DNA from: a virus
Lineage: Duplodnaviria > Heunggongvirae > Uroviricota > Caudoviricetes
Reading direction: 5' to 3' (one strand)
Length of the DNA stretch: 46,219 nucleotides
IMG/VR virus record: IMGVR_UViG_2706794662_000004
This document shows positions 1 to 46,219 of the stretch, one piece after another (the stretch's first letter is position 1; each line of letters opens with the position of its first letter). The notes below the pieces were generated by a model, which saw only the letters and a list, made by a program, of their open reading frames with translations, had not been told where the DNA came from and made no database searches. The translations under genes and the position numbers were made by a program.

Positions 1-108
1 AATTTGTTCCTTGACTTTGTTCTATAAATCAGCACATAATTCCCCATTATACGCGCGTATAATGGGGAATTATGTGCTGATTTATAGAACAAAGTCAAGG
101 AACAAATT
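1..108. repeat. Left telomere palindrome (hairpin telL read through the turn); centre at 54/55 within tatacgcgcgtata
   Basis: Positions 1-108 are a perfect inverted repeat around the centre; the core cccattatacgcgcgtataatggg resembles the N15 telO/telRL core; telN lies immediately adjacent. Confidence 0.7.
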
Positions 109-245
109 TTAATGTTCTGCTATTGTGTTTTTGTTTATTATCCGTTATTGTGTTCTGTTAGTTTGTGGCTAAGTTAACGCGTTATTAGTTAACTTATTCT
201 CAAATTGTGTTACGATAATCCGAGCGGATAATCAGGAGAGGAAAG

Positions 246-2159
246 ATGAGCAAAGTAAAAATCGGTGAATTAATAAACTCACTTGTTAGCGATGTTGAGT
301 CAATAGATAACTCTGACCGTCCTCAAGGGGAAAAAACAAAAAAAATAAAGGCTGTTGCATTAAAATTTAAAAATGCATTATTTAATGACAAGCGAAAGTT
401 TAGGGGGAAAGGATTAGAAAAAAGAATTACAGCCAACACATTCAATGCCTATATGAGCAGGGCCAGAAAACGGTTTGATGATAAACTTCATCATAGCTTT
501 GAAAAAAATATACATCGCCTATCTGAAAAGTATCCTTTATATAATGAGGAGCTATTGTCATGGCTTTCTCTACCTGCTGCCGATATTCGCCAGAGAATGT
601 CAACTTTACAGGCAAAATTAAAATTAATTCTCCCTTTATCAGAAGATTTATCTAATATCAGAATTGGTGATAACAAAAATCATAATAAGTTATTAAAATT
701 ATCAAATAAATATAAAGAGTGGCAATTCGCAATTTCTGATTTAACTAGCGATAACTGGAAAGATAAGCGCGATTATTTATATAAATTACTACAGCAAGGA
801 TCTGCCTTGCTTGAGGAGTTGAATCAGCTAAAAGTTAACCATGAGATTCTCTATCATCTTCAACTAAGCCCTGCCGAACGCGCATCTATCCAGCAACGAT
901 GGGCGGACGTTCTGCACAATAAGAAACGTAACGTGGTGGTCATTGATTACCCTAAATATATGCAAGCTATTTACGATATTATAAATAGCCCTGCTACATT
1001 AAATAATCTAAACACTCGTTCAGGTATGGCTCCTTTGGCATTTGCACTTGCTGCATTGTCAGGAAGACGAATGATTGAGATTATGTATCAAGGTACATTT
1101 ACTGTTTCTGGTAAGTATACCGTTGATTTTTTAGGCCAAGCTAAAAAAAGAACTTCTGATGATATAACCAGAAAAATATATACATTATGCGAAGCAAAAA
1201 CATTTGTTTATTTAATAAATGTACTTCGCTCATGCCCAGCAGCATCTGATTTTGATGATGTCGTTAAAGGTTATGGAGATAACGACACACGCTCTGAAAA
1301 CGGACGTATTAATGCCATATTAGCAAAGGCTTTTAACCCGTGGGTTAAATCATTTTTCAAAGATGACCGCCGTGTTTATAAAGATAGTCGTGCTATTTAT
1401 GCCCGTATTGCGTATGAAATGTTTTTCCGCGTAGATCCTCGTTGGAAAAACGTAGATGAGGATGTTTTCTTTATGGAAATTTTAGGCCATGACGATGAAA
1501 ACACTCAATTACACTATAAGCAATTCAAGCTGGCCAACTTCTCAAAGACATGGAGGCCAAATACTGGAAACGAAAATACCAGGCTGGAAGCATTGCAGCA
1601 GCTTGATGACGAAATGCCTGGATTCGCCAGAGGAGATGCCGGGGTTCGTCTGCATAACACAGTTAAGCAGCTGGTAGAGCAGGACCCCTCTATAAAAATC
1701 ACGAACAGCACTCTAAGAGCATTCAAATTTAGCCCAACAATGATTAGCCGATACCTGGAATTTGCTGCTGATGCTCTGGGGCAATTTGTTGGCGAAAATG
1801 GACAATGGCAGCTGAAAATAGATACTCCAGAAATCGTTATGCCTGACGAAGAAGAGCTGGAAGCAATACCTGAACAGACGGATGAATTATCAGATGATGA
1901 CGATCTGGATGACGACGAAATTGAGATAGAGGAAGAGGAAGAGGAAGAGGAAGAGGAAGAGGAAGAGAGCGTAGAAGAACAGCAACCGCCCGCGCCTTCT
2001 TCACCTGTATCTAAGCCGGTATTTAAGCCTGTGAGAAATATTGGTGATGGTTCATACGTTGTTGAGTTTCATTATAATGGCCAGAATTATGCTTGGTCCG
2101 GCAGTGCAAACAGCCCTATGTCAGCAATGCAGTTAGCATGGCTGACATATTTCGGATAA
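246..2159 (+). CDS. telN: Protelomerase (telomere resolvase) TelN
   Basis: 637-aa ORF whose N-terminus (MSKVKIGELIN...) and conserved blocks (e.g. RSGMAPLAFALAA, RAIYARIAYEMFF, KQFKLANFS) match my recollection of N15 TelN; it sits next to the telomere palindrome. Confidence 0.9.
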   Translation: MSKVKIGELINSLVSDVESIDNSDRPQGEKTKKIKAVALKFKNALFNDKRKFRGKGLEKRITANTFNAYMSRARKRFDDKLHHSFEKNIHRLSEKYPLYNEELLSWLSLPAADIRQRMSTLQAKLKLILPLSEDLSNIRIGDNKNHNKLLKLSNKYKEWQFAISDLTSDNWKDKRDYLYKLLQQGSALLEELNQLKVNHEILYHLQLSPAERASIQQRWADVLHNKKRNVVVIDYPKYMQAIYDIINSPATLNNLNTRSGMAPLAFALAALSGRRMIEIMYQGTFTVSGKYTVDFLGQAKKRTSDDITRKIYTLCEAKTFVYLINVLRSCPAASDFDDVVKGYGDNDTRSENGRINAILAKAFNPWVKSFFKDDRRVYKDSRAIYARIAYEMFFRVDPRWKNVDEDVFFMEILGHDDENTQLHYKQFKLANFSKTWRPNTGNENTRLEALQQLDDEMPGFARGDAGVRLHNTVKQLVEQDPSIKITNSTLRAFKFSPTMISRYLEFAADALGQFVGENGQWQLKIDTPEIVMPDEEELEAIPEQTDELSDDDDLDDDEIEIEEEEEEEEEEEEESVEEQQPPAPSSPVSKPVFKPVRNIGDGSYVVEFHYNGQNYAWSGSANSPMSAMQLAWLTYFG

Positions 2160-2170
2160 AGCATACAGTA

Positions 2171-2194
2171 AAGGCACCGAATTATCGGTGCCTT
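2171..2194. terminator. Hairpin terminator between telN and the minus-strand small-gene operon
   Basis: aaggcaccgaattatcggtgcctt stem-loop followed by a T-rich tract, 12 nt after the telN stop. Confidence 0.45.
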
Positions 2195-2201
2195 GTTGTG
2201 T

Positions 2202-2369
2202 GGCCTACCTCGCCTGCCCCTTTTCGTCCTCATCCAACTTTCTGATGGCCGTAGAATCAATACCCGCCGCCATACACACATCAGATGCAACAAACCACGG
2301 TTCGCCGTTAATCATCACTACACGAACCTGATGCTCTTCCTGAAAGGAAAAGACTGCTAACGCGCTCAT
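2202..2369 (-). CDS. Truncated BRO-N/KilA-N-like antirepressor N-terminal fragment (55 aa), possibly a gene remnant
   Basis: Hand translation MSALAVFSFQEEHQVRVVMINGEPWFVASDVCMAAGIDSTAIRKLDEDEKGQAR; AAGGAGG RBS; ATGA overlap with the upstream gene; ORF ends just before the telN terminator. Too short for the ORF track. Confidence 0.4.
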
Positions 2370-2599
2370 TCAGCCTCCTTATCGTGCAGCAATTGCGACG
2401 AGAGCGACGCTGAATACCCCTGTGCTTCGTGTGTTAGCTCACACGCAATTTGAAGGAGTTTCCCTGCTTCTGAGAGATAAATCGACGCCTCACAACTGGA
2501 GATTGTCCGATGGGCTGATGATACGAGCGCATAGACCTGAGCCAGACGTTCATCCAACGATTCCAGCAGGCCAACAGTGTTCATTTTTACCTGATTCAT
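2366..2599 (-). CDS. Hypothetical protein (77 aa), middle gene of a three-gene translationally coupled chain
   Basis: ORF with GAGGTGG RBS; its start overlaps the stop of the Icd-like ORF (ATGA) and its stop overlaps the start of the BRO-N fragment ORF. Confidence 0.45.
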   Translation of the reverse strand: MNQVKMNTVGLLESLDERLAQVYALVSSAHRTISSCEASIYLSEAGKLLQIACELTHEAQGYSASLSSQLLHDKEAE

Positions 2600-2760
2600 G
2601 CAGCCACCTCGCGCACCGGAATACGGGCAGACAATACCAGGACAAACCGGCTGGCGAACTGGCGACGAGCTTCCCGTTCAGATGACGCGATGGTGGAAAG
2701 ATGATGGATGTGTGACTTTTTGTCTGTGCGAACGACTGCCGCAAATTTGAATTTGAACAT
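2596..2760 (-). CDS. Icd-like small protein (54 aa), candidate cell-division inhibitor of a P1 immI-like / N15 immA-like locus
   Basis: Hand translation MFKFKFAAVVRTDKKSHIHHLSTIASSEREARRQFASRFVLVLSARIPVREVAA; resembles the Icd-like family as I recall it; GGAG RBS; not in the ORF track (<60 aa). Confidence 0.35.
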   Translation of the reverse strand: MFKFKFAAVVRTDKKSHIHHLSTIASSEREARRQFASRFVLVLSARIPVREVAA

Positions 2761-2921
2761 GGTATGCACTCCGTTTAATTGGTCGTGCTACCACCAGAGT
2801 TCCTACGCTCTATATGGCGGTAGCCCAGACGGGGGTAGGAATACCGGTAAACGAAGAAACCGGCCAGCTAAAAGCTGCCCCATCTGAGCCACCATAAATT
2901 TGGTGTACGCAGATTTTACAC

Positions 2922-3000
2922 ACAAAAAAACACGCAGGCGCGTGTTGTGCGCTTCATTTACTCGGGTTCCTACGCCCGGCTACGGGATTTACCGTAGCGG
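2922..3000 (-). ncRNA. Candidate c4/CI-like antisense immunity RNA (about 75-80 nt) with its own promoter and intrinsic terminator
   Basis: Minus strand has TTGACG -35 (about 3030-3035), a TAAAGT-like -10, then a 6-bp stem (acacgc/gcgtgt) with 4-nt loop followed by seven U (plus 2924-2946). The RNA contains gcgtaggaac, which recurs in the leader just upstream of the Icd-like RBS (plus 2799-2808). Confidence 0.3.
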
Positions 3001-3135
3001 AGTAACTTTACCGTCAAAACGACGCGCACGTCAATAATTTGCAAAGGCATTTTACCCCGTGACCAGTCACGGGGACAGGTGTTTTTATAGTTTGCTTAAA
3101 CGAGTGTTCAGAAGTTGATCGTTAATCAAAGGCCA

Positions 3136-3423
3136 TTACTGATTAAGAGATTGGAAATACCTAACTAACTTACCGGCATCATCACATTTTTCTTTATCTT
3201 CTTCCTTAACATAGCCGCGACAAAAGGCTGAATAAAATTTTGCATTTTCAGAAGCAAAAGCAGCCGTCGAAAGGAGCAGTTCTTTGCATGATTCTTTTGA
3301 TGCAGCATCGGGATTATTTTTACATGCAAGCTCTGCTGATGAGTCAATAACAGAAATGCTATCTTCCTGGGCATAAACCGCAGCAGAAAAGGCAAAACAT
3401 AAAACAAAAATAAAACTCTTCAC
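3136..3423 (-). CDS. Small secreted protein with four Cys (95 aa), unknown function
   Basis: N-terminal signal peptide MKSFIFVLCFAFSAAVYA-QE; AT-rich coding sequence. Confidence 0.55.
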   Translation of the reverse strand: MKSFIFVLCFAFSAAVYAQEDSISVIDSSAELACKNNPDAASKESCKELLLSTAAFASENAKFYSAFCRGYVKEEDKEKCDDAGKLVRYFQSLNQ

Positions 3424-3450
3424 TTTATCTCCTGTAACAGTTATCGCAAC

Positions 3451-3858
3451 TCAATCAACTTTTTTAGCATCAGCCATACGCTTCAACCAGTAATCAACAA
3501 TCGGTTGCTCATCCACAGAATGTTTACCAGGTATAACTCGCCAGCTGTCTGCCGAAAGGCTACCGTATCTATGCGGGAAAAGGCATTTCTTTAGCTCCTG
3601 CCATGTGCTAGGAAAACCGTCTGCCAAAGTGCCAATTAACAGAAAAGGGACAAAAATCAGGGCTACAAACCATCTGGCAAGAAAGTGCTCAACAATAACC
3701 TCTTCACCGTTATAGTAATACGCATACGTATCCCATATACGAATTTTCCTTACCCTAAAAATGGCCTTATGCTGAGAACGACTTAGCTTGATGCGAATGT
3801 ATCCCTTATCCAAGAGGGATTGGTGTTTGTATGATTGAACAGCCATTTTTAACCCCAC
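3451..3858 (-). CDS. Membrane protein (135 aa), unknown function
   Basis: ORF with hydrophobic helix FLARWFVALIFVPFLLIGTLA; the true start may be the internal Met at 3846. Confidence 0.5.
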   Translation of the reverse strand: MGLKMAVQSYKHQSLLDKGYIRIKLSRSQHKAIFRVRKIRIWDTYAYYYNGEEVIVEHFLARWFVALIFVPFLLIGTLADGFPSTWQELKKCLFPHRYGSLSADSWRVIPGKHSVDEQPIVDYWLKRMADAKKVD

Positions 3859-4175
3859 TCACCATCAGCAAACAAAGCGTTATACTCTGACAATGGTAGA
3901 CGGTTGCCCTCGATGTAGAGATTCAGTTCATACTTCGTCTCCGGGTTTTCCTTGTCTGCTCGTTCCCAACGCTCAGCAGCCTTACGCGCCAATAATTCCA
4001 CTGCTTTCAGGTAATCCTCCGTACGGAACCAGCCAAAGATAAGGCCACGATCTGTTACAGCCCAGGCGACCTTTTTTTCTTCCTCCTGGATAGCCTTAAT
4101 GCGTCGATCGCATTCATCCCGGCAGAACTGCAGCTGACGGTAATCAAGTTTGTCCAAAAATGCAGTAGTAGACAT
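3849..4175 (-). CDS. Hypothetical protein (108 aa)
   Basis: ORF in the same minus-strand operon downstream of repA; no recognisable motif. Confidence 0.5.
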   Translation of the reverse strand: MSTTAFLDKLDYRQLQFCRDECDRRIKAIQEEEKKVAWAVTDRGLIFGWFRTEDYLKAVELLARKAAERWERADKENPETKYELNLYIEGNRLPLSEYNALFADGEWG

Positions 4176-4179
4176 ATTT

Positions 4180-4371
4180 TTACTCCCCGTTCACCGAAAA
4201 ATCACGATAGAAACGTTTCCACATACGATAAGTCTGCGCGAGTTGTTCACCACGAAACATCGCCTTCCTGGCCTTCATGTTTTCCTTGTGAGACTTTCGA
4301 TCTATGAACCAAAACCATTGCTGGAACACACAAAGCAAGAGACACAAAGATAATATCCACTGATTACCCAT
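4180..4371 (-). CDS. Small membrane protein (63 aa) translationally coupled to repA
   Basis: Internal Met (MGNQWILSLCLLLCVFQQWFWF...) whose ATG at 4371-4369 overlaps the repA stop codon; the longer 102-aa reading overlaps repA by 125 nt. Confidence 0.35.
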   Translation of the reverse strand: MGNQWILSLCLLLCVFQQWFWFIDRKSHKENMKARKAMFRGEQLAQTYRMWKRFYRDFSVNGE

Positions 4372-7300
4372 AGAAAGCGCCCTGCTCTTCGTAGCTGCAT
4401 GAGCTATTCCCGGTAATGTATTCTCGTAACCGCCGCAGTTCATTGCTGGACAAGTGATCCATGAACTCTGTGAGGTACAGAGATGCAAACGTCATAGCTA
4501 TGCTGGTTGATGACCATGATGACATAGTGGCCAGCTCCTCACCGGAAAGCGCACTCATCGCCCAGGACTCAGGAACAGCCACCGGCAATACGGCCAAAGC
4601 CTCAGAAATTACTGAATGAGGGGCGTTTTGAACCTGCTCGTTTGTGGATCGCGTTTTATCATCCATATATATATTGAGATCCAAATCGCGATCCATTTCG
4701 ATGGCTGTCTTCTCGGCTTTACGCGTTTTTAGGGTTAGGCCATCTTTCTGACGCTGAACAAGAATATCCAGCATAAATGCCGCTGATTCAGGCTCAACAA
4801 AACGCAAGGTTGGACGCTTATCGCCGTCTCTGCCGCGACGTTTACCTGTTTTAAGGCCAAGAGAGTCGCAAATGTTTTTAAACAACGCTTCCGGCACTTT
4901 AGGCTTCCCTTTTGGCGTCATAAAACCACCAATGTGCAGAACGTTATTCAACAGGTCACGGCGTTCGGCTGTCATGAGATTATCTCGAGCGAATTTGAGA
5001 CGCTCCTGAGTCGCCTCGCCGGTCATAGTCTCAGGGTTGATACCGCAGTCGATAAAGTACTGCCGGAGAGTTGCTGATTTAAGCGCATAGAAACCGCGCG
5101 CCCCGACTTCAACAGTAGGAGTAGCTTTTACCTTGTGATCGATTATTCCAGGGAATTTAGTTTTAAAGACATCATCAGCCTGCTCGCGAGTCATCGCGGT
5201 CACTACAAAATATTGCCACTGTCCCGCCTGACGGTATGCGTAGGTAAAATTGATGGCTGCTTCTTCCCGGTCGTAACGACGAGCTGTTACCTCATCTAAA
5301 AGCATTGTTTCATAGCGGCGAACTTTGTCTCGAGCACCATCGAAATAGAATTTCAGTGTGCCTTCTTCAACCGGTAGTTTCAGTTCGTTTTCAATATCCC
5401 AGCGGACAAGTTTTGCCTGTTCTTCAAGCGTCAGCGCGCGTTTTTTTAGCAGTTCTTCACGCTCTGATTCTTGTGGAGTTTCTGTATTGAGGTGCAGATC
5501 CAGTGTCTGTTCCCACACAATATCCCGCGCTTCTTTACGCAGATCTTTACCGATATCATTCGCAGCATAATCGGTGCCCAGCGGCGATACCTTATAACCG
5601 TCGCTGTGCATGATGCAGATCATGTTGCTGGCGTAGTCGTTACGCGCAGTCGCTTCAATTGCGGCTGCTTTAATTTTCATCCTGGTAAAGTCGGTATTGG
5701 CCACCCCCATTGATATACGGTCGCCATCGAAAATGACATCCGTCAGTTCACCGTTCATACCTGCGGTAGCAAGCAATGCCTGGGCGAATGCTCGTTCTAT
5801 TTTTTGCGGGTCAGTTTCACGTTTTGCACGAGCTTTATCAAAGCCGATAATAAATTCTTTTGCTGTACGGTCGCGGCGTAGCATTTGCACTGCGTCGCTG
5901 GGTACAACTTCACCACAGAACATGCCGAAATGACGGTCAAAATGTTTTTGCTCAATCGACACGCCGGATGAAATAGACGGGCTATAAATCAGGCCGTCGT
6001 ATTTTTTGACCATCTTTTTCGGTTGATTGGTAAATGCTTCAACTTCTGGCTCTGGTTTGTTTTTCTGGTTTACACACAGAAATTTCTTACCAGGAAAATG
6101 CATTCTCAGGGTGGCTGTCACATCTTCTGCAAAGGTGGAGCTGTCGGTGGCCAACATGATTTTTTCGCCATCCGATACAGCTTTCACCACCTCGGTCATG
6201 ATGCGATCTTTTTCTGTATAAAAAACCCGGATTGGCTCACCTGTTTCGCGGTTGCGAACATCAACAGGTAATTCAATTACGTGGATCTGCAGCCATGCCG
6301 GTAAACCTAGTTCTTCACGGCGTTTCATAGCCAGTTCAGCCAGGTCAACCAGCAGATCGTTCGCATCAGCATCCACCATGATTGGGTGTTGTTCCGTTCT
6401 GGCCAGCGCGTCAATTAGCGTATTGAATACAGCCACCGGGTTTTCCATAGCCCGACCGGAAAGAACGGCACGTAGCCCTTGTGTGGCCTCGTCAAAGCCA
6501 AAATAGTCGTGCTGGCGCATCAACGGTTGCCAGCAGTTTTTAACAATCGAGTTTATGCAGATGGTCAGTTTACTGGCGTATGGAGCCATTTCCTGATAGC
6601 CAGGGTCCTGATAGTGCAGGATATCGGCTTTTACACCTTTTCCTTCAGTCATCATTTCCCACAGGCCACCAATAAGGGAAACACGGTGAGCTACAGAGAT
6701 ACCGCGTTCTGAGCTATGCATTAACGGTCGTAACAATCCAGTAGATTTGCCGGAACCCATACCAGCACGAACGATGACGATCCCCTGTAGTGATTGCACG
6801 TACTTCAGGACGTCATCGGTCATTACCGAAGTTTCAAAACGCTTATAGGTGATATGTTGAGGGCGTTTATTGGGATCAGTTATGCGTTCGCTGAAAGAGC
6901 GCGGAGCCTGGGCAATACGGCACTTTTTATTCAGGCGACGGGCAATGTGGTCTTTTACCGTAGCGCGATAGATATTTTCCAGCCCCATTTCACGCAGAAC
7001 GATGCAGAACATGTTAAACAAATCTGACGGACTGTTAGGAACCGGACAGGTTAGCATGCCAATATCCACCGCTCTCAGCAGCTCTTTGGCAAAAGTACGA
7101 CGGTTATCCCGCTTAATTGTCTTCAGGCGGTTGAGCGTCAGAGATAGCAAATCAGTGCCGGTTTTCAGGCGGTTTGCTGTTGCAAATAGTTGACGTGCTG
7201 TTTCACGAAGTCCACGTAGTTTGTGCAGGTCGTTGAAGTCACTGCACTCCATTTGCGGATCGTCTTCAAAAGTTGGATAGACGCAGCGGACATCGTTGAA

Positions 7301-8359
7301 TTTCGATAAGATTTCATAGCCAGTCCGCAGGCCGGTATTCCCTTTTCCTTCTGTGGCTGATTTCCGGTCATTATCCAGTGCGCAGGTGATTTTTGCCGCC
7401 GGGTACATGTTTACCAGTTGTTCCACAACATGAACCATGTTGTTAGCGGATACAGCGACAACCACAGCGTCAAAGCGTTTATCTTTTTTCGTGGCAAGCC
7501 AGATGGATGCACCAGTAGCAAAACCTTCTGTAACAGCGATGTTTTGCGCCCCTTTCAGCTCACCGATAACAAAGCAGGCACCGACGAAATCGCCGCTGGT
7601 TACTGCGCTGGTCTGGTATTTCCCACCTTGTTTGTCGATTCGCTGCCAACCCACAATACGACCATCGTAACGACCGTCCAGGTGAGCCAGAGGGATAGCC
7701 ATATATGTGGTTGGCCCCCGGTTCCATTTCGCACTGTCGTGACTGGTCACGCGACGCACATCACATGAACTAAAAACGTCACGAATACCTTTTTTAATCG
7801 CATATGGCCATGAGCCGTCTTCTGCAGGAGCATGTTCCCACGCGCTGTGGAATGCCAGCCATCCCAGCAAACGTTCATGGTCCATTTGGTTGTTTTTCAG
7901 GTCATTAATTCGTTTTTGTTCTTCACGGCGACGACGTGCTTCGGCCTGACGTTTTATTCTTGCCCGTTCTTCTTCCGGTTGTGCGACCACGGTCGCATTA
8001 TTCCGTTGTTGCTCACGGCGATATTCAGAAAACAGGAAGGAGAAACCGCTCCATGAGCCAGCATCGCTGCCTTTATGGACGAAGTTAATGAACGGGTAAT
8101 CAATCCCTTTGCTGTGTTCCAGCCGAGAGTAAATTTCTACGCGTCCTTTGAGGCTCTTTTCGAGAGCTTCTGGAGATGTTTTATTGTATGAAGAGTAACG
8201 CTCAACACCCCCGCGAGGGTTGAGTTGGATGTTGTCGGAACAGGCAGACCAGTTGATACCAGCCATCTGTGCCAGCTCGGTTAGTTCATCCCGTGCTGCT
8301 TCAATTAGCGAGAACGGATCGCTGCCAAAGCGATCCGCATAGAAATCGTTTAATGTCAT
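4364..8359 (-). CDS. repA: Multifunctional replication protein RepA (primase-helicase, 1331 aa)
   Basis: Size close to N15 RepA (about 1324 aa as I recall); Walker A GMGSGKST in the central helicase part; position upstream of the cB immunity region as in N15. Confidence 0.85.
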   Translation of the reverse strand: MTLNDFYADRFGSDPFSLIEAARDELTELAQMAGINWSACSDNIQLNPRGGVERYSSYNKTSPEALEKSLKGRVEIYSRLEHSKGIDYPFINFVHKGSDAGSWSGFSFLFSEYRREQQRNNATVVAQPEEERARIKRQAEARRRREEQKRINDLKNNQMDHERLLGWLAFHSAWEHAPAEDGSWPYAIKKGIRDVFSSCDVRRVTSHDSAKWNRGPTTYMAIPLAHLDGRYDGRIVGWQRIDKQGGKYQTSAVTSGDFVGACFVIGELKGAQNIAVTEGFATGASIWLATKKDKRFDAVVVAVSANNMVHVVEQLVNMYPAAKITCALDNDRKSATEGKGNTGLRTGYEILSKFNDVRCVYPTFEDDPQMECSDFNDLHKLRGLRETARQLFATANRLKTGTDLLSLTLNRLKTIKRDNRRTFAKELLRAVDIGMLTCPVPNSPSDLFNMFCIVLREMGLENIYRATVKDHIARRLNKKCRIAQAPRSFSERITDPNKRPQHITYKRFETSVMTDDVLKYVQSLQGIVIVRAGMGSGKSTGLLRPLMHSSERGISVAHRVSLIGGLWEMMTEGKGVKADILHYQDPGYQEMAPYASKLTICINSIVKNCWQPLMRQHDYFGFDEATQGLRAVLSGRAMENPVAVFNTLIDALARTEQHPIMVDADANDLLVDLAELAMKRREELGLPAWLQIHVIELPVDVRNRETGEPIRVFYTEKDRIMTEVVKAVSDGEKIMLATDSSTFAEDVTATLRMHFPGKKFLCVNQKNKPEPEVEAFTNQPKKMVKKYDGLIYSPSISSGVSIEQKHFDRHFGMFCGEVVPSDAVQMLRRDRTAKEFIIGFDKARAKRETDPQKIERAFAQALLATAGMNGELTDVIFDGDRISMGVANTDFTRMKIKAAAIEATARNDYASNMICIMHSDGYKVSPLGTDYAANDIGKDLRKEARDIVWEQTLDLHLNTETPQESEREELLKKRALTLEEQAKLVRWDIENELKLPVEEGTLKFYFDGARDKVRRYETMLLDEVTARRYDREEAAINFTYAYRQAGQWQYFVVTAMTREQADDVFKTKFPGIIDHKVKATPTVEVGARGFYALKSATLRQYFIDCGINPETMTGEATQERLKFARDNLMTAERRDLLNNVLHIGGFMTPKGKPKVPEALFKNICDSLGLKTGKRRGRDGDKRPTLRFVEPESAAFMLDILVQRQKDGLTLKTRKAEKTAIEMDRDLDLNIYMDDKTRSTNEQVQNAPHSVISEALAVLPVAVPESWAMSALSGEELATMSSWSSTSIAMTFASLYLTEFMDHLSSNELRRLREYITGNSSCSYEEQGAFYG
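7982..7997. promoter_or_regulatory. 16-bp perfect palindrome TGCGACCACGGTCGCA, candidate SopB centromere site (copy 1, inside repA)
   Basis: Exact palindrome, one of five copies; resembles the F sopC core TGGGACCACGGTCCCA. Confidence 0.5.
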
Positions 8360-8413
8360 TTTTTAGCCATTCCATACGAATTATGTTTTTTCGGGTTGAA
8401 AAAATCCGCAGGA

Positions 8414-8469
8414 GCAGCCACAATAAACGCATCTTGAATTGACGGAATCCGTCGCGTTACTGTGGCTGC
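8414..8469. promoter_or_regulatory. Imperfect 16-17 bp inverted repeat with 23-bp spacer upstream of repA
   Basis: gcagccacaataaacgc ... gcgttactgtggctgc; lies in the repA leader/promoter region. Confidence 0.35.
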
Positions 8470-8482
8470 TTCCTGAAAAGGA

Positions 8483-8510
8483 CCCGAGTTTGCCGACTCG
8501 GGTTTTTTTT
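8483..8510 (+). terminator. Plus-strand intrinsic terminator in the repA-cB intergenic region
   Basis: cccgagtttgccgactcggg hairpin followed by eight T on the plus strand; no plus-strand gene upstream of it. Confidence 0.45.
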
Positions 8511-8604
8511 CGTCTTTTTTCTGCTGCTGTAACCTGAGTCAACCCACAGAACATATGCTCTGCATTAAACCAGATTTACAGCAAACAATAAACCCCGTAT
8601 TAAG

Positions 8605-9201
8605 TCATCTACCCTCAACCATGAATGATTTGATCGTTCCGACTATTTGGTGAACAAATTCAAGATCGCTTTTCCTGAAGATGGCGCGTTGTGAATTTGT
8701 TCCGTCCAGATAGTAATTTTCATCATCAAAACGGGCCAGGCGCTGGATGGTGATATTTCCTGCAGTATCACGAACCAGAACATCCTCGCCGGGGACCAGT
8801 TCCAGCGCAGAATCGACCAGGAGAAAATCGCCAGGCTGATAGTTTCCCTGCGCCAGATTGCTGATAGTTAACGCATAAACAGTATTGCGCTGGCTGATGA
8901 ATGGCAGGAATCGCTCAGTATTTGGAACCTGTCCTGGCTTCCACTCTTCATCAGGTCCACTTTCAGTTGTGCCAATAACAGGAATGCGATCAGGGTCATA
9001 TTCTGTCCCATACAGCACCCAATGCACTGGCTTGCGTAAGCATTTAGCCAGGGCAATACCTATCTCCAGTGACGGCATTACGTCGCCACGTTCTAAGTTT
9101 TGGACGCCTGCAATAGAGATATCGACAGCCTCAGCAACTTCTCGCAACGTCAGCTTCATCTCTAAACGGCGTGCTTTCAGTCGTTCGCCTCGTGTTTTCA
9201 T
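8605..9201 (-). CDS. cB: Prophage repressor CB (HTH plus S24 LexA/CI-like autopeptidase domain)
   Basis: 198-aa ORF with N-terminal HTH (LTLREVAEAVDISIAGVQNLERG) and a C-terminal CI/LexA-like domain; divergent from a cro-like gene across an operator region. Confidence 0.85.
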   Translation of the reverse strand: MKTRGERLKARRLEMKLTLREVAEAVDISIAGVQNLERGDVMPSLEIGIALAKCLRKPVHWVLYGTEYDPDRIPVIGTTESGPDEEWKPGQVPNTERFLPFISQRNTVYALTISNLAQGNYQPGDFLLVDSALELVPGEDVLVRDTAGNITIQRLARFDDENYYLDGTNSQRAIFRKSDLEFVHQIVGTIKSFMVEGR

Positions 9202-9223
9202 AGCTTAATCATAAATGATCTTC

Positions 9224-9264
9224 TTATAGCTGGCTATAAAATTTATTTATTATAGCTGGCTTTA
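9224..9264. promoter_or_regulatory. Operator/promoter region between cB and cro with repeated TTATAGCTGGCT sites
   Basis: ttatagctggctataa (9224-9239, near-palindrome) and ttatagctggcttta (9250-9264) in the divergent intergenic region. Confidence 0.5.
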
Positions 9265-9292
9265 ATTGTTGTTTATTGTTTATAATAACAAC

Positions 9293-9514
9293 ATGAAACC
9301 AGAAGAACTTATTCGCCACTTTGGCAGTGTAGAAAAAGCAGCGGCAGGGGTAGGTGTAACACCCGGAGCTGTTTACCAATGGTTAACCGCTGGAGAGATT
9401 CCTTCATTGCGGCAAAGCGATATTGAAGTTCGTACTGCTTATAAGCTGAAGAGTGACTTTACAACTCGGCGGGTAAAGCAGTCGATTAAGGAGAGTCGTA
9501 AGCGTGGAGCTTGA
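9293..9514 (+). CDS. cro: Cro-like HTH regulator
   Basis: Small ORF divergent from cB with HTH GVTPGAVYQWL; start taken at ATG 9293 (MKPEELIRHF), the track start at 9266 being a TTG. Confidence 0.6.
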   Translation: MKPEELIRHFGSVEKAAAGVGVTPGAVYQWLTAGEIPSLRQSDIEVRTAYKLKSDFTTRRVKQSIKESRKRGA

Positions 9515-10214
9515 GTATATACGCAGCTGCGTCTCTACGGCATTGGCTGATGTTCATTATCGCCAGCGTGGCATTCTGGAGGTCCAGCTTGAGCAGATGC
9601 GTCTCGGTAGATCAGGACGGTTTAACAATAAACCAGTCCGGTCAATCAGTGTGGGGGATGATAACTCATACGAAGTGTCCGTTCCTGCTGAGCCGGTTAG
9701 ATTCCACCAGGGGAAAACATTTAAACAATCATCAATGTTGCTCACTGATATTGATTTTCAGAGCGCCAGCTGGCGCAGGGCTATTGGTCAGTTGAATAAC
9801 GAGGAATCAGCCTGGCTTTATTATTGCTACGGATGCAAGCCTGATTACAACAATGATGTGATTGTTTGTCAGTGGTTATGGCTTGATTTTCTGGTTGCTC
9901 ATTCGGGGGGCGGCTTTAAAAAAATGAAGGCCTCCACGAAAAAAGCCATGCGGAAATTGATTTATTACGCGGCACAGCAGGTTAAATCAGAACTTACGTG
10001 TGCTGAGGCAGTTGATGAGAGAGAACAGGACAGGCATCTGAGTCTTCTACTGAATATATCTATTGATAGCTGGAGACAAGATTATAAAGAACGCTGGCTT
10101 TTAATTAAGTCGCGATGTCTGAGCTTAAATCGAACTGCATTATTAAATGCGGCGGAGAAGCGCAGTGAAATCATCAAACGCCATCGGGCAGGAAGTGCCA
10201 TTCTGCCTTTGTAA
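9504..10214 (+). CDS. Putative late-gene regulator (Q antiterminator position), 236 aa
   Basis: Positional inference only: third gene of the cB-cro-Q arrangement reported for N15 immB; no motif confirmed by eye. Confidence 0.3.
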   Translation: MELEYIRSCVSTALADVHYRQRGILEVQLEQMRLGRSGRFNNKPVRSISVGDDNSYEVSVPAEPVRFHQGKTFKQSSMLLTDIDFQSASWRRAIGQLNNEESAWLYYCYGCKPDYNNDVIVCQWLWLDFLVAHSGGGFKKMKASTKKAMRKLIYYAAQQVKSELTCAEAVDEREQDRHLSLLLNISIDSWRQDYKERWLLIKSRCLSLNRTALLNAAEKRSEIIKRHRAGSAILPL

Positions 10215-10221
10215 ACAAGTT

Positions 10222-10467
10222 ATGTTCAGGAAACCGTCGAAGCCAGAATTAAGGTATTCGGGGGTAAGAAATGAATATGTTATCTGGTGTCCAACTTGTG
10301 GTTACAGGACACGACCAGATAGTAATAAGCAGTCTGTAATTGCCGATTGGTATTTATCAAATCAGCCAGGTAATAAGCATATAGAAAATCTTTGGATTAA
10401 GCGTTACTTGGAAATCAGAGAGGGTGCGACCGTGGTCGCACAAGAAAATGAAAATAACGCCATTTAA
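10222..10467 (+). CDS. Small Cys-containing protein (CPTCGY), unknown function
   Basis: ORF starting at internal ATG 10222 immediately after the previous stop; contains palindrome copy 2 in its 3' end. Confidence 0.35.
   Translation: MFRKPSKPELRYSGVRNEYVIWCPTCGYRTRPDSNKQSVIADWYLSNQPGNKHIENLWIKRYLEIREGATVVAQENENNAI
10425..10440. promoter_or_regulatory. 16-bp palindrome TGCGACCGTGGTCGCA (copy 2)
   Basis: Exact palindrome, same family as 7982, 14806, 17816, 18036. Confidence 0.5.
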
Positions 10468-10477
10468 GCAGGGGCCG

Positions 10478-10651
10478 ATGACGCATGATGAAGCAGAGCG
10501 TCTTTCAGATAATTATCGGCGGCGTGGTAAGAAAGTTCTGGTTGTTCGTTCTGATTTTTTAGGTGATGGATATTGCGTTTATGTTCATTTACCTGAATCA
10601 GAAAGAACGCCAAAACCATCCAGAACATATCAACAGAAAATTTGGGTATAG
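10478..10651 (+). CDS. Hypothetical small protein (57 aa)
   Basis: ORF with ATG at 10478 after a G-rich stretch; upstream in-frame ATGs at 10424 and 10448 overlap the previous gene. Confidence 0.3.
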   Translation: MTHDEAERLSDNYRRRGKKVLVVRSDFLGDGYCVYVHLPESERTPKPSRTYQQKIWV

Positions 10652-10674
10652 ATAAACGTTGAGGAGAATTATTC

Positions 10675-11274
10675 GTGACTAATCAGATTATTTACGACAG
10701 GAAACGGTCTGATGTAATGATTGACCTTGAAACAATGGGTACTAACACATGTGCTCCAATTGTTTCTATCGGGGCAGTGTTTTTTTCTCCAGAAAATGAG
10801 GAATTAGGTCCTACTTTTTATGTGCCAGTGAATCTCAGAAGCTCGATGTTGAATGGTGGTGTCGCCGATGGTGATACCATTTTATGGTGGTTGAAACAGA
10901 GCAAGGAAGCCAGAGCCGCAATTTGTACTAATGATGCCCTTGATATTAAGGATGCACTTTTTGAATTATCACACTTTATTACTTGCCATGCATGTAATTT
11001 AAAAAAATTGAAAGTATGGGGAAATGGAGCAACGTTCGATAATGTAATTTTACGCGGTGCTTATGAGCGCGTTGGCTTAGCCTGTCCGTGGGAATATTTT
11101 AATGATCAGGATGTTCGAACAATCGTTAATCTTGGTCAGTTTATTGGTTTTAATCCTAAAAAAGATATGCCATTTGATGGCGAACGACACAATGCCCTAG
11201 CTGATGCTATTCATCAGGCTAAATATGTATCCGCAATTTTCTCCCGTCTTGTAAAAGGTCAAGGAGAATCGTAA
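10675..11274 (+). CDS. DEDDh-type 3'-5' exonuclease (DnaQ-like)
   Basis: GTG start after GAGGAG RBS; motifs MIDLETMG (Exo I) and HNALADA (Exo III). Confidence 0.7.
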   Translation: MTNQIIYDRKRSDVMIDLETMGTNTCAPIVSIGAVFFSPENEELGPTFYVPVNLRSSMLNGGVADGDTILWWLKQSKEARAAICTNDALDIKDALFELSHFITCHACNLKKLKVWGNGATFDNVILRGAYERVGLACPWEYFNDQDVRTIVNLGQFIGFNPKKDMPFDGERHNALADAIHQAKYVSAIFSRLVKGQGES

Positions 11275-11693
11275 TGGCAAAGGCTTTTACACCAGAACAG
11301 AGGGAAGAACTGAATAAACAAATTGTGGAACTCGTGCGCCTGAATGGACGAGGAACGGTTAGGCAACTTGCGGATGAAACTGGTATTAGCCGATGTGCTG
11401 TTAGTCGTTTATCAAGAGAGCTTGCTGCCAGTGGTGATTTGTATATCTCTGGCTCCGGGATATTTCTGTCTGCACAAGCACGCAAGGACTGGCAAAACGC
11501 CCGTAAAAAACTATCAAGAGTAAAGCCGAAGACATCGGTAGTGGTTGATCCAGACCTTATCTGGTCATTACCTGACGGAGAAATACGTCGTTACGACAGG
11601 CGCTTGAACATGATTTGTCACGATTGCCGGAAAAGTGAAGTTATGCAGCGTGTGCTGGCTTTTTATCAGGGAAATTTTCAGGAGGTGGCGTAG
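11274..11693 (+). CDS. HTH-containing protein, putative regulator
   Basis: 139-aa ORF with HTH-like TVRQLADETGISRCAVSRLSRELA; ATGA-coupled to the exonuclease gene. Confidence 0.5.
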   Translation: MAKAFTPEQREELNKQIVELVRLNGRGTVRQLADETGISRCAVSRLSRELAASGDLYISGSGIFLSAQARKDWQNARKKLSRVKPKTSVVVDPDLIWSLPDGEIRRYDRRLNMICHDCRKSEVMQRVLAFYQGNFQEVA

Positions 11694-11983
11694 TGAATAT
11701 CGACACCACGATAACGATCGATACGGCCCTAAATACCGGTCTGGCACTTCTCGGTTGGCTTTACATCATGTCCCGTGCATGGCGATGGCTTGGTTCCATT
11801 TTTCTAAAACAGTGGAAAAAACGGCGCAAACAGGAGAGACGCCAGAAAGCGTTAGAGGCGTTCTATGACGCATTTGAACTTAGCCGCATTGAGCCTGGAA
11901 CAACAGCCAGGATAGCGACAAAAGGTGACCTGATGATAGTGATGTTCCGACAGGAGAGAGCAGAGAAAGGAGAATCAGCATGA
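11693..11983 (+). CDS. Small membrane protein (96 aa)
   Basis: GTG start overlapping the previous stop; hydrophobic segment LNTGLALLGWLYIM followed by a basic stretch. Confidence 0.45.
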   Translation: MNIDTTITIDTALNTGLALLGWLYIMSRAWRWLGSIFLKQWKKRRKQERRQKALEAFYDAFELSRIEPGTTARIATKGDLMIVMFRQERAEKGESA

Positions 11984-12639
11984 AATTTTCCAAATTTTCT
12001 GAGTTGGTGAATCGCATTTTGTCCAACAACCATAGCCATCATCGCGATATGGATGTAACGATCGTTGTTCATTCGCCTGGTCGCATCGGTTCAACACCAT
12101 CAGTTGAGGTTCAGTCAATTCAGGCGGGTTTTGATTGGGATTCCGGGAAAGTGCTTATTTTCCCAGCACAGCCACTGACCACGCTAACACCAGAACAGAT
12201 TACTGATATTACTGATAGTGTGCGCAAAGGTCAGTCTTGGCACGCATATCAGGAATATAAAAAGCATAAAGAGCAGTTGGAAAAATTGTCGATTGAACTG
12301 GATGCTGCAAAACAGCGCGTAGCAGAACTGGAAGCCAAACCTGTAAGCCAAACTTACAAGTTAACTTTTGAGCAATGGCTGGAACAGCAGCATGACAAAA
12401 TTGATGTTGATTGTGGATGTGTAAGTACTGAAATGTTTATGCACTGGATAAGGGTCGCGTATGAGGCTGGCAACTCTCCGGTAACTCCGGATGGTCATGT
12501 TCAGTTTTCTGTTTCACTTCCTGCAGCGTTTGGTGGAGATAAATATTTTATTGATGGTGTATTTCAACCTTTGAGATATGAGCGTGACTGTGAAAAAGCG
12601 GTTGTGGCCGCTGGCGGTGTAGTTAATTGGGTTAAGTAA
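11980..12639 (+). CDS. Hypothetical protein (219 aa)
   Basis: ORF coupled to the upstream gene; no recognisable motif. Confidence 0.55.
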   Translation: MKFSKFSELVNRILSNNHSHHRDMDVTIVVHSPGRIGSTPSVEVQSIQAGFDWDSGKVLIFPAQPLTTLTPEQITDITDSVRKGQSWHAYQEYKKHKEQLEKLSIELDAAKQRVAELEAKPVSQTYKLTFEQWLEQQHDKIDVDCGCVSTEMFMHWIRVAYEAGNSPVTPDGHVQFSVSLPAAFGGDKYFIDGVFQPLRYERDCEKAVVAAGGVVNWVK

Positions 12640-12654
12640 TTTTCAGGAGGATTT

Positions 12655-12981
12655 ATGGCGCTGACACCGGCAGAACGGCAAAGGAGACGCAGGGAACGGT
12701 TGAAGAAGGAAGGCACATCAAGACGGGACTGGATTTTGGAGCCTGACGAGTTACGTATGTTGGGGGAAATTTGTGTATTGCGTAGACCAGGGCGAGTTCC
12801 ATATTCGGAGAACGAAGTCATTGGTTTGCTGATCAGGAAAAACTATAAGGAGCTGCAGAAGCAGCTATCTACTACTTGCCCGCGATGTGGTCAAAAAATG
12901 CCTGTTTCAGAATGCATTTTTGATGGCGAAGGGTCATGCCACCTTACAACCACGAGGCTGAAACTTGCGCTCAAAGCGTGA
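12655..12981 (+). CDS. Hypothetical protein with basic N-terminus and CxxC ... C ... C motif (108 aa)
   Basis: ORF with AGGAGG RBS; Arg-rich N-terminus; CPRCGQ ... SECIFDGEGSCH. Confidence 0.5.
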   Translation: MALTPAERQRRRRERLKKEGTSRRDWILEPDELRMLGEICVLRRPGRVPYSENEVIGLLIRKNYKELQKQLSTTCPRCGQKMPVSECIFDGEGSCHLTTTRLKLALKA

Positions 12982-12999
12982 CTGGTCACGGAGGGATAA

Positions 13000-13242
13000 A
13001 TGGATAAAAAGGCATTGCTTTTTGAAATGATACGAAAACGGAGCGAAAAGAGCTTTTCTGATGGTGGTGATGGGTTTGTTTTCGCTTCTATGCTTGCTTT
13101 TGATGTTGGGTTAAATAGCAGAATTGTTAAAAGGATGCTTGATTCTGCTGTCCGTGATGGGCTTTTGGAAGTGGTTGGGCGAGGAGTAGGAAGGGAACAT
13201 AAGTATCGGACTACAAAGATATTTAACCAGTTAATCTATTGA
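13000..13242 (+). CDS. Hypothetical protein (80 aa)
   Basis: ORF with GGAGGG RBS. Confidence 0.5.
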   Translation: MDKKALLFEMIRKRSEKSFSDGGDGFVFASMLAFDVGLNSRIVKRMLDSAVRDGLLEVVGRGVGREHKYRTTKIFNQLIY

Positions 13243-13243
13243 A

Positions 13244-13286
13244 AGTTGGCTATAAAATTTGAGTTTTACCCTGTAATTTTATACAG
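13244..13286. promoter_or_regulatory. CB-operator-like site (gttggctataaaattt) plus LexA box CTGT-N8-ACAG (13271-13286) upstream of a small gene
   Basis: tggctataaaattt matches the cB/cro operator repeat at 9231-9244; ccCTGTaattttatACAGta matches the LexA consensus TACTGT-N8-ACAGTA at 17/20. Confidence 0.55.
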
Positions 13287-13310
13287 TATCAAATAACCTT
13301 TTTTAATTAA

Positions 13311-13529
13311 ATGGTATTAGATTCAATGACTGAAGCACCTGTATCAACTCTTGAAGAACTCGGATCAAACCTAAAAGACATCGACGCCGTTTTGGATCTG
13401 GTTAGCGTTGCTCTGGCTTCTCCAGAAGCCAGCTTGCATCTTGGCGAGATTTCACGACTTGTTAGTATGTCGCGGGAGATTGCTCAGAATTGCCAACAAG
13501 TTATTGCTGTTGAGTGTTTACATCATTGA
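13311..13529 (+). CDS. Small acidic protein (72 aa), candidate SOS-inducible antirepressor (AntC-like by position)
   Basis: First ORF downstream of the LexA box and operator-like site; no recognisable domain; start uncertain (ATG 13311 or 13326). Confidence 0.35.
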   Translation: MVLDSMTEAPVSTLEELGSNLKDIDAVLDLVSVALASPEASLHLGEISRLVSMSREIAQNCQQVIAVECLHH

Positions 13530-13572
13530 TATACACCCCGCCCTTCTGGACGGGGTAGCGAAAAGGGTCTAA

Positions 13573-13860
13573 TCAATAGACGGCATTAATATTAATCGTT
13601 GCACCGCATGCTTGGGCATATTTTGATAAAGTTTTCATGCTTGCCCCTAAAGGATTGCTTTCCAGGCGGCTGATAGCTGACGGGCGCAATCCCATTCGTT
13701 CAGCCAGAGCTGACTTCGTTAAACCTGCTCTTTCCCTCATTTCGTATAACATTTCGACCATCTCCAGCTCTTTATCGGCCTCTTCATATCCTTTGATGGC
13801 TTCTGGAGTGTTGAGAAGTTTTTCTTTTACTTCGTTAAACGGGATGCCTTTCGCTTTCAT
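13573..13860 (-). CDS. HTH (XRE-family) antitoxin, HigA-like
   Basis: 95-aa ORF with HTH (LTKSALAERMGLRPSAISRLE) directly downstream of and overlapping a RelE/HigB-like toxin ORF. Confidence 0.65.
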   Translation of the reverse strand: MKAKGIPFNEVKEKLLNTPEAIKGYEEADKELEMVEMLYEMRERAGLTKSALAERMGLRPSAISRLESNPLGASMKTLSKYAQACGATININAVY

Positions 13861-14171
13861 CAGTTCATCTCCTTCAGGCGAGTTCTGGCGATTTCGATAG
13901 CCTTCACCGGTGTTTTCTGTGTCTTTTTTACAAATGCATGCAATAGATAAATTTCGTTACCAGTCGCGTAGGCGTACAGCGTTCTTGCGATGTTTTTATC
14001 CCCTACTCGTAGTTCAAAAAGCCCTCCACCTATTACACGGCTATGGGGCATCTTCAGTTTGTTGCCTTCTTTCTCCAGTCGCTCAATTAATCTGGTCATG
14101 CGACCTCGCAAATCATCTGGTAGTTCAAGCAGTTCATCCAGTGCTGCAGGGTGGGTTATCACGTTAAACAT
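13860..14171 (-). CDS. RelE/ParE-superfamily toxin (HigB/Gp49-like)
   Basis: 103-aa ORF; toxin-first gene order with overlapping start/stop to the HTH antitoxin; sequence resembles the phage Gp49/HigB-like family as I recall it. Confidence 0.6.
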   Translation of the reverse strand: MFNVITHPAALDELLELPDDLRGRMTRLIERLEKEGNKLKMPHSRVIGGGLFELRVGDKNIARTLYAYATGNEIYLLHAFVKKTQKTPVKAIEIARTRLKEMN

Positions 14172-14229
14172 ATTATAGCCTCCATATCCATAAAATACAC
14201 CAAAACAAGAAAACAGCGCAAATTAAAAA

Positions 14230-14247
14230 TTTCACTAAAAAGTGAAA
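14230..14247. promoter_or_regulatory. Perfect inverted repeat tttcactaaaaagtgaaa in the toxin-antitoxin promoter region (candidate autoregulatory operator)
   Basis: 7-bp arms with 4-bp spacer about 60 bp upstream of the toxin start. Confidence 0.4.
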
Positions 14248-14336
14248 AATAACACTGGATGTGTTCGTTTGGCAGAGTTACAGTTCGTGTCATTGAGGGG
14301 CAATAACCAACTAACTATATGAATTTGGAGGATATT

Positions 14337-14558
14337 ATGAATTATCAAGGTAACGAAAAAATGCGCGACGACGTTGCGGAGATAGCTAACGAACTGTATG
14401 AGTTGTGGAAGAAGGTTGAACGTTTCGAAAAGGAATATGGTTTCAACAGTACCAACCTAGCAGACCGACTGGCTGGTCGCTTAGTTGGGACTATGGGGCC
14501 AAAACTGGCTGAGTTGAACCGCTTTATGGCTGATGTTGATTTCCAGTTTCAAGATTGA
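14337..14558 (+). CDS. Hypothetical protein (73 aa)
   Basis: ORF with GGAGG RBS before ATG 14337 (track start 14319 is upstream of the RBS). Confidence 0.45.
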   Translation: MNYQGNEKMRDDVAEIANELYELWKKVERFEKEYGFNSTNLADRLAGRLVGTMGPKLAELNRFMADVDFQFQD

Positions 14559-14571
14559 TTAGAGAGGCGTT

Positions 14572-14799
14572 ATGAATATTAATGAAATTCGTGGAAATAT
14601 GACTGAAGCGGCCCTGAGTGTGGAATGTGTTATGCGTGGATACCCACGCATTTCCCTGAAAGAGTTAAGCGAAGCCTGTTTTTTGAGTCAAGCTGCCGTT
14701 GAATTTATCATCGAACAGATGATCTGTTTTGGGGTTGCAAAGCGTAGCGGGTCTGGTCGATATTCTTTGACCGATGAATATAAGCAGGCAACTTTCTAA
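14572..14799 (+). CDS. Hypothetical protein (75 aa)
   Basis: ORF with AGAGAGG RBS. Confidence 0.45.
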   Translation: MNINEIRGNMTEAALSVECVMRGYPRISLKELSEACFLSQAAVEFIIEQMICFGVAKRSGSGRYSLTDEYKQATF

Positions 14800-14805
14800 A
14801 AACTG

Positions 14806-14821
14806 TGCGACCACGGTCGCA
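14806..14821. promoter_or_regulatory. 16-bp palindrome TGCGACCACGGTCGCA (copy 3)
   Basis: Exact palindrome in the intergenic region upstream of the methyltransferase gene. Confidence 0.5.
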
Positions 14822-14907
14822 CAGCACAAAAACGAAAAAGCTTGGCAAAATGACGGTTTTTAGTTATTGTTTTGTTAAGTTGGGTTTTTTGTACCCAACA
14901 GCCAACA

Positions 14908-14931
14908 AGCCGCCTTTATGGCGGTTTTTTT
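14908..14931 (+). terminator. Intrinsic terminator (preceded by a second hairpin at about 14879-14899)
   Basis: ccgcc-tttat-ggcgg hairpin followed by seven T. Confidence 0.5.
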
Positions 14932-15066
14932 GTGCCTGAAAAGTGGGCGCAGGACAAGTTGCAGCTTGTCCTGCGGTCAACCCATGCCAGAGCTATAGGC
15001 TGAACCTAAAGCCCACCCGCGATGCGCATCGCCGGGTTAGCTTACCCAGGCAAAAAAATAATAGCT

Positions 15067-16143
15067 ATGTTCAAAACCACTAATATTCATGGCGCACAAC
15101 TCGTTTGCGCAGATTCTCTGCAATTTATCAAAACCATCCCTGATAACTCGGTCAATTTGATTGCAACAGACCCACCATACTTCGGCGTAAAGGCTAACGC
15201 ATGGGATAACCAGTGGGATAGCGATGCTGACTTTTTGGGGTGGATTGACGAATTTTTGGCAGAATTTTGGCGGATATTGGCCCCTAATGGCAGCCTGTAT
15301 ATGTTTACCGGCTCTCGCCTTGCGTCAAAAATTGAATTATTAACTCGCGACCGTTTCAATGTTCTGAACCATATTATTTGGGCTAAACCCAGTGGTATGT
15401 GGCGCGGTTGTCATAAAGAAAGTTTAAGGGCTTATTTTCCTGCTACTGAAAGAATATTATTTGCAGAGCATTACGGCGCGTCAGGTTATGCTAAAGGTCA
15501 GTCAGGTTATGCTTCAAAATGTGCAGATTTAAGAAAAAATATTTTTTCTCCACTAATTGATGCTTTTTCGCTGGCTCGCCGTCAGTTAGATATATCAGCC
15601 GCAGACATTAATTCAGCGACAGGAAAGCAGATGTGTTCACACTGGTTTTCTTATTCGCAGTGGCGGCTTCCATCATTAATTGATTTTAATAAACTATGCG
15701 AATTATTTCGCAGGAAGGCAGATTCACTCGGTGTCCCGTGTCCATATCCTTTTAATGTTGATTATTCAGAACATGAAAAGCGTTATAGCGATCTGAAATT
15801 GCATTATGAGGAAGTAAAGAAGCAGTATGATGATTTGAAGGCTCAGTATGAAAATTTACGCCGTCCATTTCATGTTACTGCTGATGTACCTTATACCGAT
15901 GTATGGGAGTTTCCTCCTGTGCAATATTATCCTGGCAAGCACCCATGTGAAAAACCTGCAGCGATGATGGAACATATTATAAAGAGTAGTTCACGCCCCG
16001 GAGATATCGTTGCCGATTTCTTTATGGGATCAGGCTCAACTATTAAAGCTGCGCTGAAGTTAGGACGTCAGGCAATAGGTATTGAGATTGAGGGCGAACG
16101 TTATCTTCAGACAGTTGATGAAGTGAAAAAGTTATTTGAGTAA
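15067..16143 (+). CDS. DNA N6-adenine/N4-cytosine methyltransferase (DPPY family)
   Basis: Motif IV IATDPPYF near the N-terminus and motif I FFMGSGST near the C-terminus (beta-class order); start taken at ATG 15067 (MFKTTN...). Confidence 0.75.
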   Translation: MFKTTNIHGAQLVCADSLQFIKTIPDNSVNLIATDPPYFGVKANAWDNQWDSDADFLGWIDEFLAEFWRILAPNGSLYMFTGSRLASKIELLTRDRFNVLNHIIWAKPSGMWRGCHKESLRAYFPATERILFAEHYGASGYAKGQSGYASKCADLRKNIFSPLIDAFSLARRQLDISAADINSATGKQMCSHWFSYSQWRLPSLIDFNKLCELFRRKADSLGVPCPYPFNVDYSEHEKRYSDLKLHYEEVKKQYDDLKAQYENLRRPFHVTADVPYTDVWEFPPVQYYPGKHPCEKPAAMMEHIIKSSSRPGDIVADFFMGSGSTIKAALKLGRQAIGIEIEGERYLQTVDEVKKLFE

Positions 16144-16238
16144 CTGGAGAATATATTCCCCTGCCGTTTTTGGTAGGGGTTATTTTCGCCATATAGTTTC
16201 CAAGCCGAAACCTCAGCAACTATTGCGAGGTAAGAGAT

Positions 16239-16511
16239 ATGAAGATGGATGAACGATACAGCAGTGCATCTTATGGTAGCGCTGGTCTTGCTGCGTTCTT
16301 TGCCAGCCTGTCATTGCAGGATTGGGGCTTCATTATCGGTGTCGCGTTCAGCATTATCCTCGGTGTGCTTACATACCGGCTCAATAAACGCGAGCAGATG
16401 AAGCGCACGAAGATATTGCAGGACATATTGGATAAAACTAATACCAATAATCTTTCTGCTACAGCGATGGTTATTGGAGAGCTGGGGAAGAGAGCACCGA
16501 AGGAAATATGA
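16239..16511 (+). CDS. Holin (two predicted TM helices)
   Basis: 90-aa ORF with hydrophobic segments [12 protein letters not shown] and [15 protein letters not shown]; its stop overlaps the endolysin start. Confidence 0.5.
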
Positions 16512-17008
16512 TGCAGTCATCATTACGCAAAGCTGTCACAGCTGCTATTGGTGGCGGGGCTATTGCCATAGCGTCTATGCTCATCACTGGCCCAAGTGGT
16601 AACGATGGTCTGGAAGGTGTCAGTTACATACCATACAAAGATATTGTTGGCGTATGGACTGTATGTTACGGACACACTGGAAAAGACATCATGCTAGGTA
16701 AAACGTATACCGAAGCAGAATGCAAAGCTCTCCTGAATAAAGACCTTGCCACTGTCGCCAGACAAATTAACCCGTACATCAAAGTCGATATACCGGAAAC
16801 AACGCGCGGCGCTCTTTACTCGTTCGTTTACAACGTGGGCGCTGGTAATTTCAGAACATCGACGCTTCTTCGCAAAATAAACCAGGGCGATATCAAAGGC
16901 GCATGTGATCAGCTACGTCGCTGGATATCTGCTGGCGGTAAGCAATGGAAAGGCCTGATGACTCGTCGTGAGATTGAGCGTGAAGTCTGTTTGTGGGGTC
17001 AACAATGA
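16508..17008 (+). CDS. SAR endolysin (T4-type lysozyme with N-terminal signal-anchor-release domain)
   Basis: Gly/Ala-rich N-terminal TM ([20 protein letters not shown]) followed by lysozyme catalytic region EG...D...[10 protein letters not shown]. Confidence 0.8.
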
Positions 17009-17442
17009 GCAGGGTAACCGCGATTATCTCCGCTCTGGTTATTTGCATCATCGTCTGCCTGTCGTGGGCTGTTAATCATTACCGTGATAACGCCATCGCC
17101 TACAAAGAGCAGCGCGATAAAGCCACATCCACAATCGCTGATATGCAGAAGCGTCAACGTGACGTAGCAGAACTCGATGCCAGATATACAAAGGAGCTTG
17201 CTGATGCTAACGCGACTATCGAAAGCCTCCGTGCTGATGTTTCTGCTGGGCGTAAGCGCCTGCAAGTCGCCGCCACCTGTGCAAAGTCAACGACCGGAGC
17301 CAGCGGCATGGGCAATGGAGAAAGCCCAAGACTTACAGCAGATGCTGAACTCAATTATTACCGTCTCCGAAGTGGGATCGACAGGATAACTGCGCAGGTT
17401 AACTACTTGCAGGAATACATCAAGACGCAATGCCTGAATTAA
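17005..17442 (+). CDS. Rz: i-spanin Rz
   Basis: N-terminal TM then coiled-coil; sequence very close to lambda Rz as I recall it; start overlaps the endolysin stop (ATGA). Confidence 0.75.
17204..17389 (+). CDS. Rz1: o-spanin Rz1 (lipoprotein) embedded in the +1 frame of Rz
   Basis: Signal peptide with lipobox (FLLGVSAC) followed by a Pro-rich mature region, entirely inside Rz. Confidence 0.6.
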
Positions 17443-17483
17443 TCCCTCTGTATCAAAAACGAGCTCAATTTGTTGGATAGTGA

Positions 17484-17795
17484 ATGAAAATTTATATTGC
17501 CGGGCCAATGACGGGATATGAGAACTTTAATCGTGACGCCTTTAATAAAGAGGCAGATCGTTTGTCACGACATGGTCACTCTGTCTTGAATCCAGCCACT
17601 TTGCCTAATGGTCTGACACAACGTGAATACATGGATATTTGCTTTGCAATGCTTCGTTGTGCTGATGCTATTTTGATGCTTCCTGGCTGGAAAGCGTCTG
17701 CTGGAGCAACTGCTGAGTATCATTACGCATACAAGATGGAGATGCCGGTATTCACTACGCTGAATTACCCGCCAGCTTGTTCCTCTGTAGCATAA
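17484..17795 (+). CDS. Nucleoside 2-deoxyribosyltransferase-like / DUF4406-like protein
   Basis: 103-aa ORF starting MKIYIAGPMTG, which resembles that family as I recall it. Confidence 0.45.
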   Translation: MKIYIAGPMTGYENFNRDAFNKEADRLSRHGHSVLNPATLPNGLTQREYMDICFAMLRCADAILMLPGWKASAGATAEYHYAYKMEMPVFTTLNYPPACSSVA

Positions 17796-17815
17796 AAATC
17801 TCTTTGTTTCTCGTT

Positions 17816-17831
17816 TGCGACCGTGGTCGCA
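17816..17831. promoter_or_regulatory. 16-bp palindrome TGCGACCGTGGTCGCA (copy 4), immediately left of repeat element copy A
   Basis: Exact palindrome. Confidence 0.5.
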
Positions 17832-17842
17832 CATTAAATACC

Positions 17843-18015
17843 GCGCTGCATCGTCGCCGTATTTCCGCATTAACCATGACCGTAGCCCGACGGGGAACTC
17901 CTCTGCGCGAGTGTGCGGAAATAATCAAAAACGATGCACACCGGGTTTTTACCGCGCTAATGATTCGCGGGTTTGTCCCTCATGCTCGCCAGTCCTGTGC
18001 GAGGGTGGAAGAAAC
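17843..18015. repeat. Noncoding repeat element, copy A (about 173 bp, about 90 percent identical to copy B)
   Basis: Aligns base-for-base with 19628-19801; contains conserved stems (ccgtagcccgacgg; accgcg-loop-cgcggg with variable loop; ccctcatgctcgc...gcgaggg). Confidence 0.6.
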
Positions 18016-18035
18016 AGGGCATGTATTCAGGAGCG

Positions 18036-18051
18036 TGCGACCGTGGTCGCA
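18036..18051. promoter_or_regulatory. 16-bp palindrome TGCGACCGTGGTCGCA (copy 5), immediately right of repeat element copy A
   Basis: Exact palindrome, 25 bp upstream of the RBS of the 286-aa cargo gene. Confidence 0.5.
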
Positions 18052-18075
18052 CGGTATCTTTGTCAGGAGGTTTTG

Positions 18076-18936
18076 ATGAAAGAGTTGCAAAAAATTAATT
18101 CAATAATGGAAAGGTTAAGTGCTCTTGAGCGTAAGCTGGACGATTGTGGAAAGCTGTGTGTTGAAAAGCAAAATGAGCTTTACCGGGAATTTTTTACAAT
18201 CGTAAGTGAGCTGATGCCAATTGTTAATAACTGCCTGATGACATCCAGATTTTTTAATGTCGATGCTACTACATCCAGAAAATTTTCTGTGAAAATTCAA
18301 GAAAGAGTTTCTGGTAGTGTGACAAGAGAGATGGCTGAACAGTTGGTGGCAATGAGCAATAAAACAAAAAGAAAAAAGGCATTGCTTGTAACAGCAAATC
18401 AGCTTTCAGGGCGCGTTGACTTTCAGGTCAGACAGGGTGGGCGTGTACTGGTAAATGATGCGTTCGTTGGACGTAGCTTTAGTCCTTACTCGATGAAATA
18501 TGATGTTGATGCAGATGATCAGGATATCAGCATTTCCTGGAAATCTGAGACAGCAGGGATTGTATTAACAGCAGAGTTGTTGAATGATGATAAAAATGAT
18601 GTCCAGCATCATTTGGACGAAAAGAATCATATTTCTGAAATTTGTATGAAGCCACGCAGCGGAATGACTTTATTGTCACGCACTCTTGCTGCTGGCTTTT
18701 CTGCACCGGAAAAACGTGTGCTTCTGGTAGTGCCTGAAGATGCAGATATTCGACCACTGAATGGCTGTGATGTTATTAGTGCAAAAACATTGCATACCCG
18801 CGTCATTCCTGTACCGGATGTGGTCATTATTGATGATGTTGAGAAATGCAAGTCTGTTTCCTCAACTGCCACAATCAAGCGAATTTTACGTTGTAGCACG
18901 TCGGCTGTTGTATTCCGGAAGCAGTTACATAACTAA
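18076..18936 (+). CDS. Hypothetical protein (286 aa), first gene of the AT-rich cargo cassette
   Basis: GGAGG RBS 6 nt before ATG 18076; the track ORF from 17815 is an upstream extension across the noncoding repeat; no recognisable motif. Confidence 0.6.
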   Translation: MKELQKINSIMERLSALERKLDDCGKLCVEKQNELYREFFTIVSELMPIVNNCLMTSRFFNVDATTSRKFSVKIQERVSGSVTREMAEQLVAMSNKTKRKKALLVTANQLSGRVDFQVRQGGRVLVNDAFVGRSFSPYSMKYDVDADDQDISISWKSETAGIVLTAELLNDDKNDVQHHLDEKNHISEICMKPRSGMTLLSRTLAAGFSAPEKRVLLVVPEDADIRPLNGCDVISAKTLHTRVIPVPDVVIIDDVEKCKSVSSTATIKRILRCSTSAVVFRKQLHN

Positions 18937-19061
18937 CCAGTTTTGTTTTGCAGAACATCCTCAACTAAAAGCTTATAGAAAGAGAGCCTGAGATATTTTT
19001 TCTGTCTCTCGTAGTTGTTTGTTTTTTTTTCGAACAGACTTACAACTTACAGGATATAAAC

Positions 19062-19511
19062 ATGCAAGAAGAAGCAAATAAAATTCTTGTTGATTTATTG
19101 AAGAAGGCCAGCGATGGAATTGATTCCGCCATTGTATTCAGTCAGGCTCAAATTCCGGATGTTGTTCATCAGTTGCTGGTATGGAATATGGTTGATAGCC
19201 TGATTAAAACATTAATAACCATTTCAACAATTCCGCTGGTTATTTGGTTTATGAAGAAACAGTGCAAAAAAGTTGAAATTGGTAAGTTCGATAATGAAGG
19301 ACGCTCATGCGATAATGGACAGCCTAAATACAAACCAACTATGCTTTGGGAAAGTGACGGTAGGTTAAGTGGTTTTGTCTTACCATTAGTAGCAGTTTTT
19401 ATTCTATGGTTCAGTTTTATTATTTCTGTAGTAGCCAATATGACATGGTTAAAAATTTGGCTGGCACCTAAGTTATATCTAATCGAATACGCAGCATCAC
19501 TAATTAAATAG
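19062..19511 (+). CDS. Membrane protein with two predicted TM helices (149 aa), second gene of the cargo cassette
   Basis: Hydrophobic segments LITISTIPLVIWFM and GFVLPLVAVFILWFSFIISVVA; AT-rich. Confidence 0.6.
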   Translation: MQEEANKILVDLLKKASDGIDSAIVFSQAQIPDVVHQLLVWNMVDSLIKTLITISTIPLVIWFMKKQCKKVEIGKFDNEGRSCDNGQPKYKPTMLWESDGRLSGFVLPLVAVFILWFSFIISVVANMTWLKIWLAPKLYLIEYAASLIK

Positions 19512-19627
19512 TCCATTACAAAAGCCATTCGCTACTGAGTGGCTTTGATAATGGCTTATACCCTACACGGGATAACTTAACTGATATCCCTTTTAACGGA
19601 TAAAGGTATTCAAGCCTGACACATCAT

Positions 19628-19801
19628 GCGCTGTATCGTCGTCGTATTCCCGTCTTAACAGAGACCGTAGCCCGACGGGGAACTCTTTCTGCGCGAGTGT
19701 GCGGGAATAATCAAAAACGATGCACACCGGGTTTTTACCGCGTTTATGGTTCGCGGGTTTGCCCCTCATGCTCGCCAGTCCTGTGCGAGGGTGGAAGAAA
19801 C
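19628..19801. repeat. Noncoding repeat element, copy B, immediately upstream of cos
   Basis: Aligns with 17843-18015; the 68-aa track ORF at 19697-19903 lies inside it but conservation is at nucleotide level. Confidence 0.6.
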
Positions 19802-19869
19802 CGGATATTAATGCAAGTGATAAACATTCTCATTTTCTCGGGTCCTTTCCGGCGATCTGACAGGCTACG

Positions 19870-19881
19870 GGGCGGAAGGCG
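19870..19881. other. cosN, predicted 12-nt cohesive end GGGCGGAAGGCG; cosB-like repeats follow to about 20050
   Basis: Flanks caggctacg and cgcgggttttcgctatttatgaaaattttccggtttaaggcg match my recollection of the lambda cos region; the central 12-mer differs from lambda GGGCGGCGACCT. Confidence 0.55.
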
Positions 19882-20058
19882 CGCGGGTTTTCGCTATTTA
19901 TGAAAATTTTCCGGTTTAAGGCGTTTCCGTTCTTCTTCTCCGTAACTTCATGTTTTTATTTAAAACACCCACTGAAAAGAAAGGAAACGACAGATGCTGA
20001 AAACGGGCTTTTTGGCCTTTGTCGTTTCCTTTCTCTGTTTTTGTCCGTGGAATGAACA

Positions 20059-20578
20059 ATGGAAGTCAACAAAAAGCAGCTGGCTGATATTTTCGGTGCG
20101 AGTATCCGTACCATTCAGAACTGGCAGGAGCAGGGAATGCCCGTTTTGCGAGGCGGTGGCAAGGGTAATGAGGTGCTTTATGATTCTGCCGCCGTCATAA
20201 AATGGTATGCCGAAAGGGATGCTGAAATTGAGAACGAAAAGCTGCGCCGGGAGGTTGAAGAACTGCGGCTGGCCAGCGAGGCAGATCTTCACCCCGGAAC
20301 ACTTGAATTTGAGCGCCATCGCCTGACTCGTGCTCAGGCGACGGCGCAGGAACTGAAAAATGCCAAAGAATCGGCTGAAGTGGTGGAAACCGCATTCTGT
20401 ACTTTCGTGCTGTCGCGTATAGCAAGGGAAATATCCAGTATTCTCGACGGTATTCCTCTGTCGGTGCAGCGACGTTTTCCTGAGCTGGATAACCGGCATA
20501 TTGATTTCCTGAAACGGGATATCATCAAAGCCATGAACAAAGCAGCCGCGCTGGATGAACTGATACCGGGGTTGCTGA

Positions 20579-20604
<26 letters not shown>
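20059..20604 (+). CDS. nu1: Terminase small subunit (lambda Nu1-like)
   Basis: N-terminus MEVNKKQLADIFGASIRTIQNWQEQGMPVLRGGGKGNEVLYD matches recalled lambda Nu1. Confidence 0.9.
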
Positions 20605-24285
<3,681 letters not shown>

Positions 24286-24305
<20 letters not shown>

Positions 24306-25605
24306 TCTCCCGCATATTGCCAGCATGGCCTTTAATGAGCCGCTTATGCTTGAACCCGCCTATGCGCGGGTTTTCTTTTGTGCGCTTGCAGGCCAGCTTG
24401 GGATCAGCCGCCTGACGGATGCGGTGTCCGGTGACAGCCTGACTGCCGGAGAGGCACCCGCGACGCTGGCGTTATCCGTTAATGATGACGGACCACGACA
24501 GGCCCGCAGTTATCAGGTCATGAACGGCATCGCCGTGCTGCCGGTTTCCGGCACGCTGGTCAGCCGGACGCGGGCGCTGCAGCCGTATTCGGGGATGACC
24601 GGTTACAACGGCATTATCGCCCGTCTGCAACAGGCTGCCAGCGACCCGATGGTGGACGGCATTCTGCTGGATATGGACACGCCCGGCGGAATGGTGGCAG
24701 GGGCATTTGACTGCGCTGACATCATCGCCCGTGTGCGTGACATAAAGCCGGTATGGGCGCTGGCCAATGACATGAACTGCAGCGCAGGTCAGCTGCTTGC
24801 CAGTGCCGCCTCCCGGCGTCTGGTCACGCAGACCGCCCGGACAGGCTCCATCGGCGTCATGATGGCTCACAGTAATTACGGTGCTGCGCTGGAGAAACAG
24901 GGCGTGGAAATCACGCTGATTTACAGCGGCAGCCATAAGGTGGATGGCAACCCCTACAGCCATCTTCCTGATGACGTCAGGGAGACACTGCAGTCCCGGA
25001 TGGACGCAACCCGCCAGATGTTTGCGCAGAAGGTGTCGGCATATACCGGCCTGTCCGTGCAGGCTGTGCTGGATACCGAGGCTGCAGTGTACAGCGGTCA
25101 GGAGGCCATTGATGCCGGACTGGCTGATGAACTTGTTAACAGCACCGATGCGATCACCGTCATGCGTGATGCACTGGATGCACGTAAATCCCGTCTCTCA
25201 GGAGGGCGAATGACCAAAGAGACTCAATCAAAAACTGTTTCAGCCACTGCTTCGCAGGCTGACGTTACTGACGTGGTGCCAGCGACGGAGGGCGAAAACG
25301 CCAGCGCGGCGCAGCCGGACGTGAACGCGCAGATCACCGCTGCGGTTGCGGCAGAAAACAGCCGCATTATGGGGATCCTCAACTGTGAGGAGGCTCACGG
25401 ACGCGAAGAACAGGCCCGCGTGCTGGCAGAAACCCCCGGTATGACCGTGGAAACGGCCCGCCGCATTCTGGCAGCTGCACCACAGAGTGCACAGGCGCGC
25501 AGTGACACTGCGCTGGATCGTCTGATGCAGGGGGCACCGGCACCGCTGGCTGCAGGTAACCCGGCATCTGATGCCGTTAACGATTTGCTGAACACACCAG
25601 TGTAA
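24286..25605 (+). CDS. C: Head protease/scaffold C (Nu3 scaffold nested in-frame in its 3' part)
   Basis: GTG start at 24286 gives a 439-aa product beginning (M)TAELRNLPHIASMAFNEPLMLEPAYARVFF as recalled for lambda C; the track ORF from 24151 is an upstream extension. Confidence 0.8.
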
Positions 25606-25614
25606 GGGATGTTT

Positions 25615-25947
25615 ATGACGAGCAAAGAAACCTTTACCCATTACCAGCCGCTGGGCAACAGTGACCCGGCACATACGGCAACCGCGCCCGGCGGATTGAG
25701 TGCGAAAGCGCCTGCAATGACCCCGCTGATGCTGGATACCTCCACCCGTAAGCTGGTTGCGTGGGATGGCACCACCGACGGTGCTGCCGTTGGCATTCTG
25801 GCGGTTGCTGCTGACCAGACCAGCACCACGCTGACGTTCTACAAGTCCGGTACGTTCCGTTATGAGGATGTGCTCTGGCCGGAGGCTGCCAGCGACGAGA
25901 CGAAAAAACGGACCGCGTTTGCCGGAACGGCAATCAGCATCGTTTAA
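25615..25947 (+). CDS. D: Head decoration protein D
   Basis: 110-aa product [27 protein letters not shown] matches recalled lambda gpD. Confidence 0.85.
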
Positions 25948-26002
25948 CCTTACCCTTCATCACTAAAGGCCGCCTGTGCGGCTTTTTTTACGGGATTTTT
26001 TT

Positions 26003-27028
26003 ATGTCGATGTACACAACCGCCCAGCTGCTGGCGGCAAATGAGAAGAAATTTAAGTTTGATCCGCTGTTTCTGCGTCTCTTTTTCCGTGAGAGCTATCC
26101 CTTCACCACGGAGAAAGTCTATCTCTCACAAATTCCGGGACTGGTAAACATGGCGCTGTACGTTTCGCCGATTGTTTCCGGTGAGGTTATCCGATCCCGT
26201 GGCGGCTCCACCTCTGAATTTACACCGGGATATGTCAAGCCCAAGCATGAGGTGAATCCGCAGATGACCCTGCGTCGCCTGCCGGATGAAGATCCACAGA
26301 ATCTGGCGGACCCGGCTTACCGCCGCCGTCGCATCATCATGCAGAACATGCGAGACGAAGAGCTGGCCATTGCCCAGGTCGAAGAGATGCAGGCAGTTTC
26401 TGCCGTGCTTAAGGGCAAATACACCATGACCGGTGAAGCCTTCGATCCGGTTGAAGTGGATATGGGCCGCAGTGCGGCGAACAACATCACACAGTCCGGT
26501 GGTACGGAGTGGAGCAAGCGTGACAAGTCCACGTATGACCCGACCGACGATATCGAAGCCTATGCGCTGAACGCCAGCGGAGTGGTGAATATCATCGTGT
26601 TTGATCCGAAAGGCTGGGCGCTGTTCCGTTCCTTCAAAGCCGTCAAGGAGAAGCTGGATACCCGTCGCGGCTCTAATTCCGAGCTGGAGACAGCGGTAAA
26701 AGACCTGGGTGAAGCGGTGTCCTATAAGGGGATGTATGGCGATACGGCGATCGTCGTGTATTCCGGACAGTACGTGGAAAACGACGTCAAAAAGAACTTC
26801 CTGCCGGACAACACGATGGTGCTGGGGAACACTCAGGCACGCGGTCTGCGCACCTATGGCTGCATTCAGGATGCGGACGCACAGCGCGAAGGTATTAACG
26901 CCTCTGCCCGCTACCCGAAAAACTGGGTGACCACCGGCGATCCGGCGCGTGAGTTCACCATGATTCAGTCAGCACCGCTGATGCTGCTGGCTGACCCTGA
27001 TGCGTTCGTGTCCGTACAACTGGCGTAA
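26003..27028 (+). CDS. E: Major capsid protein E
   Basis: 341-aa product from MSMYTTAQLLAANE matches recalled lambda gpE; the track start at 25976 is upstream. Confidence 0.9.
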   Translation: MSMYTTAQLLAANEKKFKFDPLFLRLFFRESYPFTTEKVYLSQIPGLVNMALYVSPIVSGEVIRSRGGSTSEFTPGYVKPKHEVNPQMTLRRLPDEDPQNLADPAYRRRRIIMQNMRDEELAIAQVEEMQAVSAVLKGKYTMTGEAFDPVEVDMGRSAANNITQSGGTEWSKRDKSTYDPTDDIEAYALNASGVVNIIVFDPKGWALFRSFKAVKEKLDTRRGSNSELETAVKDLGEAVSYKGMYGDTAIVVYSGQYVENDVKKNFLPDNTMVLGNTQARGLRTYGCIQDADAQREGINASARYPKNWVTTGDPAREFTMIQSAPLMLLADPDAFVSVQLA

Positions 27029-27069
27029 TCATGGCCCTTCGGGGCCATTTTCTCTCTGTGGAGGAGTCC

Positions 27070-27465
27070 ATGACGAAAGATGAACTGATTGCCCGTCTTC
27101 AGGTGCTGGGTGAGCAACTGAACCGTGATGTCAGCCTGACGGGGACGAAAGAAGAACTGGTGCTCCGTGTGGCAGAGCTGGAAGAGGAGCTTGATGACAC
27201 GGATGACGCTGCCGGTCAGGACACATCTGTCAGCCCGGAAAATGCGCTGACCGGACATGAAAATGAGGTTGTATCAGCGCAGCCGGATACCGTGACTGAT
27301 ACGGCTGATCTGGTCACGGTCGTGGCACTGGTGACGCTGCATACTGATGCACTTCACGCCACGCGGGATGAGGCTGTGGCATTTGTGCTGCCGGGAACGG
27401 CGTTCCGTGTCTCTGCCGGTGTGGCAGCTGAAATGACAGCGCGCGGCCTGGCCAGAATGCAATAA
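27070..27465 (+). CDS. FI: DNA-packaging protein FI
   Basis: MTKDELIARLQVLGEQLNRDVSLTGTKEEL matches recalled lambda FI; GGAGG RBS. Confidence 0.8.
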   Translation: MTKDELIARLQVLGEQLNRDVSLTGTKEELVLRVAELEEELDDTDDAAGQDTSVSPENALTGHENEVVSAQPDTVTDTADLVTVVALVTLHTDALHATRDEAVAFVLPGTAFRVSAGVAAEMTARGLARMQ

Positions 27466-27476
27466 CGGGAGGCGCT

Positions 27477-27830
27477 GTGGCTGATTTCGATAACCTGTTC
27501 GATGCTGCCATTGCCCGCGCCGATGAAACGATACGCGGGTACATGGGAACGTCAGCCACCATGACATCCGGTGAGCAGTCCGGTGCTGTGATACGTGGTG
27601 TTTTTGATGACCCTGAAAATATCAGCTATGCCGGGCCGGGCGTGCGCGTTGAAGGTTCCAGCCCGTCCCTGTTTGTCCGGACTGATGATGTGCGGCAGCT
27701 GCGGCGCGGCGACACGCTGACCATCGGTGAGGAAAACTTCTGGATAGACCGGATTTCGCCGGATGATGGCGGAAGCTGTCATCTCTGGCTTGGGCGGGGC
27801 GTACCGCCTGCCGTTAACCGTCGCCGCTGA
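27477..27830 (+). CDS. FII: Head completion protein FII
   Basis: MADFDNLFDAAIARADETIRGYMG matches recalled lambda FII. Confidence 0.85.
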   Translation: MADFDNLFDAAIARADETIRGYMGTSATMTSGEQSGAVIRGVFDDPENISYAGPGVRVEGSSPSLFVRTDDVRQLRRGDTLTIGEENFWIDRISPDDGGSCHLWLGRGVPPAVNRRR

Positions 27831-27841
27831 AAGGGGGATGT

Positions 27842-28420
27842 ATGACCATAAAAGGTCTTGAGCAGGCCGTTGAAAACCTCAGCCGTATCAGCAGAACGGC
27901 GGTGCCCGGTGCCGCCGCAATGGCCATTAACCGCGTTGCTTCATCCGCGATATCGCAGTCGGCGTCACAGGTTGCCCGTGAGACAAAGGTACGCCGGAAA
28001 CTGGTAAAGGAAAGGGCCAGGCTGAAAAGGGCCACGGTCAAAAATCCGCAGGCCAGAATCAGGGTTAACCGGGGGGATTTGCCCGTAATCAGGCTGGGTA
28101 ACGCGCGGATTGTCCTGTCCCGACGCAGGCGTCGTAAAAAGGGGCAGCGTTCAGCCCTGAAAGGTGGCGGCAGCGTGCTTGTGGTGGGAAACCGTCGTAT
28201 TCCCGGCGCGTTTATTCAGCAACTGAAAAATGGCCGGTGGCATGTCATGCAGCGTGTGGCCGGGAAAAACCGTTACCCCATTGATGTGGTGAAAATCCCG
28301 ATGGCGGTGCCGCTGACCACGGCGTTTAAACAGAATATTGAGCGGATACGGCGTGAGCGTCTTCCGAAAGAGCTGGGCTATGCGCTGCAGCATCAACTGA
28401 GAATGGTAATAAAGCGATGA
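27842..28420 (+). CDS. Z: Tail completion protein Z
   Basis: 192-aa ORF in the lambda order FII-Z-U-V. Confidence 0.8.
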   Translation: MTIKGLEQAVENLSRISRTAVPGAAAMAINRVASSAISQSASQVARETKVRRKLVKERARLKRATVKNPQARIRVNRGDLPVIRLGNARIVLSRRRRRKKGQRSALKGGGSVLVVGNRRIPGAFIQQLKNGRWHVMQRVAGKNRYPIDVVKIPMAVPLTTAFKQNIERIRRERLPKELGYALQHQLRMVIKR

Positions 28421-28812
28421 AACATACTGAACTCCGAGCAGCCGTACTGGATGCACTGGAGAAGCATGACACCGGGGCGACGCTTTTTGATGGTCGCCCC
28501 GCTGTTTTTGATGAGGCGGATTTTCCGGCAATTGCCGTTTATCTCACCGGCGCTGAATACACGGGCGAAGAGCTGGACAGCGATACCTGGCAGGCGGAGC
28601 TGCATATTGAAGTTTTCCTGCCTGCTCAGGTGCCGGATTCAGAGCTGGATGCGTGGATGGAGTCCCGGATTTATCCGGTGATGAGCGATATCCCGGCACT
28701 GTCAGATTTGATCACCAGTATGGTGGCCAGTGGCTATGACTACCGGCGCGACGATGATGCGGGCCTGTGGAGTTCAGCCGATCTGACGTATGTCATTACC
28801 TATGAAATGTGA
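28417..28812 (+). CDS. U: Tail terminator protein U
   Basis: 131-aa ORF coupled to Z; lambda order. Confidence 0.8.
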
Positions 28813-28819
28813 GGACGCT

Positions 28820-29560
28820 ATGCCTGTACCAAATCCTGTAATGCCGGTGAAAGGTGCCGGGACCACACTGTGGGTTTATAAGGGGAACGGTGACCCTTAT
28901 GCGAACCCGCTTTCAGACGTTGACTGGTCGCGTCTGGCAAAAGTTAAAGACCTGACACCCGGCGAACTGACCGCTGAGTCCTATGACGACAGCTATCTCG
29001 ATGATGAAGATGCGGACTGGACTGCGACCGGGCAGGGGCAGAAATCTGCCGGAGATACCAGCTTCACGCTGGCGTGGATGCCCGGAGAGCAGGGGCAGCA
29101 GGCGCTGCTGGCGTGGTTTAATGAAGGTGATACCCGTGCCTATAAAATCCGCTTCCCGAACGGCACGGTCGATGTGTTCCGTGGCTGGGTCAGCAGTATC
29201 GGTAAAGCGGTGACGGCGAAGGAAGTGATCACCCGCACGGTGAAGGTCACCAATGTGGGACGCCCGTCGATGGCTGAAGATCGCAGTACGGTGACGGCAG
29301 CAACCGGCATGACGGTAACGCCAGCCAGTGCTTCCGTAGTGAAAGGGCAGAGCACCACGCTGACCGTGGCATTCCAGCCGGAAGGTGTAACCGACAAGAG
29401 CTTCCGTGCGGTGTCTGCGGATAAAACAAAAGCCACCGTGTCGGTCAGTGGTATGACCATCACCGTGAACGGCGTTGCTGCAGGCAAGGTCAACATTCCG
29501 GTTGTATCCAGTAATGGTGAGTTTGCTGCGGTTGCAGAAATCACCGTCACCGCCAGTTAA
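28820..29560 (+). CDS. V: Major tail protein V
   Basis: 246-aa product from [22 protein letters not shown] matches recalled lambda gpV. Confidence 0.85.
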
Positions 29561-29575
29561 TCCGGAGAGTCAGCG

Positions 29576-29998
29576 ATGTTCCTGAAAACCGAATCATTTG
29601 AATATAACGGCGTGACCGTCACGCTTTCTGAACTGTCAGCCCTGCAGCGTATTGAGCATCTCGCCTGGTTGAAAGAGCAGGAAAAAAAGGCTGAATCCAG
29701 TGGCAACCTGCAGGTGTCTGTAGAGGATCTTATCAGAGGCGGGGTGTTTCTGGTGGCGATGTCTCTGTGGCATAACCATCCGCAGAAGACAAAGCTGCCG
29801 TCCATGAATGAAGCCATTACGCAGATTGAGCAGGAAGTGCTTACCACCTGGCCCACGGAGGCAATTGCTCAGGCTGAAAACGTGGTGTTACGTCTGTCCG
29901 GAATGTCTGAGTTTGTGGTGAATGATGCCCCTGAACAGGCAGATGACGCCGGGCCTACAGAGCCTGTTTCTGCGGGAAAGTGTTCGACGGTGAGCTGA
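29576..29998 (+). CDS. G: Tail assembly chaperone G
   Basis: 140-aa ORF ending just after the slippery heptamer GGGAAAG (29974-29980). Confidence 0.85.
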   Translation: MFLKTESFEYNGVTVTLSELSALQRIEHLAWLKEQEKKAESSGNLQVSVEDLIRGGVFLVAMSLWHNHPQKTKLPSMNEAITQIEQEVLTTWPTEAIAQAENVVLRLSGMSEFVVNDAPEQADDAGPTEPVSAGKCSTVS

Positions 29999-30414
29999 GT
30001 TTTGCCCTGAAACTGGCGCGTGAGATGGGGCGACCCGACTGGCGCGCCATGCTTGCCGGGATGTCATCCACGGAGTATGCCGACTGGCACCGCTTTTACA
30101 GTACCCATTATTTTCATGATGTTCTGCTGGATATGCACTTTTCCGGGCTGACATACACCGTGCTCAGCCTGTTTTTCAGCGATCCGGATATGCATCCGCT
30201 GGATTTCAGTCTGCTGAACCGGCGCGAGGCTGACGAAGAGCCTGAAGATGATGTGCTGATGCAGAAAGCGGCAGGGCTTGCCGGAGGTGTCCGCTTTGGC
30301 CCGGACGGGAATGAAGTTATCCCTACTTCCCCGGATGTGGCGGACATGACGGAGGATGACGTAATGCTGATGACAGTATCAGAAGGGATCGCAGGAGGAG
30401 TCCGGTATGGCTGA
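29980..30414 (+). CDS. T: T-frame portion of the G-T fusion, expressed by programmed -1 frameshift from G
   Basis: -1 frame ORF opening exactly at the GGGAAAG slippery site and running to the start of H; the classic lambda G/G-T arrangement. Confidence 0.7.
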   Translation: MFDGELSFALKLAREMGRPDWRAMLAGMSSTEYADWHRFYSTHYFHDVLLDMHFSGLTYTVLSLFFSDPDMHPLDFSLLNRREADEEPEDDVLMQKAAGLAGGVRFGPDGNEVIPTSPDVADMTEDDVMLMTVSEGIAGGVRYG

Positions 30415-32968
30415 ACCGGTAGGCGATCTGGTCGTTGATTTGAGTCTGGATGCGGCCAGATTTGACGAGCAGATGGCCAGAGTCAGGCGTCATTTTTCCG
30501 GTACGGAAAGTGATGCGAAAAAAACAGCGGCAGTCGTTGAACAGTCGCTGAGCCGACAGGCGCTGGCTGCACAGAAAGCGGGGATTTCCGTCGGGCAGTA
30601 TAAAGCCGCCATGCGTATGCTGCCTGCACAGTTCACCGACGTGGCCACGCAGCTTGCAGGCGGGCAAAGTCCGTGGCTGATCCTGCTGCAACAGGGTGGT
30701 CAGGTTAAGGACTCCTTCGGCGGGATGATCCCCATGTTCAGGGGGCTTGCCGGTGCGATCACCCTGCCGATGGTGGGGGCCACCTCGCTGGCGGTGGCGA
30801 CCGGTGCGCTGGCGTATGCCTGGTATCAGGGCAACTCAACCCTGTCCGATTTCAACAAAACGCTGGTCCTTTCCGGCAATCAGTCGGGGCTGACGGCAGA
30901 TCGTATGCTGGTCCTGTCCAGAGCCGGGCAGGCGGCAGGGCTGACGTTTAACCAGACCAGCGAGTCACTCAGCGCACTGGTTAAGGCGGGGGTAAGCGGT
31001 GAGGCTCAGATTGCGTCCATCAGCCAGAGTGTGGCGCGTTTCTCCTCTGCATCCGGCGTGGAGGTGGACAAGGTCGCTGAAGCCTTCGGGAAGCTGACCA
31101 CAGACCCGACGTCGGGGCTGACGGCGATGGCACGCCAGTTCCATAACGTGACGGCGGAGCAGATTGCGTATGTTGCTCAGTTGCAGCGTTCCGGCGATGA
31201 AGCCGGGGCATTGCAGGCGGCGAACGAGGCCGCAACGAAAGGGTTTGATGACCAGACCCGCCGCCTGAAAGAGAACATGGGCACGCTGGAGACCTGGGCA
31301 GACAGGACTGCGCGGGCCTTCAAATCCATGTGGGATGCGGTGCTGGATATTGGTCGTCCTGATACCGCGCAGGAGATGCTGATTAAGGCAGAGGCTGCGT
31401 TTAAGAAAGCAGACGACATCTGGAATCTGCGCAAGGATGATTATTTTGTTAACGATGAAGCGCGGGCGCGTTACTGGGATGATCGTGAAAAGGCCCGTCT
31501 TGCGCTTGAAGCCGCCCGAAAGAAGGCTGAGCAGCAGACTCAACAGGACAAAAATGCGCAGCAGCAGAGCGATACCGAAGCGTCACGGCTGAAATATACC
31601 GAAGAGGCGCAGAAGGCTTACGAACGGCTGCAGACGCCGCTGGAGAAATATACCGCCCGTCAGGAAGAACTGAACAAGGCACTGAAAGACGGGAAAATCC
31701 TGCAGGCGGATTACAACACGCTGATGGCGGCGGCGAAAAAGGATTATGAAGCGACGCTGAAAAAGCCGAAACAGTCCGGCGTGAAGGTGTCTGCGGGCGA
31801 TCGTCAGGAAGACAGTGCTCATGCTGCCCTGCTGACGCTTCAGGCAGAACTCCGGACGCTGGAGAAGCATGCCGGAGCAAATGAGAAAATCAGCCAGCAG
31901 CGCCGGGATTTGTGGAAGGCAGAAAGTCAGTTCGCGGTACTGGAGGAGGCGGCACAACGTCGCCAGCTATCCGCACAGGAGAAATCCCTGCTGGCGCATA
32001 AAGATGAGACGCTGGAGTACAAACGCCAGCTGGCTGCACTTGGCGACAAGGTTACGTATCAGGAGCGCCTGAACGCGCTGGCGCAGCAGGCGGATAAATT
32101 CGCACAGCAGCAACGGGCAAAACGGGCCGCCATTGATGCGAAAAGCCGGGGGCTGACTGACCGGCAGGCAGAACGGGAAGCCACGGAACAGCGCCTGAAG
32201 GAACAGTATGGCGATAATCCGCTGGCGCTGAATAACGTCATGTCAGAGCAGAAAAAGACCTGGGCGGCTGAAGACCAGCTTCGCGGGAGCTGGATGACAG
32301 GCCTGAAGTCCGGCTGGAGTGAGTGGGAAGAGAGCGCCACGGACAGTATGTCGCAGGTAAAAAGTGCAGCCACGCAGACCTTTGATGGTATTGCACAGAA
32401 TATGGCAGCGATGCTGACCGGCAGTGAGCAGAACTGGCGCAGCTTCACCCGTTCCGTGCTGTCCATGATGACAGAAATTCTGCTTAAGCAGGCAATGGTG
32501 GGGATTGTCGGGAGTATCGGCAGCGCCATTGGCGGGGCTGTTGGTGGCGGCGCATCCGCGTCAGGCGGTACAGCCATTCAGGCCGCTGCGGCGAAATTCC
32601 ATTTTGCAACCGGAGGATTTACGGGAACCGGCGGCAAATATGAGCCAGCGGGGATTGTTCACCGTGGTGAGTTTGTCTTCACGAAGGAGGCAACCAGCCG
32701 GATTGGCGTGGGGAATCTTTACCGGCTGATGCGCGGCTATGCCACCGGCGGTTATGTCGGTACACCGGGCAGCATGGCAGACAGCCGGTCGCAGGCGTCC
32801 GGGACGTTTGAGCAGAATAACCATGTGGTGATTAACAACGACGGCACGAACGGGCAGATAGGTCCGGCTGCTCTGAAGGCGGTGTATGACATGGCCCGCA
32901 AGGGTGCCCGTGATGAAATTCAGACACAGATGCGTGATGGTGGCCTGTTCTCCGGAGGTGGACGATGA
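30407..32968 (+). CDS. H: Tail tape measure protein H (853 aa)
   Basis: Same length as lambda gpH; position after G-T. Confidence 0.9.
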   Translation: MAEPVGDLVVDLSLDAARFDEQMARVRRHFSGTESDAKKTAAVVEQSLSRQALAAQKAGISVGQYKAAMRMLPAQFTDVATQLAGGQSPWLILLQQGGQVKDSFGGMIPMFRGLAGAITLPMVGATSLAVATGALAYAWYQGNSTLSDFNKTLVLSGNQSGLTADRMLVLSRAGQAAGLTFNQTSESLSALVKAGVSGEAQIASISQSVARFSSASGVEVDKVAEAFGKLTTDPTSGLTAMARQFHNVTAEQIAYVAQLQRSGDEAGALQAANEAATKGFDDQTRRLKENMGTLETWADRTARAFKSMWDAVLDIGRPDTAQEMLIKAEAAFKKADDIWNLRKDDYFVNDEARARYWDDREKARLALEAARKKAEQQTQQDKNAQQQSDTEASRLKYTEEAQKAYERLQTPLEKYTARQEELNKALKDGKILQADYNTLMAAAKKDYEATLKKPKQSGVKVSAGDRQEDSAHAALLTLQAELRTLEKHAGANEKISQQRRDLWKAESQFAVLEEAAQRRQLSAQEKSLLAHKDETLEYKRQLAALGDKVTYQERLNALAQQADKFAQQQRAKRAAIDAKSRGLTDRQAEREATEQRLKEQYGDNPLALNNVMSEQKKTWAAEDQLRGSWMTGLKSGWSEWEESATDSMSQVKSAATQTFDGIAQNMAAMLTGSEQNWRSFTRSVLSMMTEILLKQAMVGIVGSIGSAIGGAVGGGASASGGTAIQAAAAKFHFATGGFTGTGGKYEPAGIVHRGEFVFTKEATSRIGVGNLYRLMRGYATGGYVGTPGSMADSRSQASGTFEQNNHVVINNDGTNGQIGPAALKAVYDMARKGARDEIQTQMRDGGLFSGGGR

Positions 32969-33294
32969 AGACCTTCCGCTGGAAAGTGAAACCCGGTATG
33001 GATGTGGCTTCGGTCCCTTCTGTAAGAAAGGTGCGCTTTGGTGATGGCTATTCTCAGCGAGCGCCTGCCGGGCTGAATGCCAACCTGAAAACGTACAGCG
33101 TGACGCTTTCTGTCCCCCGTGAGGAGGCCACGGTACTGGAGTCGTTTCTGGAAGAGCACGGGGGCTGGAAATCCTTTCTGTGGACGCCGCCTTATGAGTG
33201 GCGGCAGATAAAGGTGACCTGCGCAAAATGGTCGTCGCGGGTCAGTATGCTGCGTGTTGAGTTCAGCGCAGAGTTTGAACAGGTGGTGAACTGA
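32965..33294 (+). CDS. M: Tail tip protein M
   Basis: 109-aa ORF coupled to H and L. Confidence 0.85.
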   Translation: MKTFRWKVKPGMDVASVPSVRKVRFGDGYSQRAPAGLNANLKTYSVTLSVPREEATVLESFLEEHGGWKSFLWTPPYEWRQIKVTCAKWSSRVSMLRVEFSAEFEQVVN

Positions 33295-33992
33295 TGCAGG
33301 ATATCCGGCAGGAAACACTGAATGAATGCACCCGTGCGGAGCAGTCGGCCAGCGTGGTGCTCTGGGAAATCGACCTGACAGAGGTCGGTGGAGAACGTTA
33401 TTTTTTCTGTAATGAGCAGAACGAAAAAGGTGAGCCGGTCACCTGGCAGGGGCGACAGTATCAGCCGTATCCCATTCAGGGGAGCGGTTTTGAACTGAAT
33501 GGCAAAGGCACCAGTACGCGCCCCACGCTGACGGTTTCTAACCTGTACGGTATGGTCACCGGGATGGCGGAAGATATGCAGAGTCTGGTCGGCGGAACGG
33601 TGGTCCGGCGTAAGGTTTACGCCCGTTTTCTGGATGCGGTGAACTTCGTCAACGGAAACAGTTATGCCGATCCGGAGCAGGAGGTGATCAGCCGCTGGCG
33701 CATTGAGCAGTGCAGCGAACTGAGCGCGGTGAGTGCCTCCTTTGTACTGTCCACGCCGACGGAAACGGATGGCGCTGTTTTTCCGGGACGTATCATGCTG
33801 GCCAACACCTGCACCTGGACCTATCGCGGTGACGAGTGCGGTTATAGCGGTCCGGCTGTCGCGGATGAATATGACCAGCCAACGTCCGATATCACGAAGG
33901 ATAAATGCAGCAAATGCCTGAGCGGTTGTAAGTTCCGCAATAACGTCGGCAACTTTGGCGGCTTCCTTTCCATTAACAAACTTTCGCAGTAA
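33294..33992 (+). CDS. L: Tail tip protein L
   Basis: 232-aa ORF in lambda order. Confidence 0.85.
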   Translation: MQDIRQETLNECTRAEQSASVVLWEIDLTEVGGERYFFCNEQNEKGEPVTWQGRQYQPYPIQGSGFELNGKGTSTRPTLTVSNLYGMVTGMAEDMQSLVGGTVVRRKVYARFLDAVNFVNGNSYADPEQEVISRWRIEQCSELSAVSASFVLSTPTETDGAVFPGRIMLANTCTWTYRGDECGYSGPAVADEYDQPTSDITKDKCSKCLSGCKFRNNVGNFGGFLSINKLSQ

Positions 33993-33997
33993 ATCCC

Positions 33998-34741
33998 ATG
34001 ACACAGACAGAATCAGCGATTCTGGCGCACGCCCGGCGATGTGCGCCAGCGGAGTCGTGCGGCTTCGTGGTAAGCACGCCGGAGGGGGAAAGATATTTCC
34101 CCTGCGTGAATATCTCCGGTGAGCCGGAGGCGTATTTCCGTATGTCGCCGGAAGACTGGCTGCAGGCAGAAATGCAGGGTGAGATTGTGGCGCTGGTCCA
34201 CAGCCACCCCGGTGGTCTGCCCTGGCTGAGTGAGGCCGACCGGCGGCTGCAGGTGCAGAGTGATTTGCCGTGGTGGCTGGTCTGCCGGGGGACGATTCAT
34301 AAGTTCCGCTGTGTGCCGCATCTCACCGGGCGGCGCTTTGAGCACGGTGTGACGGACTGTTACACACTGTTCCGGGATGCTTATCATCTGGCGGGGATTG
34401 AGATGCCGGACTTTCATCGTGAGGATGACTGGTGGCGTAACGGCCAGAATCTCTATCTGGATAATCTGGAGGCGACGGGGCTGTATCAGGTGCCGTTGTC
34501 AGCGGCACAGCCGGGCGATGTGCTGCTGTGCTGTTTTGGTTCATCGGTGCCGAATCACGCCGCAATTTACTGCGGCGACGGCGAGCTGCTGCACCATATT
34601 CCTGAACAACTGAGCAAACGAGAGAGGTACACCGACAAATGGCAGCGACGCACACACTCCCTCTGGCGTCACCGGGCATGGCGCGCATCTGCCTTTACGG
34701 GGATTTACAACGATTTGGTCGCCGCATCGACCTTCGTGTGA
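33998..34741 (+). CDS. K: Tail tip assembly protein K (JAMM/Mov34 plus NlpC/P60-like)
   Basis: HSHPGG metalloprotease-like motif and downstream Cys/His motif; lambda order. Confidence 0.8.
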   Translation: MTQTESAILAHARRCAPAESCGFVVSTPEGERYFPCVNISGEPEAYFRMSPEDWLQAEMQGEIVALVHSHPGGLPWLSEADRRLQVQSDLPWWLVCRGTIHKFRCVPHLTGRRFEHGVTDCYTLFRDAYHLAGIEMPDFHREDDWWRNGQNLYLDNLEATGLYQVPLSAAQPGDVLLCCFGSSVPNHAAIYCGDGELLHHIPEQLSKRERYTDKWQRRTHSLWRHRAWRASAFTGIYNDLVAASTFV

Positions 34742-35310
34742 AAACGGGGGCTGAAGCCATCCGGGCACTGGCCACACAGCTCCCGGCGTTTCGTCAGAAA
34801 CTGAGCGACGGCTGGTATCAGGTACGGATTGCCGGGCGGGACGTCAGCACGTCCGGGTTAACGGCGCAGTTACATGAGACTCTGCCTGATGGCGCTGTGA
34901 TTCATATTGTTCCCAGAGTCGCCGGGGCCAAGTCAGGTGGCGTATTCCAGATTGTCCTGGGGGCTGCCGCCATTGCCGGATCATTCTTTACCGCCGGAGC
35001 CACCCTTGCAGCATGGGGGGCAGCCATTGGGGCCGGTGGTATGACCGGCATCCTGTTTTCTCTCGGTGCCAGTATGGTGCTCGGTGGTGTGGCGCAGATG
35101 CTGGCACCGAAAGCCAGAACTCCCCGTACACAGACAACGGATAACGGTAAGCAGAACACCTATTTCTCCTCACTGGATAACATGGTTGCCCAGGGCAATG
35201 TTCTGCCTGTTCTGTACGGGGAAATGCGCGTGGGGTCACGCGTGGTTTCTCAGGAGATCAGCACGGCAGACGAAGGGGACGGTGGTCAGGTTGTGGTGAT
35301 TGGTCGCTGA
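34639..35310 (+). CDS. I: Tail tip assembly protein I
   Basis: 223-aa ORF overlapping the K 3' end, same length as lambda gpI. Confidence 0.8.
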   Translation: MAATHTLPLASPGMARICLYGDLQRFGRRIDLRVKTGAEAIRALATQLPAFRQKLSDGWYQVRIAGRDVSTSGLTAQLHETLPDGAVIHIVPRVAGAKSGGVFQIVLGAAAIAGSFFTAGATLAAWGAAIGAGGMTGILFSLGASMVLGGVAQMLAPKARTPRTQTTDNGKQNTYFSSLDNMVAQGNVLPVLYGEMRVGSRVVSQEISTADEGDGGQVVVIGR

Positions 35311-35370
35311 TGCAAAATGTTTTATGTGAAACCGCCTGCGGGCGGTTTTGTCATTTATGGAGCGTGAGGA

Positions 35371-38300
35371 ATGGGTAAAGGAAGCAGTAAGGGGCATACC
35401 CCGCGCGAAGCGAAGGACAACCTGAAGTCCACGCAGTTGCTGAGTGTGATCGATGCCATCAGCGAAGGGCCGGTTGAAGGTCCGGTGGATGGATTAAAAA
35501 GCGTGCTGCTGAACAGTACGCCGGTGCTGGACACTGAGGGGAATACCAACATCTCCGGTGTCACGGTGGTGTTCCGTGCCGGTGAGCAGGAGCAGACACC
35601 GCCGGAGGGGTTTGAATCCTCCGGCTCCGAGACGGTGCTGGGTACGGAAGTGAAATATGACACGCCGATCACCCGCACCATTACGTCTGCAAACATCGAC
35701 CGTCTGCGCTTTACCTTCGGTGTACAGGCACTGGTGGAAACCACCTCAAAGGGTGACAGGAATCCGTCGGAAGTCCGTCTGCTGGTTCAGATACAACGTA
35801 ACGGTGGCTGGGTGACGGAAAAAGACATCACCATTAAGGGCAAAACCACCTCGCAGTATCTGGCCTCGGTGGTGGTGGGTAGCCTGCCGCCGCGCCCGTT
35901 TAATATCCGGATGCGCAGGATGACGCCGGACAGCACCACAGACCAGCTGCAGAACAAAACGCTCTGGTCGTCATACACCGAAATCATCGATGTGAAACAG
36001 GGCTACCCGAACACGGCACTGGTCGGCGTGCAGGTGGATTCGGAGCAGTTCGGCAGCCAGCAGGTGAGCCGTAATTATCATCTGCGCGGGCGCATTCTGC
36101 AGGTGCCGTCGAACTATAACCCGCAGACGCGGCAATACAGCGGTATCTGGGACGGAACGTTTAAACCGGCATACAGCAACAACATGGCCTGGTGTCTGTG
36201 GGATATGCTGACCCATCCGCGCTACGGCATGGGGAAACGTCTTGGTGCGGCGGATGTGGATAAATGGGCGCTGTATGTCATCGGCCAGTACTGCGACCAG
36301 TCAGTGCCGGACGGTTTTGGCGGCACGGAGCCGCGCATCACCTGTAATGCCTACCTGACCACGCAGCGTAAGGCGTGGGATGTGCTCAGTGATTTCTGCT
36401 CGGCGATGCGCTGTATGCCGGTATGGAACGGGCAGACGCTGACGTTCGTGCAGGACCGACCATCAGATAAGGTGTGGACCTATAACCGCAGTAATGTGGT
36501 GATGCCGGATGATGGCGCGCCGTTCCGCTACAGTTTCAGCGCCCTGAAGGACCGCCATAATGCCGTTGAGGTGAACTGGATTGACCCGGATAACGGCTGG
36601 GAGACGGCGACAGAGCTTGTTGAAGATGCGCAGGCCATTGCCCGTTACGGTCGTAACGTCACGAAGATGGATGCCTTTGGCTGTACCAGCCGGGGGCAGG
36701 CGCACCGCGCCGGGCTGTGGCTGATTAAAACGGAACTGCTGGAAACGCAGACCGTGGACTTCAGCGTGGGTGCTGAAGGGCTTCGCCATGTACCGGGCGA
36801 TGTCATTGAAATCTGCGATGATGACTATGCCGGTATCAGCACCGGTGGTCGCGTGCTGGCGGTAAACAGCCAGACCCGGACGCTGACGCTCGACCGTGAA
36901 ATCACGCTGCCATCCTCCGGTACCACGCTGATAAGCCTGGTTGACGGAAGTGGCAATCCGGTCAGCGTGGAGGTTCAGTCCGTCACCGACGGCGTGAAGG
37001 TGAAAGTGAGCCGTGTTCCTGACGGCGTTGCTGAATACAGCGTGTGGGGGCTGAAGCTGCCGACGCTGCGCCAGCGCCTGTTCCGCTGCGTGAGTATCCG
37101 TGAGAACGACGACGGCACGTATGCCATCACCGCCGTGCAGCATGTACCGGAAAAAGAAGCCATCGTGGATAACGGGGCGCACTTTGACGGCGACCAGAGC
37201 GGCACGGTGAATGGTGTCACGCCGCCAGCGGTGCAGCACCTGACCGCCGAAGTCACCGCAGACAGCGGGGAGTATCAGGTACTGGCCCGCTGGGACACGC
37301 CGAAGGTGGTGAAGGGCGTGAGTTTCATGCTTCGCCTGACCGTGGCAGCGGATGACGGCAGTGAGCGGCTGGTCAGCACGGCCCGGACGACGGAAACCAC
37401 TTACCGCTTCACACAACTGGCTCTGGGGAACTACAGGCTGACAGTCCGGGCAGTAAATGCGTGGGGGCAGCAGGGCGATCCGGCGTCGGTATCGTTCCGG
37501 ATTGCCGCACCGGCAGCGCCGTCGCGGATTGAGCTGACGCCGGGCTATTTTCAGATAACCGCCACGCCGCATCTTGCGGTTTATGATCCGACGGTACAGT
37601 TTGAGTTCTGGTTCTCGGAAAAGCGGATTGCGGATATCAGGCAGGTTGAAACCACAGCACGCTATCTTGGCACGGCGCTGTACTGGATAGCCGCCAGTAT
37701 CAATATCAGGCCGGGCCATAATTATTATTTTTACGTTCGCAGTGTGAACACCGTTGGCAAATCGGCATTCGTGGAGGCTGTTGGTCAGCCGAGTGATGAC
37801 GCATCCGGCTATCTGGATTTTTTCAAAGGCGAGATAGGGAAAACCCATCTGGCTCAGGAGCTGTGGACGCAGATTGATAACGGTCAGCTTGCGCCTGACC
37901 TGGCTGAAATCAGGACATCCATTACGGATGTCAGCAATGAAATCACACAGACCGTCAATAAGAAACTGGAAGACCAGAGTGCAGCGATCCAGCAGATACA
38001 GAAGGTTCAGGTTGATACAAATAATAATCTGAACAGCATGTGGGCTGTGAAGCTGCAGCAGATGCAGGACGGACGCCTTTATATCGCGGGTATCGGTGCC
38101 GGTATTGAGAACACCCCCGACGGCATGCAGAGTCAGGTGCTGCTGGCGGCAGACAGGATTGCGATGATTAATCCTGCAAATGGCAACACAAAACCGATGT
38201 TTGTTGGTCAGGGTGATCAGATATTCATGAATGAAGTGTTCCTGAAATATCTGACGGCTCCCACCATTACCAGCGGCGGTAATCCTCCTGCATTTTCCCT

Positions 38301-38850
38301 GACACCGGACGGAAAGCTGACCGCTAAAAATGCAGATATCAGTGGCAGTGTGAATGCGAACTCCGGGACGCTCAACAACGTTACGATAAATGAGAACTGT
38401 CAGATTAAAGGGAAACTGTCAGCCAACCAGATTGAAGGCGATATTGTCAAAACAGTGGGTAAGGCTTTCCCGCGGGACTCCCGGGCACCGGAGCGGTGGC
38501 CATCAGGGACCATTACCGTCAGGATTTATGACGATCAGCCGTTTGACCGGCAGATTGTTATTCCGGCGGTGGCATTCAGCGGTGCTAAACATGAGAGAGA
38601 GCATACTGATATTTACTCCTCATGCCGCCTGATAGTGAAGAAAAATGGTGCTGAAATTTATAACCGTACCGCGCTGGATAATACGCTGATTTACAGTGGT
38701 GTTATTGATATGCCAGCTGGTCACGGCCACATGACGCTGGAGTTTTCGGTGTCAGCATGGCTGGTAAATGACTGGTATCCCACAGCAAGTATCAGCGATT
38801 TGCTGGTTGTGGTGATGAAGAAAGCCACCGCAGGCATCAGTATCAGCTGA
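35371..38850 (+). CDS. J: Central tail fibre / host specificity protein J (1159 aa)
   Basis: N-terminus [34 protein letters not shown] matches recalled lambda J; the C-terminal part differs from lambda. Confidence 0.9.
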
Positions 38851-38867
38851 ATTTTATAACCCATATA

Positions 38868-38894
38868 CGGGCGCCAGAAATGGCGCCTTTTTTA
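38868..38894 (+). terminator. Intrinsic terminator after J
   Basis: ggcgccagaaatggcgcc hairpin followed by six T. Confidence 0.5.
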
Positions 38895-38917
38895 TTGCAG
38901 AAAAGCGAGAGGTAATT

Positions 38918-39517
38918 ATGCGTAAAGTTTGTGCAGCCATTTTGTCCGCAGCCATCTGTCTGGCCGTATCCGGTGCGCCTGCATGGGCGTCTGAGCAGCA
39001 GGCCACACTGAGCGCAGGGTATCTTCATGCCCGTACGAACGCTCCCGGCAGCGATAATCTGAACGGGATTAACGTGAAATACCGTTATGAGTTTACGGAC
39101 ACGCTGGGGCTGATTACGTCATTCAGTTATGCCAACGCTGAAGATGAGCAAAAAACGCATTACAGCGATACCCGCTGGCATGAGGATTCCGTGCGTAATC
39201 GCTGGTTCAGCGTGATGGCGGGGCCGTCTGTGCGCGTGAATGAATGGTTCAGCGCGTATGCGATGGCGGGTATGGCTTACAGCCGTGTGTCGACTTTCTC
39301 CGGGGATTATATCCGCGTAACTGACAACAAGGGGAAAACGCACGATGTGCTGACCGGAAGTGATGACGGTCGCCACAGCAACACGTCTCTGGCGTGGGGA
39401 GCTGGCGTGCAGTTTAACCCGACCGAATCCGTGGCCGTTGACGTCGCTTATGAAGGCTCCGGCAGCGGTGACTGGCGTACCAACAGTTTCATCGTTGGTG
39501 TCGGTTATAAATTCTGA
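38918..39517 (+). CDS. lom: Outer-membrane protein Lom
   Basis: Signal peptide plus beta-barrel-like sequence ending GVGYKF; position after J as in lambda. Confidence 0.85.
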   Translation: MRKVCAAILSAAICLAVSGAPAWASEQQATLSAGYLHARTNAPGSDNLNGINVKYRYEFTDTLGLITSFSYANAEDEQKTHYSDTRWHEDSVRNRWFSVMAGPSVRVNEWFSAYAMAGMAYSRVSTFSGDYIRVTDNKGKTHDVLTGSDDGRHSNTSLAWGAGVQFNPTESVAVDVAYEGSGSGDWRTNSFIVGVGYKF

Positions 39518-39543
39518 TTAGCCAGGTAACACAGTGTTATGAC

Positions 39544-39571
39544 AGCCCGCCGGTTCAGGCGGGCTTTTTTG
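39544..39571 (+). terminator. Intrinsic terminator after lom
   Basis: gcccgccggttcaggcgggc hairpin followed by six T. Confidence 0.5.
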
Positions 39572-39581
39572 TGGGGGGAAT

Positions 39582-42500
39582 ATGGCAGTACGGATTTCAG
39601 GTGTACTGAAAGATGGCGCAGGTAAGCCGATACAAAACTGCACCATTCAGCTAAAGGCCAGGCGCAACAGCACCACGGTGGTGGTGAACACAGTGGCCTC
39701 AGAAAACCCGGATGAAGCCGGGCGTTACACAATGGACGTCGAGTATGGTCAGTACAGCGTCAGTCTGTTGGTGGAGGGATTCCCGCCGTCACACGCCGGG
39801 ACCATCACCGTGTATGAAGATTCCCGACCCGGTACGCTGAATGATTTTCTCGGTGCCATGACGGAGGATGATGCCCGTCCTGAGGCACTGCGCCGTTTTG
39901 AACTGATGGTGGAAGAGGTGGCGCGTAACGCGTCCGCGGTGGCACAGAACACGGCAGCCGCGAAGAAGTCAGCCAGCGATGCCAGCACATCAGCCCGTGA
40001 GGCGGCAACCCATGCGACTGATGCTGCAGGCTCAGCACGCGCAGCCAGCACGTCAGCCGGACAGGCCGCGTCGTCGGCTCAGTCAGCATCTTCCAGCGCA
40101 GGAACGGCATCAACAAAGGCCAGTGAAGCATCGAAAAGTGCTGCTGCTGCAGAGTCCTCAAAAAGCGCGGCAGCTACCAGTGCCGGTGCGGCGAAAACGT
40201 CAGAAACGAATGCGGCAGCGTCACAACAATCAGCAGCCACTTCTGCATCCGCCGCGACCACGAAGGCGTCAGAAGCAGCCACCTCAGCCCGGGATGCGGC
40301 GGCCTCAAAAGAGGCAGCGAAATCATCAGAAACGAACGCATCATCAAGCGCCAGTAGTGCCGCTTCCTCGGCAACGGCGGCAGGCAATTCCGCGAAGGCG
40401 GCAAAGACGTCTGAGACAAACGCCAGGTCTTCTGAAACGGCAGCGGGACAGAGCGCCTCGGCTGCGGCAGGCTCAAAAACAGCGGCTGCGTCGTCTGCCA
40501 GTGCCGCGTCAACAAGTGCCGGGCAGGCCTCAGCCAGTGCCACCGCCGCCGGAAAATCGGCAGAAAGCGCCGCATCGTCTGCTTCAACAGCCACAACGAA
40601 GGCTGGCGAAGCCACTGAACAGGCCAGCGCAGCAGCAAGGTCTGCTTCCGCAGCGAAGACATCCGAGACGAACGCGAAAGCGTCGGAAACCAGCGCAGAA
40701 TCCTCAAAAACGGCTGCCGCATCGTCCGCCAGTTCGGCGGCGTCATCGGCATCATCGGCGTCTGCTTCAAAAGATGAGGCGACCAGACAAGCGTCCGCAG
40801 CGAAGGGCAGCGCCACGACGGCATCCACGAAGGCGACAGAGGCAGCTGGCAGTGCGACGGCGGCAGCACAGAGCAAAAGTACGGCGGAATCCGCGGCAAC
40901 GCGCGCCGAGACAGCGGCAAAACGGGCAGAGGATATTGCATCCGCCGTGGCGCTTGAGGATGCAAGTACGACGAAAAAGGGGATAGTACAGCTCAGCAGT
41001 GCGACCAACAGTACGTCTGAAACGCTGGCGGCAACGCCAAAGGCAGTAAAATCAGCCTATGACAATGCAGAGAAACGTCTGCAGAAAGACCAGAACGGCG
41101 CTGATATACCCGATAAGGGACGCTTCCTGAACAACATTAACGCGGTCAGTAAAACAGACTTTGCTGATAAGCGTGGTATGCGTTATGTGCGGGTTAACGC
41201 TCCTGCAGGTGCAACATCTGGAAAATATTACCCTGTTGTTGTTATGCGTTCTGCTGGCTCAGTAAGCGAACTGGCATCAAGGGTCATTATCACCACGGCA
41301 ACGCGAACCGCAGGCGATCCGATGAATAACTGCGAGTTTAACGGATTTGTTATGCCTGGTGGCTGGACTGACAGGGGGCGTTATGCTTATGGAATGTTCT
41401 GGCAATATCAAAACAATGAACGAGCCATCCACTCAATAATGATGAGTAATAAGGGCGATGATTTGCGCTCTGTGTTCTATGTTGATGGCGCTGCTTTCCC
41501 TGTTTTTGCGTTTATCGAAGATGGCCTGTCAATATCCGCACCTGGTGCTGATCTCGTTGTTAATGATACGACCTATAAGTTTGGGGCAACAAATCCGGCG
41601 ACTGAATGTATCGCGGCGGACGTTATCCTTGATTTTAAGAGTGGGCGTGGTTTTTATGAGTCTCATTCGTTAATCGTTAACGATAACTTGTCGTGCAAAA
41701 AACTTTTTGCCACAGACGAAATTGTAGCGCGTGGTGGTAATCAGATTCGAATGATAGGTGGGGAGTATGGGGCATTATGGCGTAATGATGGCGCTAAAAC
41801 TTACCTGCTGCTTACCAATCAAGGTGATGTTTATGGTGGCTGGAATACATTAAGACCGTTTGCTATTGATAACGCAACCGGCGAACTGGTTATTGGAACC
41901 AAACTGTCCGCAAGTCTGAACGGTAATGCATTAACAGCAACAAAGCTGCAAACGCCAAGACGGGTTTCTGGTGTTGAGTTTGATGGTTCCAAAGATATTA
42001 CTTTAACCGCCGCGCATGTGGCTGCTTTTGCCAGAAGGGCAACGGATACATATGCCGATGCGGATGGTGGCGTTCCCTGGAATGCCGAATCAGGCGCTTA
42101 TAATGTCACCCGCTCTGGCGACAGCTATATTCTGGTTAACTTCTATACCGGAGTCGGAAGTTGCCGGACCTTGCAGATGAAGGCGCATTACAGAAATGGT
42201 GGTCTGTTCTACCGTTCTTCAAGAGACGGTTATGGTTTTGAGGATGACTGGGCAGAAGTTTATACCTCGAAAAATCTTCCACCAGAAAGCTACCCAGTCG
42301 GCGCACCAATCCCGTGGCCATCAGATACCGTTCCGTCTGGTTATGCCCTGATGCAGGGGCAGACTTTTGACAAATCTGCTTACCCGAAACTTGCAGCCGC
42401 TTATCCGTCAGGCGTGATCCCTGATATGCGTGGCTGGACGATTAAGGGCAAACCTGCCAGTGGTCGGGCCGTATTGTCTCAGGAACAGGACGGCATTAAA

Positions 42501-42980
42501 TCGCATACCCACAGCGCCAGCGCATCCAGTACAGATTTGGGGACGAAAACCACATCGTCGTTTGATTACGGCACTAAATCCACGAATAACACTGGTGCGC
42601 ATACCCATAGTTTAAGTGGCAGCACGAATGCAGCTGGTAATCACAGCCATAGAGATGGCCGTCGATTTAACCCCAGTGTTTTTAAAGATACTTATCAATA
42701 TGGTTATACAAGCTCAGGTCAAAATACCTGGGGTGTACAAGGCTCAGTAGGTATGTCTACGGGGTGGTTAGCGAATACCAGTACAGATGGTAATCATAGC
42801 CATTCACTGTCCGGCACAGCAGCATCTGCAGGTGCACACGCGCATACTGTCGGTATTGGTGCTCATACGCACTCCGTTGCGATTGGTTCACATGGACACA
42901 CCATCACCGTTAACGCTGCTGGTAACGCGGAAAACACCGTCAAAAACATCGCATTTAACTATATTGTGAGGCTTGCATAA
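39582..42980 (+). CDS. stf: Side tail fibre protein Stf (1132 aa)
   Basis: N-terminus [38 protein letters not shown] and His-rich C-terminus (HSHSLSGT ... [15 protein letters not shown] ... [11 protein letters not shown]) match recalled lambda Stf. Confidence 0.85.
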
Positions 42981-43555
42981 TGGCATTCAGAATGAGTGAA
43001 CAACCACGGACCATAAAAATTTATAATCTGCTGGCCGGAACTAATGAATTTATTGGTGAAGGTAACGCATATATTCCGCCTCATACAGGTCTGCCAGCAA
43101 ACAGTACCGATATTGCACCACCAGATATTCCTGCTGGCTTTGTGGCTGTTTTCAACAGTGATGAGGCATCGTGGCATCTCGTTGAAGATCATCGGGGTAA
43201 AACGGTTTATGACGTGGCTTCCGGCGACGCGTTATTTATTTCTGAACTCGGTCCGTTACCGAAAAATGTTACCTGGTTATCGCCGGAAGGGGAGTTTCAG
43301 AAGTGGAACGGCACAGCCTGGGTGAAGGATACGGAAGCAGAAAAACTGTTCCGGATCCGGGAGGCGGAAGAAACAAAAAACAACCTGATGCAGGTAGCCA
43401 GTGAGCATATTGCGCCGCTTCAGGATGCTGTAGATCTGGAAATCGCAACAGAGGAAGAAACCTCGTTGCTGGAAGCTTGGAAAAAGTATCGGGTGTTGCT
43501 GAACCGTGTTGATACATCACTATCTCCAGATATCGAGTGGCCAAGTCAACCATAA
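42980..43555 (+). CDS. tfa: Tail fibre assembly protein Tfa
   Basis: [28 protein letters not shown] matches recalled lambda Tfa. Confidence 0.85.
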
Positions 43556-43560
43556 ATCAA

Positions 43561-43583
43561 TATCCCCTGCAATGCAGGGGATA
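43561..43583. terminator. Bidirectional hairpin between tfa (+) and sopB (-)
   Basis: tatcccctgcaatgcaggggata perfect hairpin between convergent genes. Confidence 0.45.
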
Positions 43584-43587
43584 GTTC

Positions 43588-44553
43588 TTAATTATCAGTA
43601 GATTGTTCCTCTAGTAACAACTCAATTCTGCTTAGTATTTCTTTAGATATTTTGCGGCTATCAATTTTTATAGTTACAAAATTACCTTTATATCTAGCCG
43701 TGATCCCTTCCCCATATTTTTTCTCGTCTTTTGTTTTTTCCTCGTCGCCAACCAGAACAGAGTCAGATAATATTTGTATAATCCGTGAAGCTTCTAAATC
43801 CTCGCCGTTTTTTTTAATTACTAGAAGATGATGAGCAGCATTGCTCATGGCAGCCATGTTTTTTTTGTAAACCTTAAACAAAGAATCTCCAGCACGAGCT
43901 GACAGTTCTCCTGGATGATTGAAGATAGCTAATATATCTTTTGGTAGACCAGCTGTATTAATACAGCGAGTGATAATATTTCTATCTATATTTTCAGCCT
44001 CGGCTAATGCTTTAACGTTACCATCAAAGTCATTTAGCTTGCGTAAGTATCTCTTTCCTCTTTCGTATGCACTAATAGGTCTATAATCGTTACCAATTTG
44101 GGATAACCAATGCATCTGTTCATCGTCGAGATCACCAATTAAGACGCGATAGTCACATCCTGTTAATATCGCTGCTTTTCTTCTACGTGAGCCGTCAGCG
44201 ACTTCAACGATTCCAGATACTTTTCTGGCGAAAGCTGGATTTTGTTGTCCAGACGTTAGAAAAGATGGGATTAAATCGGCTAGAGAGGATTCATTTAATA
44301 AATCTTGATCGCGTTCATTACCTAGCCATACCATTGTTGCCATTTCAACTTTATCTGCGGGAATTGTCTCTAACTTAAAGTTAACATTACGTCCGCATAC
44401 TGGCAAAGTTATGCTGTTACCGGTTAATGAACTCAGTTGACGTTTTAAATCACCAACCATAGGTGATACGGGCTGATGTTCAGGGGCATGATGATTATTA
44501 CTCATAATGCGATTAATATCTGGAGCATTTTTTAGAAGAGAGCGCTGTTTCAT
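43588..44553 (-). CDS. sopB: Partition protein SopB (ParB family)
   Basis: 321-aa ORF immediately downstream of and overlapping sopA; ParB-like features. Confidence 0.75.
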   Translation of the reverse strand: MKQRSLLKNAPDINRIMSNNHHAPEHQPVSPMVGDLKRQLSSLTGNSITLPVCGRNVNFKLETIPADKVEMATMVWLGNERDQDLLNESSLADLIPSFLTSGQQNPAFARKVSGIVEVADGSRRRKAAILTGCDYRVLIGDLDDEQMHWLSQIGNDYRPISAYERGKRYLRKLNDFDGNVKALAEAENIDRNIITRCINTAGLPKDILAIFNHPGELSARAGDSLFKVYKKNMAAMSNAAHHLLVIKKNGEDLEASRIIQILSDSVLVGDEEKTKDEKKYGEGITARYKGNFVTIKIDSRKISKEILSRIELLLEEQSTDN

Positions 44554-45719
44554 TATTCGTTCTCCCAGCGAGGTTTTATTAGATCATCAAAAATTTCTCG
44601 GCAAACAGGGTCCCATATAGAAACAGCATTTCTCCATGCATTCAATGTTGAACGTTGGTTTGCTGCTTGTTCAAATACTGTTCTCATTTTTATCTGGCCT
44701 TTACCTACTTCATCGGTAACGCGTACAACCTGACGTAATACCATTGATCCCCATGTATTTCTTATTTGTTCTTCCATCCATCGTGATTGATTCCCTGTAG
44801 TGAGACTATATTTAGTCAGAAGTAAGCGAACGGTTGGCTCAAATCCACCTAGGTCAACGCTTTCCAATAGATCGAGAAGCATTGTGAAAAACTGTAGAAC
44901 AGAAGCGTAATCAAATAATTCTGCAGGTGTAGCAACAACAATAACGTCAGCGGCACAAACAACGTTAATGGTTCCTGTACCGAGGTTCGGAGCACTATCT
45001 ATAACGATAACATCGTAGTTATCCCAAACTGATTCAATAGCTGCGCGCAGCATAAGGTGTGGAGGATGAGGCAATTTACCCTGAGCATGATATTGCATGA
45101 GATCTGTTTCTATACGATGTAAGGCTAGGCAGCTAGGGATAATGTCTAGCCCAGGCCAACATGTTGGCTTTATAGCATATTCAGCGTTATCGCGTTCTCC
45201 TAAGTAAAATGGCAGTAAAGTATCCTCGGCATGGATATGTAAATCAGGAACATAACCGTGATACATAGAGGCCGTGCCTTGAGGATCGTTACCTTCAACC
45301 AAAAGAACACGATGACCTTGTAATGCTAACCATTGAGCTTGATGTACCGCAGACGATGTTTTATAAACGCCGCCTTTGTGTGACATAACGGCAAGCACAA
45401 CAGGGTTTTTATCTTGTGGTCGTTGGTTTGGGTTGCCAAAAACTGCTCGCATACTGTTGATTTGATCTATGGTATAACCAGCACGACGTTCAATTCTTCC
45501 TCTCATTTCAAAGTCAGGTGCAGGTAAACGCCCGCTCTTCTCAGCATCTCTAATTGCTTGAGGAGTTACACCAATTAAATCTGCTACTTCAGTTATACCC
45601 CATCGGCGGGTGATACGCCGAGCTTCAGGACTATCATCACCGAATTGAGCGATAGCAATTGCTTGGGTCATTTCTTGACCTCTCGTAACACAATCTTGCA
45701 ATAACTTTTTCAAAGACAT
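44553..45719 (-). CDS. sopA: Partition ATPase SopA (ParA family)
   Basis: 388-aa ORF with Walker A KGGVYKTS and N-terminal HTH; extensive identity to F SopA as I recall it. Confidence 0.9.
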   Translation of the reverse strand: MSLKKLLQDCVTRGQEMTQAIAIAQFGDDSPEARRITRRWGITEVADLIGVTPQAIRDAEKSGRLPAPDFEMRGRIERRAGYTIDQINSMRAVFGNPNQRPQDKNPVVLAVMSHKGGVYKTSSAVHQAQWLALQGHRVLLVEGNDPQGTASMYHGYVPDLHIHAEDTLLPFYLGERDNAEYAIKPTCWPGLDIIPSCLALHRIETDLMQYHAQGKLPHPPHLMLRAAIESVWDNYDVIVIDSAPNLGTGTINVVCAADVIVVATPAELFDYASVLQFFTMLLDLLESVDLGGFEPTVRLLLTKYSLTTGNQSRWMEEQIRNTWGSMVLRQVVRVTDEVGKGQIKMRTVFEQAANQRSTLNAWRNAVSIWDPVCREIFDDLIKPRWENE

Positions 45720-45739
45720 ACTGTCATCTCCAGCTTGTA

Positions 45740-45822
45740 ACTTTGCTTAATAATTAAATCTTTGCTTATTTCTAGCAAATTTGCATGAAAAAGGCAAAGC
45801 AAAACGAAAAACGCAAAGGCGA
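45740..45822. promoter_or_regulatory. sopAB promoter/operator region with repeated CTTTGC / GCAAAG motifs
   Basis: Five copies of ctttgc or its complement within about 80 bp directly upstream of sopA. Confidence 0.35.
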
Positions 45823-45994
45823 ATATTTGAGCTAAATCATCTTTTTTTCCCCTCCCGAAATGCATAAAACGAACAACAATATAATCATAACTAATTGATA
45901 TTTATTACCTTTCTTAAGAAAGGAAATCATATAAAACTAGAGAAACATGATAAGAATCATCAATGAGATACGTTTTCTCTATTAGTTCTCCCAA

Positions 45995-46132
45995 CCTTAC
46001 AAATATAAGAACACAAATACAGAACATAAAAACCAAGTAATAACACAAACACAATAAAGAACACAAATAAAGAATTAAAACAAATGTTAAACAAAACAGT
46101 ACGCAAACTGAGAACATTACATTAAATAAGAA
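45995..46132. repeat. Cluster of AGAACA(C/T)-type direct repeats next to the right telomere
   Basis: At least six copies of agaaca within about 140 bp; the left telomere-proximal region (110-160) carries the complementary tgttct motif. Confidence 0.4.
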
Positions 46133-46218
46133 CACTAATTAAGAACATAACGAAACATAATTCCCCATTATACGCGCGTATAATGGGGAATTATGTTTCG
46201 TTATGTTCTTAATTAGTG
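46133..46218. repeat. Right telomere palindrome (hairpin telR read through the turn); centre at 46175/46176
   Basis: 86-bp perfect palindrome sharing the same 40-bp core as the left end but with different outer arms. Confidence 0.7.
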
Positions 46219-46219
46219 T

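Follow-up and report, generated by a model that had tools for sequence, protein, structure and literature searches.

Does the perfect palindrome at the left end of this viral sequence mark a genuine hairpin telomere, and if so, where does the replicon itself begin and end? The window analyzed here is the whole 46,219-nt stretch of IMG/VR record IMGVR_UViG_2706794662_000004, read 5' to 3'. A sequence-only reading of it had proposed that positions 1 to 108 are a palindrome centered at 54/55. Indeed, positions 1-54 pair with 55-108 at 100% complementarity and without a spacer, around a dyad at 54/55 that lies within TATACGCGCGTATA. Folded as ssDNA, this segment forms one hairpin (-57.5 kcal/mol; z = -20.5, with none of 200 shuffles as good), and by our own arithmetic the chance expectation for a 54-nt perfect arm is about 1e-28 over about 46,000 centers. 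Another perfect palindrome occupies the right end (46132-46219), where 44-nt arms (46132-46175 and 46176-46219) meet at the dyad 46175/46176. Besides these two terminal palindromes, a scan of every center in the window found zero perfect palindromes with an arm of at least 10 nt. Each palindrome runs right up to the edge of the contig, and the lengths of 108 and 88 bp therefore reflect the contig boundaries rather than the DNA itself.

We consider it highly probable that the window represents an N15-like telomere phage of Escherichia coli, complete and in its plasmid-prophage form, as a linear 46,121-bp duplex with covalently closed hairpin ends. The first 54 positions repeat the telL end, its bottom strand being read past the hairpin turn, and are not extra duplex DNA: this wrap-around copy (1-54) is the reverse complement of 55-108 and ends at the contig edge, and the arm at the same dyad ranges from 18 nt to 8.5 kb elsewhere. 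The telL arm proper (55-108, + strand) begins at the true duplex start, position 55; it is colinear with the right half of N15 telRL and identical to the telL side of the fused telRL in the metagenome contig L009. At the other end, the telR arm proper (46132-46175, + strand) closes at the true duplex end, position 46175, and is followed by its own wrap-around copy (46176-46219), the reverse complement of 46132-46175, which runs to the contig edge. Since 1-54 and 46176-46219 are complementary strand read twice, the replicon measures 46,121 bp and not 46,219; the dyad-to-dyad spacing of 46,121 nt is the replicon unit length, and the other 98 nt are wrap-around.

Identity between the two ends reaches just 21 nt to either side of the dyad, beyond which they diverge completely. 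They thus share a 42-bp palindromic core (34-75, with a second copy at 46155-46196). In the fused telRL of the closest relatives, the perfect arm is likewise 21 nt, and this 42-bp core is the sole intrinsically palindromic part of the fused site. Within it lies a telO-type 22-bp core, CCATTATACGCGCGTATAATGG (44-65), identical to N15 telO, and the CGCGCG at the left dyad (52-57) would be the 6-bp interval between the staggered protelomerase cuts that forms the hairpin tip. Cleavage at a 6-bp spacing is common to all known protelomerases, and in the TelK target CGCGCG separates the scissile positions (PMC3558466). A search with the 22-mer CCATTATACGCGCGTATAATGG returned 37 IMG/VR stretches, N15 among them; in GTDB genomes, it returned only one stretch, in Pseudocitrobacter.

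Joining the right end (to 46175) to the left end (from 55) reconstructs a telRL that aligns without gaps to N15 telRL (NC_001901 24775-24830, annotated cut 24802/3), with 45 of 56 positions identical. The 22-bp telO and the central CGCGCG are the same in both, whereas the perfect palindrome of the fused site is 42 bp here compared with the 22-bp core in N15. The joined telR-telL sequence is found as fused telRL in L009, in pAH01-1 (NZ_CP055252), and in several IMG/VR contigs. The window therefore holds a palindromic telRL/telO target beside telN, with CGCGCG between the predicted scissile positions.

The gene telN (246..2159, + strand) encodes a protelomerase of 637 aa, identified by Pfam, by a PDB match, and by its identity to the N15 and PhiR46_1 proteins. 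All of the TelN Pfam domains, TelK_N, TelK_muzzle, ResT-TelK_cat, and TelK_stirrup, score above cut-off. Residues 1-536 match the TelK structure PDB 2v6e with E = 5.9e-295, and Tyr424 aligns to the catalytic Tyr. The protein is 77% identical to N15 TelN and 99% identical to PhiR46_1 TelN, and the exact same protein is present on 21 other contigs. The sequence-only reading had placed telN 140 bp from the palindrome: the gene does adjoin it, but the distance needs adjusting, as the ATG (246) lies 137 nt from the palindrome end and 191 nt from the dyad, compared with 192 nt from dyad to ATG in N15. Taken with the N15-identical telO core, this intact TelN nearby, and the same-dyad inverse duplications in independent assemblies described below, the proposal that the left end is a hairpin telomere read through its turn is borne out. 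As a separate observation, a GAGGAA tandem repeat at 1923-1964 in telN encodes a poly-Glu tract in the C-terminal region, whose length is 4 residues off that of PhiR46_1.

Both tel arms continue into short repeats. On the telL side (83-170), GAACA occurs at 87 and 100 and TGTTC at 113 and 151, which is the layout found to the right of N15 telRL. On the telR side (46008-46147, + strand), six AGAACA repeats lead toward the telR dyad, starting at 46008, 46021, 46058, 46111, 46129, and 46142. Six of the 30 + strand AGAACA motifs of the window thus fall within 226 nt, where about 0.15 would be expected, and N15 also has the AGAACA motif left of telRL. In N15, the tos flanks carry degenerate copies of the L3/R3 motifs (PMC12624138), and the AGAACA-type repeats here probably correspond to the degenerate repeats L1/L2/R1/R2 of that tos region. 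Separately, a promoter-like TTGACT-18 nt-CATAAT (10/12) lies on the - strand from 98 to 69 and is mirrored on the + strand at 11-40; this is a consensus match only. It faces the dyad, that is, toward sopA across a fused telRL and toward the tip in the hairpin form. A promoter and terminator scan of positions 1-400 placed sites inside the palindrome only and gave no convincing telN promoter. A 25-nt inverted match between 191-215, upstream of telN, and 45683-45707, inside the start of sopA, was judged to be within chance for 46 kb.

From end to end, the gene order is that of the N15 prophage map: telN, repA, cB, the Q region with lysis genes, cos, heads and tails, and sopBA. The replication protein gene repA (4364..8359, - strand; 1331 aa) encodes an N15-type RepA by protein identity (75% over 1319 aa to N15 gp37 RepA), and its Pfam matches, to Toprim and an origin-binding helicase, are weak. 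A CB-type repressor with HTH and S24 peptidase Pfam domains is encoded at 8605-9201. The terminase gpA gene (20579-22504), the portal, and the tape measure were found by Pfam, with tail genes after them. Next to telR lies the partition operon on the - strand, sopB (43588-44553) and sopA (44553-45719), for which Pfam gives matches to SoPB_HTH and to ATPase families of the ParA type; SopA and N15 gp28 share 93% identity. Alongside SopAB, the window has five dispersed 18-bp palindromes of the form GTGCGACC(AC/GT)GGTCGCAC, at 7980-7997, 10423-10440, 14804-14821, 17814-17831, and 18034-18051, compared with four SopB centromere-type sites in N15. The N15 SopB centromere sites IR1-IR3, as printed in PMC7205306, equal the GTGCGACCnnGGTCGCAC consensus of the five sites here.

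Two repeat families in this part of the map are recorded as side observations. A TATAGCTGGCTATAA-like motif occurs in four copies (9218-9270, 10058-10084, and 13234-13260), two of them in tandem between the CB-type repressor gene and a divergent ORF that corresponds to a putative repressor in the colinear PhiR46_1; these copies are placed like the CB operators annotated in N15. A direct repeat of about 190 nt (17843-18029 and 19628-19815, two adjacent blocks 86% and 91% identical) brackets 17.8-19.8 kb between the lysis genes and cos and may mark a cargo or recombination module.

The position of cos bears on which form of the phage the window represents. We located the cos region by reading 19500-20100: a lambda-like region at about 19840-20040, just upstream of Nu1/terminase, contains a putative cosN, GGGCGGAAGGCG, at 19870-19881 (+ strand), read directly. 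Its likeness is to what we take to be the lambda cos flanks, and the putative 12-nt cohesive end GGGCGGAAGGCG presumably differs from that of lambda at several positions. A search of the window for the lambda cosN GGGCGGCGACCT with at most 2 mismatches gave one match, which is at chance level. With cos intact and internal, the window corresponds to the plasmid permutation rather than that of the virion. The ends agree: telRL is split between the two ends of the window, the arms differ outside the 42-bp core, and cos lies inside at about 19.87 kb. These features are consistent with the linear plasmid form that had been proposed from the sequence.

How does this element relate to known phages? 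Among the closest relatives is PhiR46_1 (PV340565.1, host ECOR13; 46,290 bp), which is colinear with window positions 44 to 46186 and is annotated with telL (1-22) and telR (46269-46290). This end-to-end colinearity with a record annotated from telL to telR indicates that the window is one complete replicon in the plasmid permutation. The earlier suggestion that the window represents the whole replicon is thus right as to content, but the length has to be corrected to 46,121 bp once the 98 nt of wrap-around are removed. PhiR46_1 and a group of ~46-kb "protelomerase family" plasmids of E. coli, Shigella, and E. fergusonii, including pAH01-1, RL465 plasmid III, and pEC21Z151-46K, are 95-99% identical over most of the length (about 96-97% over ~91% of the window). 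The sole segments in which PhiR46_1 is not colinear are 39932-43873, the side-tail-fibre/cargo module, where the difference is probably a host-range or cargo swap, and, slightly, 17122-17405. Over the 2.3 kb at the right end, identity to PhiR46_1 falls to 89%, against 96-98% to other plasmids, which suggests mosaicism at the sop-telR end. The morphogenesis half is ~97% identical to lambdoid phages such as PhiR34_1, Kati, and ev099, while N15 (Ravinvirus N15) has ~76% nucleotide identity over only ~20% of the left 20 kb. A search of the phage, plasmid, and E. coli collections gave no identical record, the best matches being 97-99% identical. Judged from these comparisons, the window is an isolate or variant of the described N15-type telomere phage-plasmids, and its telomere is of a known kind; the sequence features that define the N15 type are all found here apart from the outer 14-bp box of the telR arm, which takes a variant form.

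The same chemistry is known from other replicons, which resemble this one to different degrees. TelK of the Klebsiella phage phiKO2 (PDB 2v6e) has the same four domains (N, muzzle, catalytic, and stirrup), a conserved catalytic Tyr, and the same CGCGCG, but phiKO2 has another host and another genome, with ~74% nucleotide identity over about one-third of the left arm. ResT of Borrelia and TelA of Agrobacterium are also tyrosine-recombinase-like enzymes that make 6-bp cuts, form hairpins, and resolve palindromic junctions, and the hairpin replicons of both groups leave the same assembly signature, a terminal inverse duplication. However, the ResT and TelA target sequences are unrelated to the one here, and these enzymes serve chromosomes or plasmids rather than phage. 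TelA is without the muzzle and stirrup domains (PMC3558466).

By the model established for N15 and its telLL/telRR intermediates (PMC12624138, PMC10612081, PMC3558466), the window could have arisen as follows. By analogy with N15, virion DNA would circularize at cos (~19.87 kb), and a TelN dimer would bind the fused telRL, cut both strands 6 bp apart around the dyad CGCGCG, and join each cut strand to its own complement, giving two hairpins. Replication would start inside repA and round each hairpin, and the palindromic telLL and telRR junctions formed in this way would again be resolved by TelN. TelN stays bound and protects the tips against SbcCD in N15 (PMC12624138). Here, bound TelN may likewise shield the tips from SbcCD, and SopAB together with the dispersed IR centromeres would partition the plasmid. 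A hairpin end would be one continuous strand, so that reads could run through the turn into the complementary strand; the assembler would then have overrun the real ends by 54 nt on the left and 44 nt on the right, yielding the 108- and 88-bp palindromes. Covalent closure, the activity of TelN on this site, and the route of the reads are predictions drawn from the nucleotide record.

The pattern across public assemblies is what one would expect of such ends. Related assemblies fall into three classes: inverse duplications, fused telRL, and contigs cut near the core edge. The inverse duplications are all centered on the same CGC|GCG step, with perfect arms of 18, 22, 29, 32, 34, 35, 51, 99, and 255 nt and longer ones of 654, 1289, 1506, 1759, 2178, 2817, 3072, 6832, and 8461 nt; this center is the protelomerase cleavage dyad. 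Free variation of arm length about a fixed center is what one would expect of a strand turning back on itself. Genes are mirrored as well: RL465 plasmid III and pEND_Eco123-2 have telN(-)/telN(+) mirrored across the dyad, RL465 plasmid III also has sopA(-)/sopA(+) mirrored at its other end, and IMG/VR L014 is perfectly palindromic throughout (2 x 6832 nt). The fused telRL class has perfect arms from 11 nt (N15) to 29 nt, and the truncated class is exemplified by L011, which stops 22 nt short of the dyad.

Terminal inverse duplications in contigs, and likewise reads that align to both strands at one contig end, have been described as diagnostic of hairpin telomeres, and in Borrelia and Rhizobiaceae the same signature has been used to call such telomeres and to trim contigs (10.1101/2025.07.18.665644; PMC13293297). 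The Borrelia preprint also reports Illumina libraries without coverage across hairpin turns (10.1101/2025.07.18.665644), and if the present contig derives from short reads only, the origin of its wrap-around reads is uncertain. Overrun by a single k-mer was considered as a cause of the palindromes and is unlikely, as the wrap-around arms differ (54 versus 44 nt).

Among the other ways to explain the palindromes, the one that fares best is that the palindromic reads came from unresolved telLL/telRR replication junctions and not from hairpin tips. Such junctions are TelN substrates made in N15 replication (PMC12624138, PMC3558466), their sequence would equal 1-108 and 46132-46219, and the multi-kb mirror duplications of other records fit them as well. 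We nevertheless regard this source as unlikely. From the N15 replication model, telLL and telRR are expected to be few and short-lived, whereas hairpin tips would be on every copy, and wrap-around of hairpins by long reads is a documented and sufficient source (10.1101/2025.07.18.665644; PMC13293297). This explanation would in any case still imply hairpin-telomere biology and would alter only the origin of the reads.

It is far less probable that the palindromes are assembly or library artefacts, such as fold-back chimeras or a palindromic k-mer path, on an element whose true state is a circle with a fused telRL, or integration in the chromosome. The deposited records of several relatives do give a circular topology and a fused telRL, and one relative sits at the start of a chromosome record, that of E. 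coli YDC107. Random fold-back chimeras, however, would miss the one dinucleotide step that recurs at both ends here and in more than 20 independent assemblies made with varied technologies, and that common step is exactly the protelomerase dyad. Opening a circle at telRL would leave ends that rejoin with nothing duplicated, rather than a palindrome at each end with its own outer arm. The sequence-only reading had named, as the finding that would count against it, evidence that the palindromes are assembly artefacts on an element that is circular or lies in the chromosome between unrelated flanks; foreign flanks are absent from the window, and the shared dyad step speaks against artefact. The YDC107 segment itself points to mis-assembly, being a 16.3-kb mirror about the telR dyad that is full of frameshifts.

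We give almost no weight to a linear plasmid capped by terminal proteins in the style of Streptomyces, phi29, or PRD1: an inverted repeat is indeed common to both ends, but it covers only 21 nt from each tip where such replicons have long ones, each end is a perfect palindrome complementary to itself, unlike the ends of terminal-protein replicons, the window encodes a full protelomerase and carries the site cognate to it, the replication protein is an N15-type RepA and not a protein-primed polymerase, and the gene list of the colinear PhiR46_1 record contains neither a terminal protein nor a B-family polymerase.

Returning to the hairpin-ended plasmid form as the preferred reading, its value here is mainly practical. 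N15-type telomere phages, TelN, telRL, and hairpin ends are long established, structurally and biochemically, and the ~97%-identical PhiR46_1 was already annotated from telL to telR, so the biology adds little. What is gained is that the true ends (54/55 and 46175/46176) and the length of 46,121 bp are fixed and that the contig is complete. A terminal inverse duplication centered on telO is also a reliable and easily scanned signature of the plasmid form.

By the same signature, many of the family's public records appear to be mis-described, some as "circular," some as 61-75 kb through wrap-around, and one mis-joined to a chromosome. The last is NZ_CP025707.1 (L008, the E. coli YDC107 "chromosome," 1-32,600), which starts with the frameshift-ridden 16.3-kb mirror, its telR dyad at 16,310. 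The plasmid pEND_Eco123-2 (68,426 bp) is labelled circular and contains an 8.5-kb perfect mirror, and in NZ_CP031108.1 (27,197 bp) the dyad falls midway along the record. Multi-kb wrap-around is also found among NZ_CP126957.1, NZ_CP031108.1, NZ_LT906558.1, and IMG/VR L014. These multi-kb wrap-around records are probably mis-assemblies or mis-labelled topologies. On the other hand, many close relatives are deposited as "circular" with fused telRL, which implies that the element also exists, or is assembled, in the fused form.

One departure from N15 lies in the outer box of the telR arm. The telL outer box is of the canonical L3 type, ATTATGTGCTGATT at 69-82. The telR outer box at 46148-46161 is TAACGAAACATAAT, a variant of the canonical ATCAGCACATAAT that differs from the mirror of the telL box at 5 of 14 positions; the corresponding telR-side box of N15 is TATCAGCACACAAT. 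The (A/T)ATCAGCAC(A/T)... box is present in N15, in PhiR46_1, and in the telL arm of the window itself, but the telR arm is without it, whereas PhiR46_1 has kept the canonical CAGCAC box in telR. The variant TAACGAAACATAAT is not peculiar to this record: at least 10 independent contigs, wrap-around telRR forms included, have it on their sopA side, and it is paired with a TelN that is identical or 99% identical to the TelN of canonical-box elements.

A telRR junction of this lineage would be without the box on both arms and yet be resolved in each plasmid generation, so the box may be dispensable here. We therefore raise, as a tentative and rather doubtful possibility, that this lineage relaxes the N15 need for both outer 14-bp repeats in the 56-bp telRL and that the inner 42-bp core could be enough. 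If true, the AGAACA-type subtelomeric arrays may have another role, for example in TelN loading or in end protection against SbcCD. A telR variant that occurs naturally and has no canonical box offers a small but testable clue to what TelN requires of its substrate.

Position 13 from the dyad had led us to suspect compensatory symmetry between telL and telR: the pair there is C/C for the window, T/T for PhiR46_1, A/A for L010, and G/G for N15, the TelN proteins being near-identical. An obligatory left-right symmetry was rejected, as 8 of 19 distinct fused telRL sequences are asymmetric somewhere within positions 12-17, namely those of N15, L013, L019, L028, L029, L030, L036, and L039.

Finally, two of the fused-telRL records encode a TelN identical to the one here. 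L009 (ENA ERZ18533902 NODE_690) is a metagenome contig of a near-identical element with a very high coverage of ~893, and L010 (GCA_053889035.1) likewise pairs the identical TelN with a fused telRL. The fused telRL of both, together with the coverage of L009, suggests that this phage also circulates in a virion or lytic form.

Follow-up and report, generated by a model that had tools for sequence, protein, structure and literature searches.

A predicted immA operon with an IsrK/C4-type RNA pair and a shortened antB gene in an N15-like phage-plasmid

N15-like linear plasmid phages carry an anti-immunity operon, immA, made up of icd, antA and antB (PMC4488713, PMC10612081), and the IsrK-C4 system that goes with it has been described as common to P4, P1, P7 and N15 (PMC3632133). 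P4 immunity (seqA, CI RNA, seqC) is conferred primarily by the RNA itself, which blocks the replication genes by premature termination, with no icd/ant operon attached. P1/P7 c4 and P4 CI both arise from longer precursors through cleavage by RNase P. In the P1/P7 immI locus (c4 RNA, icd, ant1/ant2), the leader of the operon yields a C4-family antisense RNA by processing, the a and b target boxes are duplicated up- and downstream of C4, the downstream one lying at the ribosome-binding site of icd, and the antirepressor is coupled to an Icd-like gene in first position (Citron and Schuster, 1990, as referenced in PMC3632133). The isrK locus of Gifsy-1 in Salmonella (IsrK, STnc1160/orf45, AnrP) has been studied experimentally: the short IsrK RNA switches on translation of the read-through mRNA in trans, and it is for this Salmonella RNA only that Hfq binding and trans-activation have been shown (PMC4825925).

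The window analysed here, a stretch of 46,219 nucleotides from a virus of the Caudoviricetes, carries on its minus strand, at 2202-3040, a locus that sequence comparison identifies as a homolog of N15 immA in an N15-like phage-plasmid. We consider it likely that this is the immA operon of a linear plasmid prophage of the N15 type, with an IsrK/C4-type RNA pair in control. The operon, which runs towards telN and whose promoter is a homolog of the N15 immA promoter, is flanked by telN (246-2159) and repA (4364-8359), the same arrangement as in N15, YDC107_1 and PhiR46_1. With N15 immA it shares this slot, the promoter, an isrK-type leader with its terminator, a C4-type RNA in the leader, and icd as first gene translationally coupled to antA as second; a full-length antB (around 260 aa, BRO-N plus C-terminal domain) is absent. 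It is the known "secondary immunity" switch of these phages, its RNA switch intact and antB, the auxiliary third gene, alone shortened, and is otherwise ordinary; the kind of system is already known, and the window adds another representative. The layout of immI described above, with its duplicated boxes and coupled Icd-like gene, is likewise found here, and the parallel to N15 immA and P1 immI drawn in the initial annotation, which had been made from the sequence alone, holds. Gifsy-1 has the same order of isrK-family terminated leader, C4-family RNA and antirepressor gene. In contrast to the present locus, it is an integrated lambdoid prophage without annotated icd or antA homologs at isrK, its antirepressor gene directly follows the RNA and feeds into the antiterminator Q, and the published model is centred on orf45 rather than on the C4 RNA. 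Unless stated otherwise, all features below lie on the minus strand.

The promoter-like pair noted earlier was recovered by a consensus scan at 3005..3034 (TTGACG, an 18-nt spacer, TAAAGT), and in an alignment of nine N15-like relatives its -35 element is invariant and its -10 element conserved. Position 1 of the Rfam isrK model falls at 2998, near which transcription is also predicted to start. Rfam, the predicted fold and the terminator together define a leader RNA of the isrK/seqA/c4-a1b1 type at 2922..2998, which folds into two 5' hairpins followed by an intrinsic terminator (pairing probability >0.95). Hairpin 1 (2979-2998) is 100% paired with three compensatory pairs, while hairpin 2 (2963-2978) displays box b1 (GUAGGAA, 2967-2973) in its loop; box a1 (UAAAUGAAG, 2952-2960) has the terminator directly 3' of it. 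A strong terminator had been proposed at this place with a 6-bp stem; terminator scan and fold agree on its presence and on a U run ending at 2922, and give the stem (2929-2946) 7 bp. With a start near 2998, the terminated RNA would be about 75 nt long. It passes the gathering score of isrK (RF01394, 62.8 bits against 50) and matches the full c4-a1b1 model (RF03163, E 1e-7) with 37.8 bits, under the gathering score of 46.7 that five relatives pass; in this low score, and in the intrinsic terminator of isrK type at the end of a1b1, it differs from P1/P7 immI. As Rfam describes c4-a1b1 as 'a1, b1 targets of C4', these two matches make the 75-nt RNA a target or decoy element.

The C4-family antisense RNA itself lies between the leader terminator and icd, at 2813..2899, and is homologous to the N15 CA RNA and the P4 CI RNA. 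The match to C4 (RF01695) reaches 73.6 bits against a gathering score of 45 and covers model positions 1-87 of 87. A closing stem of 16 bp surrounds two internal hairpins (MFE -44.4 kcal/mol, z = -5.6); across 11 sequences the closing stem is 100% paired with 16/16 pairs kept, and the covariation analysis finds the internal helices conserved as well. Recognition box a' (CUUCGUUUA, 2848-2856) occupies the loop of hairpin 2, and box b' (UUCCUAC, 2835-2841) is single-stranded 3' of this hairpin. All 11 relatives tested with Rfam carry the isrK-then-C4 tandem, including N15 and P4 (where seqA matches isrK and CI matches C4), and it is also present in Gifsy-1. The full-length C4 RNA had been missed in the initial annotation, where this stretch was taken for plain leader.

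A second target region lies in the icd leader (2769..2808), with box b2 (GUAGGAA, 2800-2806) in a small hairpin loop and box a2 (UAAACGGAG, 2769-2777) including the icd Shine-Dalgarno sequence GGAG (2769-2772), an overlap seen in every N15-like relative. The C4 segment pairs with the upstream target at -33.1 kcal/mol, the best sense-strand match in the window (background -14.2 +/- 4.5), and with the downstream target, Shine-Dalgarno included, at -23.0 kcal/mol. Among 11-16 relatives the boxes co-change in all three places, and there are five types of b box, with C4, b1 and b2 matching one another in every type. A sliding count of pairs gave too high a background, for the a box especially, and column-based covariation and duplex energies were used instead, the former covering the b box only because the a box does not keep the same register from one type to the next in the alignment. 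Pairing in the b'-b2 helix is 100%, and 5/7 of its pairs show compensatory changes, a level that none of 500 shuffles reached; the b'-b1 helix is 90.9% paired. Cognate duplexes average -23.4 kcal/mol as opposed to -15.2 kcal/mol for non-cognate ones, and for each target set the cognate duplex ranked first in 10 of 11 rows. Part of the covariation signal reflects common ancestry or recombination of whole modules rather than independent events. Cofolding of full-length C4 with its target brings a marginal gain (-73.5 vs. -70.8 kcal/mol) because the stem of C4 must stay closed, and the interaction must consequently be of the kissing type.

The same pattern of boxes is seen in P4, where b' reads UUCUCAC and GUGAGAA is present on both sides. 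Relative to N15, both recognition boxes differ (a' CUUCGUUUA here and CUUCUUGUA in N15; b' UUCCUAC here and UUGAGAA in N15), so that the two systems are not expected to regulate each other. The window pairs an a box of the NAR688/PhiR46_1 type with a b box of the phiKO2/PY54 type. The comparison across relatives offers a clean natural case in which three partners, an antisense RNA and both of its targets, have evolved together, although neither this example nor the losses of AntB described below alter the understanding of the system.

Homology is what the RNA ends, the processing and the regulatory outcome rest on, and it suggests the following sequence of events. From the conserved sigma-70-type promoter, transcription would start near 2998 and mostly end at the intrinsic terminator, yielding the RNA of about 75 nt that bears b1 and a1. 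Read-through transcripts would contain the C4 RNA, presumably excised by RNase P as are P1 c4 and P4 CI, whose loop box a' and single-stranded b' could then pair with a2 and b2 in the icd leader. Since a2 includes the Shine-Dalgarno sequence, such pairing should block translation of icd, and as antA and the antB stub start within ATGA overlaps, they should be silenced together with it; pairing may additionally promote premature termination. The leader RNA, having the same boxes, would compete for C4, and in excess should titrate it and turn the operon on, as the short IsrK does in Gifsy-1, whose action in trans is the behavior proposed here for the 75-nt RNA. A tentative extension, which we hold to be possible but rather doubtful, makes the leader a trans-acting sponge for C4 and immA a threshold switch, the specificity of which evolves by independent swaps of a and b boxes. 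If this were true, the antB-less E. coli lineage would already comprise three or more types that do not cross-react with one another, and the antB stub may persist merely as a coupled terminal ORF or a micro-protein.

Control could instead follow the mode of P4, with C4 acting mainly by provoking premature termination through both flanking sites and the overlap with the Shine-Dalgarno sequence being secondary. A study of N15 by Ravin and colleagues from 1999 is said to have found CA-RNA-dependent premature termination, in which case an account by translational block alone may misplace the emphasis. The homologous isrK (seqA) and C4 (CI) elements of P4 and the position of the intrinsic terminator directly 3' of box a1 point the same way, as does the IsrK paper, in whose summary CI pairs with seqA and seqC and acts as a termination factor (PMC4825925). 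However, folding of the leader gave no antiterminator alternative, and the predicted terminator was unchanged by occupancy of a1/b1 by C4 (P>0.95 with or without it), while the conserved overlap of a2 with the Shine-Dalgarno sequence is what translational control predicts. We therefore regard a mainly terminating C4 as a minority possibility, bearing in mind that termination and a translational block can coexist.

Downstream of the two RNAs, the genes icd and antA are intact and, as judged from substitution patterns, under purifying selection. The Icd-like ORF of 54 aa noted earlier (icd, 2596..2760) matches the family of Icd-like cell-division inhibitors NF033153 over its full profile (E 1.1e-18, positions 1-48/48), shares 94% identity with the last 54 aa of N15 gp32, and has a pN/pS of 0.06-0.11 relative to N15 and Klebsiella phages. 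A Pfam search of this ORF returned no match to Icd; its one candidate, LtuB, was below threshold and treated as spurious, and NCBIfam decided for Icd. The 77-aa ORF, also predicted earlier, is the homolog of N15 gp31 (antA, 2366..2599, pN/pS 0.07-0.14), which overlaps icd by ATGA at 2596-2599; AntA is 66% identical to gp31 (E 2e-30) and matches phrog_6301 (E 2e-36) and the 'anti-repressor' family phrog_10889 (E 1e-18). In the phiKO2 record the AntA homolog (note to Gp28) is the antirepressor and AntB an auxiliary antirepressor. Antirepressor activity against the CB repressor and inhibition of cell division by Icd are the functions predicted for the operon. The antirepressors appear to be of other families than those of P1/P7, as far as can be judged from a comparison that covered AntA, AntB and their N15 and phiKO2 homologs.

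The third ORF, which had been read as the start of a BRO-N antirepressor, was likewise found, with 54 aa in place of 55 (2205..2369) and an ATGA overlap with antA, so that the overlaps described earlier exist at both junctions; profile searches placed the first ORF in the Icd-like family and the third in the BRO-N family. Its match to Pfam Bro-N (PF02498; 30.7 bits against a threshold of 25.6) covers profile positions 1-41 of 96 only, and the domain is incomplete. The stub aligns to residues 1-52 of N15 gp30, its first 50-51 residues being derived from AntB and its last three codons and stop coming from beyond the deletion; full-length AntB has 264 aa in N15 (gp30) and 258 aa in YDC107_1, relative to which 735 bp are absent here, with a GGG microhomology at the junction (2217-2219). 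The antirepressor that had been called truncated is therefore the auxiliary AntB, while AntA is intact. An identical junction is present in 13 of the 16 E. coli plasmids that carry the region, which makes the stub the majority form. G749 (intact antB) and EC21Z-151 (stub) have the same RNAs, Icd and AntA. A search of the literature on PhiR46_1 found no paper showing that a stub-carrying phage is viable. Klebsiella phage 48ST307 lacks antB independently, and PY54 is reported to lack it too (PMC4488713). The comparison shows two or more losses of AntB among telomere phages; losing most of it would weaken the antirepressor output of the operon and do nothing more.

The initial annotation had called the locus degraded, and in keeping with this it could be a non-functional remnant in which anti-immunity disappeared with antB, and the RNAs and small ORFs are kept only because the deletion is recent. 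The small part of the Bro-N profile that is left would fit, and the stub-carrying plasmids are 94-99% identical, allowing little time for decay. Against this reading, the stub allele is found alongside three RNA specificity types, the boxes agreeing at all three sites within each type, which implies continued selection or recombination of working modules. Between two stub-carrying plasmids antA shows 13 synonymous and 3 nonsynonymous differences, telomere phages evidently persist without antB (48ST307, PY54), and the 13 stub plasmids come from panda, poultry, dog, cat and human isolates. Given also the low pN/pS of icd and antA (0.06-0.14 together), a remnant seems improbable, and we retain the reading of an intact RNA switch with a shortened auxiliary gene.

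Far less probable still is the version first put forward, in which the 75-nt RNA is a c4-like repressor that acts on a copy of GCGTAGGAAC near the icd ribosome-binding site within a decaying system. The RNA is indeed short, structured and terminator-ended, it has the 10-mer in common with the icd leader, and the third gene is truncated. The motif occurs exactly twice in 46 kb (2966-2975 and 2799-2808; chance expectation 0.06), but the copies are identical rather than complementary, and one cannot be antisense to the other; they are not an RNA and its target but the b box twice, both complementary to UUCCUAC of C4 (2835-2841). Rfam places the 75-nt RNA on the target side (isrK/c4-a1b1) and the full-length C4 elsewhere (2813-2899), and the perfectly matched, diversified boxes on the truncated background and the purifying selection on icd and antA speak against decay. 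Equally implausible is a gene for a small 'Ash family' or repressor protein at 2810-2923 in place of an RNA gene: a 37-aa ORF spans this stretch and matches phrog_6928 'transcriptional repressor' (E 7e-5), N15 gp32 residues 7-38 match Pfam Phage_ASH, and PGAP writes 'ash family protein' in several plasmids, but the RNA match spans the full covariance model, the fully paired 16-bp stem shows compensatory and G-U changes, the ORF varies in start and length among relatives with some marked partial by PGAP, and its variable positions are the pairing boxes that co-change with distant target sites. The practical value of the analysis lies in correct annotation, as the region holds two curated RNA genes in E. 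coli N15-like plasmids, genome pipelines mislabel it as 'ash family protein', 'transcriptional repressor' or an over-long Icd, and the antisense RNA is easily mistaken for its decoy.

Beyond the antB stub, a 10-bp hairpin (2171..2194) separates it from the convergent telN, which stops at 2159. It folds with z = -4.1 on the minus and -5.4 on the plus strand and was left uncalled by a simple terminator scan; its equivalent in phiKO2 is annotated as 'putative bidirectional terminator', and the hairpin shared by stub and telN is probably a terminator of this kind.

The window is a linear plasmid prophage that resembles N15 (Ravinvirus-type), with a protelomerase gene (telN) at 246-2159 on the plus strand and a primase/replicase gene of 1331 aa (repA) at 4364-8359 on the minus strand. 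Sequence comparison identifies 2202-3040 (minus strand) as a homolog of the N15 immA locus, since positions 1900-4400 share 94% identity with Escherichia phage PhiR46_1 and 91% with YDC107_1, and their central part shares 79% identity with the N15 region annotated 'cA: secondary immunity repressor / gene 31 / gene 32'. The N15 operon differs in its full-length antB, which has no counterpart here; all its other testable features are present. An 'IsrK-C4 immunity system' has already been described as common to P4, P1, P7 and N15 (PMC3632133). The operon type is therefore known, as N15 immA, and a specialist would find the locus unsurprising; what the element here adds is the way its boxes are combined and the truncation of antB, and the useful yield lies in correcting the annotation and in a tidy set of covariation data.

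An Rfam search at gathering thresholds placed two RNA families in this locus, both on the minus strand: C4 antisense RNA, matched over its full length at 2813-2899 with 73.6 bits (gathering score 45), and isrK, matched at 2925-2998 with 62.8 bits (gathering score 50). The promoter-like pair noted in the initial annotation (TTGACG-18-TAAAGT, 3034..3005) and the terminator after it (here a 7-bp stem at 2946..2929 and a U run) are present, but the initial annotation assigned the two RNAs the wrong way round. Its candidate antisense RNA is a target-bearing leader, because the isrK stretch also matches c4-a1b1 (E 1e-7, under the gathering score), which Rfam describes as 'a1, b1 targets of C4 antisense RNA', and the stretch it took for a leader is the C4 RNA itself. 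In the predicted fold of C4 (-44.4 kcal/mol, z = -5.6), a closing stem of 16 bp encloses two hairpins; in that of the leader RNA, two hairpins are followed by an open linker and then by the terminator, which forms with a probability >0.95.

The pairing boxes all lie on the minus strand. In C4, box a' (CUUCGUUUA, 2848-2856) occupies the loop of hairpin 2 and box b' (UUCCUAC, 2835-2841) the single strand after it. In the leader RNA, the second hairpin displays b1 (GUAGGAA, 2967-2973) in its loop, and the linker holds a1 (UAAAUGAAG, 2952-2960). In the icd leader, b2 (GUAGGAA, 2800-2806) sits in a small hairpin loop, and a2 (UAAACGGAG, 2769-2777) includes the Shine-Dalgarno sequence of icd (GGAG), which precedes the ATG at 2760 by nine bases. 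A repeated 10-mer noticed earlier, GCGTAGGAAC, indeed occurs exactly twice (2966-2975 and 2799-2808; 0.06 expected by chance), and as read from the sequence it is the b target box in two copies; these are identical, not complementary, and therefore neither can be antisense to the other. A 30-nt C4 segment is predicted to pair with the upstream site at -33.1 kcal/mol, the top sense-strand match in the whole window, and with the downstream site at -23.0 kcal/mol, against a background across the window of -14.2 ± 4.5 kcal/mol.

We compared 11 relatives (N15, YDC107_1, PhiR46_1, NAR688, 48ST307, KpLi5, 020009, phiKO2, Kpn74, PY54 and P4), and in every one an isrK-family element precedes a C4-family RNA; a 'putative rho-independent terminator' annotated in N15 coincides with the terminator of its isrK-type element. 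Among these phages the b box comes in five types and the a box in several, and each phage shows its change at all three places: C4, the leader RNA and the site next to icd. Across the alignment of 11 sequences, pairing in the b'-b2 helix is complete (100%), and 5 of its 7 pairs show compensatory changes (none of 500 shuffles reached the observed value, and slid controls pair at 20-53%), and the b'-b1 helix is 90.9% paired, again with five of seven pairs compensatory. Cognate duplexes average -25.5 (upstream) and -23.4 (downstream) kcal/mol, as opposed to -14.8 and -15.2 for non-cognate ones, and in both target sets the cognate target comes out best for 10 of 11 rows. Internal helices are kept in both RNAs, eight pairs showing compensatory changes. 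Because of this covariation, the cognate energies and the conserved helices, the comparison argues for RNA genes in this stretch rather than the annotated 'ash family protein' or 'repressor' CDSs, and it provides the strongest available evidence that the RNA switch of the window is functional.

Protein annotations overlie the C4 gene in the window (2810-2923, minus strand). N15 gp32 (2610-2900) is drawn as 96 aa, of which residues 7-38 match Pfam Phage_ASH; PGAP places 'ash family protein' CDSs, some flagged partial, over the C4 gene in related plasmids, and KpLi5 has a second 'Icd-like' CDS drawn over the RNA. These protein families probably contain translations of this conserved RNA gene.

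The window shares its a box with NAR688/PhiR46_1 and its b box with phiKO2/48ST307/PY54. Identity to PhiR46_1, the closest relative, is 94-96% in the flanks and only 84% in the RNA region, and the b box of PhiR46_1 differs from that of the window in all three places; module exchange likely gave the two a different secondary-immunity specificity.

Downstream, three small reading frames joined by ATGA overlaps are present as first described, except that they encode 54, 77 and 54 aa, the last not 55. The first is Icd-like, matching the whole NF033153 profile (E 1e-18) and the C-terminal 54 residues of N15 gp32 at 94% identity; a Pfam search did not detect this identity. The second is the homolog of N15 gp31 (66% identity), which also matches phrog_10889 'anti-repressor'. 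The third, the antB stub (2205-2369), is truncated as proposed, covering only positions 1-41 of 96 of the Bro-N profile and aligning to residues 1-52 of N15 gp30 (264 aa).

Relative to YDC107_1 (95-96% identity on either side), a single 735-bp block is missing, with 3-nt GGG microhomology at the junction (2217-2219), removing AntB from residue 52 on. The stub frame continues for three codons past the deletion, and its stop lies about 10 nt short of a 10-bp hairpin (2171-2194) that also serves the convergent telN, a site whose equivalent is annotated in phiKO2 as a bidirectional terminator. The same junction occurs in 13 of 16 complete E. coli genomes with this region, every time on a plasmid, from panda, poultry, dog, cat and human isolates. 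The identical 54-aa stub protein (WP_001542490.1) is found with two RNA types and a variant with a third; in pG749_3, RNAs, Icd and AntA of the PhiR46_1 type accompany an AntB that is intact (260 aa). Klebsiella phage 48ST307 has no antB, its telN stop lying 54 bp after antA, and PY54 is reported to lack it (PMC4488713). The phiKO2 record names AntA as antirepressor and AntB as auxiliary antirepressor, and papers from the Hertwig laboratory (PMC4488713, PMC10612081) describe what AntB does as not established. For icd and antA, pN/pS is 0.06-0.14, a range that takes in antA between two stub-carrying plasmids (13 synonymous versus 3 nonsynonymous differences). Given the spread of the junction, the absence of antB elsewhere, its annotated auxiliary role and the low pN/pS, the locus, initially called degraded, looks like an established allele that lost an accessory part and not like ongoing decay. 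In the deposited Kpn74 sequence the icd and antB frames are broken or split, which could be sequencing error or real decay, and antA of 48ST307 (2048-2329) starts with GTG.

Set upon the observed family memberships, folds, pairing potential, covariation, coupling overlaps, gene identities and deletion, homologous systems suggest how termination, RNase P processing, a block of the icd Shine-Dalgarno and decoy competition would act together. Most transcripts from the promoter would terminate to give the 75-nt leader RNA, and C4 would be released from read-through transcripts by RNase P, a processing established for P1/P7 c4 and P4 CI. By pairing with b2 and a2, C4 would occlude the icd Shine-Dalgarno and so silence icd and, through coupling, antA and the antB stub as well; the leader RNA, bearing the same boxes, would compete for C4. 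Termination of the P4 kind has to be considered seriously, in place of this block or alongside it, and the N15 study reportedly also described control of that kind. The mode is summarised in PMC4825925 and PMC3632133. Folding revealed no antiterminator, and a1/b1 occupancy had no effect on the predicted terminator, and therefore the folds do not explain a route for modulating termination. The scheme with the Shine-Dalgarno block has a supporting precedent in Gifsy-1, which has the same order, isrK (34240-34316), C4 (34131-34214) and the antirepressor gene, and whose short IsrK was shown to act in trans on read-through mRNA, switching on translation (PMC4825925).

Other features of the window are as follows. 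A 16-bp palindrome, CCGTGACTGGTCACGG, at 3057-3072, about 20 nt upstream of the immA promoter -35, recurs with up to two mismatches at 7737-7752 inside repA and at 12976-12991 (0.24 matches expected by chance); relatives including N15 and phiKO2 keep it upstream of the promoter as well. In N15, centromere inverted repeats that bind SopB are scattered near regulatory regions, and the palindromes may be the same elements. Directly upstream of the immA promoter, a 95-aa ORF (3136-3423, minus strand) with a signal-peptide-like N-terminus is named 'Spackle exclusion protein' in PhiR46_1 and matches phrog_26765, of unknown function (E 1e-61). In Klebsiella relatives the stretch between repA and telN is occupied by colicin-like 'telocin' toxin and immunity cassettes (PMC12042878), which suggests that cargo at this position is variable. 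A full-length match to Rfam IS009 (RF02111) at 43323-43521 on the plus strand (224.5 bits, gathering score 117) is unrelated to the immA locus. In the 3' region of telN (1900-1990), a run of GAG/GAA codons encodes a poly-Glu tract (EEEEEEEEEEEEE) near the C-terminus; in the 48ST307 protelomerase the acidic tract is shorter and interrupted.

What the first reader, a model, noticed from the sequence alone, without database searches (positions are those of the whole stretch)
3136..4371. Cargo operon downstream of repA encoding a secreted Cys-containing protein and two small membrane proteins
Four minus-strand ORFs follow repA, the first coupled to its stop codon. They include a 95-aa protein with a clear cleavable signal peptide and four cysteines, and two proteins with single hydrophobic helices. 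Envelope-targeted small proteins co-transcribed with the replication gene in a plasmid-prophage are candidates for lysogenic conversion, exclusion or immunity functions; none is recognisable to me.
Basis: partly seen in the sequence, partly recalled or inferred. Interest (0 to 1): 0.45.

Follow-up and report, generated by a model that had tools for sequence, protein, structure and literature searches.

The report
Small envelope genes behind repA
Four small genes do follow the replication gene of this N15-like linear phage-plasmid, but only the last one, an uncharacterised secreted four-cysteine helical protein also found inside the tail gene clusters of unrelated prophages, behaves as swappable cargo; its function is untested, and my best guess is that it blocks entry of rival phages.

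Summary
Four tightly packed minus-strand genes (A 63 aa, B 108 aa, C 131 aa, D 95 aa) follow repA. A's start codon overlaps the repA stop codon.

The "cargo operon" reading is only partly right:
- B is the N15 gp35 homologue and is conserved across telomere phages.
- C belongs to a small membrane-protein family that also sits directly downstream of replication genes in the two other phage contexts inspected. It is under purifying selection.
- A has a partial homologue at the same position in Klebsiella telomere phages.
- Only D behaves as a moron. Its GC is 37% against about 49% in repA and B, and it fills a variable slot (3114-3435) that holds other genes in sister plasmids.

Distant relatives of D (29-44% identity, all four cysteines conserved) lie inside siphovirus tail modules, including the slot where HK97 carries its gp15 exclusion moron.

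One GenBank relative labels D "Spackle". This rests on signal-peptide similarity only and fails the sequence and fold tests.

D has no recognisable sequence or structural homologue. Its function is unknown. My best guess, at about 0.35, is a soluble periplasmic protein that excludes superinfecting phages. This is an ordinary kind of feature with modest interest.

The parts
4364..8359 (-). repA (1331 aa; primase/helicase-type replication protein of N15-like telomere phages). It is the upstream gene of the operon.
   Evidence: ORF listing. Annotated as primase or CyRepA1-family replication protein in relatives.
4180..4371 (-). ORF A: 63 aa, with an N-terminal hydrophobic helix (residues 5-23, nt 4303-4359) and a very basic C-terminal tail of 40 aa (charge +5.9). 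Its start codon overlaps the repA stop codon (ATGGGTAA).
   Evidence: Intact in 4 relatives. Annotated in PhiR46_1 and pS159-3. A 39%-identical homologue lies beside the B homologue in Klebsiella phages NAR688 and Kpn_R1. Largely deleted in pS142-3.
3849..4175 (-). ORF B: 108 aa, soluble and acidic. It is the N15 gp35 homologue (phrog_10878).
   Evidence: 64% identity to N15 gp35, E 9e-51. PHROG E 1.9e-52. Present in N15, Klebsiella, Enterobacter and Yersinia telomere phages and in some large myoviruses.
3451..3846 (-). ORF C: 131 aa, single-pass membrane protein (hydrophobic stretch residues 59-75 within nt 3619-3675). It has a basic N-terminal domain and a conserved GFPxT motif just after the helix (phrog_15458). 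An alternative GTG start lies at 3858.
   Evidence: dN/dS 0.26. dS is 0.29 against 0.03 in flanking repA, so it is a recombinant allele. Homologues lie directly downstream of repA in Yersinia P840 and of the DNA polymerase in Proteus phage Isfahan.
3136..3423 (-). ORF D: 95-aa precursor. The signal peptide is residues 1-18 (nt 3370-3423). The mature protein is 77 aa, acidic (pI 4.7) and four-helical, with conserved Cys34, Cys46, Cys68 and Cys80 (phrog_26765).
   Evidence: AlphaFold2 with a 13-sequence alignment gave mean pLDDT 81, with blocks over residues 21-90 between 84 and 96, and helices at 22-33, 40-57, 61-71 and 74-93.
3114..3435 (-). Variable moron slot that holds D. The flanks are conserved in sister plasmids that carry other genes here.
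   Evidence: Slot boundaries come from blastn against relatives. E. albertii pEA8_3 carries a 270-aa ORF here instead. Seven PLSDB plasmids match A, B and C but not D. D's GC is 37.2% against 48.6-48.7% for B and repA.
3055..3074 (-). Conserved backbone hairpin CCCCGTGA-CTGG-TCACGGGG between the slot and the anti-immunity promoter. It may be a weak end of the operon. It has no U-tract.
   Evidence: Sequence. RNA fold. The same motif follows the divergent D allele in L021. The terminator scan did not call it.
2813..3034 (-). Start of the next unit, a P1 immI-like anti-immunity locus. It comprises a promoter-like site (3005-3034), the c4-a1b1 targets, an isrK-like element and the C4 antisense RNA (2813-2899). 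It marks the downstream limit of the finding.
   Evidence: Promoter and terminator scan. Rfam C4 at 73.6 bits, isrK at 62.8 bits, c4-a1b1 at 37.8 bits. 78% identity to the N15 gene 31-33/cA region.

Best explanation
The block is a mosaic 3' extension of the repA operon of an N15-type linear phage-plasmid. It is not one functional cassette.

A, B and C are semi-conserved small proteins of telomere-phage replication operons. B is the gp35 family. C is a membrane-protein family also found next to replication genes in other phages. A is a tiny membrane protein translationally coupled to repA. All three functions are unknown, and their presence varies between relatives.

D is a classic moron: a low-GC, self-contained gene dropped into a variable slot between the repA operon and the c4/icd/ant anti-immunity locus.

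D is exported by Sec and cleaved after Ala18. In the periplasm it should fold into a small four-helix protein. Its two helical hairpins are presumably stapled by Cys34-Cys46 and Cys68-Cys80 disulfides (inferred).

Most likely function (inferred, about 0.35): D acts on its own in the periplasm of the lysogen, and late in infection, to stop superinfecting lambda-like siphoviruses after adsorption. It would interfere with the tail tip or tape-measure step of genome delivery. In principle this resembles T4 Spackle, P1 Sim and HK97 gp15, but D is not homologous to any of them.

Shown: gene structure, conservation, moron behaviour, genomic contexts and the predicted fold. Inferred: export, disulfides, co-transcription with repA and the exclusion function.
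For: Mosaic structure:
- B is 64% identical to N15 gp35, while A, C and D have no N15 counterpart.
- B is present across telomere phages.
- C homologues sit directly downstream of repA or of a DNA polymerase in other phages.
- C has dN/dS 0.26 and about 10-fold higher dS than the flanks.
- An A homologue lies beside the B homologue in Klebsiella phages.

D as a moron:
- Its GC is 37% against 49% in repA and B.
- The slot 3114-3435 is replaced by other genes in sister plasmids.
- A 41-44%-identical D allele occupies the same slot in another N15-like element, L021.
- Relatives at 29-37% identity lie inside tail modules. P0021, P0018 and P0014 sit between the tail chaperone and the tape-measure gene. 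P0019 and P0013 sit among the gpK, gpI and gpJ genes.
- In all six contexts the gene is low-GC (33-41% against 49-54%). In four of the five tail contexts it is followed by a terminator-like hairpin.
- The chaperone/tape-measure slot is where HK97 carries gp15, a proven superinfection-exclusion moron (PMC3594210).

Export and fold:
- The signal peptide and four cysteines are conserved.
- The mature domain models confidently as four helices.

All D-bearing phages examined, including this one, have lambda-gpH-type tape measures and lambda-like tip proteins.
Against: - There is no functional evidence of any kind.
- PADLOC finds nothing.
- In the window D has no detectable promoter of its own and no U-tract terminator. 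The strict moron definition is therefore only partly met here.
- Lambda-type tails are so common in enterobacterial siphoviruses that sharing them is weak evidence.
- Envelope morons in tail regions can do other things. Lom, for example, is an adhesin.
- The family is tiny, with about 13 clean members. This limits the comparative inference.
Confidence: 0.4

Rival explanations
1. D is a lysogenic-conversion factor that benefits the host in a way unrelated to phages. Examples would be periplasmic protection against colicins, T6SS effectors or lysozyme, or envelope-stress or colonisation functions, as with Lom or Bor.
For: D is secreted, disulfide-bonded, small and low-GC, and it moves between prophages. 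The same element carries lom in its tail region. PADLOC finds no defence signature.
Against: Nothing specific supports it. D shows no similarity to known immunity or inhibitor proteins by sequence or fold. Its relatives repeatedly sit next to tape-measure and tail-tip genes, which fits the known exclusion morons better.
Confidence: 0.2
2. A, B and C, and possibly the whole block, are accessory factors for replication or maintenance of the linear plasmid-prophage. They might, for example, tether or regulate RepA at the membrane. On this view they are not envelope cargo.
For: A is translationally coupled to repA. B is conserved behind repA in N15, Klebsiella, Enterobacter and Yersinia telomere phages. 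C homologues lie immediately after repA in Yersinia P840 and after the DNA polymerase in Proteus phage Isfahan. C is under purifying selection.
Against: Presence is patchy. N15 lacks A and C, and pS142-3 has lost most of A and lacks C. B homologues in large myoviruses and in a Pseudomonas phage are not next to an obvious replicase. D clearly does not fit, because it sits in tail modules elsewhere.
Confidence: 0.2
3. D is a homologue of T4 Spackle (gp61.3) and inhibits a tail lysozyme, as the GenBank annotation of phage PhiR46_1 states.
For: The 96-97%-identical protein in PV340565.1 is labelled 'Spackle exclusion protein'. Both are secreted proteins of about 95-97 aa.
Confidence: 0.03
4. Some or all of the ORFs are non-coding chance frames.
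For: A is short. PGAP lists it in only some relatives (3 of the 4 genes are usually called). Too few substitutions exist to test selection on A.
Against: B, C and D have full-length PHROG matches. C has dN/dS 0.26. The D family conserves its signal peptide and four cysteines at 29-44% identity. A has a distant homologue in the same position in Klebsiella phages. The genes are tightly spaced and each has a Shine-Dalgarno motif.
Confidence: 0.02

Closest known systems
HK97 gp15 moron (superinfection exclusion; Cumby et al. 2012; review PMC3594210)
   Same: [quoted passage not shown] They are low-GC and are followed by a terminator, like gene 15. ORF A shares gp15's size and architecture: 62-63 aa, with an N-terminal transmembrane helix and a charged tail.
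   Different: Neither D nor A shows sequence similarity to gp15, and there is no YebO Pfam hit. gp15 is an inner-membrane protein, whereas D is predicted to be soluble in the periplasm. In the window D lies behind repA, not in the tail operon.
T4 Spackle (Sp, gp61.3), periplasmic inhibitor of the gp5 tail lysozyme
   Same: Both are small secreted phage proteins of about 95 aa. A homologue of D carries this label in GenBank.
   Different: Only the signal peptides align. There is no sequence or fold match. Mature Spackle has two cysteines, while D has four in a different pattern.
P1 Sim (simABC), periplasmic superimmunity/exclusion proteins next to the c4-icd-ant immI locus
   Same: In both cases genes for signal-peptide proteins lie directly beside a C4 antisense RNA/icd/ant locus in a plasmid-prophage.
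   Different: There is no sequence similarity. sim is transcribed divergently from c4, whereas D is co-directional and upstream. SimC is 264 aa.
N15 genes 33-36 (region between repA and the cA anti-immunity locus)
   Same: The position and the packing behind repA are the same. B is gp35 at 64% identity. N15 gp33 has a soluble part followed by one hydrophobic helix, somewhat like C.
   Different: A, C and D have no N15 homologue. N15 gp36, gp34 and gp33 occupy the corresponding places. The N15 genes have no family assignment here either.

Membership tests
T4 Spackle (gp61.3) family | Detectable sequence homology of the mature protein to Spackle | tested here: not met
   phmmer and profile searches against the PDB (which holds 6x6o and 7cn6) gave no hit at E<=10. 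hhalign aligns only signal-peptide residues 1-16. blastp gave nothing.
T4 Spackle (gp61.3) family | Spackle fold | tested here: not met
T4 Spackle (gp61.3) family | Binds and inhibits a phage tail lysozyme in the periplasm | not testable with these tools
   Needs biochemistry or genetics.
Moron (Juhala/Hendrix definition, as summarised in PMC3594210) | Extra gene absent from closely related genomes, with deviating GC content | tested here: met
   D is absent or replaced in 7 sister plasmids and in N15. Its GC is 37% against 49% in repA and B. The same pattern holds in six other contexts.
Moron (Juhala/Hendrix definition, as summarised in PMC3594210) | Own promoter and terminator allowing expression from the repressed prophage | tested here: inconclusive
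   In the window no promoter-like site lies upstream of D, and only a hairpin without a U-tract lies downstream. In four of the five tail-module contexts of relatives a terminator-like hairpin follows the gene. The scan found no promoter upstream of the gene in any of the three contexts scanned.
Sec-exported, signal peptidase I-cleaved periplasmic protein (D) | n-, h- and c-regions with small residues at -3 and -1; no lipobox | tested here: met
   By inspection: MK, then 14 hydrophobic residues, then V-Y-A|Q. Ala18 is invariant in the family. Cys9 is not preceded by a lipobox and is not conserved. No dedicated predictor was available.
HK97 gp15 / YebO family (considered for ORF A) | Sequence homology to gp15/YebO | tested here: not met
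   blastp of A against gp15 gave no hit. Pfam gave nothing at E<=1. Only the size and architecture are alike.
N15 gp35 family / phrog_10878 (ORF B) | Full-length sequence homology | tested here: met
   64% identity over 107 aa, E 9e-51. The PHROG profile matches positions 1-104 of 104, E 1.9e-52.
P1 Sim superimmunity proteins | Sequence homology to SimA, SimB or SimC | tested here: not met
   blastp of A-D against SimA/B/C gave a best E of 0.14, which is noise.
Known anti-phage defence systems (PADLOC-DB v2) | Match to any defence-system protein model | tested here: not met
   No hit at E<=1 for A-D. No hit at E<=0.01 for the alternative slot genes.

The most novel reading that the evidence does not exclude
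The D family (a signal peptide plus a four-helix domain with two cysteine pairs, each predicted to staple one helical hairpin) is a previously unrecognised class of soluble periplasmic superinfection-exclusion proteins. It would be carried as a moron by lambda-tailed temperate phages and would intercept the tape-measure or tail-tip complex during periplasmic transit. This would be a periplasmic counterpart of HK97 gp15, unrelated to Spackle, Sim, Cor or Llp.
Probability: 0.2. Interest if true: 0.6.

Novelty: new member of a known kind. Interest (0 to 1): 0.3.

Why it matters
If D blocks phage genome entry, it would add a small and tractable periplasmic protein to the few known exclusion factors that act after adsorption. 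It could then serve as a probe for how lambda-type tails cross the periplasm. The work also corrects a misleading public annotation ("Spackle"). It shows that the region behind repA in telomere phages is a mosaic of conserved unknowns plus an exchange slot. As it stands, however, this is an ordinary set of uncharacterised phage accessory genes, found in only 17 of 5426 complete E. coli genomes.

Tried and rejected
1. Spackle homology, prompted by the GenBank label in PV340565.1. Rejected: only the signal peptides align.
2. A weak DUF2385/TIGR02301 hit to D (E 0.07-0.09). Rejected: only 1 of 13 family members hits it.
3. PADLOC, Pfam and NCBIfam scans of A-D and of the alternative slot genes. 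Nothing found.
4. blastp against P1 SimA/B/C, HK97 gp15 and T4 Sp. Only noise.
6. A test of whether D presence tracks the tape-measure allele among sister plasmids.
   - All 14 D-positive plasmids found in the search have an uninterrupted lambda-type gpH match, while 5 of 7 D-negative ones have a diverged patch.
   - The patch lies in the central part of gpH (aa about 320-400), a coiled-coil region by my reading of the sequence. The C-terminal region is nearly identical.
   - The association is therefore most likely phylogenetic, and I rejected it as functional evidence.
7. A word-indexed homologue search for C returned only close relatives. tblastn against phage genomes reached further.
8. 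Literature searches for PhiR46_1 or ECOR13 and for N15 exclusion functions found nothing on these genes. SNIPE, which came up in one ECOR13 paper, is unrelated.
9. There are too few substitutions to run a codon-level selection test on A.

Full report
**Context.** The window is an N15-type linear plasmid-prophage written in prophage orientation.
- telN lies at 246-2159 (+), repA at 4364-8359 (-), and a CB/cI-like repressor at 8605-9201 (-).
- The head and tail genes are lambda-like and the partition genes are parAB.
- The closest record is Escherichia phage PhiR46_1 from ECOR13, at 94.6% identity over 2100-4500.
- The 1.3-kb block of the finding occurs in 28 PLSDB plasmids and in 17 of 5426 complete E. 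coli genomes, always on plasmids.

**Observation.** Four minus-strand ORFs follow repA with almost no spacing.
- A (4180-4371, 63 aa). Its ATG lies in TATGGGTAA and overlaps the repA stop codon.
- B (3849-4175, 108 aa). It starts 4 nt after A.
- C (3451-3846, 131 aa). It starts 2 nt after B.
- D (3136-3423, 95 aa, GTG start, AGGAG Shine-Dalgarno). It starts 27 nt after C.

D begins with MK, a 14-residue hydrophobic core and VYA|QE, which is a standard signal peptidase I site. The mature protein is 77 aa and acidic (pI 4.7), with four cysteines. A has one hydrophobic helix at residues 5-23 and a strongly basic tail. C has a basic N-terminal half and one helix around residues 59-75.

**Are the ORFs real genes?**
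- B, C and D match PHROG families end to end, with E-values of 1e-52 to 1e-78. All three families have unknown function.
- C differs from the PhiR46_1 allele at 42 nucleotides and has dN/dS 0.26. Its dS (0.29) is about ten times that of the adjoining repA (0.03). C is therefore a selected protein that has been exchanged by recombination.
- A is intact in four relatives but has too few substitutions for a selection test.
- A 39%-identical stretch covering A's residues 17-62 lies immediately beside the B homologue in Klebsiella telomere phages NAR688 and Kpn_R1. This supports A as a gene.

**The block is a mosaic, not one cassette.**
- B is 64% identical to N15 gp35. A, C and D have no N15 counterpart, and N15 has gp36, gp34 and gp33 in their places.
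- B homologues occur behind repA in N15, Klebsiella, Enterobacter and Yersinia telomere phages, and also in some large myoviruses.
- C homologues (25-41% identity) share a conserved R/H-rich N-terminal motif, the helix and a GFPxT motif after it.
- C homologues lie directly downstream of repA in Yersinia phage P840 and directly downstream of the DNA polymerase in Proteus phage Isfahan. tblastn rows for three further Proteus phages list a polymerase or PolB-type exonuclease under the match.
- pS142-3 has lost most of A and lacks C.
- So B and C look like recurring companions of phage replication genes, and their presence varies between relatives.

**D is the true moron.**
- Its GC is 37.2%, against 48.6-48.7% for B and repA.
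- Alignment with relatives delimits a variable slot at 3114-3435. The flanks are conserved on both sides.
- Seven sister plasmids keep A, B and C but not D. E. albertii pEA8_3 has an unrelated 270-aa ORF in the slot.
- Downstream of the slot comes a conserved hairpin (3055-3074) and then the P1 immI-like anti-immunity locus. That locus has a promoter-like site at 3005-3034, the c4-a1b1 targets, an isrK-like element and the C4 antisense RNA at 2813-2899.

**The D family.**
- Exhaustive HMMER over 1.84 billion representative proteins, plus a profile search over 5.8 billion, found only about 13 clean members.
- Several other database entries are frameshift chimeras with the +1 frame.
- Members at 29-44% identity keep the signal peptide and all four cysteines. 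One close relative, P0002, is gapped at Cys80. The cysteine pattern is C-x8-11-C ... C-x11-13-C.
- AlphaFold2 with this alignment gives mean pLDDT 81, with blocks over residues 21-90 between 84 and 96. Helices run at 22-33, 40-57, 61-71 and 74-93.
- This places Cys34/Cys46 and Cys68/Cys80 on either side of the two helix-turn-helix turns. I infer two hairpin-stapling disulfides. The model coordinates could not be inspected.

**Where D relatives live.**
- P0011 sits in the same slot (repA ... D ... icd-like, Bro-N, telN) of a different N15-like element, with the same backbone hairpin downstream.
- All other relatives examined sit inside siphovirus tail modules.
  - P0019 lies between a gpK-like gene (JAB plus NlpC/P60) and a gpI-like gene.
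  - P0013 lies between gpI and the downstream tip genes.
- In all six contexts the gene is 33-41% GC within flanks of 49-54%.
- In four of the five tail contexts a terminator-like hairpin follows it.
- The chaperone/tape-measure slot is exactly where HK97 carries gene 15. That gene was the first named moron, and its inner-membrane product blocks genome injection by HK97 and HK75 (PMC3594210).
- In L023 the D relative sits beside an Arc/Arc/Bro-N/ORF6N antirepressor module. In the window it sits beside c4/icd/ant.
- P1 likewise has its periplasmic superimmunity operon simABC abutting c4-icd-ant, though transcribed divergently.

**The "Spackle" label.** PhiR46_1 annotates its D homologue as "Spackle exclusion protein". 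I reject this as homology.
- T4 Spackle is in the PDB as 6x6o and 7cn6.
- Neither phmmer nor the family profile finds it at E<=10.
- hhalign aligns only the 16-residue signal peptide.
- No similarity exists to P1 Sim proteins or to HK97 gp15 either.
- PADLOC, Pfam and NCBIfam give nothing for A-D or for the alternative slot genes.
- A marginal DUF2385 hit is not shared by other family members.

**Mechanism.**
- Shown: gene anatomy, conservation, moron behaviour, genomic contexts and a confident helical model.
- Inferred: Sec export, cleavage after Ala18, two disulfides and read-through transcription from repA. Read-through would mean low expression in lysogens and higher expression after derepression.
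- Best guess for D (about 0.35): a soluble periplasmic factor that interferes with genome delivery by superinfecting lambda-tailed phages.
- Grounds for that guess:
  - Characterised envelope morons in enterobacterial tail regions are mostly exclusion factors (gp15, Cor, Llp).
  - D relatives occupy those same slots.
  - All D-bearing phages examined have lambda-gpH-type tape measures. The window's own gpH gene is 99.3% identical to 48.5-kb PLSDB records that I take to be phage lambda itself.
- This is circumstantial. Lambda-type tails are common, and Lom shows that tail-region morons can have other roles.
- A correlation between D presence and the gpH allele among sister plasmids disappears on inspection. 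The differing patch lies in the central part of gpH (aa about 320-400), a coiled-coil region by my reading of the sequence, and most likely reflects shared ancestry.
- For A, B and C I can say only that they recur with phage replication genes. A membrane-linked replication-accessory role and an early exclusion role both remain open.

**Verdict.**
- The "cargo operon" interpretation is partly supported: D yes, A perhaps, B and C no.
- This is a new and very small family within a well-known kind of feature, the moron-encoded envelope proteins of temperate phages.
- Interest is modest at 0.3. It would rise to about 0.6 if D proves to be a new class of periplasmic entry blocker.

Noticed in passing
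window 2813-3034 (-): Rfam finds a complete C4 antisense RNA (2813-2899, 73.6 bits), an isrK-like element (2925-2998) and the c4-a1b1 target sites (2959-3011), all downstream of a promoter-like site (3005-3034). Together they make a P1 immI/N15 cA-type anti-immunity locus directly after ORF D.
   Followed up: partly
window 2205-2369 (-): The antirepressor (BRO-N) gene of the anti-immunity locus is only 54 aa here and in close relatives, against 259-264 aa in N15, pEA8_3 and L021. The anti-immunity system may be defective in this lineage.
   Followed up: no
window 3055-3074 (-): A perfect 8-bp hairpin, CCCCGTGA-CTGG-TCACGGGG, without a U-tract. It is conserved in all relatives, including a distant N15-like element (L021), whatever gene fills the slot upstream. 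It could be a weak terminator or a protein-binding palindrome.
   Followed up: partly
window 30407-32968 (+) and the 20-40 kb region: The tape-measure gene is 99.3% identical at DNA level to 48.5-kb PLSDB 'plasmids' from Salmonella, Stenotrophomonas and Paenibacillus, which look like phage lambda itself. GC jumps from about 41% to 53-60% at about 20 kb. The element therefore appears to combine an N15-type plasmid/early arm with a lambda structural arm.
   Followed up: partly
window 3451-3846 (-): ORF C is a recombination patch. Its dS against PhiR46_1 is 0.29, while the adjoining repA has 0.03. Two allele types (about 85% amino-acid identity) circulate among sister plasmids.
   Followed up: yes
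window about 40000-41000 within the side tail fibre gene 39582-42980 (+): A long Ala/Ser/Thr-rich low-complexity tract gives GC 0.62 and AT skew 0.39. It also creates long spurious ORFs in other frames.
   Followed up: partly
window about 1890-1985 within telN (246-2159, +): TelN carries a poly-glutamate/acidic tract (EIEIEEEEEEEEEEEEE) near its C-terminus.
   Followed up: no
database proteins P0003, P0005, P0007, P0008, P0010 (homologues of window 3136-3423): Several public versions of D are chimeras between the D frame and the overlapping +1 frame (window ORF 3165-3407). They most likely come from indel errors in assemblies, and they inflate the apparent diversity of the family.
   Followed up: partly
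L005-L008, 5708-6004 (Citrobacter prophage tail module): The D relative P0021 is preceded, with a 4-nt overlap, by a 98-aa FtsK_gamma-domain protein inside the same moron between the tail chaperone and the tape measure. This pairing is unexplained.
   Followed up: no

Follow-up and report, generated by a model that had tools for sequence, protein, structure and literature searches.

Five copies of one inverted repeat, spread over 8–18 kb of a 46,219-nucleotide stretch of DNA (the window), are very probably scattered centromere sites, similar to parS, that serve an N15-type SopABC partition system; judging from the sequence, we put the probability at about 0.93. The window represents an N15-like E. 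coli linear plasmid-prophage and is approximately 97% identical to PhiR46_1. The repeats carry the N15 arm sequence and, as in N15, are dispersed away from sopAB, four of them at N15 positions; the SopB and SopA genes are adjacent, at 43.6–45.7 kb. The sites, the gene that holds the first of them and the partition genes are as follows.

7982–7997, unstranded: site 1, an exact match inside repA, where it codes for A-T-V-V-A of RepA; N15 IR1 orthologue
4364–8359, minus strand: repA, the replication gene holding site 1, from the open reading frame list; homologous to N15 gene 37
10425–10440, unstranded: site 2, N15 IR2 orthologue, at the 3' end of a Lar-like ORF (10147–10467) and downstream of Q (9504–10214)
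14806–14821, unstranded: site 3, N15 IR3 orthologue, 21 nt upstream of the late-promoter -35
17816–17831, unstranded: site 4, 21 nt past the stop of a DUF4406 gene (17484–17795); positional equivalent of N15 IR4 and phiKO2 site 4
18036–18051, unstranded: site 5, an extra copy whose end lies 24 nt upstream of the ATG of the gene at 18076–18936
43588–44553, minus strand: sopB, a ParB-family centromere-binding protein by homology, with the recognition helix AEAENIDRNIITRCIN
44553–45719, minus strand: sopA, a partition ATPase by homology, adjacent to sopB

In the mechanism we propose, SopB dimers would recognise the 7-bp arms of each 16–18-bp inverted repeat via a helix-turn-helix and nucleate partition complexes on the sites. 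The SopA ATPase would then position and segregate the complexes, which would secure inheritance of the low-copy linear plasmid-prophage.

A single repeat with invariant arms

The motif TGCGACC(AC/GT)GGTCGCA occurs exactly five times in the whole window, and none of 100 dinucleotide-preserving shuffles of the window contained any match to the 16-mer, which bears out the claim that five exact copies lie beyond chance. When up to three mismatches are allowed, nine matches are found against 2.4 expected. The four additional matches are poor and within chance; the excess is thus made up of the five exact copies, and the family has five members. The 'AC' and 'GT' forms represent one 16-mer read from opposite strands. 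The repeat had been described as a perfect 16-bp palindrome. The five copies are indeed identical, but the 2-bp centre is asymmetric and only the 7-bp arms that flank it are inverted. At 10425, 14806 and 18036 the symmetry reaches 18 bp (GTGCGACCNNGGTCGCAC), and at the other two sites the extension is one-sided. The placement given in the original prediction is also correct: no copy lies near sopAB, one lies inside repA, and two bracket the repeat element upstream of the cargo genes.

The same palindrome turned up in related linear plasmid-prophages, where a search had been proposed. In an unbiased count, GCGACC-NN-GGTCGC is the most repeated palindrome of N15, phiKO2, Klebsiella phage 48ST307, Enterobacter phage MStein-2023a, PhiR46_1 and the window, and also of the Vibrio phage Valp1. 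Comparing four orthologous positions in four divergent phages gave a pairwise identity of 99.1% for the arms, 61% for the flanks (20 nt on each side) and 56% for the central dinucleotide. Judged by these identities, the arms are under strong purifying selection.

This pattern of constraint bears on the idea that the palindromes are RNA hairpins or intrinsic terminators. Each site, if transcribed, can fold into a GC-rich hairpin of 6–9 bp; site 5 is flagged by a terminator scan; and the N15 annotation describes the stem-loop at 45560–45584, which covers IR4, as a putative rho-independent terminator. However, the 14 arm bases are invariant in sequence rather than just in pairing, the centre equivalent to the loop varies, and there are no compensatory changes within the N15-type group. 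The sole arm change in the enterobacterial phages, GGGACC in PY54, accompanies an F-like SopB recognition helix. None of the five sites is followed by a proper U-tract, and only site 5 passes the lenient scan. Site 1 is located within the essential repA ORF, and real terminators nearby, such as that at 14907–14927, look quite different. A hairpin or terminator role is therefore highly improbable.

It is more improbable still that the motif serves a different DNA-binding activity, for example restriction-modification, a methyltransferase or another phage regulator. The window does code for a DNA methyltransferase (15022–16143, N6_N4_Mtase), and the motif is palindromic like many such targets. 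Nevertheless, with 14 specified bases it greatly exceeds Type II or methylase targets in length, it persists among phages with differing methylase complements, and the same sequence is the N15 SopB site used experimentally (PMC7205306). A separate conserved palindrome family, CGTGACYRGTCACG, is a likelier operator of another regulator.

SopB, SopA and the known partition systems

The centromere reading is supported by the partition proteins. Identity to the N15 counterparts is 73% for SopB and 93% for SopA. SopB matches the F SopB structures 3MKY, 3MKW and 3MKZ, has a Pfam SoPB_HTH match and scores 406.6 bits against PRK13698 of NCBIfam (cutoff 274), while SopA scores 734.3 bits against the NCBIfam SopA equivalog (cutoff 725). 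The DNA-specificity segment of SopB corresponds to N15 residues 179–200 (PMC2910045). In this segment 18 of the 22 residues are as in N15, but the D-R-N signature within it is no proven determinant, given Vibrio Valp1. The recognition helix carries D-R-N in all five enterobacterial phages of the GCGACC type and S-R-K in F and PY54, which are of the GGGACC type, yet Valp1 combines an S-R-K helix with GCGACC sites, so specificity is not readable from those residues alone. The helix reads ENIDRNIIT in the window, EGIDRNIVN in N15, ENISRKIIT in F and GVSRKAMM in Valp1.

In N15, Sop partition with the dispersed sites IR1–IR4 is described in Ravin & Lane 1999 and Grigoriev & Lobocka 2001. It is in N15 only that SopB binding to the IR sites and their partition function, including stabilisation of a plasmid by one site when SopAB is supplied, have been shown, and the N15 sites are established as centromeres. 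The published IR1–IR4 oligonucleotides have the sequence GTGCGACCNNGGTCGCAC; assembled into a 4xIR array, they give rise to N15 SopB foci (PMC7205306). The N15 genome has the same arms at 33480, 35931, 41125 and 45562. The arms TGCGACC/GGTCGCA and the 18-bp extension are identical in the window, so the motif is no new specificity variant. Together with the N15-type SopB and SopA, this agrees with the earlier suggestion of an N15-style scattered SopB centromere. Four sites are syntenic, one within repA, one past Q, one ahead of the late promoter and one behind the lysis/DUF4406 module, and by position and sequence sites 1–4 are orthologous to IR1–IR4. In both genomes sopBA lies next to a telomere and far from the sites, and SopB has the D-R-N signature in its recognition helix. 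We infer that the window's SopB binds the repeats and that all five are functional.

The two genomes also differ. N15 has four sites and the window five. The centre is TC in IR2 and AT in IR3, whereas all five centres in the window are AC/GT; IR1 has one arm mismatch (AGCGACC), and site 1 has none. A cytosine-methylase gene lies between DUF4406 and IR4 in N15 but not in the window, and the N15 SopB helix has G, V-N and M where that of the window has N, I-T and I.

In phiKO2 (NC_005857.1) each of the four N15 positions is occupied by a GTGCGACCACGGTCGCA(C/T) sequence, annotated 'putative plasmid partitioning site'; one of them, like site 4, comes directly after a DUF4406-like gene. phiKO2 differs from the window in lacking a fifth site and in having different virion genes. 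Its relative Klebsiella 48ST307 has 6–7 sites, two of which form a tandem pair at the late promoter.

F shares the protein families (SopB HTH and SopA), the 7-bp arms, the 2-bp centre and the preference for an AC centre. Unlike the window, F has G in place of C at position 4/4' (TGGGACC), an S-R-K helix and a sopC of 10 tandem copies by sopB. Position 4/4' is the only difference between N15 and F sites and amounts to one symmetric position in each half-site (PMC2910045), in agreement with the two symmetric differences from sopC noted in the original prediction. We found no sopC-like tandem array near sopB or anywhere else in the window; in particular, tandem repeats that each carry TGGGACCNNGGTCCCA and adjoin sopB are absent. 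F-type sites are also absent from the window, where matches with up to two mismatches return the five N15-type sites only.

PY54 is a telomere phage with dispersed palindromes at the four canonical positions and the same late-promoter spacing. Its arms, however, are of the F type (GGGACC), with 8 perfect and 3 degenerate copies, and its SpyB (of the SpyAB system) is only 55% identical and has the S-R-K helix.

Fixed positions and a possible control of neighbouring genes

The positions of the sites are conserved in detail. Site 1 has the same codon position and frame as the repA sites of N15, phiKO2 and 48ST307; the repA gene is annotated as a primase in PhiR46_1. At the same repA codons PY54 has an F-type palindrome, which changes the protein from ATVVA to GTTVP. 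Site 2 has flanks that can be aligned with those of N15 IR2 and of the phiKO2 site annotated at 40345–40362, and the PY54 counterpart (34394) lies at the 3' end of its Lar-like ORF44. The PY54 site at 44409 directly follows its DUF4406 gene, as site 4 does. Thus the four canonical positions outlast the switch in site specificity between the N15-type phages and PY54, even with RepA residues altered. Site 3 stands beside the following element.

14842–14927, plus strand: late promoter-like element and terminator, from a consensus scan and alignment to the annotated N15 and phiKO2 late promoters and terminators

The element consists of a -35 TTGGCA (14842–14847), a -10 TATTGT (14865–14870) and a downstream terminator at 14907–14927, and it looks like a Q-antitermination unit. 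The distance from site to annotated -35 is 22 nt in N15; phiKO2, 48ST307 and PY54 share the arrangement, and the spacing of approximately 21 nt is kept in all five phages compared. The kept positions and this fixed spacing give in-silico support to a position-dependent role of SopB beyond partition, probably a regulatory one.

The sites might even be chiefly regulatory operators, at which SopB or its complex controls transcription or replication at fixed positions, with any one site able to serve partition. We consider this unlikely. From N15 to PY54 the same four positions are kept despite the changed specificity, and partition alone needs no fixed positions. The late-promoter spacing just described points the same way, as does the 24 nt between the end of site 5 and a start codon. 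The proposed effect of SopB binding on the expression of neighbouring genes already has a precedent in N15: a published N15 study reportedly ties Sop to late gene expression. On the other hand, the synteny is explicable by common descent and selection against site loss, relatives differ widely in site number (4 to 8 or more) and in extra positions, and the N15 sites are established as centromeres. The operator and centromere explanations overlap and do not exclude each other. Under the centromere reading, SopB at the position-locked sites would probably modulate local transcription or replication as a secondary effect. Candidate spots are the repA interior, the neighbourhood of the late promoter and the DNA just upstream of the cargo genes.

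Sites 4 and 5 around a lambdoid repeat

Site 5 is absent from N15 and phiKO2. Sites 4 and 5, which are 220 bp apart, are kept together in PhiR46_1, in two E. coli plasmids (L015 and L016) and in four IMG/VR stretches, and related E. coli plasmids keep the pattern of five sites. The pair and the adjoining genes are arranged around a direct repeat.

17843–18018, plus strand: direct repeat copy A, between sites 4 and 5; the repeat is 177 bp of lambdoid pre-cos DNA
18076–19511, plus strand: two genes (the 'cargo cassette') between site 5 and copy B, 18076–18936 (phrog_2571) and 19062–19511 (phrog_3054)
19628–19804, plus strand: direct repeat copy B, at the native lambdoid position just before cos, beyond the two cargo genes

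Copies A and B are 91% identical, and more than 400 lambdoid phage records contain DNA homologous to copy A immediately upstream of cos. The PHROGs that the two cargo genes match are of unknown function, and a Pfam search of both genes gave no match.

Site 5 is an added copy and probably came about in a rearrangement that took in lambdoid pre-cos DNA. Sites 4 and 5 could instead be mainly recombination joints or passengers, the 18-bp repeat being microhomology at module boundaries and site 5 a by-product of rearrangement under no selection for a function of its own. The homology to lambdoid phages starts just after site 4 and stops just before site 5, and the same module is found in integrated lambdoid prophages. 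One of these prophages retains an intact site 5 but a decayed site 4, which reads TGCGATCGTGGTCGCT, and the lambdoid phage 2B8 bears a mutated relic at the equivalent spot. In the integrated lambdoid prophage L012 both sites are intact (100% identical), and the 40 kb examined there contain neither repA nor sop; the presence of the sites alone is thus no proof of current SopB use, and site 5, at a mosaic joint, could be a passenger. Against this, site 5 matches the 18-bp consensus perfectly and is retained in all the plasmid members examined, and from its sequence it should bind SopB like any other site. This alternative bears on the origin of site 5 and does not argue against SopB binding. We regard it as decidedly unlikely that sites 4 and 5 are mainly joints.

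A further scheme, which seems quite doubtful, joins these observations into a position-locked dual use of SopB in partition-complex assembly and gene control, with an insulator or silencer at sites 4 and 5 and cross-talk with prophages. The pair of sites around the lambdoid repeat, bound by SopB, could insulate or silence the moron cassette. Through the same site-bearing module in integrated lambdoid prophages, a resident N15-like plasmid could regulate chromosomal prophages, or be titrated by them, by way of centromere-based cross-talk or incompatibility.

With the dispersed-centromere reading, a known system is rediscovered with one extra site, and the accepted mechanism is unchanged. The natural SopB variants of the window, N15, F and Valp1 narrow the candidate specificity residues. 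For work on ParB specificity, the positions kept through the specificity switch and the fixed late-promoter spacing may be of interest. The chief value of the finding lies in annotation. The SopB sites carry no annotation in PhiR46_1, the closest public record, and for this clade of E. coli telomere phage-plasmids they can confidently be called SopB centromere sites.

Organization of the element and its inverted repeats

The window represents an N15-like linear plasmid-prophage from E. coli, read in prophage orientation. Identity is ~97% with Escherichia phage PhiR46_1 and YDC107_1; with N15 and phiKO2 it is ~75% across repA and the immunity region. The genes run in the order telomere, protelomerase, repA, cB/cro/Q, early genes, late promoter, methylase, lysis genes, DUF4406 gene, two function-unassigned genes, cos, lambda-like virion genes, sopB, sopA and second telomere.

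Features of the window
246-2159: protelomerase
2813-2899, minus strand: C4 antisense RNA (Rfam gathering-score hit)
2925-2998, minus strand: isrK Hfq-binding RNA (Rfam gathering-score hit)
4364-8359, minus strand: repA
7982-7997: site 1
8605-10214: cB/cro/Q
10425-10440: site 2
14806-14821: site 3
17484-17795: DUF4406 gene
17816-17831: site 4
17843-18018: copy A of a 177-bp direct repeat, between sites 4 and 5
18036-18051: site 5
19628-19804: copy B of the direct repeat, directly before cos, 91% identical to copy A
43323-43521, plus strand: IS009 (Rfam gathering-score hit)
43588-44553, minus strand: sopB
44553-45719, minus strand: sopA

The C4 and isrK hits fit an N15-type anti-repressor (immunity) locus. 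A complete telomere palindrome is present at both window ends (1-105, centre near 52/53; 46115-46219, centre near 46172). The sequence runs ~50 nt past each hairpin telomere, so the actual ends of the prophage are internal to the window. AT-rich imperfect tandem repeats with periods of 13 and 19 occupy 45999-46147, between the sopA upstream region and the right telomere.

The pattern TGCGACCRYGGTCGCA has exactly five exact matches in the window, starting at 7982, 10425, 14806, 17816 and 18036. No match at all occurred in any of 100 dinucleotide-preserving shuffles, which bears out the original prediction that five copies are far above chance. Tolerating three mismatches added only four poor matches, about the chance level, and we therefore regard the family as having five members. 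Searches of the window for further degenerate sites (the sopAB vicinity included) gave none above chance, and those for F-type sites and for a tandem array gave none. In each motif, two inverted arms of 7 bp enclose an asymmetric 2-bp centre; whether this appears as AC or GT depends on the strand read, the sequence being one and the same. At three of the five sites the symmetry reaches 18 bp, GTGCGACCNNGGTCGCAC.

Identity with the N15 centromere sites

A search of the N15 genome (NC_001901) revealed the same arms at four positions.

Sites in N15
33480: inside repA
35931: after Q
41125: 22 nt ahead of the annotated -35 of the late promoter
45562: between genes 58 and 59

The published N15 IR1-IR4 oligonucleotides are every one GTGCGACCNNGGTCGCAC, and a 4xIR array gave normal foci of N15 SopB but no normal foci of a hybrid SopB that has the DNA-binding domain of the F protein (PMC7205306). 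The phiKO2 GenBank record annotates the same sequence as four 'putative plasmid partitioning sites'. These identical arms support the proposal of a dispersed, N15-style SopB centromere. The earlier comparison of the motif with the F site was also correct, and the apparent variant is plain N15 specificity: the sole difference between N15 and F SopB sites is at position 4/4' of each half-site (PMC2910045). We considered a new SopB specificity variant between F and N15 and rejected it, because N15's own sites share the arms.

The partition proteins are closely related to those of N15, with 73% identity for SopB and 93% for SopA. Window SopB has matches to Pfam SoPB_HTH, to NCBIfam PRK13698 and to the DNA-binding domain of F SopB, whose structure is solved (3MKY); window SopA scores above the SopA equivalog cutoff. 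The specificity determinants of N15 SopB lie within residues 179-200, where the residues flanking Arg190 probably read position 4 (PMC2910045). In agreement with that remark, the recognition helix carries D-R-N in all five enterobacterial phages with GCGACC sites (window helix, AEAENIDRNIITRCIN) and S-R-K in F and PY54, both with GGGACC sites. A two-residue code, with D-R-N for C4 and S-R-K for G4, fits seven enterobacterial proteins but is broken by the Vibrio telomere myophage Valp1, whose SopB homologue (~48% identical) has the F-like S-R-K helix beside GCGACC sites. We thus claim no specificity code.

Window sopB is mosaic. Its N-terminal ~130 aa are identical to PhiR46_1 SopB, and the C-terminal part has diverged, the HTH included (ENIDRNIIT versus EGVDRNIIS), giving 82-84% identity overall although the genomes are ~97% identical.

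The type Ia ParABS/SopABC system is an established model, which we take to apply here. SopB dimers would bind each inverted repeat via the HTH, bound SopB would seed the assembly of larger partition complexes, and these the SopA ATPase would segregate. For N15 IR1-4, SopB binding and partition function have been established by experiment (PMC7205306 and cited references). For the window, we infer both, since the sites are identical, their positions are conserved and SopB and SopA are close relatives of the N15 proteins. Judged from these sequence comparisons, the five repeats are very probably SopB-binding centromere sites (probability about 0.93).

Conservation of the sites and competing readings

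We counted all 6+6 palindromes with 0-4-bp spacers, genome by genome. GCGACC-NN-GGTCGC is the top-repeated palindrome in the window (5), PhiR46_1 (5), N15 (4), phiKO2 (4), Klebsiella 48ST307 (6-7), Enterobacter MStein-2023a (4), two more E. coli plasmids of the clade (5 each) and Valp1 (4). The Valp1 copies are dispersed TGCGACCNNGGTCGCA sites with N15-type arms.

Sites in Valp1
74: TGCGACCNNGGTCGCA
8051: TGCGACCNNGGTCGCA
26768: TGCGACCNNGGTCGCA
35896: TGCGACCNNGGTCGCA

In contrast, PY54 has F-type GGGACC-NN-GGTCCC in place of the N15-type motif, with eight perfect and three degenerate sites. The YDC107_1 record (CP025712.1) was left out of the counts because it looks like an inverted-duplication assembly through a telomere and lacks sopAB; it displays an apparent telomere read-through, with the telN-repA arm duplicated in inverted form. 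A motif scan of IMG/VR matched at least 120 stretches. Among the matches listed, G...C flanks and AC/GT centres dominate far beyond random expectation. Distances of 2443/2440 bp between sites 1 and 2, and of 220 bp between sites 4 and 5, turn up repeatedly, showing that many of these stretches are kin of the window element.

Aeromonas phage phiARM81ld carries at least 12 dispersed copies of TGGGGCCAGTGGCCCCA, for example at 2510, 7034, 35272 and 43291, mostly directly past gene ends. These could be another dispersed ParB site or bidirectional terminators.

By comparing the four orthologous sites of the window, N15, phiKO2 and 48ST307, we obtained a pairwise identity of 99.1% for the 14 arm bases, against 61% for the ±20-nt flanks and 56% for the central dinucleotide. 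By this measure of conservation, the site arms are under selection. Site 1 occupies the same repA codons and frame in all four genomes, encoding A-T-V-V-A. In PY54 repA, an F-type palindrome stands at these codons and the protein reads G-T-T-V-P, which indicates that the DNA palindrome is kept there rather than the RepA sequence. In the window as in PY54, site 2 is located past Q, in the 3'-terminal part of a Lar-like ORF. Site 3 lies ~21 nt upstream of the conserved late-promoter -35 in the window, N15, phiKO2, 48ST307 and PY54, as a tandem pair in 48ST307 and with F-type arms in PY54. Site 4 is found past the DUF4406 gene (window, phiKO2, PY54).

Sites so fixed in position could plausibly affect replication or late transcription nearby. 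The precedent from N15 is a 2008 paper that, in its title, describes the Sop system as facilitating the expression of late genes. A mainly regulatory role of the sites overlaps with the centromere reading, and the two are inseparable in silico. The sites might instead act as terminators or RNA elements, since hairpins can form at them and site 5 passes a lenient terminator scan. This reading fails: the scan flags site 5 only, a U-tract follows none of the five sites, Rfam returned no hit at any site, and conservation of the arms extends to their sequence, beyond mere pairing. A restriction, methylation or other-operator motif is unlikely as well, given 14 specific bases that persist in phages with differing methylase sets. 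For another regulator, a separate conserved palindrome family, CGTGACYRGTCACG, is the better operator candidate.

Copies of the second palindrome, CGTGAC(CA/TG)GTCACG
3058-3071: upstream of the isrK/C4-like RNA region, minus strand
7738-7751: inside repA, ~245 bp from site 1
12977-12990: 3' end of a gp46-like gene (12655-12981)

Three syntenic copies of CGTGAC(CA/TG)GTCACG are also found in N15, phiKO2, 48ST307 and MStein-2023a, and the family is absent from PY54 and Valp1. It is probably the operator of another regulator.

The fifth site and its module

Past the lysis/DUF4406 module there is one site in N15 and phiKO2 but a pair in the window, spaced at 220 bp. The original description of this pair around a repeat upstream of cargo genes is anatomically accurate, and copies A and B are now located; they enclose site 5 and two genes (phrog_2571, phrog_3054). 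The repeat segment is ordinary lambdoid pre-cos DNA, present in more than 400 lambdoid phage records. Lambdoid homology begins directly past site 4 and ends directly ahead of site 5, which places the sites at mosaic joints. We rejected the identification of the site-5 cassette with the TelA/ImmA toxin cassette of Klebsiella telomere phages (PMC12042878), which lies between repA and telN.

The module (DUF4406, site 4, copy A, site 5 and the genes) also occurs in integrated lambdoid prophages of E. coli chromosomes; at full length, 25 of the 5426 complete E. coli genomes have it, counting plasmids and chromosomes together. Just two chromosomal prophages were compared for decay of the sites where SopB is missing. 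In NZ_CP083701.1 (20337-20572) the module is 100% identical with both sites intact, and this identity leaves it uninformative on decay. In NZ_CP011416.1 (20337-20573) it is 97% identical, with site 5 intact and site 4 changed by two asymmetric mutations to TGCGATCGTGGTCGCT. The integrase-encoding lambdoid phage 2B8 (NC_049952.1) lacks a SopB homologue. It carries a single palindrome TGCAACCGTGGTTGCA at 48655-48670, ~90 bp before cos and in the place of window site 5, with one symmetric pair of changes from the N15-type site.

Directly past site 5, at 18052-18071, a predicted RNA segment AUCUUU can pair with the GGAGGU Shine-Dalgarno of gene 18076. In this folding model, the pairing may occlude the ribosome-binding site of the gene.

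Site 5 is a perfect consensus and is conserved in every plasmid member examined; from its sequence, it should bind SopB. The partition system itself is already known; with one site more, the window joins the N15-type family as a new member.

Follow-up and report, generated by a model that had tools for sequence, protein, structure and literature searches.

The analysed window, 46,219 nt of viral DNA (IMG/VR record IMGVR_UViG_2706794662_000004), is by sequence similarity an N15-like linear phage-plasmid. Two co-oriented minus-strand genes flank the element described here: repA (4364-8359; ORF list), encoding a 1331-aa replication protein of the primase/helicase type whose N-terminal 392 aa are 82% identical to N15 gp37/RepA, and cB (8605-9201; ORF list and N15 annotation), encoding a prophage repressor of 198 aa. 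The element lies between them, in the repA leader, and this synteny is shared with N15 and phiKO2. By BLAST the interval under study is 99.7% identical to Escherichia phage PhiR46_1, and the cB-repA intergenic region has 82% identity to N15 and 81% to phiKO2. The interval also matches 214 plasmids in PLSDB, mostly 45-57-kb non-mobilizable replicons from Klebsiella and Escherichia, on which the flanking genes are annotated as 'plasmid replication protein, CyRepA1 family' and as an XRE/LexA-family regulator.

Expression signals of repA were mapped from N15. The putative repA promoter PL (8564-8592, minus strand; -35 TTTATT, 8592-8587; -10 TTTAAT, 8569-8564) is overlapped by two CB operators, OL1 (8553-8568) and OL2 (8576-8591), which lie upstream of the leader and both fit TA-N10-TA, the CB operator motif (PMC4997575). 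In both N15 and phiKO2, repA is transcribed less and copy number falls when CB occupies the OL sites (PMC4997575; PMC4488713). Within this intergenic region of phiKO2, binding by CB was confined to the part with OL1/OL2, and Cro did not bind at all (PMC4997575). From the position of PL, the repA leader would start near 8557 and be ~198 nt long, and the repA ribosome-binding region, corresponding to the N15 feature 'repA ribosome_binding_site', is at 8364-8376 (minus strand; AUGGAAUGGCUA on the mRNA).

A strong plus-strand hairpin with eight T, as pointed out in an earlier, sequence-only reading of this DNA, can be read directly from the sequence at 8476-8510. The stem (8482-8489 and 8496-8503, ACCCGAGT and ACTCGGGT) encloses the loop TTGCCG, and the T8 run (8503-8510) is followed by CGTC and a T6 run (8515-8520). 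This putative intrinsic terminator, located ~80 nt downstream of the promoter-like site Pinc (below) and on the same strand, is identical to the N15 feature 'putative terminator of RNA antisense to repA transcript', the extent mapped from N15 (8483-8510; CCCGAGTTTGCCGACTCGGG plus T8) matching letter for letter. Our own scan of the whole window on both strands (92 kb) found only seven sites with a hairpin plus T6, among which this one is second in stability and has the longest T run; the terminator scan of the analysis tool, with a loose criterion, also picked up the plus-strand site (1 found vs 1.9 expected, not significant alone). The description of the terminator as an orphan also holds, as no plus-strand gene lies within 6 kb upstream, no plus-strand ORF of at least 90 aa was found between 2159 and 8510, and both repA and cB are on the minus strand. 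Read on the repA strand, the same hairpin (8472-8502) is followed by UCCUUUUC and corresponds to the N15 'putative terminator of repA leader transcript'. Here that terminator is weak: the minus-strand flank is UCC plus U4 in the window and CC plus U5-U6 in most relatives, compared with U8 on the plus strand, and as a terminator the hairpin is far better in the plus direction (T8) than in that of repA (U4 here). The N15 genome record (GenBank AF064539.1) labels the hairpin 'putative rho-indep. transcription terminator'.

The GenBank record of the N15 immB region (U45242.1) has, at the homologous place, 'Pinc; promoter of putative antisense RNA' with -35 and -10 boxes, together with a terminator for the antisense RNA, a repA-leader terminator, OL1/OL2 and 'PL; putative promoter of repA gene'. 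All of these features map onto the window via alignment, and the Pinc hexamers (-35 TTGAAA, 8396-8401; -10 CACAAT, 8419-8424; plus strand), also returned by the promoter scan, are letter-identical, as is the terminator. With a 17-nt spacer, Pinc matches the consensus at only 9/12 positions, and the scan found two promoter-like sites vs 2.2 expected, so this match is not significant alone. The predicted antisense RNA ('inc' countertranscript; 8431-8510, plus strand, ~80 nt), defined by N15 homology and a start placed from the -10 box, would consist of a variable 5' body (8433-8472) and an invariant terminator stem-loop, and is fully complementary to part of the repA leader (transcribed from PL, ~8557 to 8360). 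The short plus-strand transcript antisense to the repA leader that had been suggested from the sequence can thus be retained as a predicted RNA, given the N15 annotation, conservation and the layout in phage PY54 (below). In the window, the element corresponds to the 'inc' locus of N15 and so is already known, annotated there as putative; the record of the closest relative, PhiR46_1, has no annotation of it. An Rfam search gave no family at the gathering score (best NsiR1, 26.4 bits vs a threshold of 39, terminator portion only), placing the predicted RNA outside every curated antisense family, CopA and RNAI among them. No paper on an N15 antisense RNA was found in the open full-text literature; later N15 papers, by Mardanov and Ravin in 2006 and by Ravin in 2011, reportedly discuss regulation of repA, and experimental data on it are reportedly given by Lobocka et al. 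in 1996 (J Bacteriol 178:2902) and in the 2006 paper (Res Microbiol 157:176). A search for a second trans target of the RNA within the window returned chance-level 11-13-mer matches only.

Next to the terminator is a large inverted repeat. It had been described as a 17-bp imperfect repeat; the repeat is present and is larger than that, with 22-nt arms (left, 8409-8430, CAGGAGCAGCCACAATAAACGC; right, 8454-8475, GCGTTACTGTGGCTGCTTCCTG) whose 19 pairs are interrupted by one bulged T and a small internal loop, and with a 5-bp hairpin at the apex (8441-8453). The RNA from 8400-8515 has a predicted folding energy of -54.1 kcal/mol (z = -6.8; 0/200 dinucleotide shuffles as good), and the opposite strand gives z = -6.4. 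Strand preference of the large hairpin, judged from the asymmetry between G-U and C-A pairs, is uninformative, with a mean of ~0 over variants: the hairpin is ~8 kcal/mol better on the repA strand in N15-type variants and better on the opposite strand in others. Because the Pinc -10 box sits within the left arm, transcription of the plus-strand RNA is predicted to begin (~8431) in the loop between the arms. Such an RNA would lack the left arm, and both arms would be present only in the minus-strand repA leader. The earlier placement of the repeat in the repA promoter does not agree with the N15-derived map, in which PL and the CB operators are to the right of the terminator (8553-8592) and the repeat is in the transcribed leader. 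The large repeat is therefore most readily understood as a leader-RNA hairpin, the DNA of its 3' arm doubling as the Pinc core promoter.

Homologues were gathered via RepA, a 23-nt pattern, a two-block pattern in metagenomes, and annotated records, giving 34-35 unique intergenic regions and 26 unique predicted RNAs; one part of the RepA route, a single-protein search of genome contigs, contributed only one locus. Sequence variation across the region is very uneven. The mean pairwise difference among 35 variants is 0.025 in a 48-nt block (8385-8432, plus strand) that includes a T-tract (8386-8391), the -35 box, the spacer, the -10 box and the predicted start, and which on the leader RNA corresponds to the 3' arm of the large hairpin plus CGGAUUUUUUCAACCCGAAAAAA. 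In the block containing the terminator (8473-8521) the value is 0.056 (35 variants). Both are below that for codon positions 1+2 of repA and cB (0.094-0.096; repA 0.094), indicating that promoter and terminator are more constrained than the neighbouring proteins. The PL/OL region (0.20) and the RNA body (8433-8472; 0.36) differ more. The value for the body is close to that for third codon positions (0.37-0.39; repA 0.39), so that a 'hypervariable' RNA body under diversifying selection was rejected: the body changes at a neutral rate and is not accelerated. The low value for the 48-nt block is inflated by the search, in which 23 nt of the invariant block served as the pattern for 48 loci. The same block is also present in loci found by RepA or BLAST, in N15, in phiKO2 and in a Pseudocitrobacter locus, and the difference calculated for the window, the Pseudocitrobacter locus and phiKO2 alone is 0.028.

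The two arms of the inverted repeat evolve differently. The left arm is near-invariant in relatives and the right arm is variable in sequence with complementarity kept, a bulge of 1-3 nt in the right arm shifting position among variants. Shuffling of the variable segment alone gives z = -3.3 to -8, and no variant has lost the hairpin with the invariant arm. One fixed arm with a drifting but still pairing partner is what an RNA hairpin predicts, while a protein-binding palindrome predicts conservation of both half-sites. Together with the frozen promoter and terminator and the PY54 parallel (below), this comparative pattern provides modest new support for the old N15 annotation of a putative antisense RNA.

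More distant support comes from the Yersinia phages PY54 and P840 (vB_YenS-P840), which have RepA proteins with 49-50% identity and no BLAST match to the leader of the window. In both, the cI-repA spacer is laid out alike, at 110-135 nt upstream of repA in a leader of ~200 nt: an inverted repeat (CTACAATCAACTCAC ... GTGGGGTGTTGATTTGTAG) with TACAAT in its left arm, and next a strong hairpin whose T5 run is on the antisense strand relative to repA. The -35 box in PY54, read by eye, is weak (TTGCGC, 18-nt spacer), and the PY54 record annotates no RNA at this site. In the sense direction the PY54 hairpin lacks a U run, which argues that the conserved function is termination of an antisense transcript, and not leader attenuation at this hairpin as the core mechanism. 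A clear anti-Shine-Dalgarno stretch directly follows the large hairpin in PY54. Among more distant telomere phages, a promoter-like site in antisense orientation is present in phiHAP-1, with a hairpin whose T run is poor, and in VP882 no terminator-like site was identified upstream of repA.

Taken together, the locus is probably an 'inc' antisense-RNA gene located within the repA leader that represses repA. Pinc (TTGAAA-17-CACAAT; 8396-8424, plus strand) would fire toward cB, away from repA, and the transcript, starting near 8431 and stopping at T8 (8503-8510), would be an RNA of ~80 nt. This would pair with the stretch of the leader comprising the terminator hairpin and the 5' arm and apical loop of the large leader hairpin, the large repeat acting as a structure of the leader RNA and not as a protein site, and the RNA-RNA pairing would lower repA expression. 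[quoted passage not shown] We infer that the RNA is made, that it starts near 8431 and that it represses repA from predicted features and their conservation.

The step at which repA would be affected can be ranked only weakly, with inactivation of the leader triggered by the duplex (cleavage or decay) ahead of attenuation, and translational refolding last. The predicted RNA does not overlap the repA ribosome site, from which it is separated by ~55 nt. Translational control via refolding of the leader was rejected, as masking of the target left predicted accessibility of the Shine-Dalgarno sequence and AUG unchanged in 33 N15-like leaders and PY54; a direct translational block is accordingly not supported. 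The repA ribosome site is predicted to form a local hairpin with repA codons ~9-12 whether the antisense target is masked or free. A leader peptide comparable to Tap of plasmid R1 was also considered. In all variants an ORF that starts from (A/G)UG at 8432 extends over the repA ribosome site; in 13 of 35 it ends with a stop overlapping the repA AUG, and in the others the stop varies in position. The ORF has no Shine-Dalgarno sequence and no conserved stop, and its first codon is GUU in one variant.

The terminator hairpin might instead be only a bidirectional terminator or insulator, stopping leftward transcripts from cB/PL and stray rightward transcripts, with no regulatory antisense RNA and with the repeat as a structural element of the leader affecting stability or translation. 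The annotation of a 'putative bidirectional' terminator in phiKO2, the CC plus U5-U6 on the repA strand of most relatives, the leader terminator annotated in N15 and the lack of significance of the Pinc match by itself are all in keeping with this reading. It is nevertheless rather unlikely, since the U run on the repA strand is only 4 nt here and absent in PY54 while the opposite T run is strong in both, since there is no rightward transcription unit upstream that would need a stop, and since an insulator gives no reason for a 48-nt block from T-tract to predicted start to exceed coding positions in conservation.

If the two leader hairpins were a cis-acting attenuator, read-through from PL would mainly set repA expression and the antisense RNA would only modulate it, as in pT181/pIP501. 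The leader has two candidate hairpins, that at 8502-8476 and the large one at 8475-8409, the latter followed by CGGAUUUUUUC, with a U6 run after a 4-nt spacer; the first is the annotated N15 'putative terminator of repA leader transcript'. Masking of the target is predicted to free the invariant arm for pairing with an upstream GCAGCAGCC segment, an alternative pairing typical of attenuators. Comparison of leader folding between free and masked states, however, revealed no terminator/antiterminator switch, and the helix just before U6 is predicted in both. In the sense direction, the first hairpin is followed here by a poor U run and in PY54 by none, and the U6 run, 4 nt off the stem, is equally explicable as part of the antisense promoter region, leaving an attenuator as the main control quite improbable.

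The remaining alternative has a dimeric protein (CB, Cro, RepA or a host factor) bind the inverted repeat as DNA and so regulate repA or Pinc; a protein-binding site had also been considered in the sequence-only reading. Such a site would account for a long palindrome-like sequence beside a regulated gene and for possible contacts in the near-invariant left arm, but can be set aside as hardly credible, given that a dimer should conserve both half-sites whereas the right arm, with its indels and bulges of changing position, diverges at the neutral rate and retains only its capacity to pair, that the arms are 23 nt apart, that the CB operators are elsewhere (8553-8591) with a different motif, that in phiKO2 the only part of the region bound by CB was that with OL1/OL2 and Cro bound no part (PMC4997575), and that the repeat is unlike the sopC-like partition palindrome inside repA, by which a sopC-type partition site was also rejected.

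Returning to the antisense RNA, a stem-loop is predicted in the RNA body of 26/26 variants and is always more stable on the plus than on the minus strand. It was discarded as evidence, also for a conserved stem-loop serving loop-loop recognition as in CopA/CopT-type control: its stability exceeds neither that of shuffles (z = -2.4 to +1.1) nor that of arm-swap chimeras (-11.2 vs -10.2 kcal/mol), and it is explained by the G/U-rich composition that pairing with the A/C-rich invariant arm imposes. A more speculative extension, possible but on the doubtful side, is that RNA body and leader hairpin form a freely drifting specificity cassette between a frozen promoter and terminator, the 26 variants, from Escherichia, Klebsiella, Enterobacter and Citrobacter, then representing different incompatibility or copy-control specificities, and the 48-nt block being under extra constraint. 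That constraint could reflect a three-way junction in the leader closed by GAAAAAAGACG and CGGAUUUUUUC, or protein contact. If correct, a specificity cassette would explain how related phage-plasmids could coexist in one cell.

Clinical Klebsiella and E. coli commonly carry N15-like linear phage-plasmids, and a second, RNA-based brake on repA would bear on how many copies they keep, on cargo-gene dosage and on whether related elements are compatible. The pJAZZ linear cloning vectors are also N15-like in basis, and their copy number is raised by antagonising CB (PMC2847241). The main value of the present analysis lies in identifying as real and conserved an element that had earlier been described as putative.

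Compared with N15 immB (U45242.1), the window has the same position of the element between cB and repA, the same -35 and -10 hexamers and terminator, and the same arrangement of OL1/OL2 and PL. Differences are found in the RNA body (8433-8472; apical hairpin and right arm), in the sense U run (U5 in N15, U4 in the window) and in the leader, which is 1 nt shorter before the ribosome site in the window. The terminator between gp35 (repA) and gp36 (cB) of phiKO2 has an identical stem, loop and T8, but A6/U6 flanks make it more symmetric, whereas the hairpin in the window is clearly stronger in the direction antisense to repA. PY54 and P840 are alike in layout, but their hairpin is not a terminator in the sense direction.

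Among better-known systems, lambda OOP is an antisense RNA of ~77 nt that ends at a strong intrinsic terminator, its gene lying between those for immunity and for replication. The predicted RNA likewise is small, antisense and strongly terminated, and is located at the immunity/replication junction of a temperate phage, but OOP is antisense to the 3' end of cII and not to the leader of a replication gene, and there is no homology. In plasmids pT181 and pIP501, antisense RNAs drive transcription attenuation of rep leaders; a countertranscript and terminator-like hairpins in the rep leader are common features, but in the window no antiterminator/terminator pair was identified and sense U runs are weak or absent.

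A parallel in organisation is plasmid R1 (IncFII), in which the CopB repressor and the CopA antisense RNA control repA. In both, a repressor gene is upstream of and co-oriented with repA, the repressor acts on the repA promoter, and a countertranscript of ~80-90 nt (predicted in the window) with a terminator stem-loop falls in the repA leader, tens of nt before the ribosome site. There is no sequence or Rfam match between the R1 RNA and the predicted RNA, and R1 RepA is unrelated to the primase-helicase RepA of the window. CopA has complete stem-loops matching its target, while the predicted RNA starts inside the loop of the target hairpin, and R1 requires the tap leader peptide, while the comparable ORF in the window lacks a Shine-Dalgarno sequence and a conserved stop. 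The best-supported reading is that CB and the putative antisense RNA would together exert two-layer control of repA, in a gene order like that of CopB and CopA in R1.

Two long-range complementarities were identified in the leader RNA of repA (replication protein gene, 8359..4364, minus strand), and both are conserved. The first pairs GAAAAAAGACG (8511-8521) with CGGAUUUUUUC (8398-8408), and the second GGGUUGA (8539-8545) with UCAACCC (8393-8399). Both sides of the first pair are invariant, and the second varies only at the edges of its upstream side, so that covariation is uninformative for either. Together, the two pairings would close a three-way junction enclosing the two leader hairpins (8502..8476 and 8475..8409).

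The leader also contains a small orf (8432..8301, minus strand), the AUG of which opens the 3′ arm of the large hairpin. It has 43 codons in the window, ends 56 nt inside repA and lacks a Shine-Dalgarno sequence. In 13 of 35 variants of the cB-repA region, N15 among them, the UGA stop of this orf shares bases with the AUG of repA (AUGA). The first codon, AUG in the window, is GUG in most relatives and GUU in one variant. The reading frame of this orf crosses the repA ribosome site.

The spacer between cI and repA in the Yersinia phage vB_YenS-P840 is annotated with two small hypothetical orfs, ORF37 and ORF36 (1,067-1,159 and 1,176-1,292 of that locus). The stretch carrying them is identical to the Yersinia phage PY54 over the repeat, the hairpin and the predicted antisense promoter, and both orfs are probably over-annotations of the leader and antisense region. 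In a bioRxiv preprint, ‘Novel phage-plasmid mediated mechanism of antibiotic heteroresistance in Escherichia coli’ (10.64898/2026.08.19.745698), repA comes up 41 times and copy number 20; it may describe copy-up mutations relevant to the cB-repA region.

Outside the leader, a palindrome within repA (GTGCGACCACGGTCGCAT; 7981-7998) is letter-identical to a phiKO2 site annotated as ‘putative plasmid partitioning site’ (1,165-1,182 of that locus); it is probably a dispersed centromere of the sopC type. Repeated TTATAGCTGGCT motifs in the cB-cro intergenic region (9205-9290) are presumably the OR operators of the CB repressor of this phage, and are not the same as the OL sequences at 8553-8591. To the left of repA, the orf list includes a 637-aa orf on the plus strand (246-2159), which we guess may encode the protelomerase, followed by three small orfs on the minus strand (3136-4175).

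At the repA translation start itself, the Shine-Dalgarno region (CGUAUGGAA; 8367-8377, minus strand) is predicted to pair with approximately codons 9-12 of repA (UUCUAUGCG; ~8326-8336) across all N15-like variants. PY54 differs in having an anti-Shine-Dalgarno stretch located upstream, where GUUUCCGCU pairs with AGGCGGAAAU. The predicted codon 9-12 pairing of the N15-like variants, together with the upstream stretch in PY54, suggests a structural limit on repA translation.

Follow-up and report, generated by a model that had tools for sequence, protein, structure and literature searches.

The closest described system is that of coliphage N15, in which induction begins with antC, a LexA-controlled gene whose product acts against the prophage repressor CB. 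AntC was reportedly described by Mardanov and Ravin in 2007 (J Bacteriol 189:6333) as a LexA-controlled antirepressor of CB, and we take the published gene to lie between genes 47 and 48 of that phage. The same phages have a second route against CB, the immA locus, a c4-type antisense RNA with AntA/AntB that is similar to immI of P1. This second route differs in its control, which is exerted by antisense RNA and not by LexA, and in its proteins, which are unrelated.

A remote homologue of AntC is found in Yersinia phage PY54, where 'AntA' (ORF57, 87 aa, annotated as an antirepressor) is linked to it with an hhalign probability of 95% (E 3e-8, 25% identity). The slot of the PY54 gene is likewise the one that precedes a convergent toxin-antitoxin gene and a late methylase, and a strong LexA box (GACTGTATACATATACAGTA) precedes its operon. 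However, a DinI-like ORF56 comes after the LexA box and ahead of the antirepressor, as in the Gifsy phages, whereas the locus described here has no dinI at that point. The prophages Gifsy-1/2/3 carry the directly LexA-repressed small proteins GfoA, GftA and GfhA, encoded outside the immunity region, which bind a non-cleavable repressor and strip it from DNA (Lemire et al. 2011, PMC3121763). These proteins share the logic of AntC and are analogues of it, having been likened to AntC by description, but they belong to lambdoid integrated prophages and are expressed from an operon with the order dinI-antirepressor-irsA. LexA-controlled antirepressors are also present in P2-like phages, as Tum of 186 and TumA of PSP3, with a perfect SOS box just upstream of tumA. 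In these cases, a DinI-like domain either is part of the same protein as the antirepressor or comes after it, PSP3 TumA being the antirepressor half of a split tum gene in a 186-like phage. A homology between AntC and PSP3 TumA was considered and discarded (hhalign probability 0.15%), so that TumA is to be seen as an analogue and not as a member of the family.

The DNA analysed here is a stretch of 46,219 nucleotides from a virus of the Caudoviricetes (IMG/VR record IMGVR_UViG_2706794662_000004), referred to below as the window. A first-pass annotation, made from the letters alone, had proposed that a small gene in it, preceded by a LexA box and by a site resembling the operators of the prophage repressor, would be an SOS-triggered antirepressor under dual control. 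The main idea of that proposal is correct and concerns known biology: the antC of the window is one more orthologue in a system already described, and the dual control is unsupported. The useful additions are a corrected start codon, a view of the family's breadth, the occurrence of a two-allele cassette and the absence of any annotation in the public databases.

The prophage and its relatives

The linear plasmid prophage contained in the window is N15-like and complete (Table 1). Long fold-back palindromes centred on TATACGCGCGTATA are found at both ends of the window, as would be expected from hairpin telomeres that have been read through. The RNA part of immA is present in the form of a C4 RNA and an isrK-like RNA. 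As for the proteins of that region, the only ORF tested (3136-3423) was rejected as an AntC homologue, with no match to the AntC profile. The same ORF has a hydrophobic N-terminus that resembles a signal peptide.

The Escherichia phages YDC107_1 and PhiR46_1 are 93.6-93.8% identical to the window over positions 12600-14400, an interval in which Klebsiella phage phiKO2 shows 78% identity. Over the longer stretch of 8.6-16 kb, the identity between the window and YDC107_1 is 97-100%, apart from a single block at about 13100-13690 that contains the small gene.

Table 1. Coordinates of the features of the window that are considered in the text
Feature	Position	Strand	Remarks
telN	246-2159		
C4 RNA	2813-2899		
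isrK-like RNA	2925-2998		
repA	4364-8359	-	
cB	8605-9201	-	prophage repressor, presumed target of AntC
OR3	9224-9239		identical to N15 OR3
OR2	9250-9265		close to an N15 operator annotated in U45242
cro	9266-9514		
OR1	9273-9288		close to an N15 operator annotated in U45242
Q	9504-10214		
Divergent 'antC cassette'	13100-13690		3' part of gp47-like gene, promoter, antC, 3' end of antitoxin gene
CB-operator-like 16-mer TGAAAGTTGGCTATAA	13240-13255		resemblance to OR3
Putative -35 of antC promoter, TTGAGT	13259-13264	+	read from the sequence
LexA (SOS) box CCCTGTAATTTTATACAGTA	13269-13288		core CTGT-N8-ACAG at 13271-13286; LexA matrix and conservation
Putative -10 of antC promoter, TACAGT	13282-13287	+	within the right half of the LexA box; read from the sequence
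Alternative in-frame start (72 aa)	13311	+	
Conserved GGTA	13313-13316	+	possible weak Shine-Dalgarno sequence, 9 nt before ATG 13326
Predicted antC orthologue, 67 aa (MTEAPV...CLHH)	13326-13529	+	tblastn, phrogs, dN/dS, model
Imperfect hairpin CCCCGCCCTTCTGGACGGGG	13536-13555		separates antC from the antitoxin gene convergent with it; possible weak bidirectional terminator

Orthology and synteny with the presumed N15 antC

Comparison of the small ORF by tblastn revealed an N15 ORF with 57% identity over 68 aa (2e-17), the match running over 39604-39807 and the ORF over 39619-39831. Genes 47 and 48 lie on either side of this ORF, for which the two N15 records have no annotation. The comparison also gave matches to phiKO2 Gp47 and to Klebsiella telomere phages. 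The N15 genome has only two strong LexA boxes, one of them before this small ORF, in the same register as the box of the window, and the other before the umuD-like gene 26. From the reported position of the gene, from this count of two boxes and from the literature, we equate the N15 ORF with the published antC.

The surroundings of the gene are also those of N15, with gp46 and gp47 homologues on the upstream side and, downstream, a Gp49/HTH toxin-antitoxin pair in convergent orientation. In this slot, common to the window, N15, phiKO2 and YDC107_1, the gene is preceded by cB-cro-Q and the gp46/gp47 homologues and followed by the convergent toxin-antitoxin genes and a late methylase. When 1.8 billion proteins were searched with a profile, seven remote homologues were detected, all of them in N15-type backbones and in the same position. 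The likeness to the N15 system thus comprises the phage type, the genomic slot, the CB family (78% identity between the two repressors), the register of the box and a protein that is 52-57% identical. On the other hand, the window allele has divergent N- and C-termini, it is preceded by an OR3-like sequence that N15 lacks, and the N15 gene is followed by a stronger terminator hairpin. Orthology, synteny, the LexA box of N15 and the literature support the idea that the gene encodes an antirepressor triggered by SOS, as in N15. In terms of its sequence, the ORF is very probably an orthologue of N15 antC, which would encode a small, acidic, two-helix antirepressor repressed by LexA and acting on CB.

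The gene and its product

The small gene had originally been placed at 13311, with a product of 72 aa. The gene is real, and its conserved start is the second ATG, at 13326, which gives 67 aa. In the allele of YDC107_1 and PhiR46_1, the ATG equivalent to 13311 is followed by GTA TGA, that is, by a stop after two codons, and phiKO2 and NAR688 show CTG or CGG at this position. The start at 13326 is common to all of them, and a length of 67 aa is also annotated in PhiR46_1, YDC107_1 and phiKO2. A GGTA motif upstream of this start is kept in six lineages, even in those without the first ATG or with a stop after it.

As had been noticed from the translation, the protein is acidic, with a pI of 4.4-4.5 and 10-11 D+E against 3 K+R. 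The remark that it has no recognisable domain holds for Pfam, where no match was obtained, but not for the phrogs collection: the product is a full-length member of phrog_6301 (3.6e-36), a family of unknown function, and it also matches phrog_10889 'anti-repressor' (1.4e-6), as does every member of the family tested. Values of dN/dS of 0.19 (against YDC107_1) and 0.26 (against N15) indicate that antC is a real gene under purifying selection. Seven AntC sequences from six lineages, two of them from the window's own clade, have 26 invariant residues, and their invariant core can be written as D-x-DAVLD-x-VS...SPEASLH...RL..MSR...C. An AlphaFold2 model of the protein predicts a two-helix hairpin (H8-30 and H39-66) with a pLDDT of 86.5. 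Comparison with the sequences of solved structures gave a best E of 0.02, with irrelevant matches only, and a Foldseek search of the model against the PDB and viral structures returned generic helical hairpins, none of them below E = 1. A viral contig collection that was scanned with two of the remote homologues yielded no match. The identical AntC protein is found on at least 1000 contigs. In the protein databases, searched by name and by cluster, no member is called AntC and all of them appear as 'hypothetical protein'.

The LexA box and the putative promoter

The exact core CTGT-N8-ACAG that had been pointed out upstream of the small ORF is present, although the whole box matches the consensus TACTGTATATATATACAGTA at 15/20 positions and not at the 17/20 first given. 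The box, first placed about 25 bp upstream of the ATG at 13311, ends 22 bp before it, but this ATG is not the conserved start. Exact copies of the core occur twice in the window, against 0.42 expected, and the second one, at 32459, ranks under the eight top matches to a LexA matrix. This matrix was symmetrised from 21 E. coli sites known from the literature, with a training-site range of 13-27 bits, and it is approximate. With a score of 20.45 bits, the box is mid-range among real E. coli sites, and in the 46 kb scanned it is the sole site above 12 bits, the runner-up reaching 11.5 bits.

The best sites of 200 mononucleotide shuffles, with a mean of 12.0 bits, reached a maximum of 19.96, below the score of the box but near it. 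If the weakness of the core promoter is also considered, the box could be a palindrome that arose by chance in AT-rich DNA between genes, in which case the ORF would be expressed by early-operon read-through only. This explanation seems scarcely credible, given that no other site of the window exceeds 12 bits and that the box is found at the same place in 17 of the 18 lineages or alleles examined, with divergent flanks. In an alignment of the upstream region from six lineages (the window, YDC107_1, Enterobacter phage MStein-2023a, N15, phiKO2 and Klebsiella phage NAR688), the LexA box is the most conserved block. The invariant blocks correspond to the TTG of the -35, to TGT..TT.TATACAGTAT (box plus -10), to GGTA and to the second ATG, and the remainder varies. 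A perfect CTGT-N8-ACAG lies upstream of six of the seven remote homologues, and no recognisable LexA box was found upstream of one remote relative (L036).

The putative -35 and -10 elements are separated by a spacer of 17 bp and match the consensus at 8/12 positions, a modest figure that explains why a simple promoter scan made no call here. The putative -10 is invariant in 6/6 aligned lineages, and the TTG of the -35 is in register with the TTGCGG, TTGCGA, TTGCCA and TTGCAT sequences of N15, phiKO2, NAR688 and the remote relatives. From the -35 to the LexA box (about 13257-13289), the two alleles described below differ by 1 base, inside a cassette that is 81-84% identical. As the putative -10 falls inside the right half of the box, bound LexA would cover both the spacer and the -10. 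Judged by its score and its conservation, this is a real LexA box, which would overlap a weak sigma-70 promoter.

The CB repressor and its operators

The CB protein of the window contains an HTH_3 domain and a sub-threshold match to Peptidase_S24. In a weak alignment with LexA, both Ser119 and Lys156 are opposite an Ala of CB. According to published reports, neither the cleavage site nor the Ser/Lys pair is present in the CB proteins of N15 and phiKO2, and the N15 repressor is not proteolysed. From its sequence, the CB of the window also appears unable to cleave itself, a condition under which SOS induction would need an antirepressor.

This need bears on the question of whether the gene, even if induced by the SOS response, could have a role different from antirepression, either as an SOS/RecA modulator like DinI or as an accessory of a toxin-antitoxin system. 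The antirepressor function of the protein is assigned from sequence and by analogy, and a CB without self-cleavage would leave it a clear task. The PY54 homologue is co-transcribed with a DinI-like gene, but AntC has no similarity to DinI. A toxin-antitoxin module adjoins the gene in many relatives, but it is convergent and variable (Gp49/HTH, HicAB or none), whereas the small gene is retained together with its LexA box. Moreover, the N15 literature gives this phage group a LexA-controlled antirepressor, and the other strong box of N15 precedes umuD. A function other than antirepression is, in our opinion, very unlikely.

The operators OR1-OR3 sit between cB and cro. The pattern T-A-N10-T-A is obeyed by all five N15 operators and by the three OR operators of the window, and every operator of N15 and phiKO2 for which binding has been reported shows it. 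Half-sites of OR3 were bound by neither CB nor Cro in EMSA. The real OR/OL operators overlap the annotated -35 and -10 elements. As for the repressor, the CB of phiKO2 has been described as having a 'rather low binding specificity' and as forming tetramers or octamers.

Two alleles of the antC cassette

Between the window and YDC107_1, the antC cassette shows 81-89% identity and its flanks 97-100%, which indicates that two antC alleles exist on one backbone. The CB proteins that accompany the two alleles are 99.5-100% identical, and OR3 and its flank are the same. Both alleles are found in complete E. coli genomes, on plasmids only.

On the 3' side of the gene, the imperfect hairpin is kept in the YDC107_1 allele and has no T-run, its fold z-score (-0.83) is not significant, and a terminator scan made no call after antC. 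Stronger hairpins are found at the same place in N15, MStein-2023a and NAR688. Upstream, no convincing terminator was found on the + strand in the interval from cro to antC.

A sequence resembling a CB operator

The operator motif gttggctataaaattt that had been noticed beside the box is indeed present, and its resemblance to the sites between cB and cro is real. A stretch of 14 nucleotides (TGGCTATAAAATTT, 13247-13260) is an exact copy of the right half of OR3 and five flanking bases (9231-9244), for which 0.02 occurrences were expected. The 16-mer TGAAAGTTGGCTATAA agrees with OR3 at 13/16 positions, the sole match outside immB with three mismatches or fewer, its right half-site being perfect and the left one (TGAAAGT) matching at 4/7. 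With a matrix made from five experimentally bound N15 operators, the site scores 13.7 bits, which is more than the real operator OL1 (12.9 bits) and places it fifth among 46,204 positions, after OR3, OR2, OL2 and OR1. It is also the best site among 691 windows of 130 bp outside immB. One could propose from these figures that CB, or Cro, which binds only OR3, acts on this site and co-regulates antC with LexA, a dual control that could take the form of an extra lock on basal expression or of activation from just upstream of the -35. The repressor would in this way be coupled directly to the antirepressor that counteracts it.

The position and the make-up of the site do not fit this proposal well. 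The 16-mer reads GA-N10-TA, so the TA expected on the left is replaced by GA and T-A-N10-T-A is broken. As mentioned above, half-sites of OR3 were bound by neither CB nor Cro. The stop codon of the preceding gp47-like gene takes up positions 1-3 of the 16-mer and constrains its left half. The site ends at 13255, 3 bp before the -35 (13259), with its centre near -47, and it does not overlap the core promoter. The low specificity of phiKO2 CB and its assembly into tetramers or octamers might still allow a weak and distant site to be used cooperatively. However, the sister allele of YDC107_1 and PhiR46_1, in spite of its nearly identical CB and its identical OR3 and flank, shows TGAAAATTGACCGTAA at this position, with 9/16 matches to OR3, and the best score of the operator matrix in its whole upstream region is 7.1 bits. 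The difference between the alleles at the site is that of GGCTATAA in the window and GACCGTAA in YDC107_1. The same matrix detected no comparable site in any other lineage compared, N15 included, and the N15 literature other than the primary antC paper does not describe a control of antC by the repressor.

Several lineages have a loosely conserved GTTGGCYRTA-like element at this position, and therefore few substitutions would suffice for a resemblance to OR3. Another possible role for the 14-mer, as the minus-strand -35 (TAGCCA) that it provides for cB in OR3, was discarded, there being no -10 at the right distance upstream of antC. With a broken pattern, a position off the core promoter and no counterpart in either the sister allele or N15, the claim that dual control by LexA and the prophage repressor is the signature of the locus is not supported, and we consider such control unlikely. 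Most likely, the operator-like sequence is a chance-sharpened resemblance built on a loosely conserved element and not a working CB operator. This dismissal is a judgement rather than a demonstration, the site being statistically unusual.

It is improbable that in one E. coli N15-like sub-lineage the antC promoter has gained a working OR3-type site, either by a few substitutions or by gene conversion from OR3. If this were true, the binding of CB or Cro just upstream of the -35 would make the promoter of the antirepressor respond to the state of the immunity switch. N15, 186 and the Gifsy phages have no described repressor-antirepressor feedback loop of this sort, and the sister allele, in which the site is lacking, would be its natural control.

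A proposed pathway for SOS induction

The most likely pathway for this prophage is that of a LexA-repressed antirepressor acting on CB. In the lysogen, the host LexA would sit on its box, covering the spacer and the -10, and antC would be silent. DNA damage would activate RecA and lead to the self-cleavage of LexA, after which antC would be transcribed. The resulting AntC, as suggested by the N15 literature and by its sequence, would bind CB without proteolysis. CB would then leave OR1-3 and OL, and the derepression of cro, Q and repA would open the way to lytic growth. Finally, since antC lies on the same strand as the cro-Q early operon and downstream of it, with no convincing terminator between them, read-through from PR would reinforce the process, amplifying AntC once induction is under way.

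Implications for N15-type prophages

The presence of two antC alleles together with the same CB offers a natural experiment, which could be used to map the AntC residues that contact CB and to learn the effect of the operator-like site. At the level of the family, SOS induction through a LexA-repressed antirepressor would be general across N15-type prophages, including those of E. coli, Enterobacter, Klebsiella and Yersinia and their metagenomic relatives. Giving a name to this family, that is, to phrog_6301 together with the branch of the PY54 'AntA', would allow a better prediction of which plasmid prophages are inducible by DNA damage.

Alleles of the antC cassette and apparent completeness of the replicon

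The window and YDC107_1 share 97-100% identity over 7.6 kb surrounding the antirepressor gene antC, whereas a block of ~590 bp within this region (window 13100-13690) shows only 81-89%. Besides antC and the antC promoter, this divergent block contains the 3′ ends of the two neighbouring genes, the gp47-like gene on one side and the antitoxin gene on the other. Among complete E. coli genomes, the window-type allele was found on 6 plasmids and the other allele on 11. Another divergent patch with respect to YDC107_1, of smaller size, maps to window positions 11700-12099.

Among N15-like phages, different toxin-antitoxin modules can replace one another in the position convergent with antC. Modules of the Gp49/HTH (Tad-Ata) type occupy this position in the window, N15 and the relative L033, and HicA/HicB modules do so in L032 and L034, while in PY54 HicB is annotated alone. 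Among the relatives examined, L030, L036 and L037 lack a toxin-antitoxin module beside antC.

Both window ends consist of long perfect fold-back palindromes, as expected when the assembly of a linear plasmid prophage runs on through its hairpin telomeres; the window thus appears to be a complete replicon. The sequence at the palindrome centres, CCATTATACGCGCGTATAATGG, is a telO-like core.

Features outside the antC cassette of the window. LexA sites were scored with an approximate E. coli LexA-site matrix and operator-like sites with an N15-operator matrix
Feature	Genome	Position	Strand	Bits	Remark
Fold-back palindrome, centre CCATTATACGCGCGTATAATGG	Window	1-108
Fold-back palindrome, centre CCATTATACGCGCGTATAATGG	Window	46112-46219
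C4 antisense RNA	Window	2813-2899	-	73.6	Rfam
isrK-like RNA	Window	2925-2998	-	62.8	Rfam
Operator-like 16-mer TTATAGTTTGCTTAAA	Window	3085-3100		13.3	Just upstream of C4/immA region
95-aa ORF	Window	3136-3423	-		Hydrophobic, signal-peptide-like N-terminus (VKSFIFVLCFAFSAAVYAQ...)
CTGT-N8-ACAG, CTGTCCATGATGACAG	Window	32459-32474			Second exact match; inside long ORF
IS009, full-length match	Window	43323-43521	+	224.5	Rfam
Strongest N15 LexA box	N15	21658-21677		24.8	Precedes umuD-like gene 26
Operator-like 16-mer TTATAGTTTGCTTTAC	N15	28576-28591		15.5	Just upstream of C4/immA region
16-mer TTATATACAGTATTAA	N15	39570-39585		12	Fits T-A-N10-T-A operator rule
LexA box, dinI homologue, AntC-family gene	PY54	9278-9865			In this order

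Other LexA-type and operator-type sites

Neither the strongest LexA box of N15 nor the umuD-like gene 26 that follows it has an equivalent in the window. The second exact CTGT-N8-ACAG of the window is a chance match; it has a GC-rich spacer, is located within a long ORF and has a LexA-matrix score under those of the eight best window hits. In N15, the 16-mer TTATATACAGTATTAA shares bases with the right half of the LexA box of antC; its agreement with the operator rule is probably fortuitous in AT-rich DNA.

In PY54, the LexA box, dinI homologue and AntC-family gene follow the same operon layout as in Gifsy prophages. The latter gene is recorded as 'antA', a name that invites confusion with the unrelated AntA protein of N15.

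The Rfam IS009 match of the window adjoins the sopB-like gene.

The immA-type anti-immunity region

The C4 and isrK-like RNAs, located between telN and repA, are the RNA part of an anti-immunity module of the N15 immA/P1 immI type. In N15 this module includes a large antB-like gene, which seems to be missing from the window. The 95-aa ORF of the same interval gave no match in a Pfam search and, when compared with AntC and PY54 AntA, showed no relation to either; it may be a cargo gene, and Klebsiella telomere phages carry telocins in their telN-repA interval. The operator-like 16-mer close to the C4/immA region is conserved between the window and N15, where it outscores the CB operators OR1 and OL1, and could be an undescribed CB operator of the immA promoter. 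The immA-type module represents a second route against CB, which is independent of LexA.

Follow-up and report, generated by a model that had tools for sequence, protein, structure and literature searches.

Genes and features at the locus

The window, by which we mean the whole 46,219-nucleotide stretch of DNA analyzed, encodes TelN (246-2159), RepA (4364-8359), SopB (43588-44553) and SopA (44553-45719), and its proteins were found to contain four TelK/TelN domains, SopB_HTH, a ParA-type SopA and RepA. Perfect zero-loop inverted duplications terminate the window at both ends, and these are hairpin telomere read-throughs. Since TelN, SopA and SopB are combined with hairpin ends, the window is a linear plasmid prophage of the N15 type (a Ravinvirus-type phage-plasmid), the setting that an earlier note on this DNA had assumed. 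Escherichia phage PhiR46_1 is 97% identical to it over the first 25 kb. The features discussed below, with coordinates in the window, are as follows:

13534-13557, minus strand: G+C-rich hairpin, possible transcript end (tentative; folding)
13573-13860, minus strand: antitoxin gene, 95 aa, N15 gp48 ortholog, Ata-like (ORF, HTH_3)
13860-14171, minus strand: toxin gene, 103 aa, ATG start, N15 gp49 ortholog (ORF, Pfam)
14192-14221, minus strand: predicted sigma-70 operon promoter (position inferred from alignment with relatives)
14230-14247: palindrome TTTCACT-AAAA-AGTGAAA, probable antitoxin-dimer operator (inverted-repeat search and comparison)

The toxin gene comes first, as it does in every other homologous locus with a readable antitoxin ORF, and is preceded by a Shine-Dalgarno sequence GGAGG (14183-14179); that of the antitoxin is AAGGAG (13874-13869). 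The 95-aa helix-turn-helix ORF follows and overlaps the toxin gene as the earlier note had described, with a single base in TGATG common to the toxin stop and the antitoxin start; both genes lie on the minus strand, which that note left unstated. The antitoxin matched HTH_3 in Pfam (E 1.6e-12). Its toxin-binding part is N-terminal and precedes an XRE-type helix-turn-helix, the recognition helix of which reads PSAISRLE; its sequence matches included S. pneumoniae HigA (6af3_B), M. tuberculosis HigA2 (7ewc) and HipB.

The earlier note had named placement in an unrelated non-toxin family as grounds for abandoning its proposal. Instead, the toxin matched Gp49 (PF05973) over profile positions 1-90 of 90, with an E value of 2.5e-29 and a score of 101.6 bits compared to a cut-off of 23.9, and PF05973 was present in 119 of the 120 best homologs listed. 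The same scan, with E values up to 0.1, returned neither the classical HigB nor the ParE family for the toxin, and beyond Gp49 gave only a sub-threshold match to PilZNR. NCBIfam yielded no family-level match, the best, TIGR02683, reaching 15 bits where the cut-off is 62.85. Judged by these sequence matches, the toxin belongs to the RelE superfamily, within its Gp49/Tad branch. Its earlier description as RelE/HigB-like holds for gene order and general fold, but not for the classical HigB family.

Promoter and transcript signals

The predicted operon promoter consists of a -35 element TTGCGC (14221-14216) and a -10 element that is either TGTATT (14199-14194, 16-nt spacer) or TATTTT (14197-14192, 18-nt spacer). 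N15, phiKO2 and distant cassettes share a conserved TTGnnn-17-TATATT in this position, and the window promoter fits the consensus more poorly than the TTGTGT-17-TATATT of N15. Because the -10 is degraded in the E. coli subgroup to which the window belongs (TGTATT compared to TATATT in N15) and the spacer is 1 nt shorter, expression of the operon could be low. A consensus scan for promoters and terminators called neither this promoter nor any terminator. Its sole minus-strand promoter-like site was TTCATA-16-TATAGT at 14341-14314, a 9/12 match; it was rejected as the operon promoter, since N15 and phiKO2 do not share its -10 and 1.8 such sites are expected by chance in the region. No internal promoter for the antitoxin was found within the toxin gene of the window. 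A weak TGGAAA-16-GAAAAT-like match occurs at +94 in the toxin gene of N15 and phiKO2, and the abstract of the 2007 study of the N15 pair by Dziewit and colleagues is said to mention two promoters. We also observed a 9-nt inverted repeat, CATCCAGTG/CACTGGATG, around the promoter and start codon, which is at about the chance level for 300 nt and is shorter in N15.

At the other end of the operon, the G+C-rich hairpin at 13534-13557 lies 16 nt past the antitoxin stop, between convergent genes. A 56-nt stretch comprising this hairpin and its flanks folded at -19.2 kcal/mol (z -2.2). The terminator scan left the hairpin uncalled and, since no U-tract follows it, we regard it as a tentative transcript end.

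The palindrome is probably an operator for the antitoxin

The perfect inverted repeat reported in the earlier note is present at 14230-14247, with 7-bp arms and a 4-nt spacer, 59-76 nt 5' of the toxin ATG. It is the sole perfect copy in the window; the only other match was a 2-mismatch one at 32974-32991, which is at chance level. A global-regulator motif was rejected, the site being local to the module without further copies above chance. Taken alone, the palindrome is not beyond chance: when the 165-nt intergenic region was shuffled 5000 times with its dinucleotides preserved, 667 of the shuffled sequences (13%) contained one or more perfect 7-bp inverted repeats whose loop did not exceed 10 nt. 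In the window as a whole, there are 108 comparable inverted repeats. We took it as real because of comparison across relatives, not because of single-sequence statistics.

The palindrome is kept in phiKO2, YDC107_1, PhiR46_1 and Kpn74, as well as in N15, where it is identical and equally distant from the ATG. Two close relatives have imperfect versions, Pseudocitrobacter L008 and KpLi5, the latter differing by one change in an arm. Among 20 non-redundant homologous cassettes, 10 had a perfect inverted repeat of at least 7 bp between -95 and -40, compared to a mean of 1.4 for shuffled sequences (maximum 5 in 300) and 0-1 for control windows. In distant cassettes, both half-sites vary symmetrically at the same position and track the recognition helix of the antitoxin. 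Across the cassettes, the half-site cores include CAC, CTC, ATC, CTA, TAAC and others, the Xenorhabdus antitoxin, with recognition helix PSAITRLE, being the predicted partner of CTC; some homologs have zero-loop palindromes, such as TTTAGTTA directly abutting TAACTAAA. The palindrome also accompanies the cassette at chromosomal sites devoid of N15 genes, and on this ground a sopC-like centromere or a CB-repressor operator was rejected. Taken together, these findings suggest that the palindrome is probably the operator bound by an antitoxin dimer.

We likewise considered whether the palindrome might be a terminator or attenuator hairpin, stopping minus-strand transcription from the gp50 side or attenuating a longer toxin leader. 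In the GenBank/RefSeq record of N15, precisely these 21 nt are labeled, on the strand of gene 49, a putative rho-independent terminator. On the toxin strand, the TTTCACT-TTTT-AGTGAAA stem-loop is followed by UUUUUAAUUU, which would supply the T-run of a terminator, and the compensatory arm changes suit a hairpin as well as they suit a dimer-binding site. However, the hairpin is weak (7 bp, 2 G-C pairs, -6.2 kcal/mol) and failed the terminator scan, while the zero-loop palindromes of some homologs would form hairpins poorly but suit a bound dimer well. No gene upstream runs in that direction, gp50 and gp51 being divergent, and the promoter-like site at 14341-14314, which would favor this explanation, has the unconserved -10 and chance frequency noted above. 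Finally, nearly all cassettes have the conserved TTGnnn-17-TATATT downstream of the palindrome and ahead of the ATG, which would leave the palindrome untranscribed, and half-site identity tracks the recognition helix of the antitoxin. We consider this explanation unlikely, and favor the antitoxin operator.

How such an operator would act is less straightforward. The palindrome adjoins the predicted promoter, lying 6-9 nt 5' of the predicted -35 and centered near -52 relative to a transcription start that is predicted near 14187. The view of the earlier note that a palindromic operator sits in the promoter region is inferred from comparison with relatives, and the site does not reach into the core promoter. 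With a site located 5' of the -35, it is not obvious that RNA polymerase would be repressed by simple steric hindrance. A broader, speculative scenario, in which operator and recognition helix have co-diversified into a series of mutually orthogonal repressor-operator pairs, the position over the UP-element/alpha-CTD zone implies control by a route that does not merely block the core promoter, and the module might double as an abortive-infection defence, strikes us as doubtful when taken as a whole.

Comparison with known systems

The module corresponds to gp49-gp48 of N15, with which it shares its neighbors (gp47, gp50, gp51 and a methylase), the lengths of both proteins (103 and 95 aa) and the one-base overlap. 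The two toxins are 92% identical, and the antitoxin recognition helices are identical; the proteins differ at ~8% of their amino acids. At the DNA level, divergence is such that megablast did not find N15. The toxins of PhiR46_1 and YDC107_1 are 100% identical to that of the window. Dziewit et al. 2007 (J Bacteriol 189:1983) introduced the N15 pair in their title as a toxin-antitoxin stabilising system homologous to tad-ata, and their study is reported to have shown growth arrest by the toxin, neutralisation by the antitoxin and stabilisation of an unstable replicon. Later work has used N15 gp49 to exemplify the Tad toxin family COG4679/DUF891 (PMC2701414), and has described the gp49-gp48 locus as toxin-first with an Xre-HTH antitoxin (PMC3581621). 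The prototype of the group, Tad-Ata of plasmid pAMI2 from Paracoccus aminophilus (COG4679/DUF891 toxin, COG5606/COG1396 antitoxin), is likewise toxin-first, with a Gp49-family toxin, an XRE-HTH antitoxin and plasmid stabilisation (PMC2701414, PMC3832669), but it resides on an alphaproteobacterial circular plasmid and is distant in sequence, falling outside the close matches.

More remote systems share the general design. M. tuberculosis HigB(TAC)/HigB1 (Rv1955; 7nbu, 7awk) has the conserved catalytic residues and the long C-terminal helix typical of Gp49-like toxins, and is encoded ahead of an Xre-HTH antitoxin. In contrast to the window module, which consists of two genes without a chaperone and is followed by a convergent ORF, TAC requires a SecB-like chaperone as third gene, and the two toxins are only ~27% identical. 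HigBA of S. pneumoniae (6af3/6af4) provided the best PDB sequence match of the toxin (E 5.5e-5), and its antitoxin matched as well. HigBA2 of A. baumannii plasmid pAB120 has a Gp49-type RNase toxin and stabilises a plasmid; its antitoxin autorepresses, with the toxin as corepressor (PMC5906591). Identity to these two systems is ~23-24%, and their operator sequences are unrelated to that of the window. The classical HigBA systems of Proteus vulgaris Rts1 and E. coli also have toxin-first order, a RelE-superfamily fold and an HTH antitoxin, but represent a different branch: Gp49 is the only Pfam match of the window toxin above cut-off, its fold similarity to HigB is weak, and Gp49-domain toxins in general show little similarity to classical HigB proteins (PMC5906591).

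We assign a probability of about 0.9 to the module being a type II toxin-antitoxin cassette of the gp49-gp48 (Tad-Ata) kind, carried by a linear plasmid prophage that resembles N15. The system is already known: its N15 ortholog was characterised in 2007, the ortholog of the toxin is the namesake of Pfam family Gp49, and the RefSeq/NCBI pipeline already labels the module toxin-antitoxin in identical E. coli plasmids.

Plasmid stabilisation and alternative roles

The proposal that the pair acts as an addiction module on an extrachromosomal prophage agrees with what has been published for the N15 pair, and plasmid stabilisation by the window module is carried over, by analogy, from that literature. 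Among 5426 complete E. coli genomes the module was present in 16, in each case on a plasmid of ~46-75 kb and never in the chromosome. Close homologous cassettes also occur in chromosomes. In SXT, deletion of the homologous pair s044/s045 did not destabilise the element; according to the same account (PMC2654960), stabilisation by the SXT pair in the study of Dziewit et al. had been measured on a heterologous unstable plasmid. In light of this deletion, stabilisation of a test plasmid need not hold for the native element, and we found no stabilisation test in a native N15-type prophage in the accessible literature.

The chromosomal cassettes, for which plasmid addiction is irrelevant, and the unaffected stability of SXT lend some weight to the view that the main role of the module is instead abortive-infection defence of the lysogen against other phages, or control of the lysis-lysogeny decision of the prophage. 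PADLOC matched the toxin to NsnC at 28 bits, over its C-terminal 54 residues only (about 43-95), and the antitoxin HTH weakly and partially to HTH_VI, RmrA and CapH-like proteins. These matches represent generic RelE-like or HTH domains, the architecture of a defence system is absent, and the defence function suggested in the earlier note therefore went unsupported. Given, in addition, that the N15 ortholog was titled a stabilising system (Dziewit et al. 2007) and that all E. coli occurrences of the module are on plasmid prophages, we view defence or lysogeny control as an improbable main role, and retain plasmid stabilisation as the preferred one.

The toxin most likely cleaves mRNA

An AlphaFold2 model of the toxin (pLDDT 87.4, pTM 0.82) adopted a RelE-like alpha/beta fold. 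Foldseek ranked ribosome-bound M. tuberculosis HigB1 (7nbu_Y) first (TM 0.79, E 4e-6) and also returned S. pneumoniae HigB (6af4), with RelE and YoeB ranking after these; the probability was 1.00 for all four. HigB of E. coli and Shigella gave weak matches (E 0.05-0.12, TM 0.53-0.59). The catalytic set proposed for HigB(TAC) comprises K58, E66, R68, N73, R77, F93, K95, Q98 and K99 (PMC9098466). In an alignment with HigB(TAC) their counterparts in the toxin are, in order, R45, E53, R55, N60, R63, F80, K82, Q85 and K86, with R63 offset by one position; thus, all 9 residues have identical or conservative equivalents, and E53, R55, R63, F80 and K82 are invariant across 28 homologs. Because the M. 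tuberculosis Gp49-type paralogs HigB2 and HigB3 are non-toxic (PMC9098466), toxicity is not proven by fold alone. The residues missing from HigB2 and HigB3 are kept in the window toxin.

Given a modeled fold nearest to ribosome-bound HigB(TAC) and the conservation of the catalytic residues, ribosome-dependent cleavage of mRNA is the most likely activity of the toxin, rather than ParE-like poisoning of gyrase. We regard gyrase poisoning, or another non-RNase target, as very improbable, notwithstanding the NCBI family name, which is only 'RelE/ParE family toxin', and the 2007 abstract on the N15 pair, in which toxin overexpression reportedly led to cell elongation and the authors are said to have proposed that targets may differ between toxins. 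ParE structures ranked 27th or lower (TM 0.45-0.5, E above 0.02), much weaker than HigB1, HigB, RelE and YoeB, the toxin keeps the catalytic RNase residues of HigB(TAC), and the Gp49-type HigB2 of A. baumannii is a ribonuclease (PMC5906591).

A model for module function

Taken together, these findings are consistent with a model in which the weak sigma-70 promoter would produce a single mRNA with a short leader for both proteins, with translation of the antitoxin coupled to that of the toxin via the TGATG overlap. The toxin, as a Gp49-branch RNase of the RelE superfamily, would enter the ribosomal A site and cut mRNA, leading to growth arrest, unless bound and neutralised by the N-terminal part of the antitoxin. 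Through its C-terminal XRE helix-turn-helix, an antitoxin dimer would bind TTTCACT-N4-AGTGAAA and autoregulate the operon. Upon loss of the low-copy prophage, the presumably labile antitoxin would disappear and leftover toxin would arrest the cell, so that post-segregational killing would back up SopAB partition. The N15-like prophage would thus carry a second maintenance layer beside SopAB, and the palindrome provides a concrete candidate operator for a family in which regulation has received less attention than in classical HigBA or RelBE.

A known toxin-antitoxin module on a linear plasmid prophage

The following genes, all identified by Pfam, show the window to be a linear plasmid prophage of the N15 type.

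246-2159: protelomerase, with all four Pfam domains found
4364-8359, minus strand: RepA-type primase/helicase
8605-9201, minus strand: S24/HTH repressor
9504-10214: Q antiterminator
43588-44553, minus strand: SopB
44553-45719, minus strand: ParA-type SopA

At the left end, positions 55-108 repeat 1-54 exactly in reverse complement, as do 46176-46219 for 46132-46175 at the right end, both with zero loop; the telomere core CCCATTATACGCGCGTATAATGGG is present in both ends (1-108 and 46132-46219). Reading round covalently closed hairpin telomeres gives rise to such zero-loop inverted duplications in an assembly, and these look like read-through of that kind, which would place the true ends at 54/55 and 46175/46176. 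The first 25 kb are 97% identical to Escherichia phage PhiR46_1, and the E. coli plasmid NZ_LR883007.1 (46,243 bp) carries a module 100% identical to that of the window. Sixteen of 5,426 complete E. coli genomes possess the module, in every case (16/16) on a plasmid, and no chromosomal copy was found across these genomes; PGAP labels the pair as a 'type II toxin-antitoxin system RelE/ParE family toxin' with an HTH protein.

The earlier note had described a toxin-first pair of overlapping ORFs, a 103-aa RelE/HigB-like one and a 95-aa XRE-HTH one, which was borne out on the minus strand; its span, 13573-14247, runs exactly from the antitoxin stop through the end of the palindrome.

14230-14247: perfect inverted repeat TTTCACT-AAAA-AGTGAAA, 59-76 nt upstream of the toxin ATG
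14159-14293, minus strand: 44-aa ORF overlying the toxin promoter and palindrome
14183-14179, minus strand: toxin Shine-Dalgarno, GGAGG
14171 to 13860, minus strand: toxin ORF, 103 aa
13874-13869, minus strand: antitoxin Shine-Dalgarno, AAGGAG
13860 to 13573, minus strand: antitoxin ORF, 95 aa
13534-13557, minus strand: G+C-rich hairpin between the antitoxin gene and a convergent 72-aa ORF at 13311-13529

The antitoxin ATG and toxin stop codon have one base in common (TGATG), both Shine-Dalgarno sequences are good, and the antitoxin matches HTH_3 (E 1.6e-12). PhiR46_1 and KpLi5 have counterparts of the 44-aa ORF, entered there as 'hypothetical protein'; a false gene call across the regulatory region is the likeliest explanation of this ORF. 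The G+C-rich hairpin, which folded with its flanks as a 56-nt stretch at -19.2 kcal/mol (minus strand) and bears no U-tract, may be a common transcript end for both convergent genes or an RNA-stability element.

The toxin matched Pfam PF05973 (Gp49) over the full profile length (E 2.5e-29, 101.6 bits against a cut-off of 23.9). By tblastn it is 92% identical to N15 gp49 and 91% identical to phiKO2 Gp49, and both phages have the same locus and gene order as the window (gp46, gp47, opposite-strand gp48 and gp49, gp50, gp51, methylase). PF05973/DUF891/COG4679 is named after N15 gp49 (PMC2701414), the 'gp49-gp48 locus of the E. coli N15 prophage' has been described with its Xre-HTH antitoxin downstream of the toxin (PMC3581621), and the title of Dziewit et al. 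2007 (J Bacteriol 189:1983), a paper that later work cites in this sense, ascribes to N15 a stabilising toxin-antitoxin system with homology to the tad-ata of pAMI2, a Paracoccus plasmid. Given this literature and the 92% toxin identity, the module is a rediscovery of N15 gp49/gp48, the Tad-Ata-type toxin-antitoxin pair from which Pfam Gp49 takes its name. The label 'HigBA-type' holds for gene order but not for family: a Pfam scan gave no classical HigB or ParE match for the toxin (only Gp49 and a sub-threshold PilZNR), and classical HigB of E. coli and Shigella showed weak fold similarity to it. In Klebsiella phage Kpn74 (locus L007, 1501-2087), whose record has numerous very small annotated ORFs, the toxin and antitoxin genes are both frameshifted, either through decay of the module or through errors in sequencing.

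Predicted fold and activity of the toxin

A confident AlphaFold2 model of the toxin (28 homologs as input; pLDDT 87, pTM 0.82) begins with a strand and two helices, continues with four antiparallel strands and ends in a long C-terminal helix, which is typical of Gp49-like toxins (PMC9098466). Its top Foldseek matches in the PDB were M. tuberculosis HigB1/HigB(TAC), namely 7nbu_Y (E 4e-6, TM 0.79), in complex with the 70S ribosome and cspA mRNA, and 7awk, the toxin in its free form. S. pneumoniae HigB (6af4), which was also the best PDB match by sequence (E 5.5e-5), came next, followed by RelE and YoeB, while ParE toxins appeared only from rank 27 onward (TM 0.45-0.5). The HigB(TAC) catalytic pocket comprises K58, E66, R68, N73, R77, F93, K95, Q98 and K99 (PMC9098466), for which the sequence alignment gives, in order, R45, E53, R55, N60, R63 (one position off), F80, K82, Q85 and K86; E53, R55, R63, F80 and K82 are invariant in the 28 homologs. 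The non-toxic paralogs HigB2 and HigB3 lack K58, N73, F93 and K99 (PMC9098466), and since counterparts of all four are present in the window toxin, its fold and catalytic residues suggest, with a probability of roughly 0.7, an active ribosome-dependent mRNA endonuclease rather than a gyrase poison.

A conserved palindrome as putative antitoxin operator

The palindrome has a single perfect copy in the window, and when the intergenic region was shuffled with its dinucleotides preserved, 13% of the shuffles held an equally good inverted repeat; taken singly, the palindrome proves nothing. It is nevertheless a real feature of the cassette because of three comparative results: conservation among N15-like phages, symmetric half-site change, and tracking of the antitoxin recognition helix. 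Firstly, the palindrome lies within the best-conserved intergenic block of N15, phiKO2, YDC107_1, PhiR46_1, KpLi5 and Kpn74, its sole changes being one in the spacer (phiKO2) and one in an arm (KpLi5). Secondly, many distant cassettes (60-77% toxin identity, from chromosomes and other N15-like elements) have a palindrome equally far from the ATG, starting at -71 to -83, with symmetrically altered half-sites.

Palindromes of distant cassettes
Xenorhabdus: TTTCTCT-TTTT-AGAGAAA (nearly identical in Erwinia sp. MMLR14_017)
Pectobacterium: ATTTATCT-TTTT-AGATAAAT
P21: TTTCTATT-TT-AATAGAAA
Winslowiella: AATTTCACTA-TT-TAGTGAAATT
E. tasmaniensis: TTTAGTTA and TAACTAAA, directly abutting
Yersinia: AAATTAACT-TAAT-AGTTAATTT

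A perfect inverted repeat of at least 7 bp occurred between -95 and -40 in 10 of 20 non-redundant cassettes, compared to a mean of 1.4 (maximum 5) in 300 shuffles and 0-1 in three control windows. Since neither gp50 nor any other N15 gene accompanies the chromosomal copies, the site is part of the toxin-antitoxin cassette rather than of the divergent gp50 promoter. Thirdly, the predicted recognition helix PSAISRLE accompanies the half-site core CAC, PSAITRLE accompanies CTC (two cassettes), PPAINRLE accompanies TTAAC (two chromosomal cassettes at different loci), and PSTITQLE accompanies AGTT; this tracking is suggestive, in a small sample of related cassettes.

In the Gp49-type HigBA2 of A. 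baumannii, the antitoxin is repressor and the toxin corepressor of their own operon, and the best reading is that an antitoxin dimer would likewise bind the palindrome and autoregulate the operon. In N15, phiKO2 and most distant cassettes, a predicted promoter (TTGnnn-17-TATATT) is kept between palindrome and Shine-Dalgarno; 6-9 nt separate the palindrome from the -35 downstream of it, and the palindrome is centred at -51.5 to -52.5 relative to the predicted start. The exceptions are Edaphovirga and P39, in which it is centred on the -35. The centre near -52 falls in the UP-element/alpha-CTD zone, off the core promoter. The operator role of the palindrome is putative. Termination, the function given to precisely these 21 nt in the N15 record ('putative rho-independent terminator'), is very improbable: although a U-run follows the stem on the toxin strand, the hairpin has two G-C pairs and only -6.2 kcal/mol, was not called by a terminator scan, receives transcription from no gene, precedes a conserved promoter and has zero-loop equivalents in some homologs. 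What would be added to a known module is modest, namely the comparative evidence that makes the -52 palindrome a putative antitoxin operator.

The lambdoid Shigella phage 75/02 Stx (locus L005) carries a distant Gp49-type module (48% identity) with a perfect palindrome, ATAACAAATTTGTTAT, at about 1400-1425, directly upstream of the toxin gene; its sequence differs and its layout is the same.

Promoter and neighbouring intergenic DNA

The predicted toxin promoter of the E. coli subgroup (window, PhiR46_1, YDC107_1; 14192-14221 in the window) differs from that of N15, phiKO2 and the Klebsiella phages in its spacer, shorter by one base (16 nt), and in its -10, TGTATT without the key A at position 2 in place of TATATT. 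These differences suggest a promoter poorer than that of N15, with weaker or shifted use.

Between palindrome and gp50, a non-coding block at 14262-14300 (ACACGAACTGTAACTCTG, minus strand) is nearly invariant in all seven N15-like phages compared, exceeding the conservation of flanking intergenic DNA. It is missing from chromosomal cassette copies and is therefore a gp50-side element; no good sigma-70 match was seen within it, and it may be a gp50-gp51 promoter or regulator site. A 21-nt inverted repeat with 81% complementarity (14172-14192 and 14318-14338; ATTATAGCCTCCATATCCATA and TATGAATTTGGAGGATATTAT) has as its arms the divergent ribosome-binding/start regions of toxin and gp50, and probably represents merely two similar Shine-Dalgarno/start contexts.

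Biological role

Abortive-infection defence, raised as a possibility by the earlier note, was unsupported, PADLOC giving partial domain-level matches only. Related cassettes occur in other settings: in Photorhabdus (locus L090, 701-2093) two Gp49-HTH cassettes lie divergently, back to back, around one common 184-nt intergenic region, while in Buttiauxella (L089) and Edaphovirga (L096) cassettes sit between hycI and formate-dehydrogenase/Fe-S genes, apparently the same chromosomal neighbourhood, suggesting an old insertion or a preferred site.

The suggested role as an addiction module is qualified by three points. In a secondary account (PMC2654960), stabilisation by the SXT pair was assayed on a heterologous unstable plasmid, and deletion of the SXT homolog did not destabilise SXT; close relatives of the module are also chromosomal; and the E. 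coli-subgroup promoter appears poorer. For the N15 ortholog, post-segregational killing as a backup to SopAB partition is the published role, and the plasmid-only distribution in E. coli fits it. Taken together, the ortholog's published role and the strictly plasmid-borne occurrence in E. coli support the view that the module would act in addiction beside SopAB.
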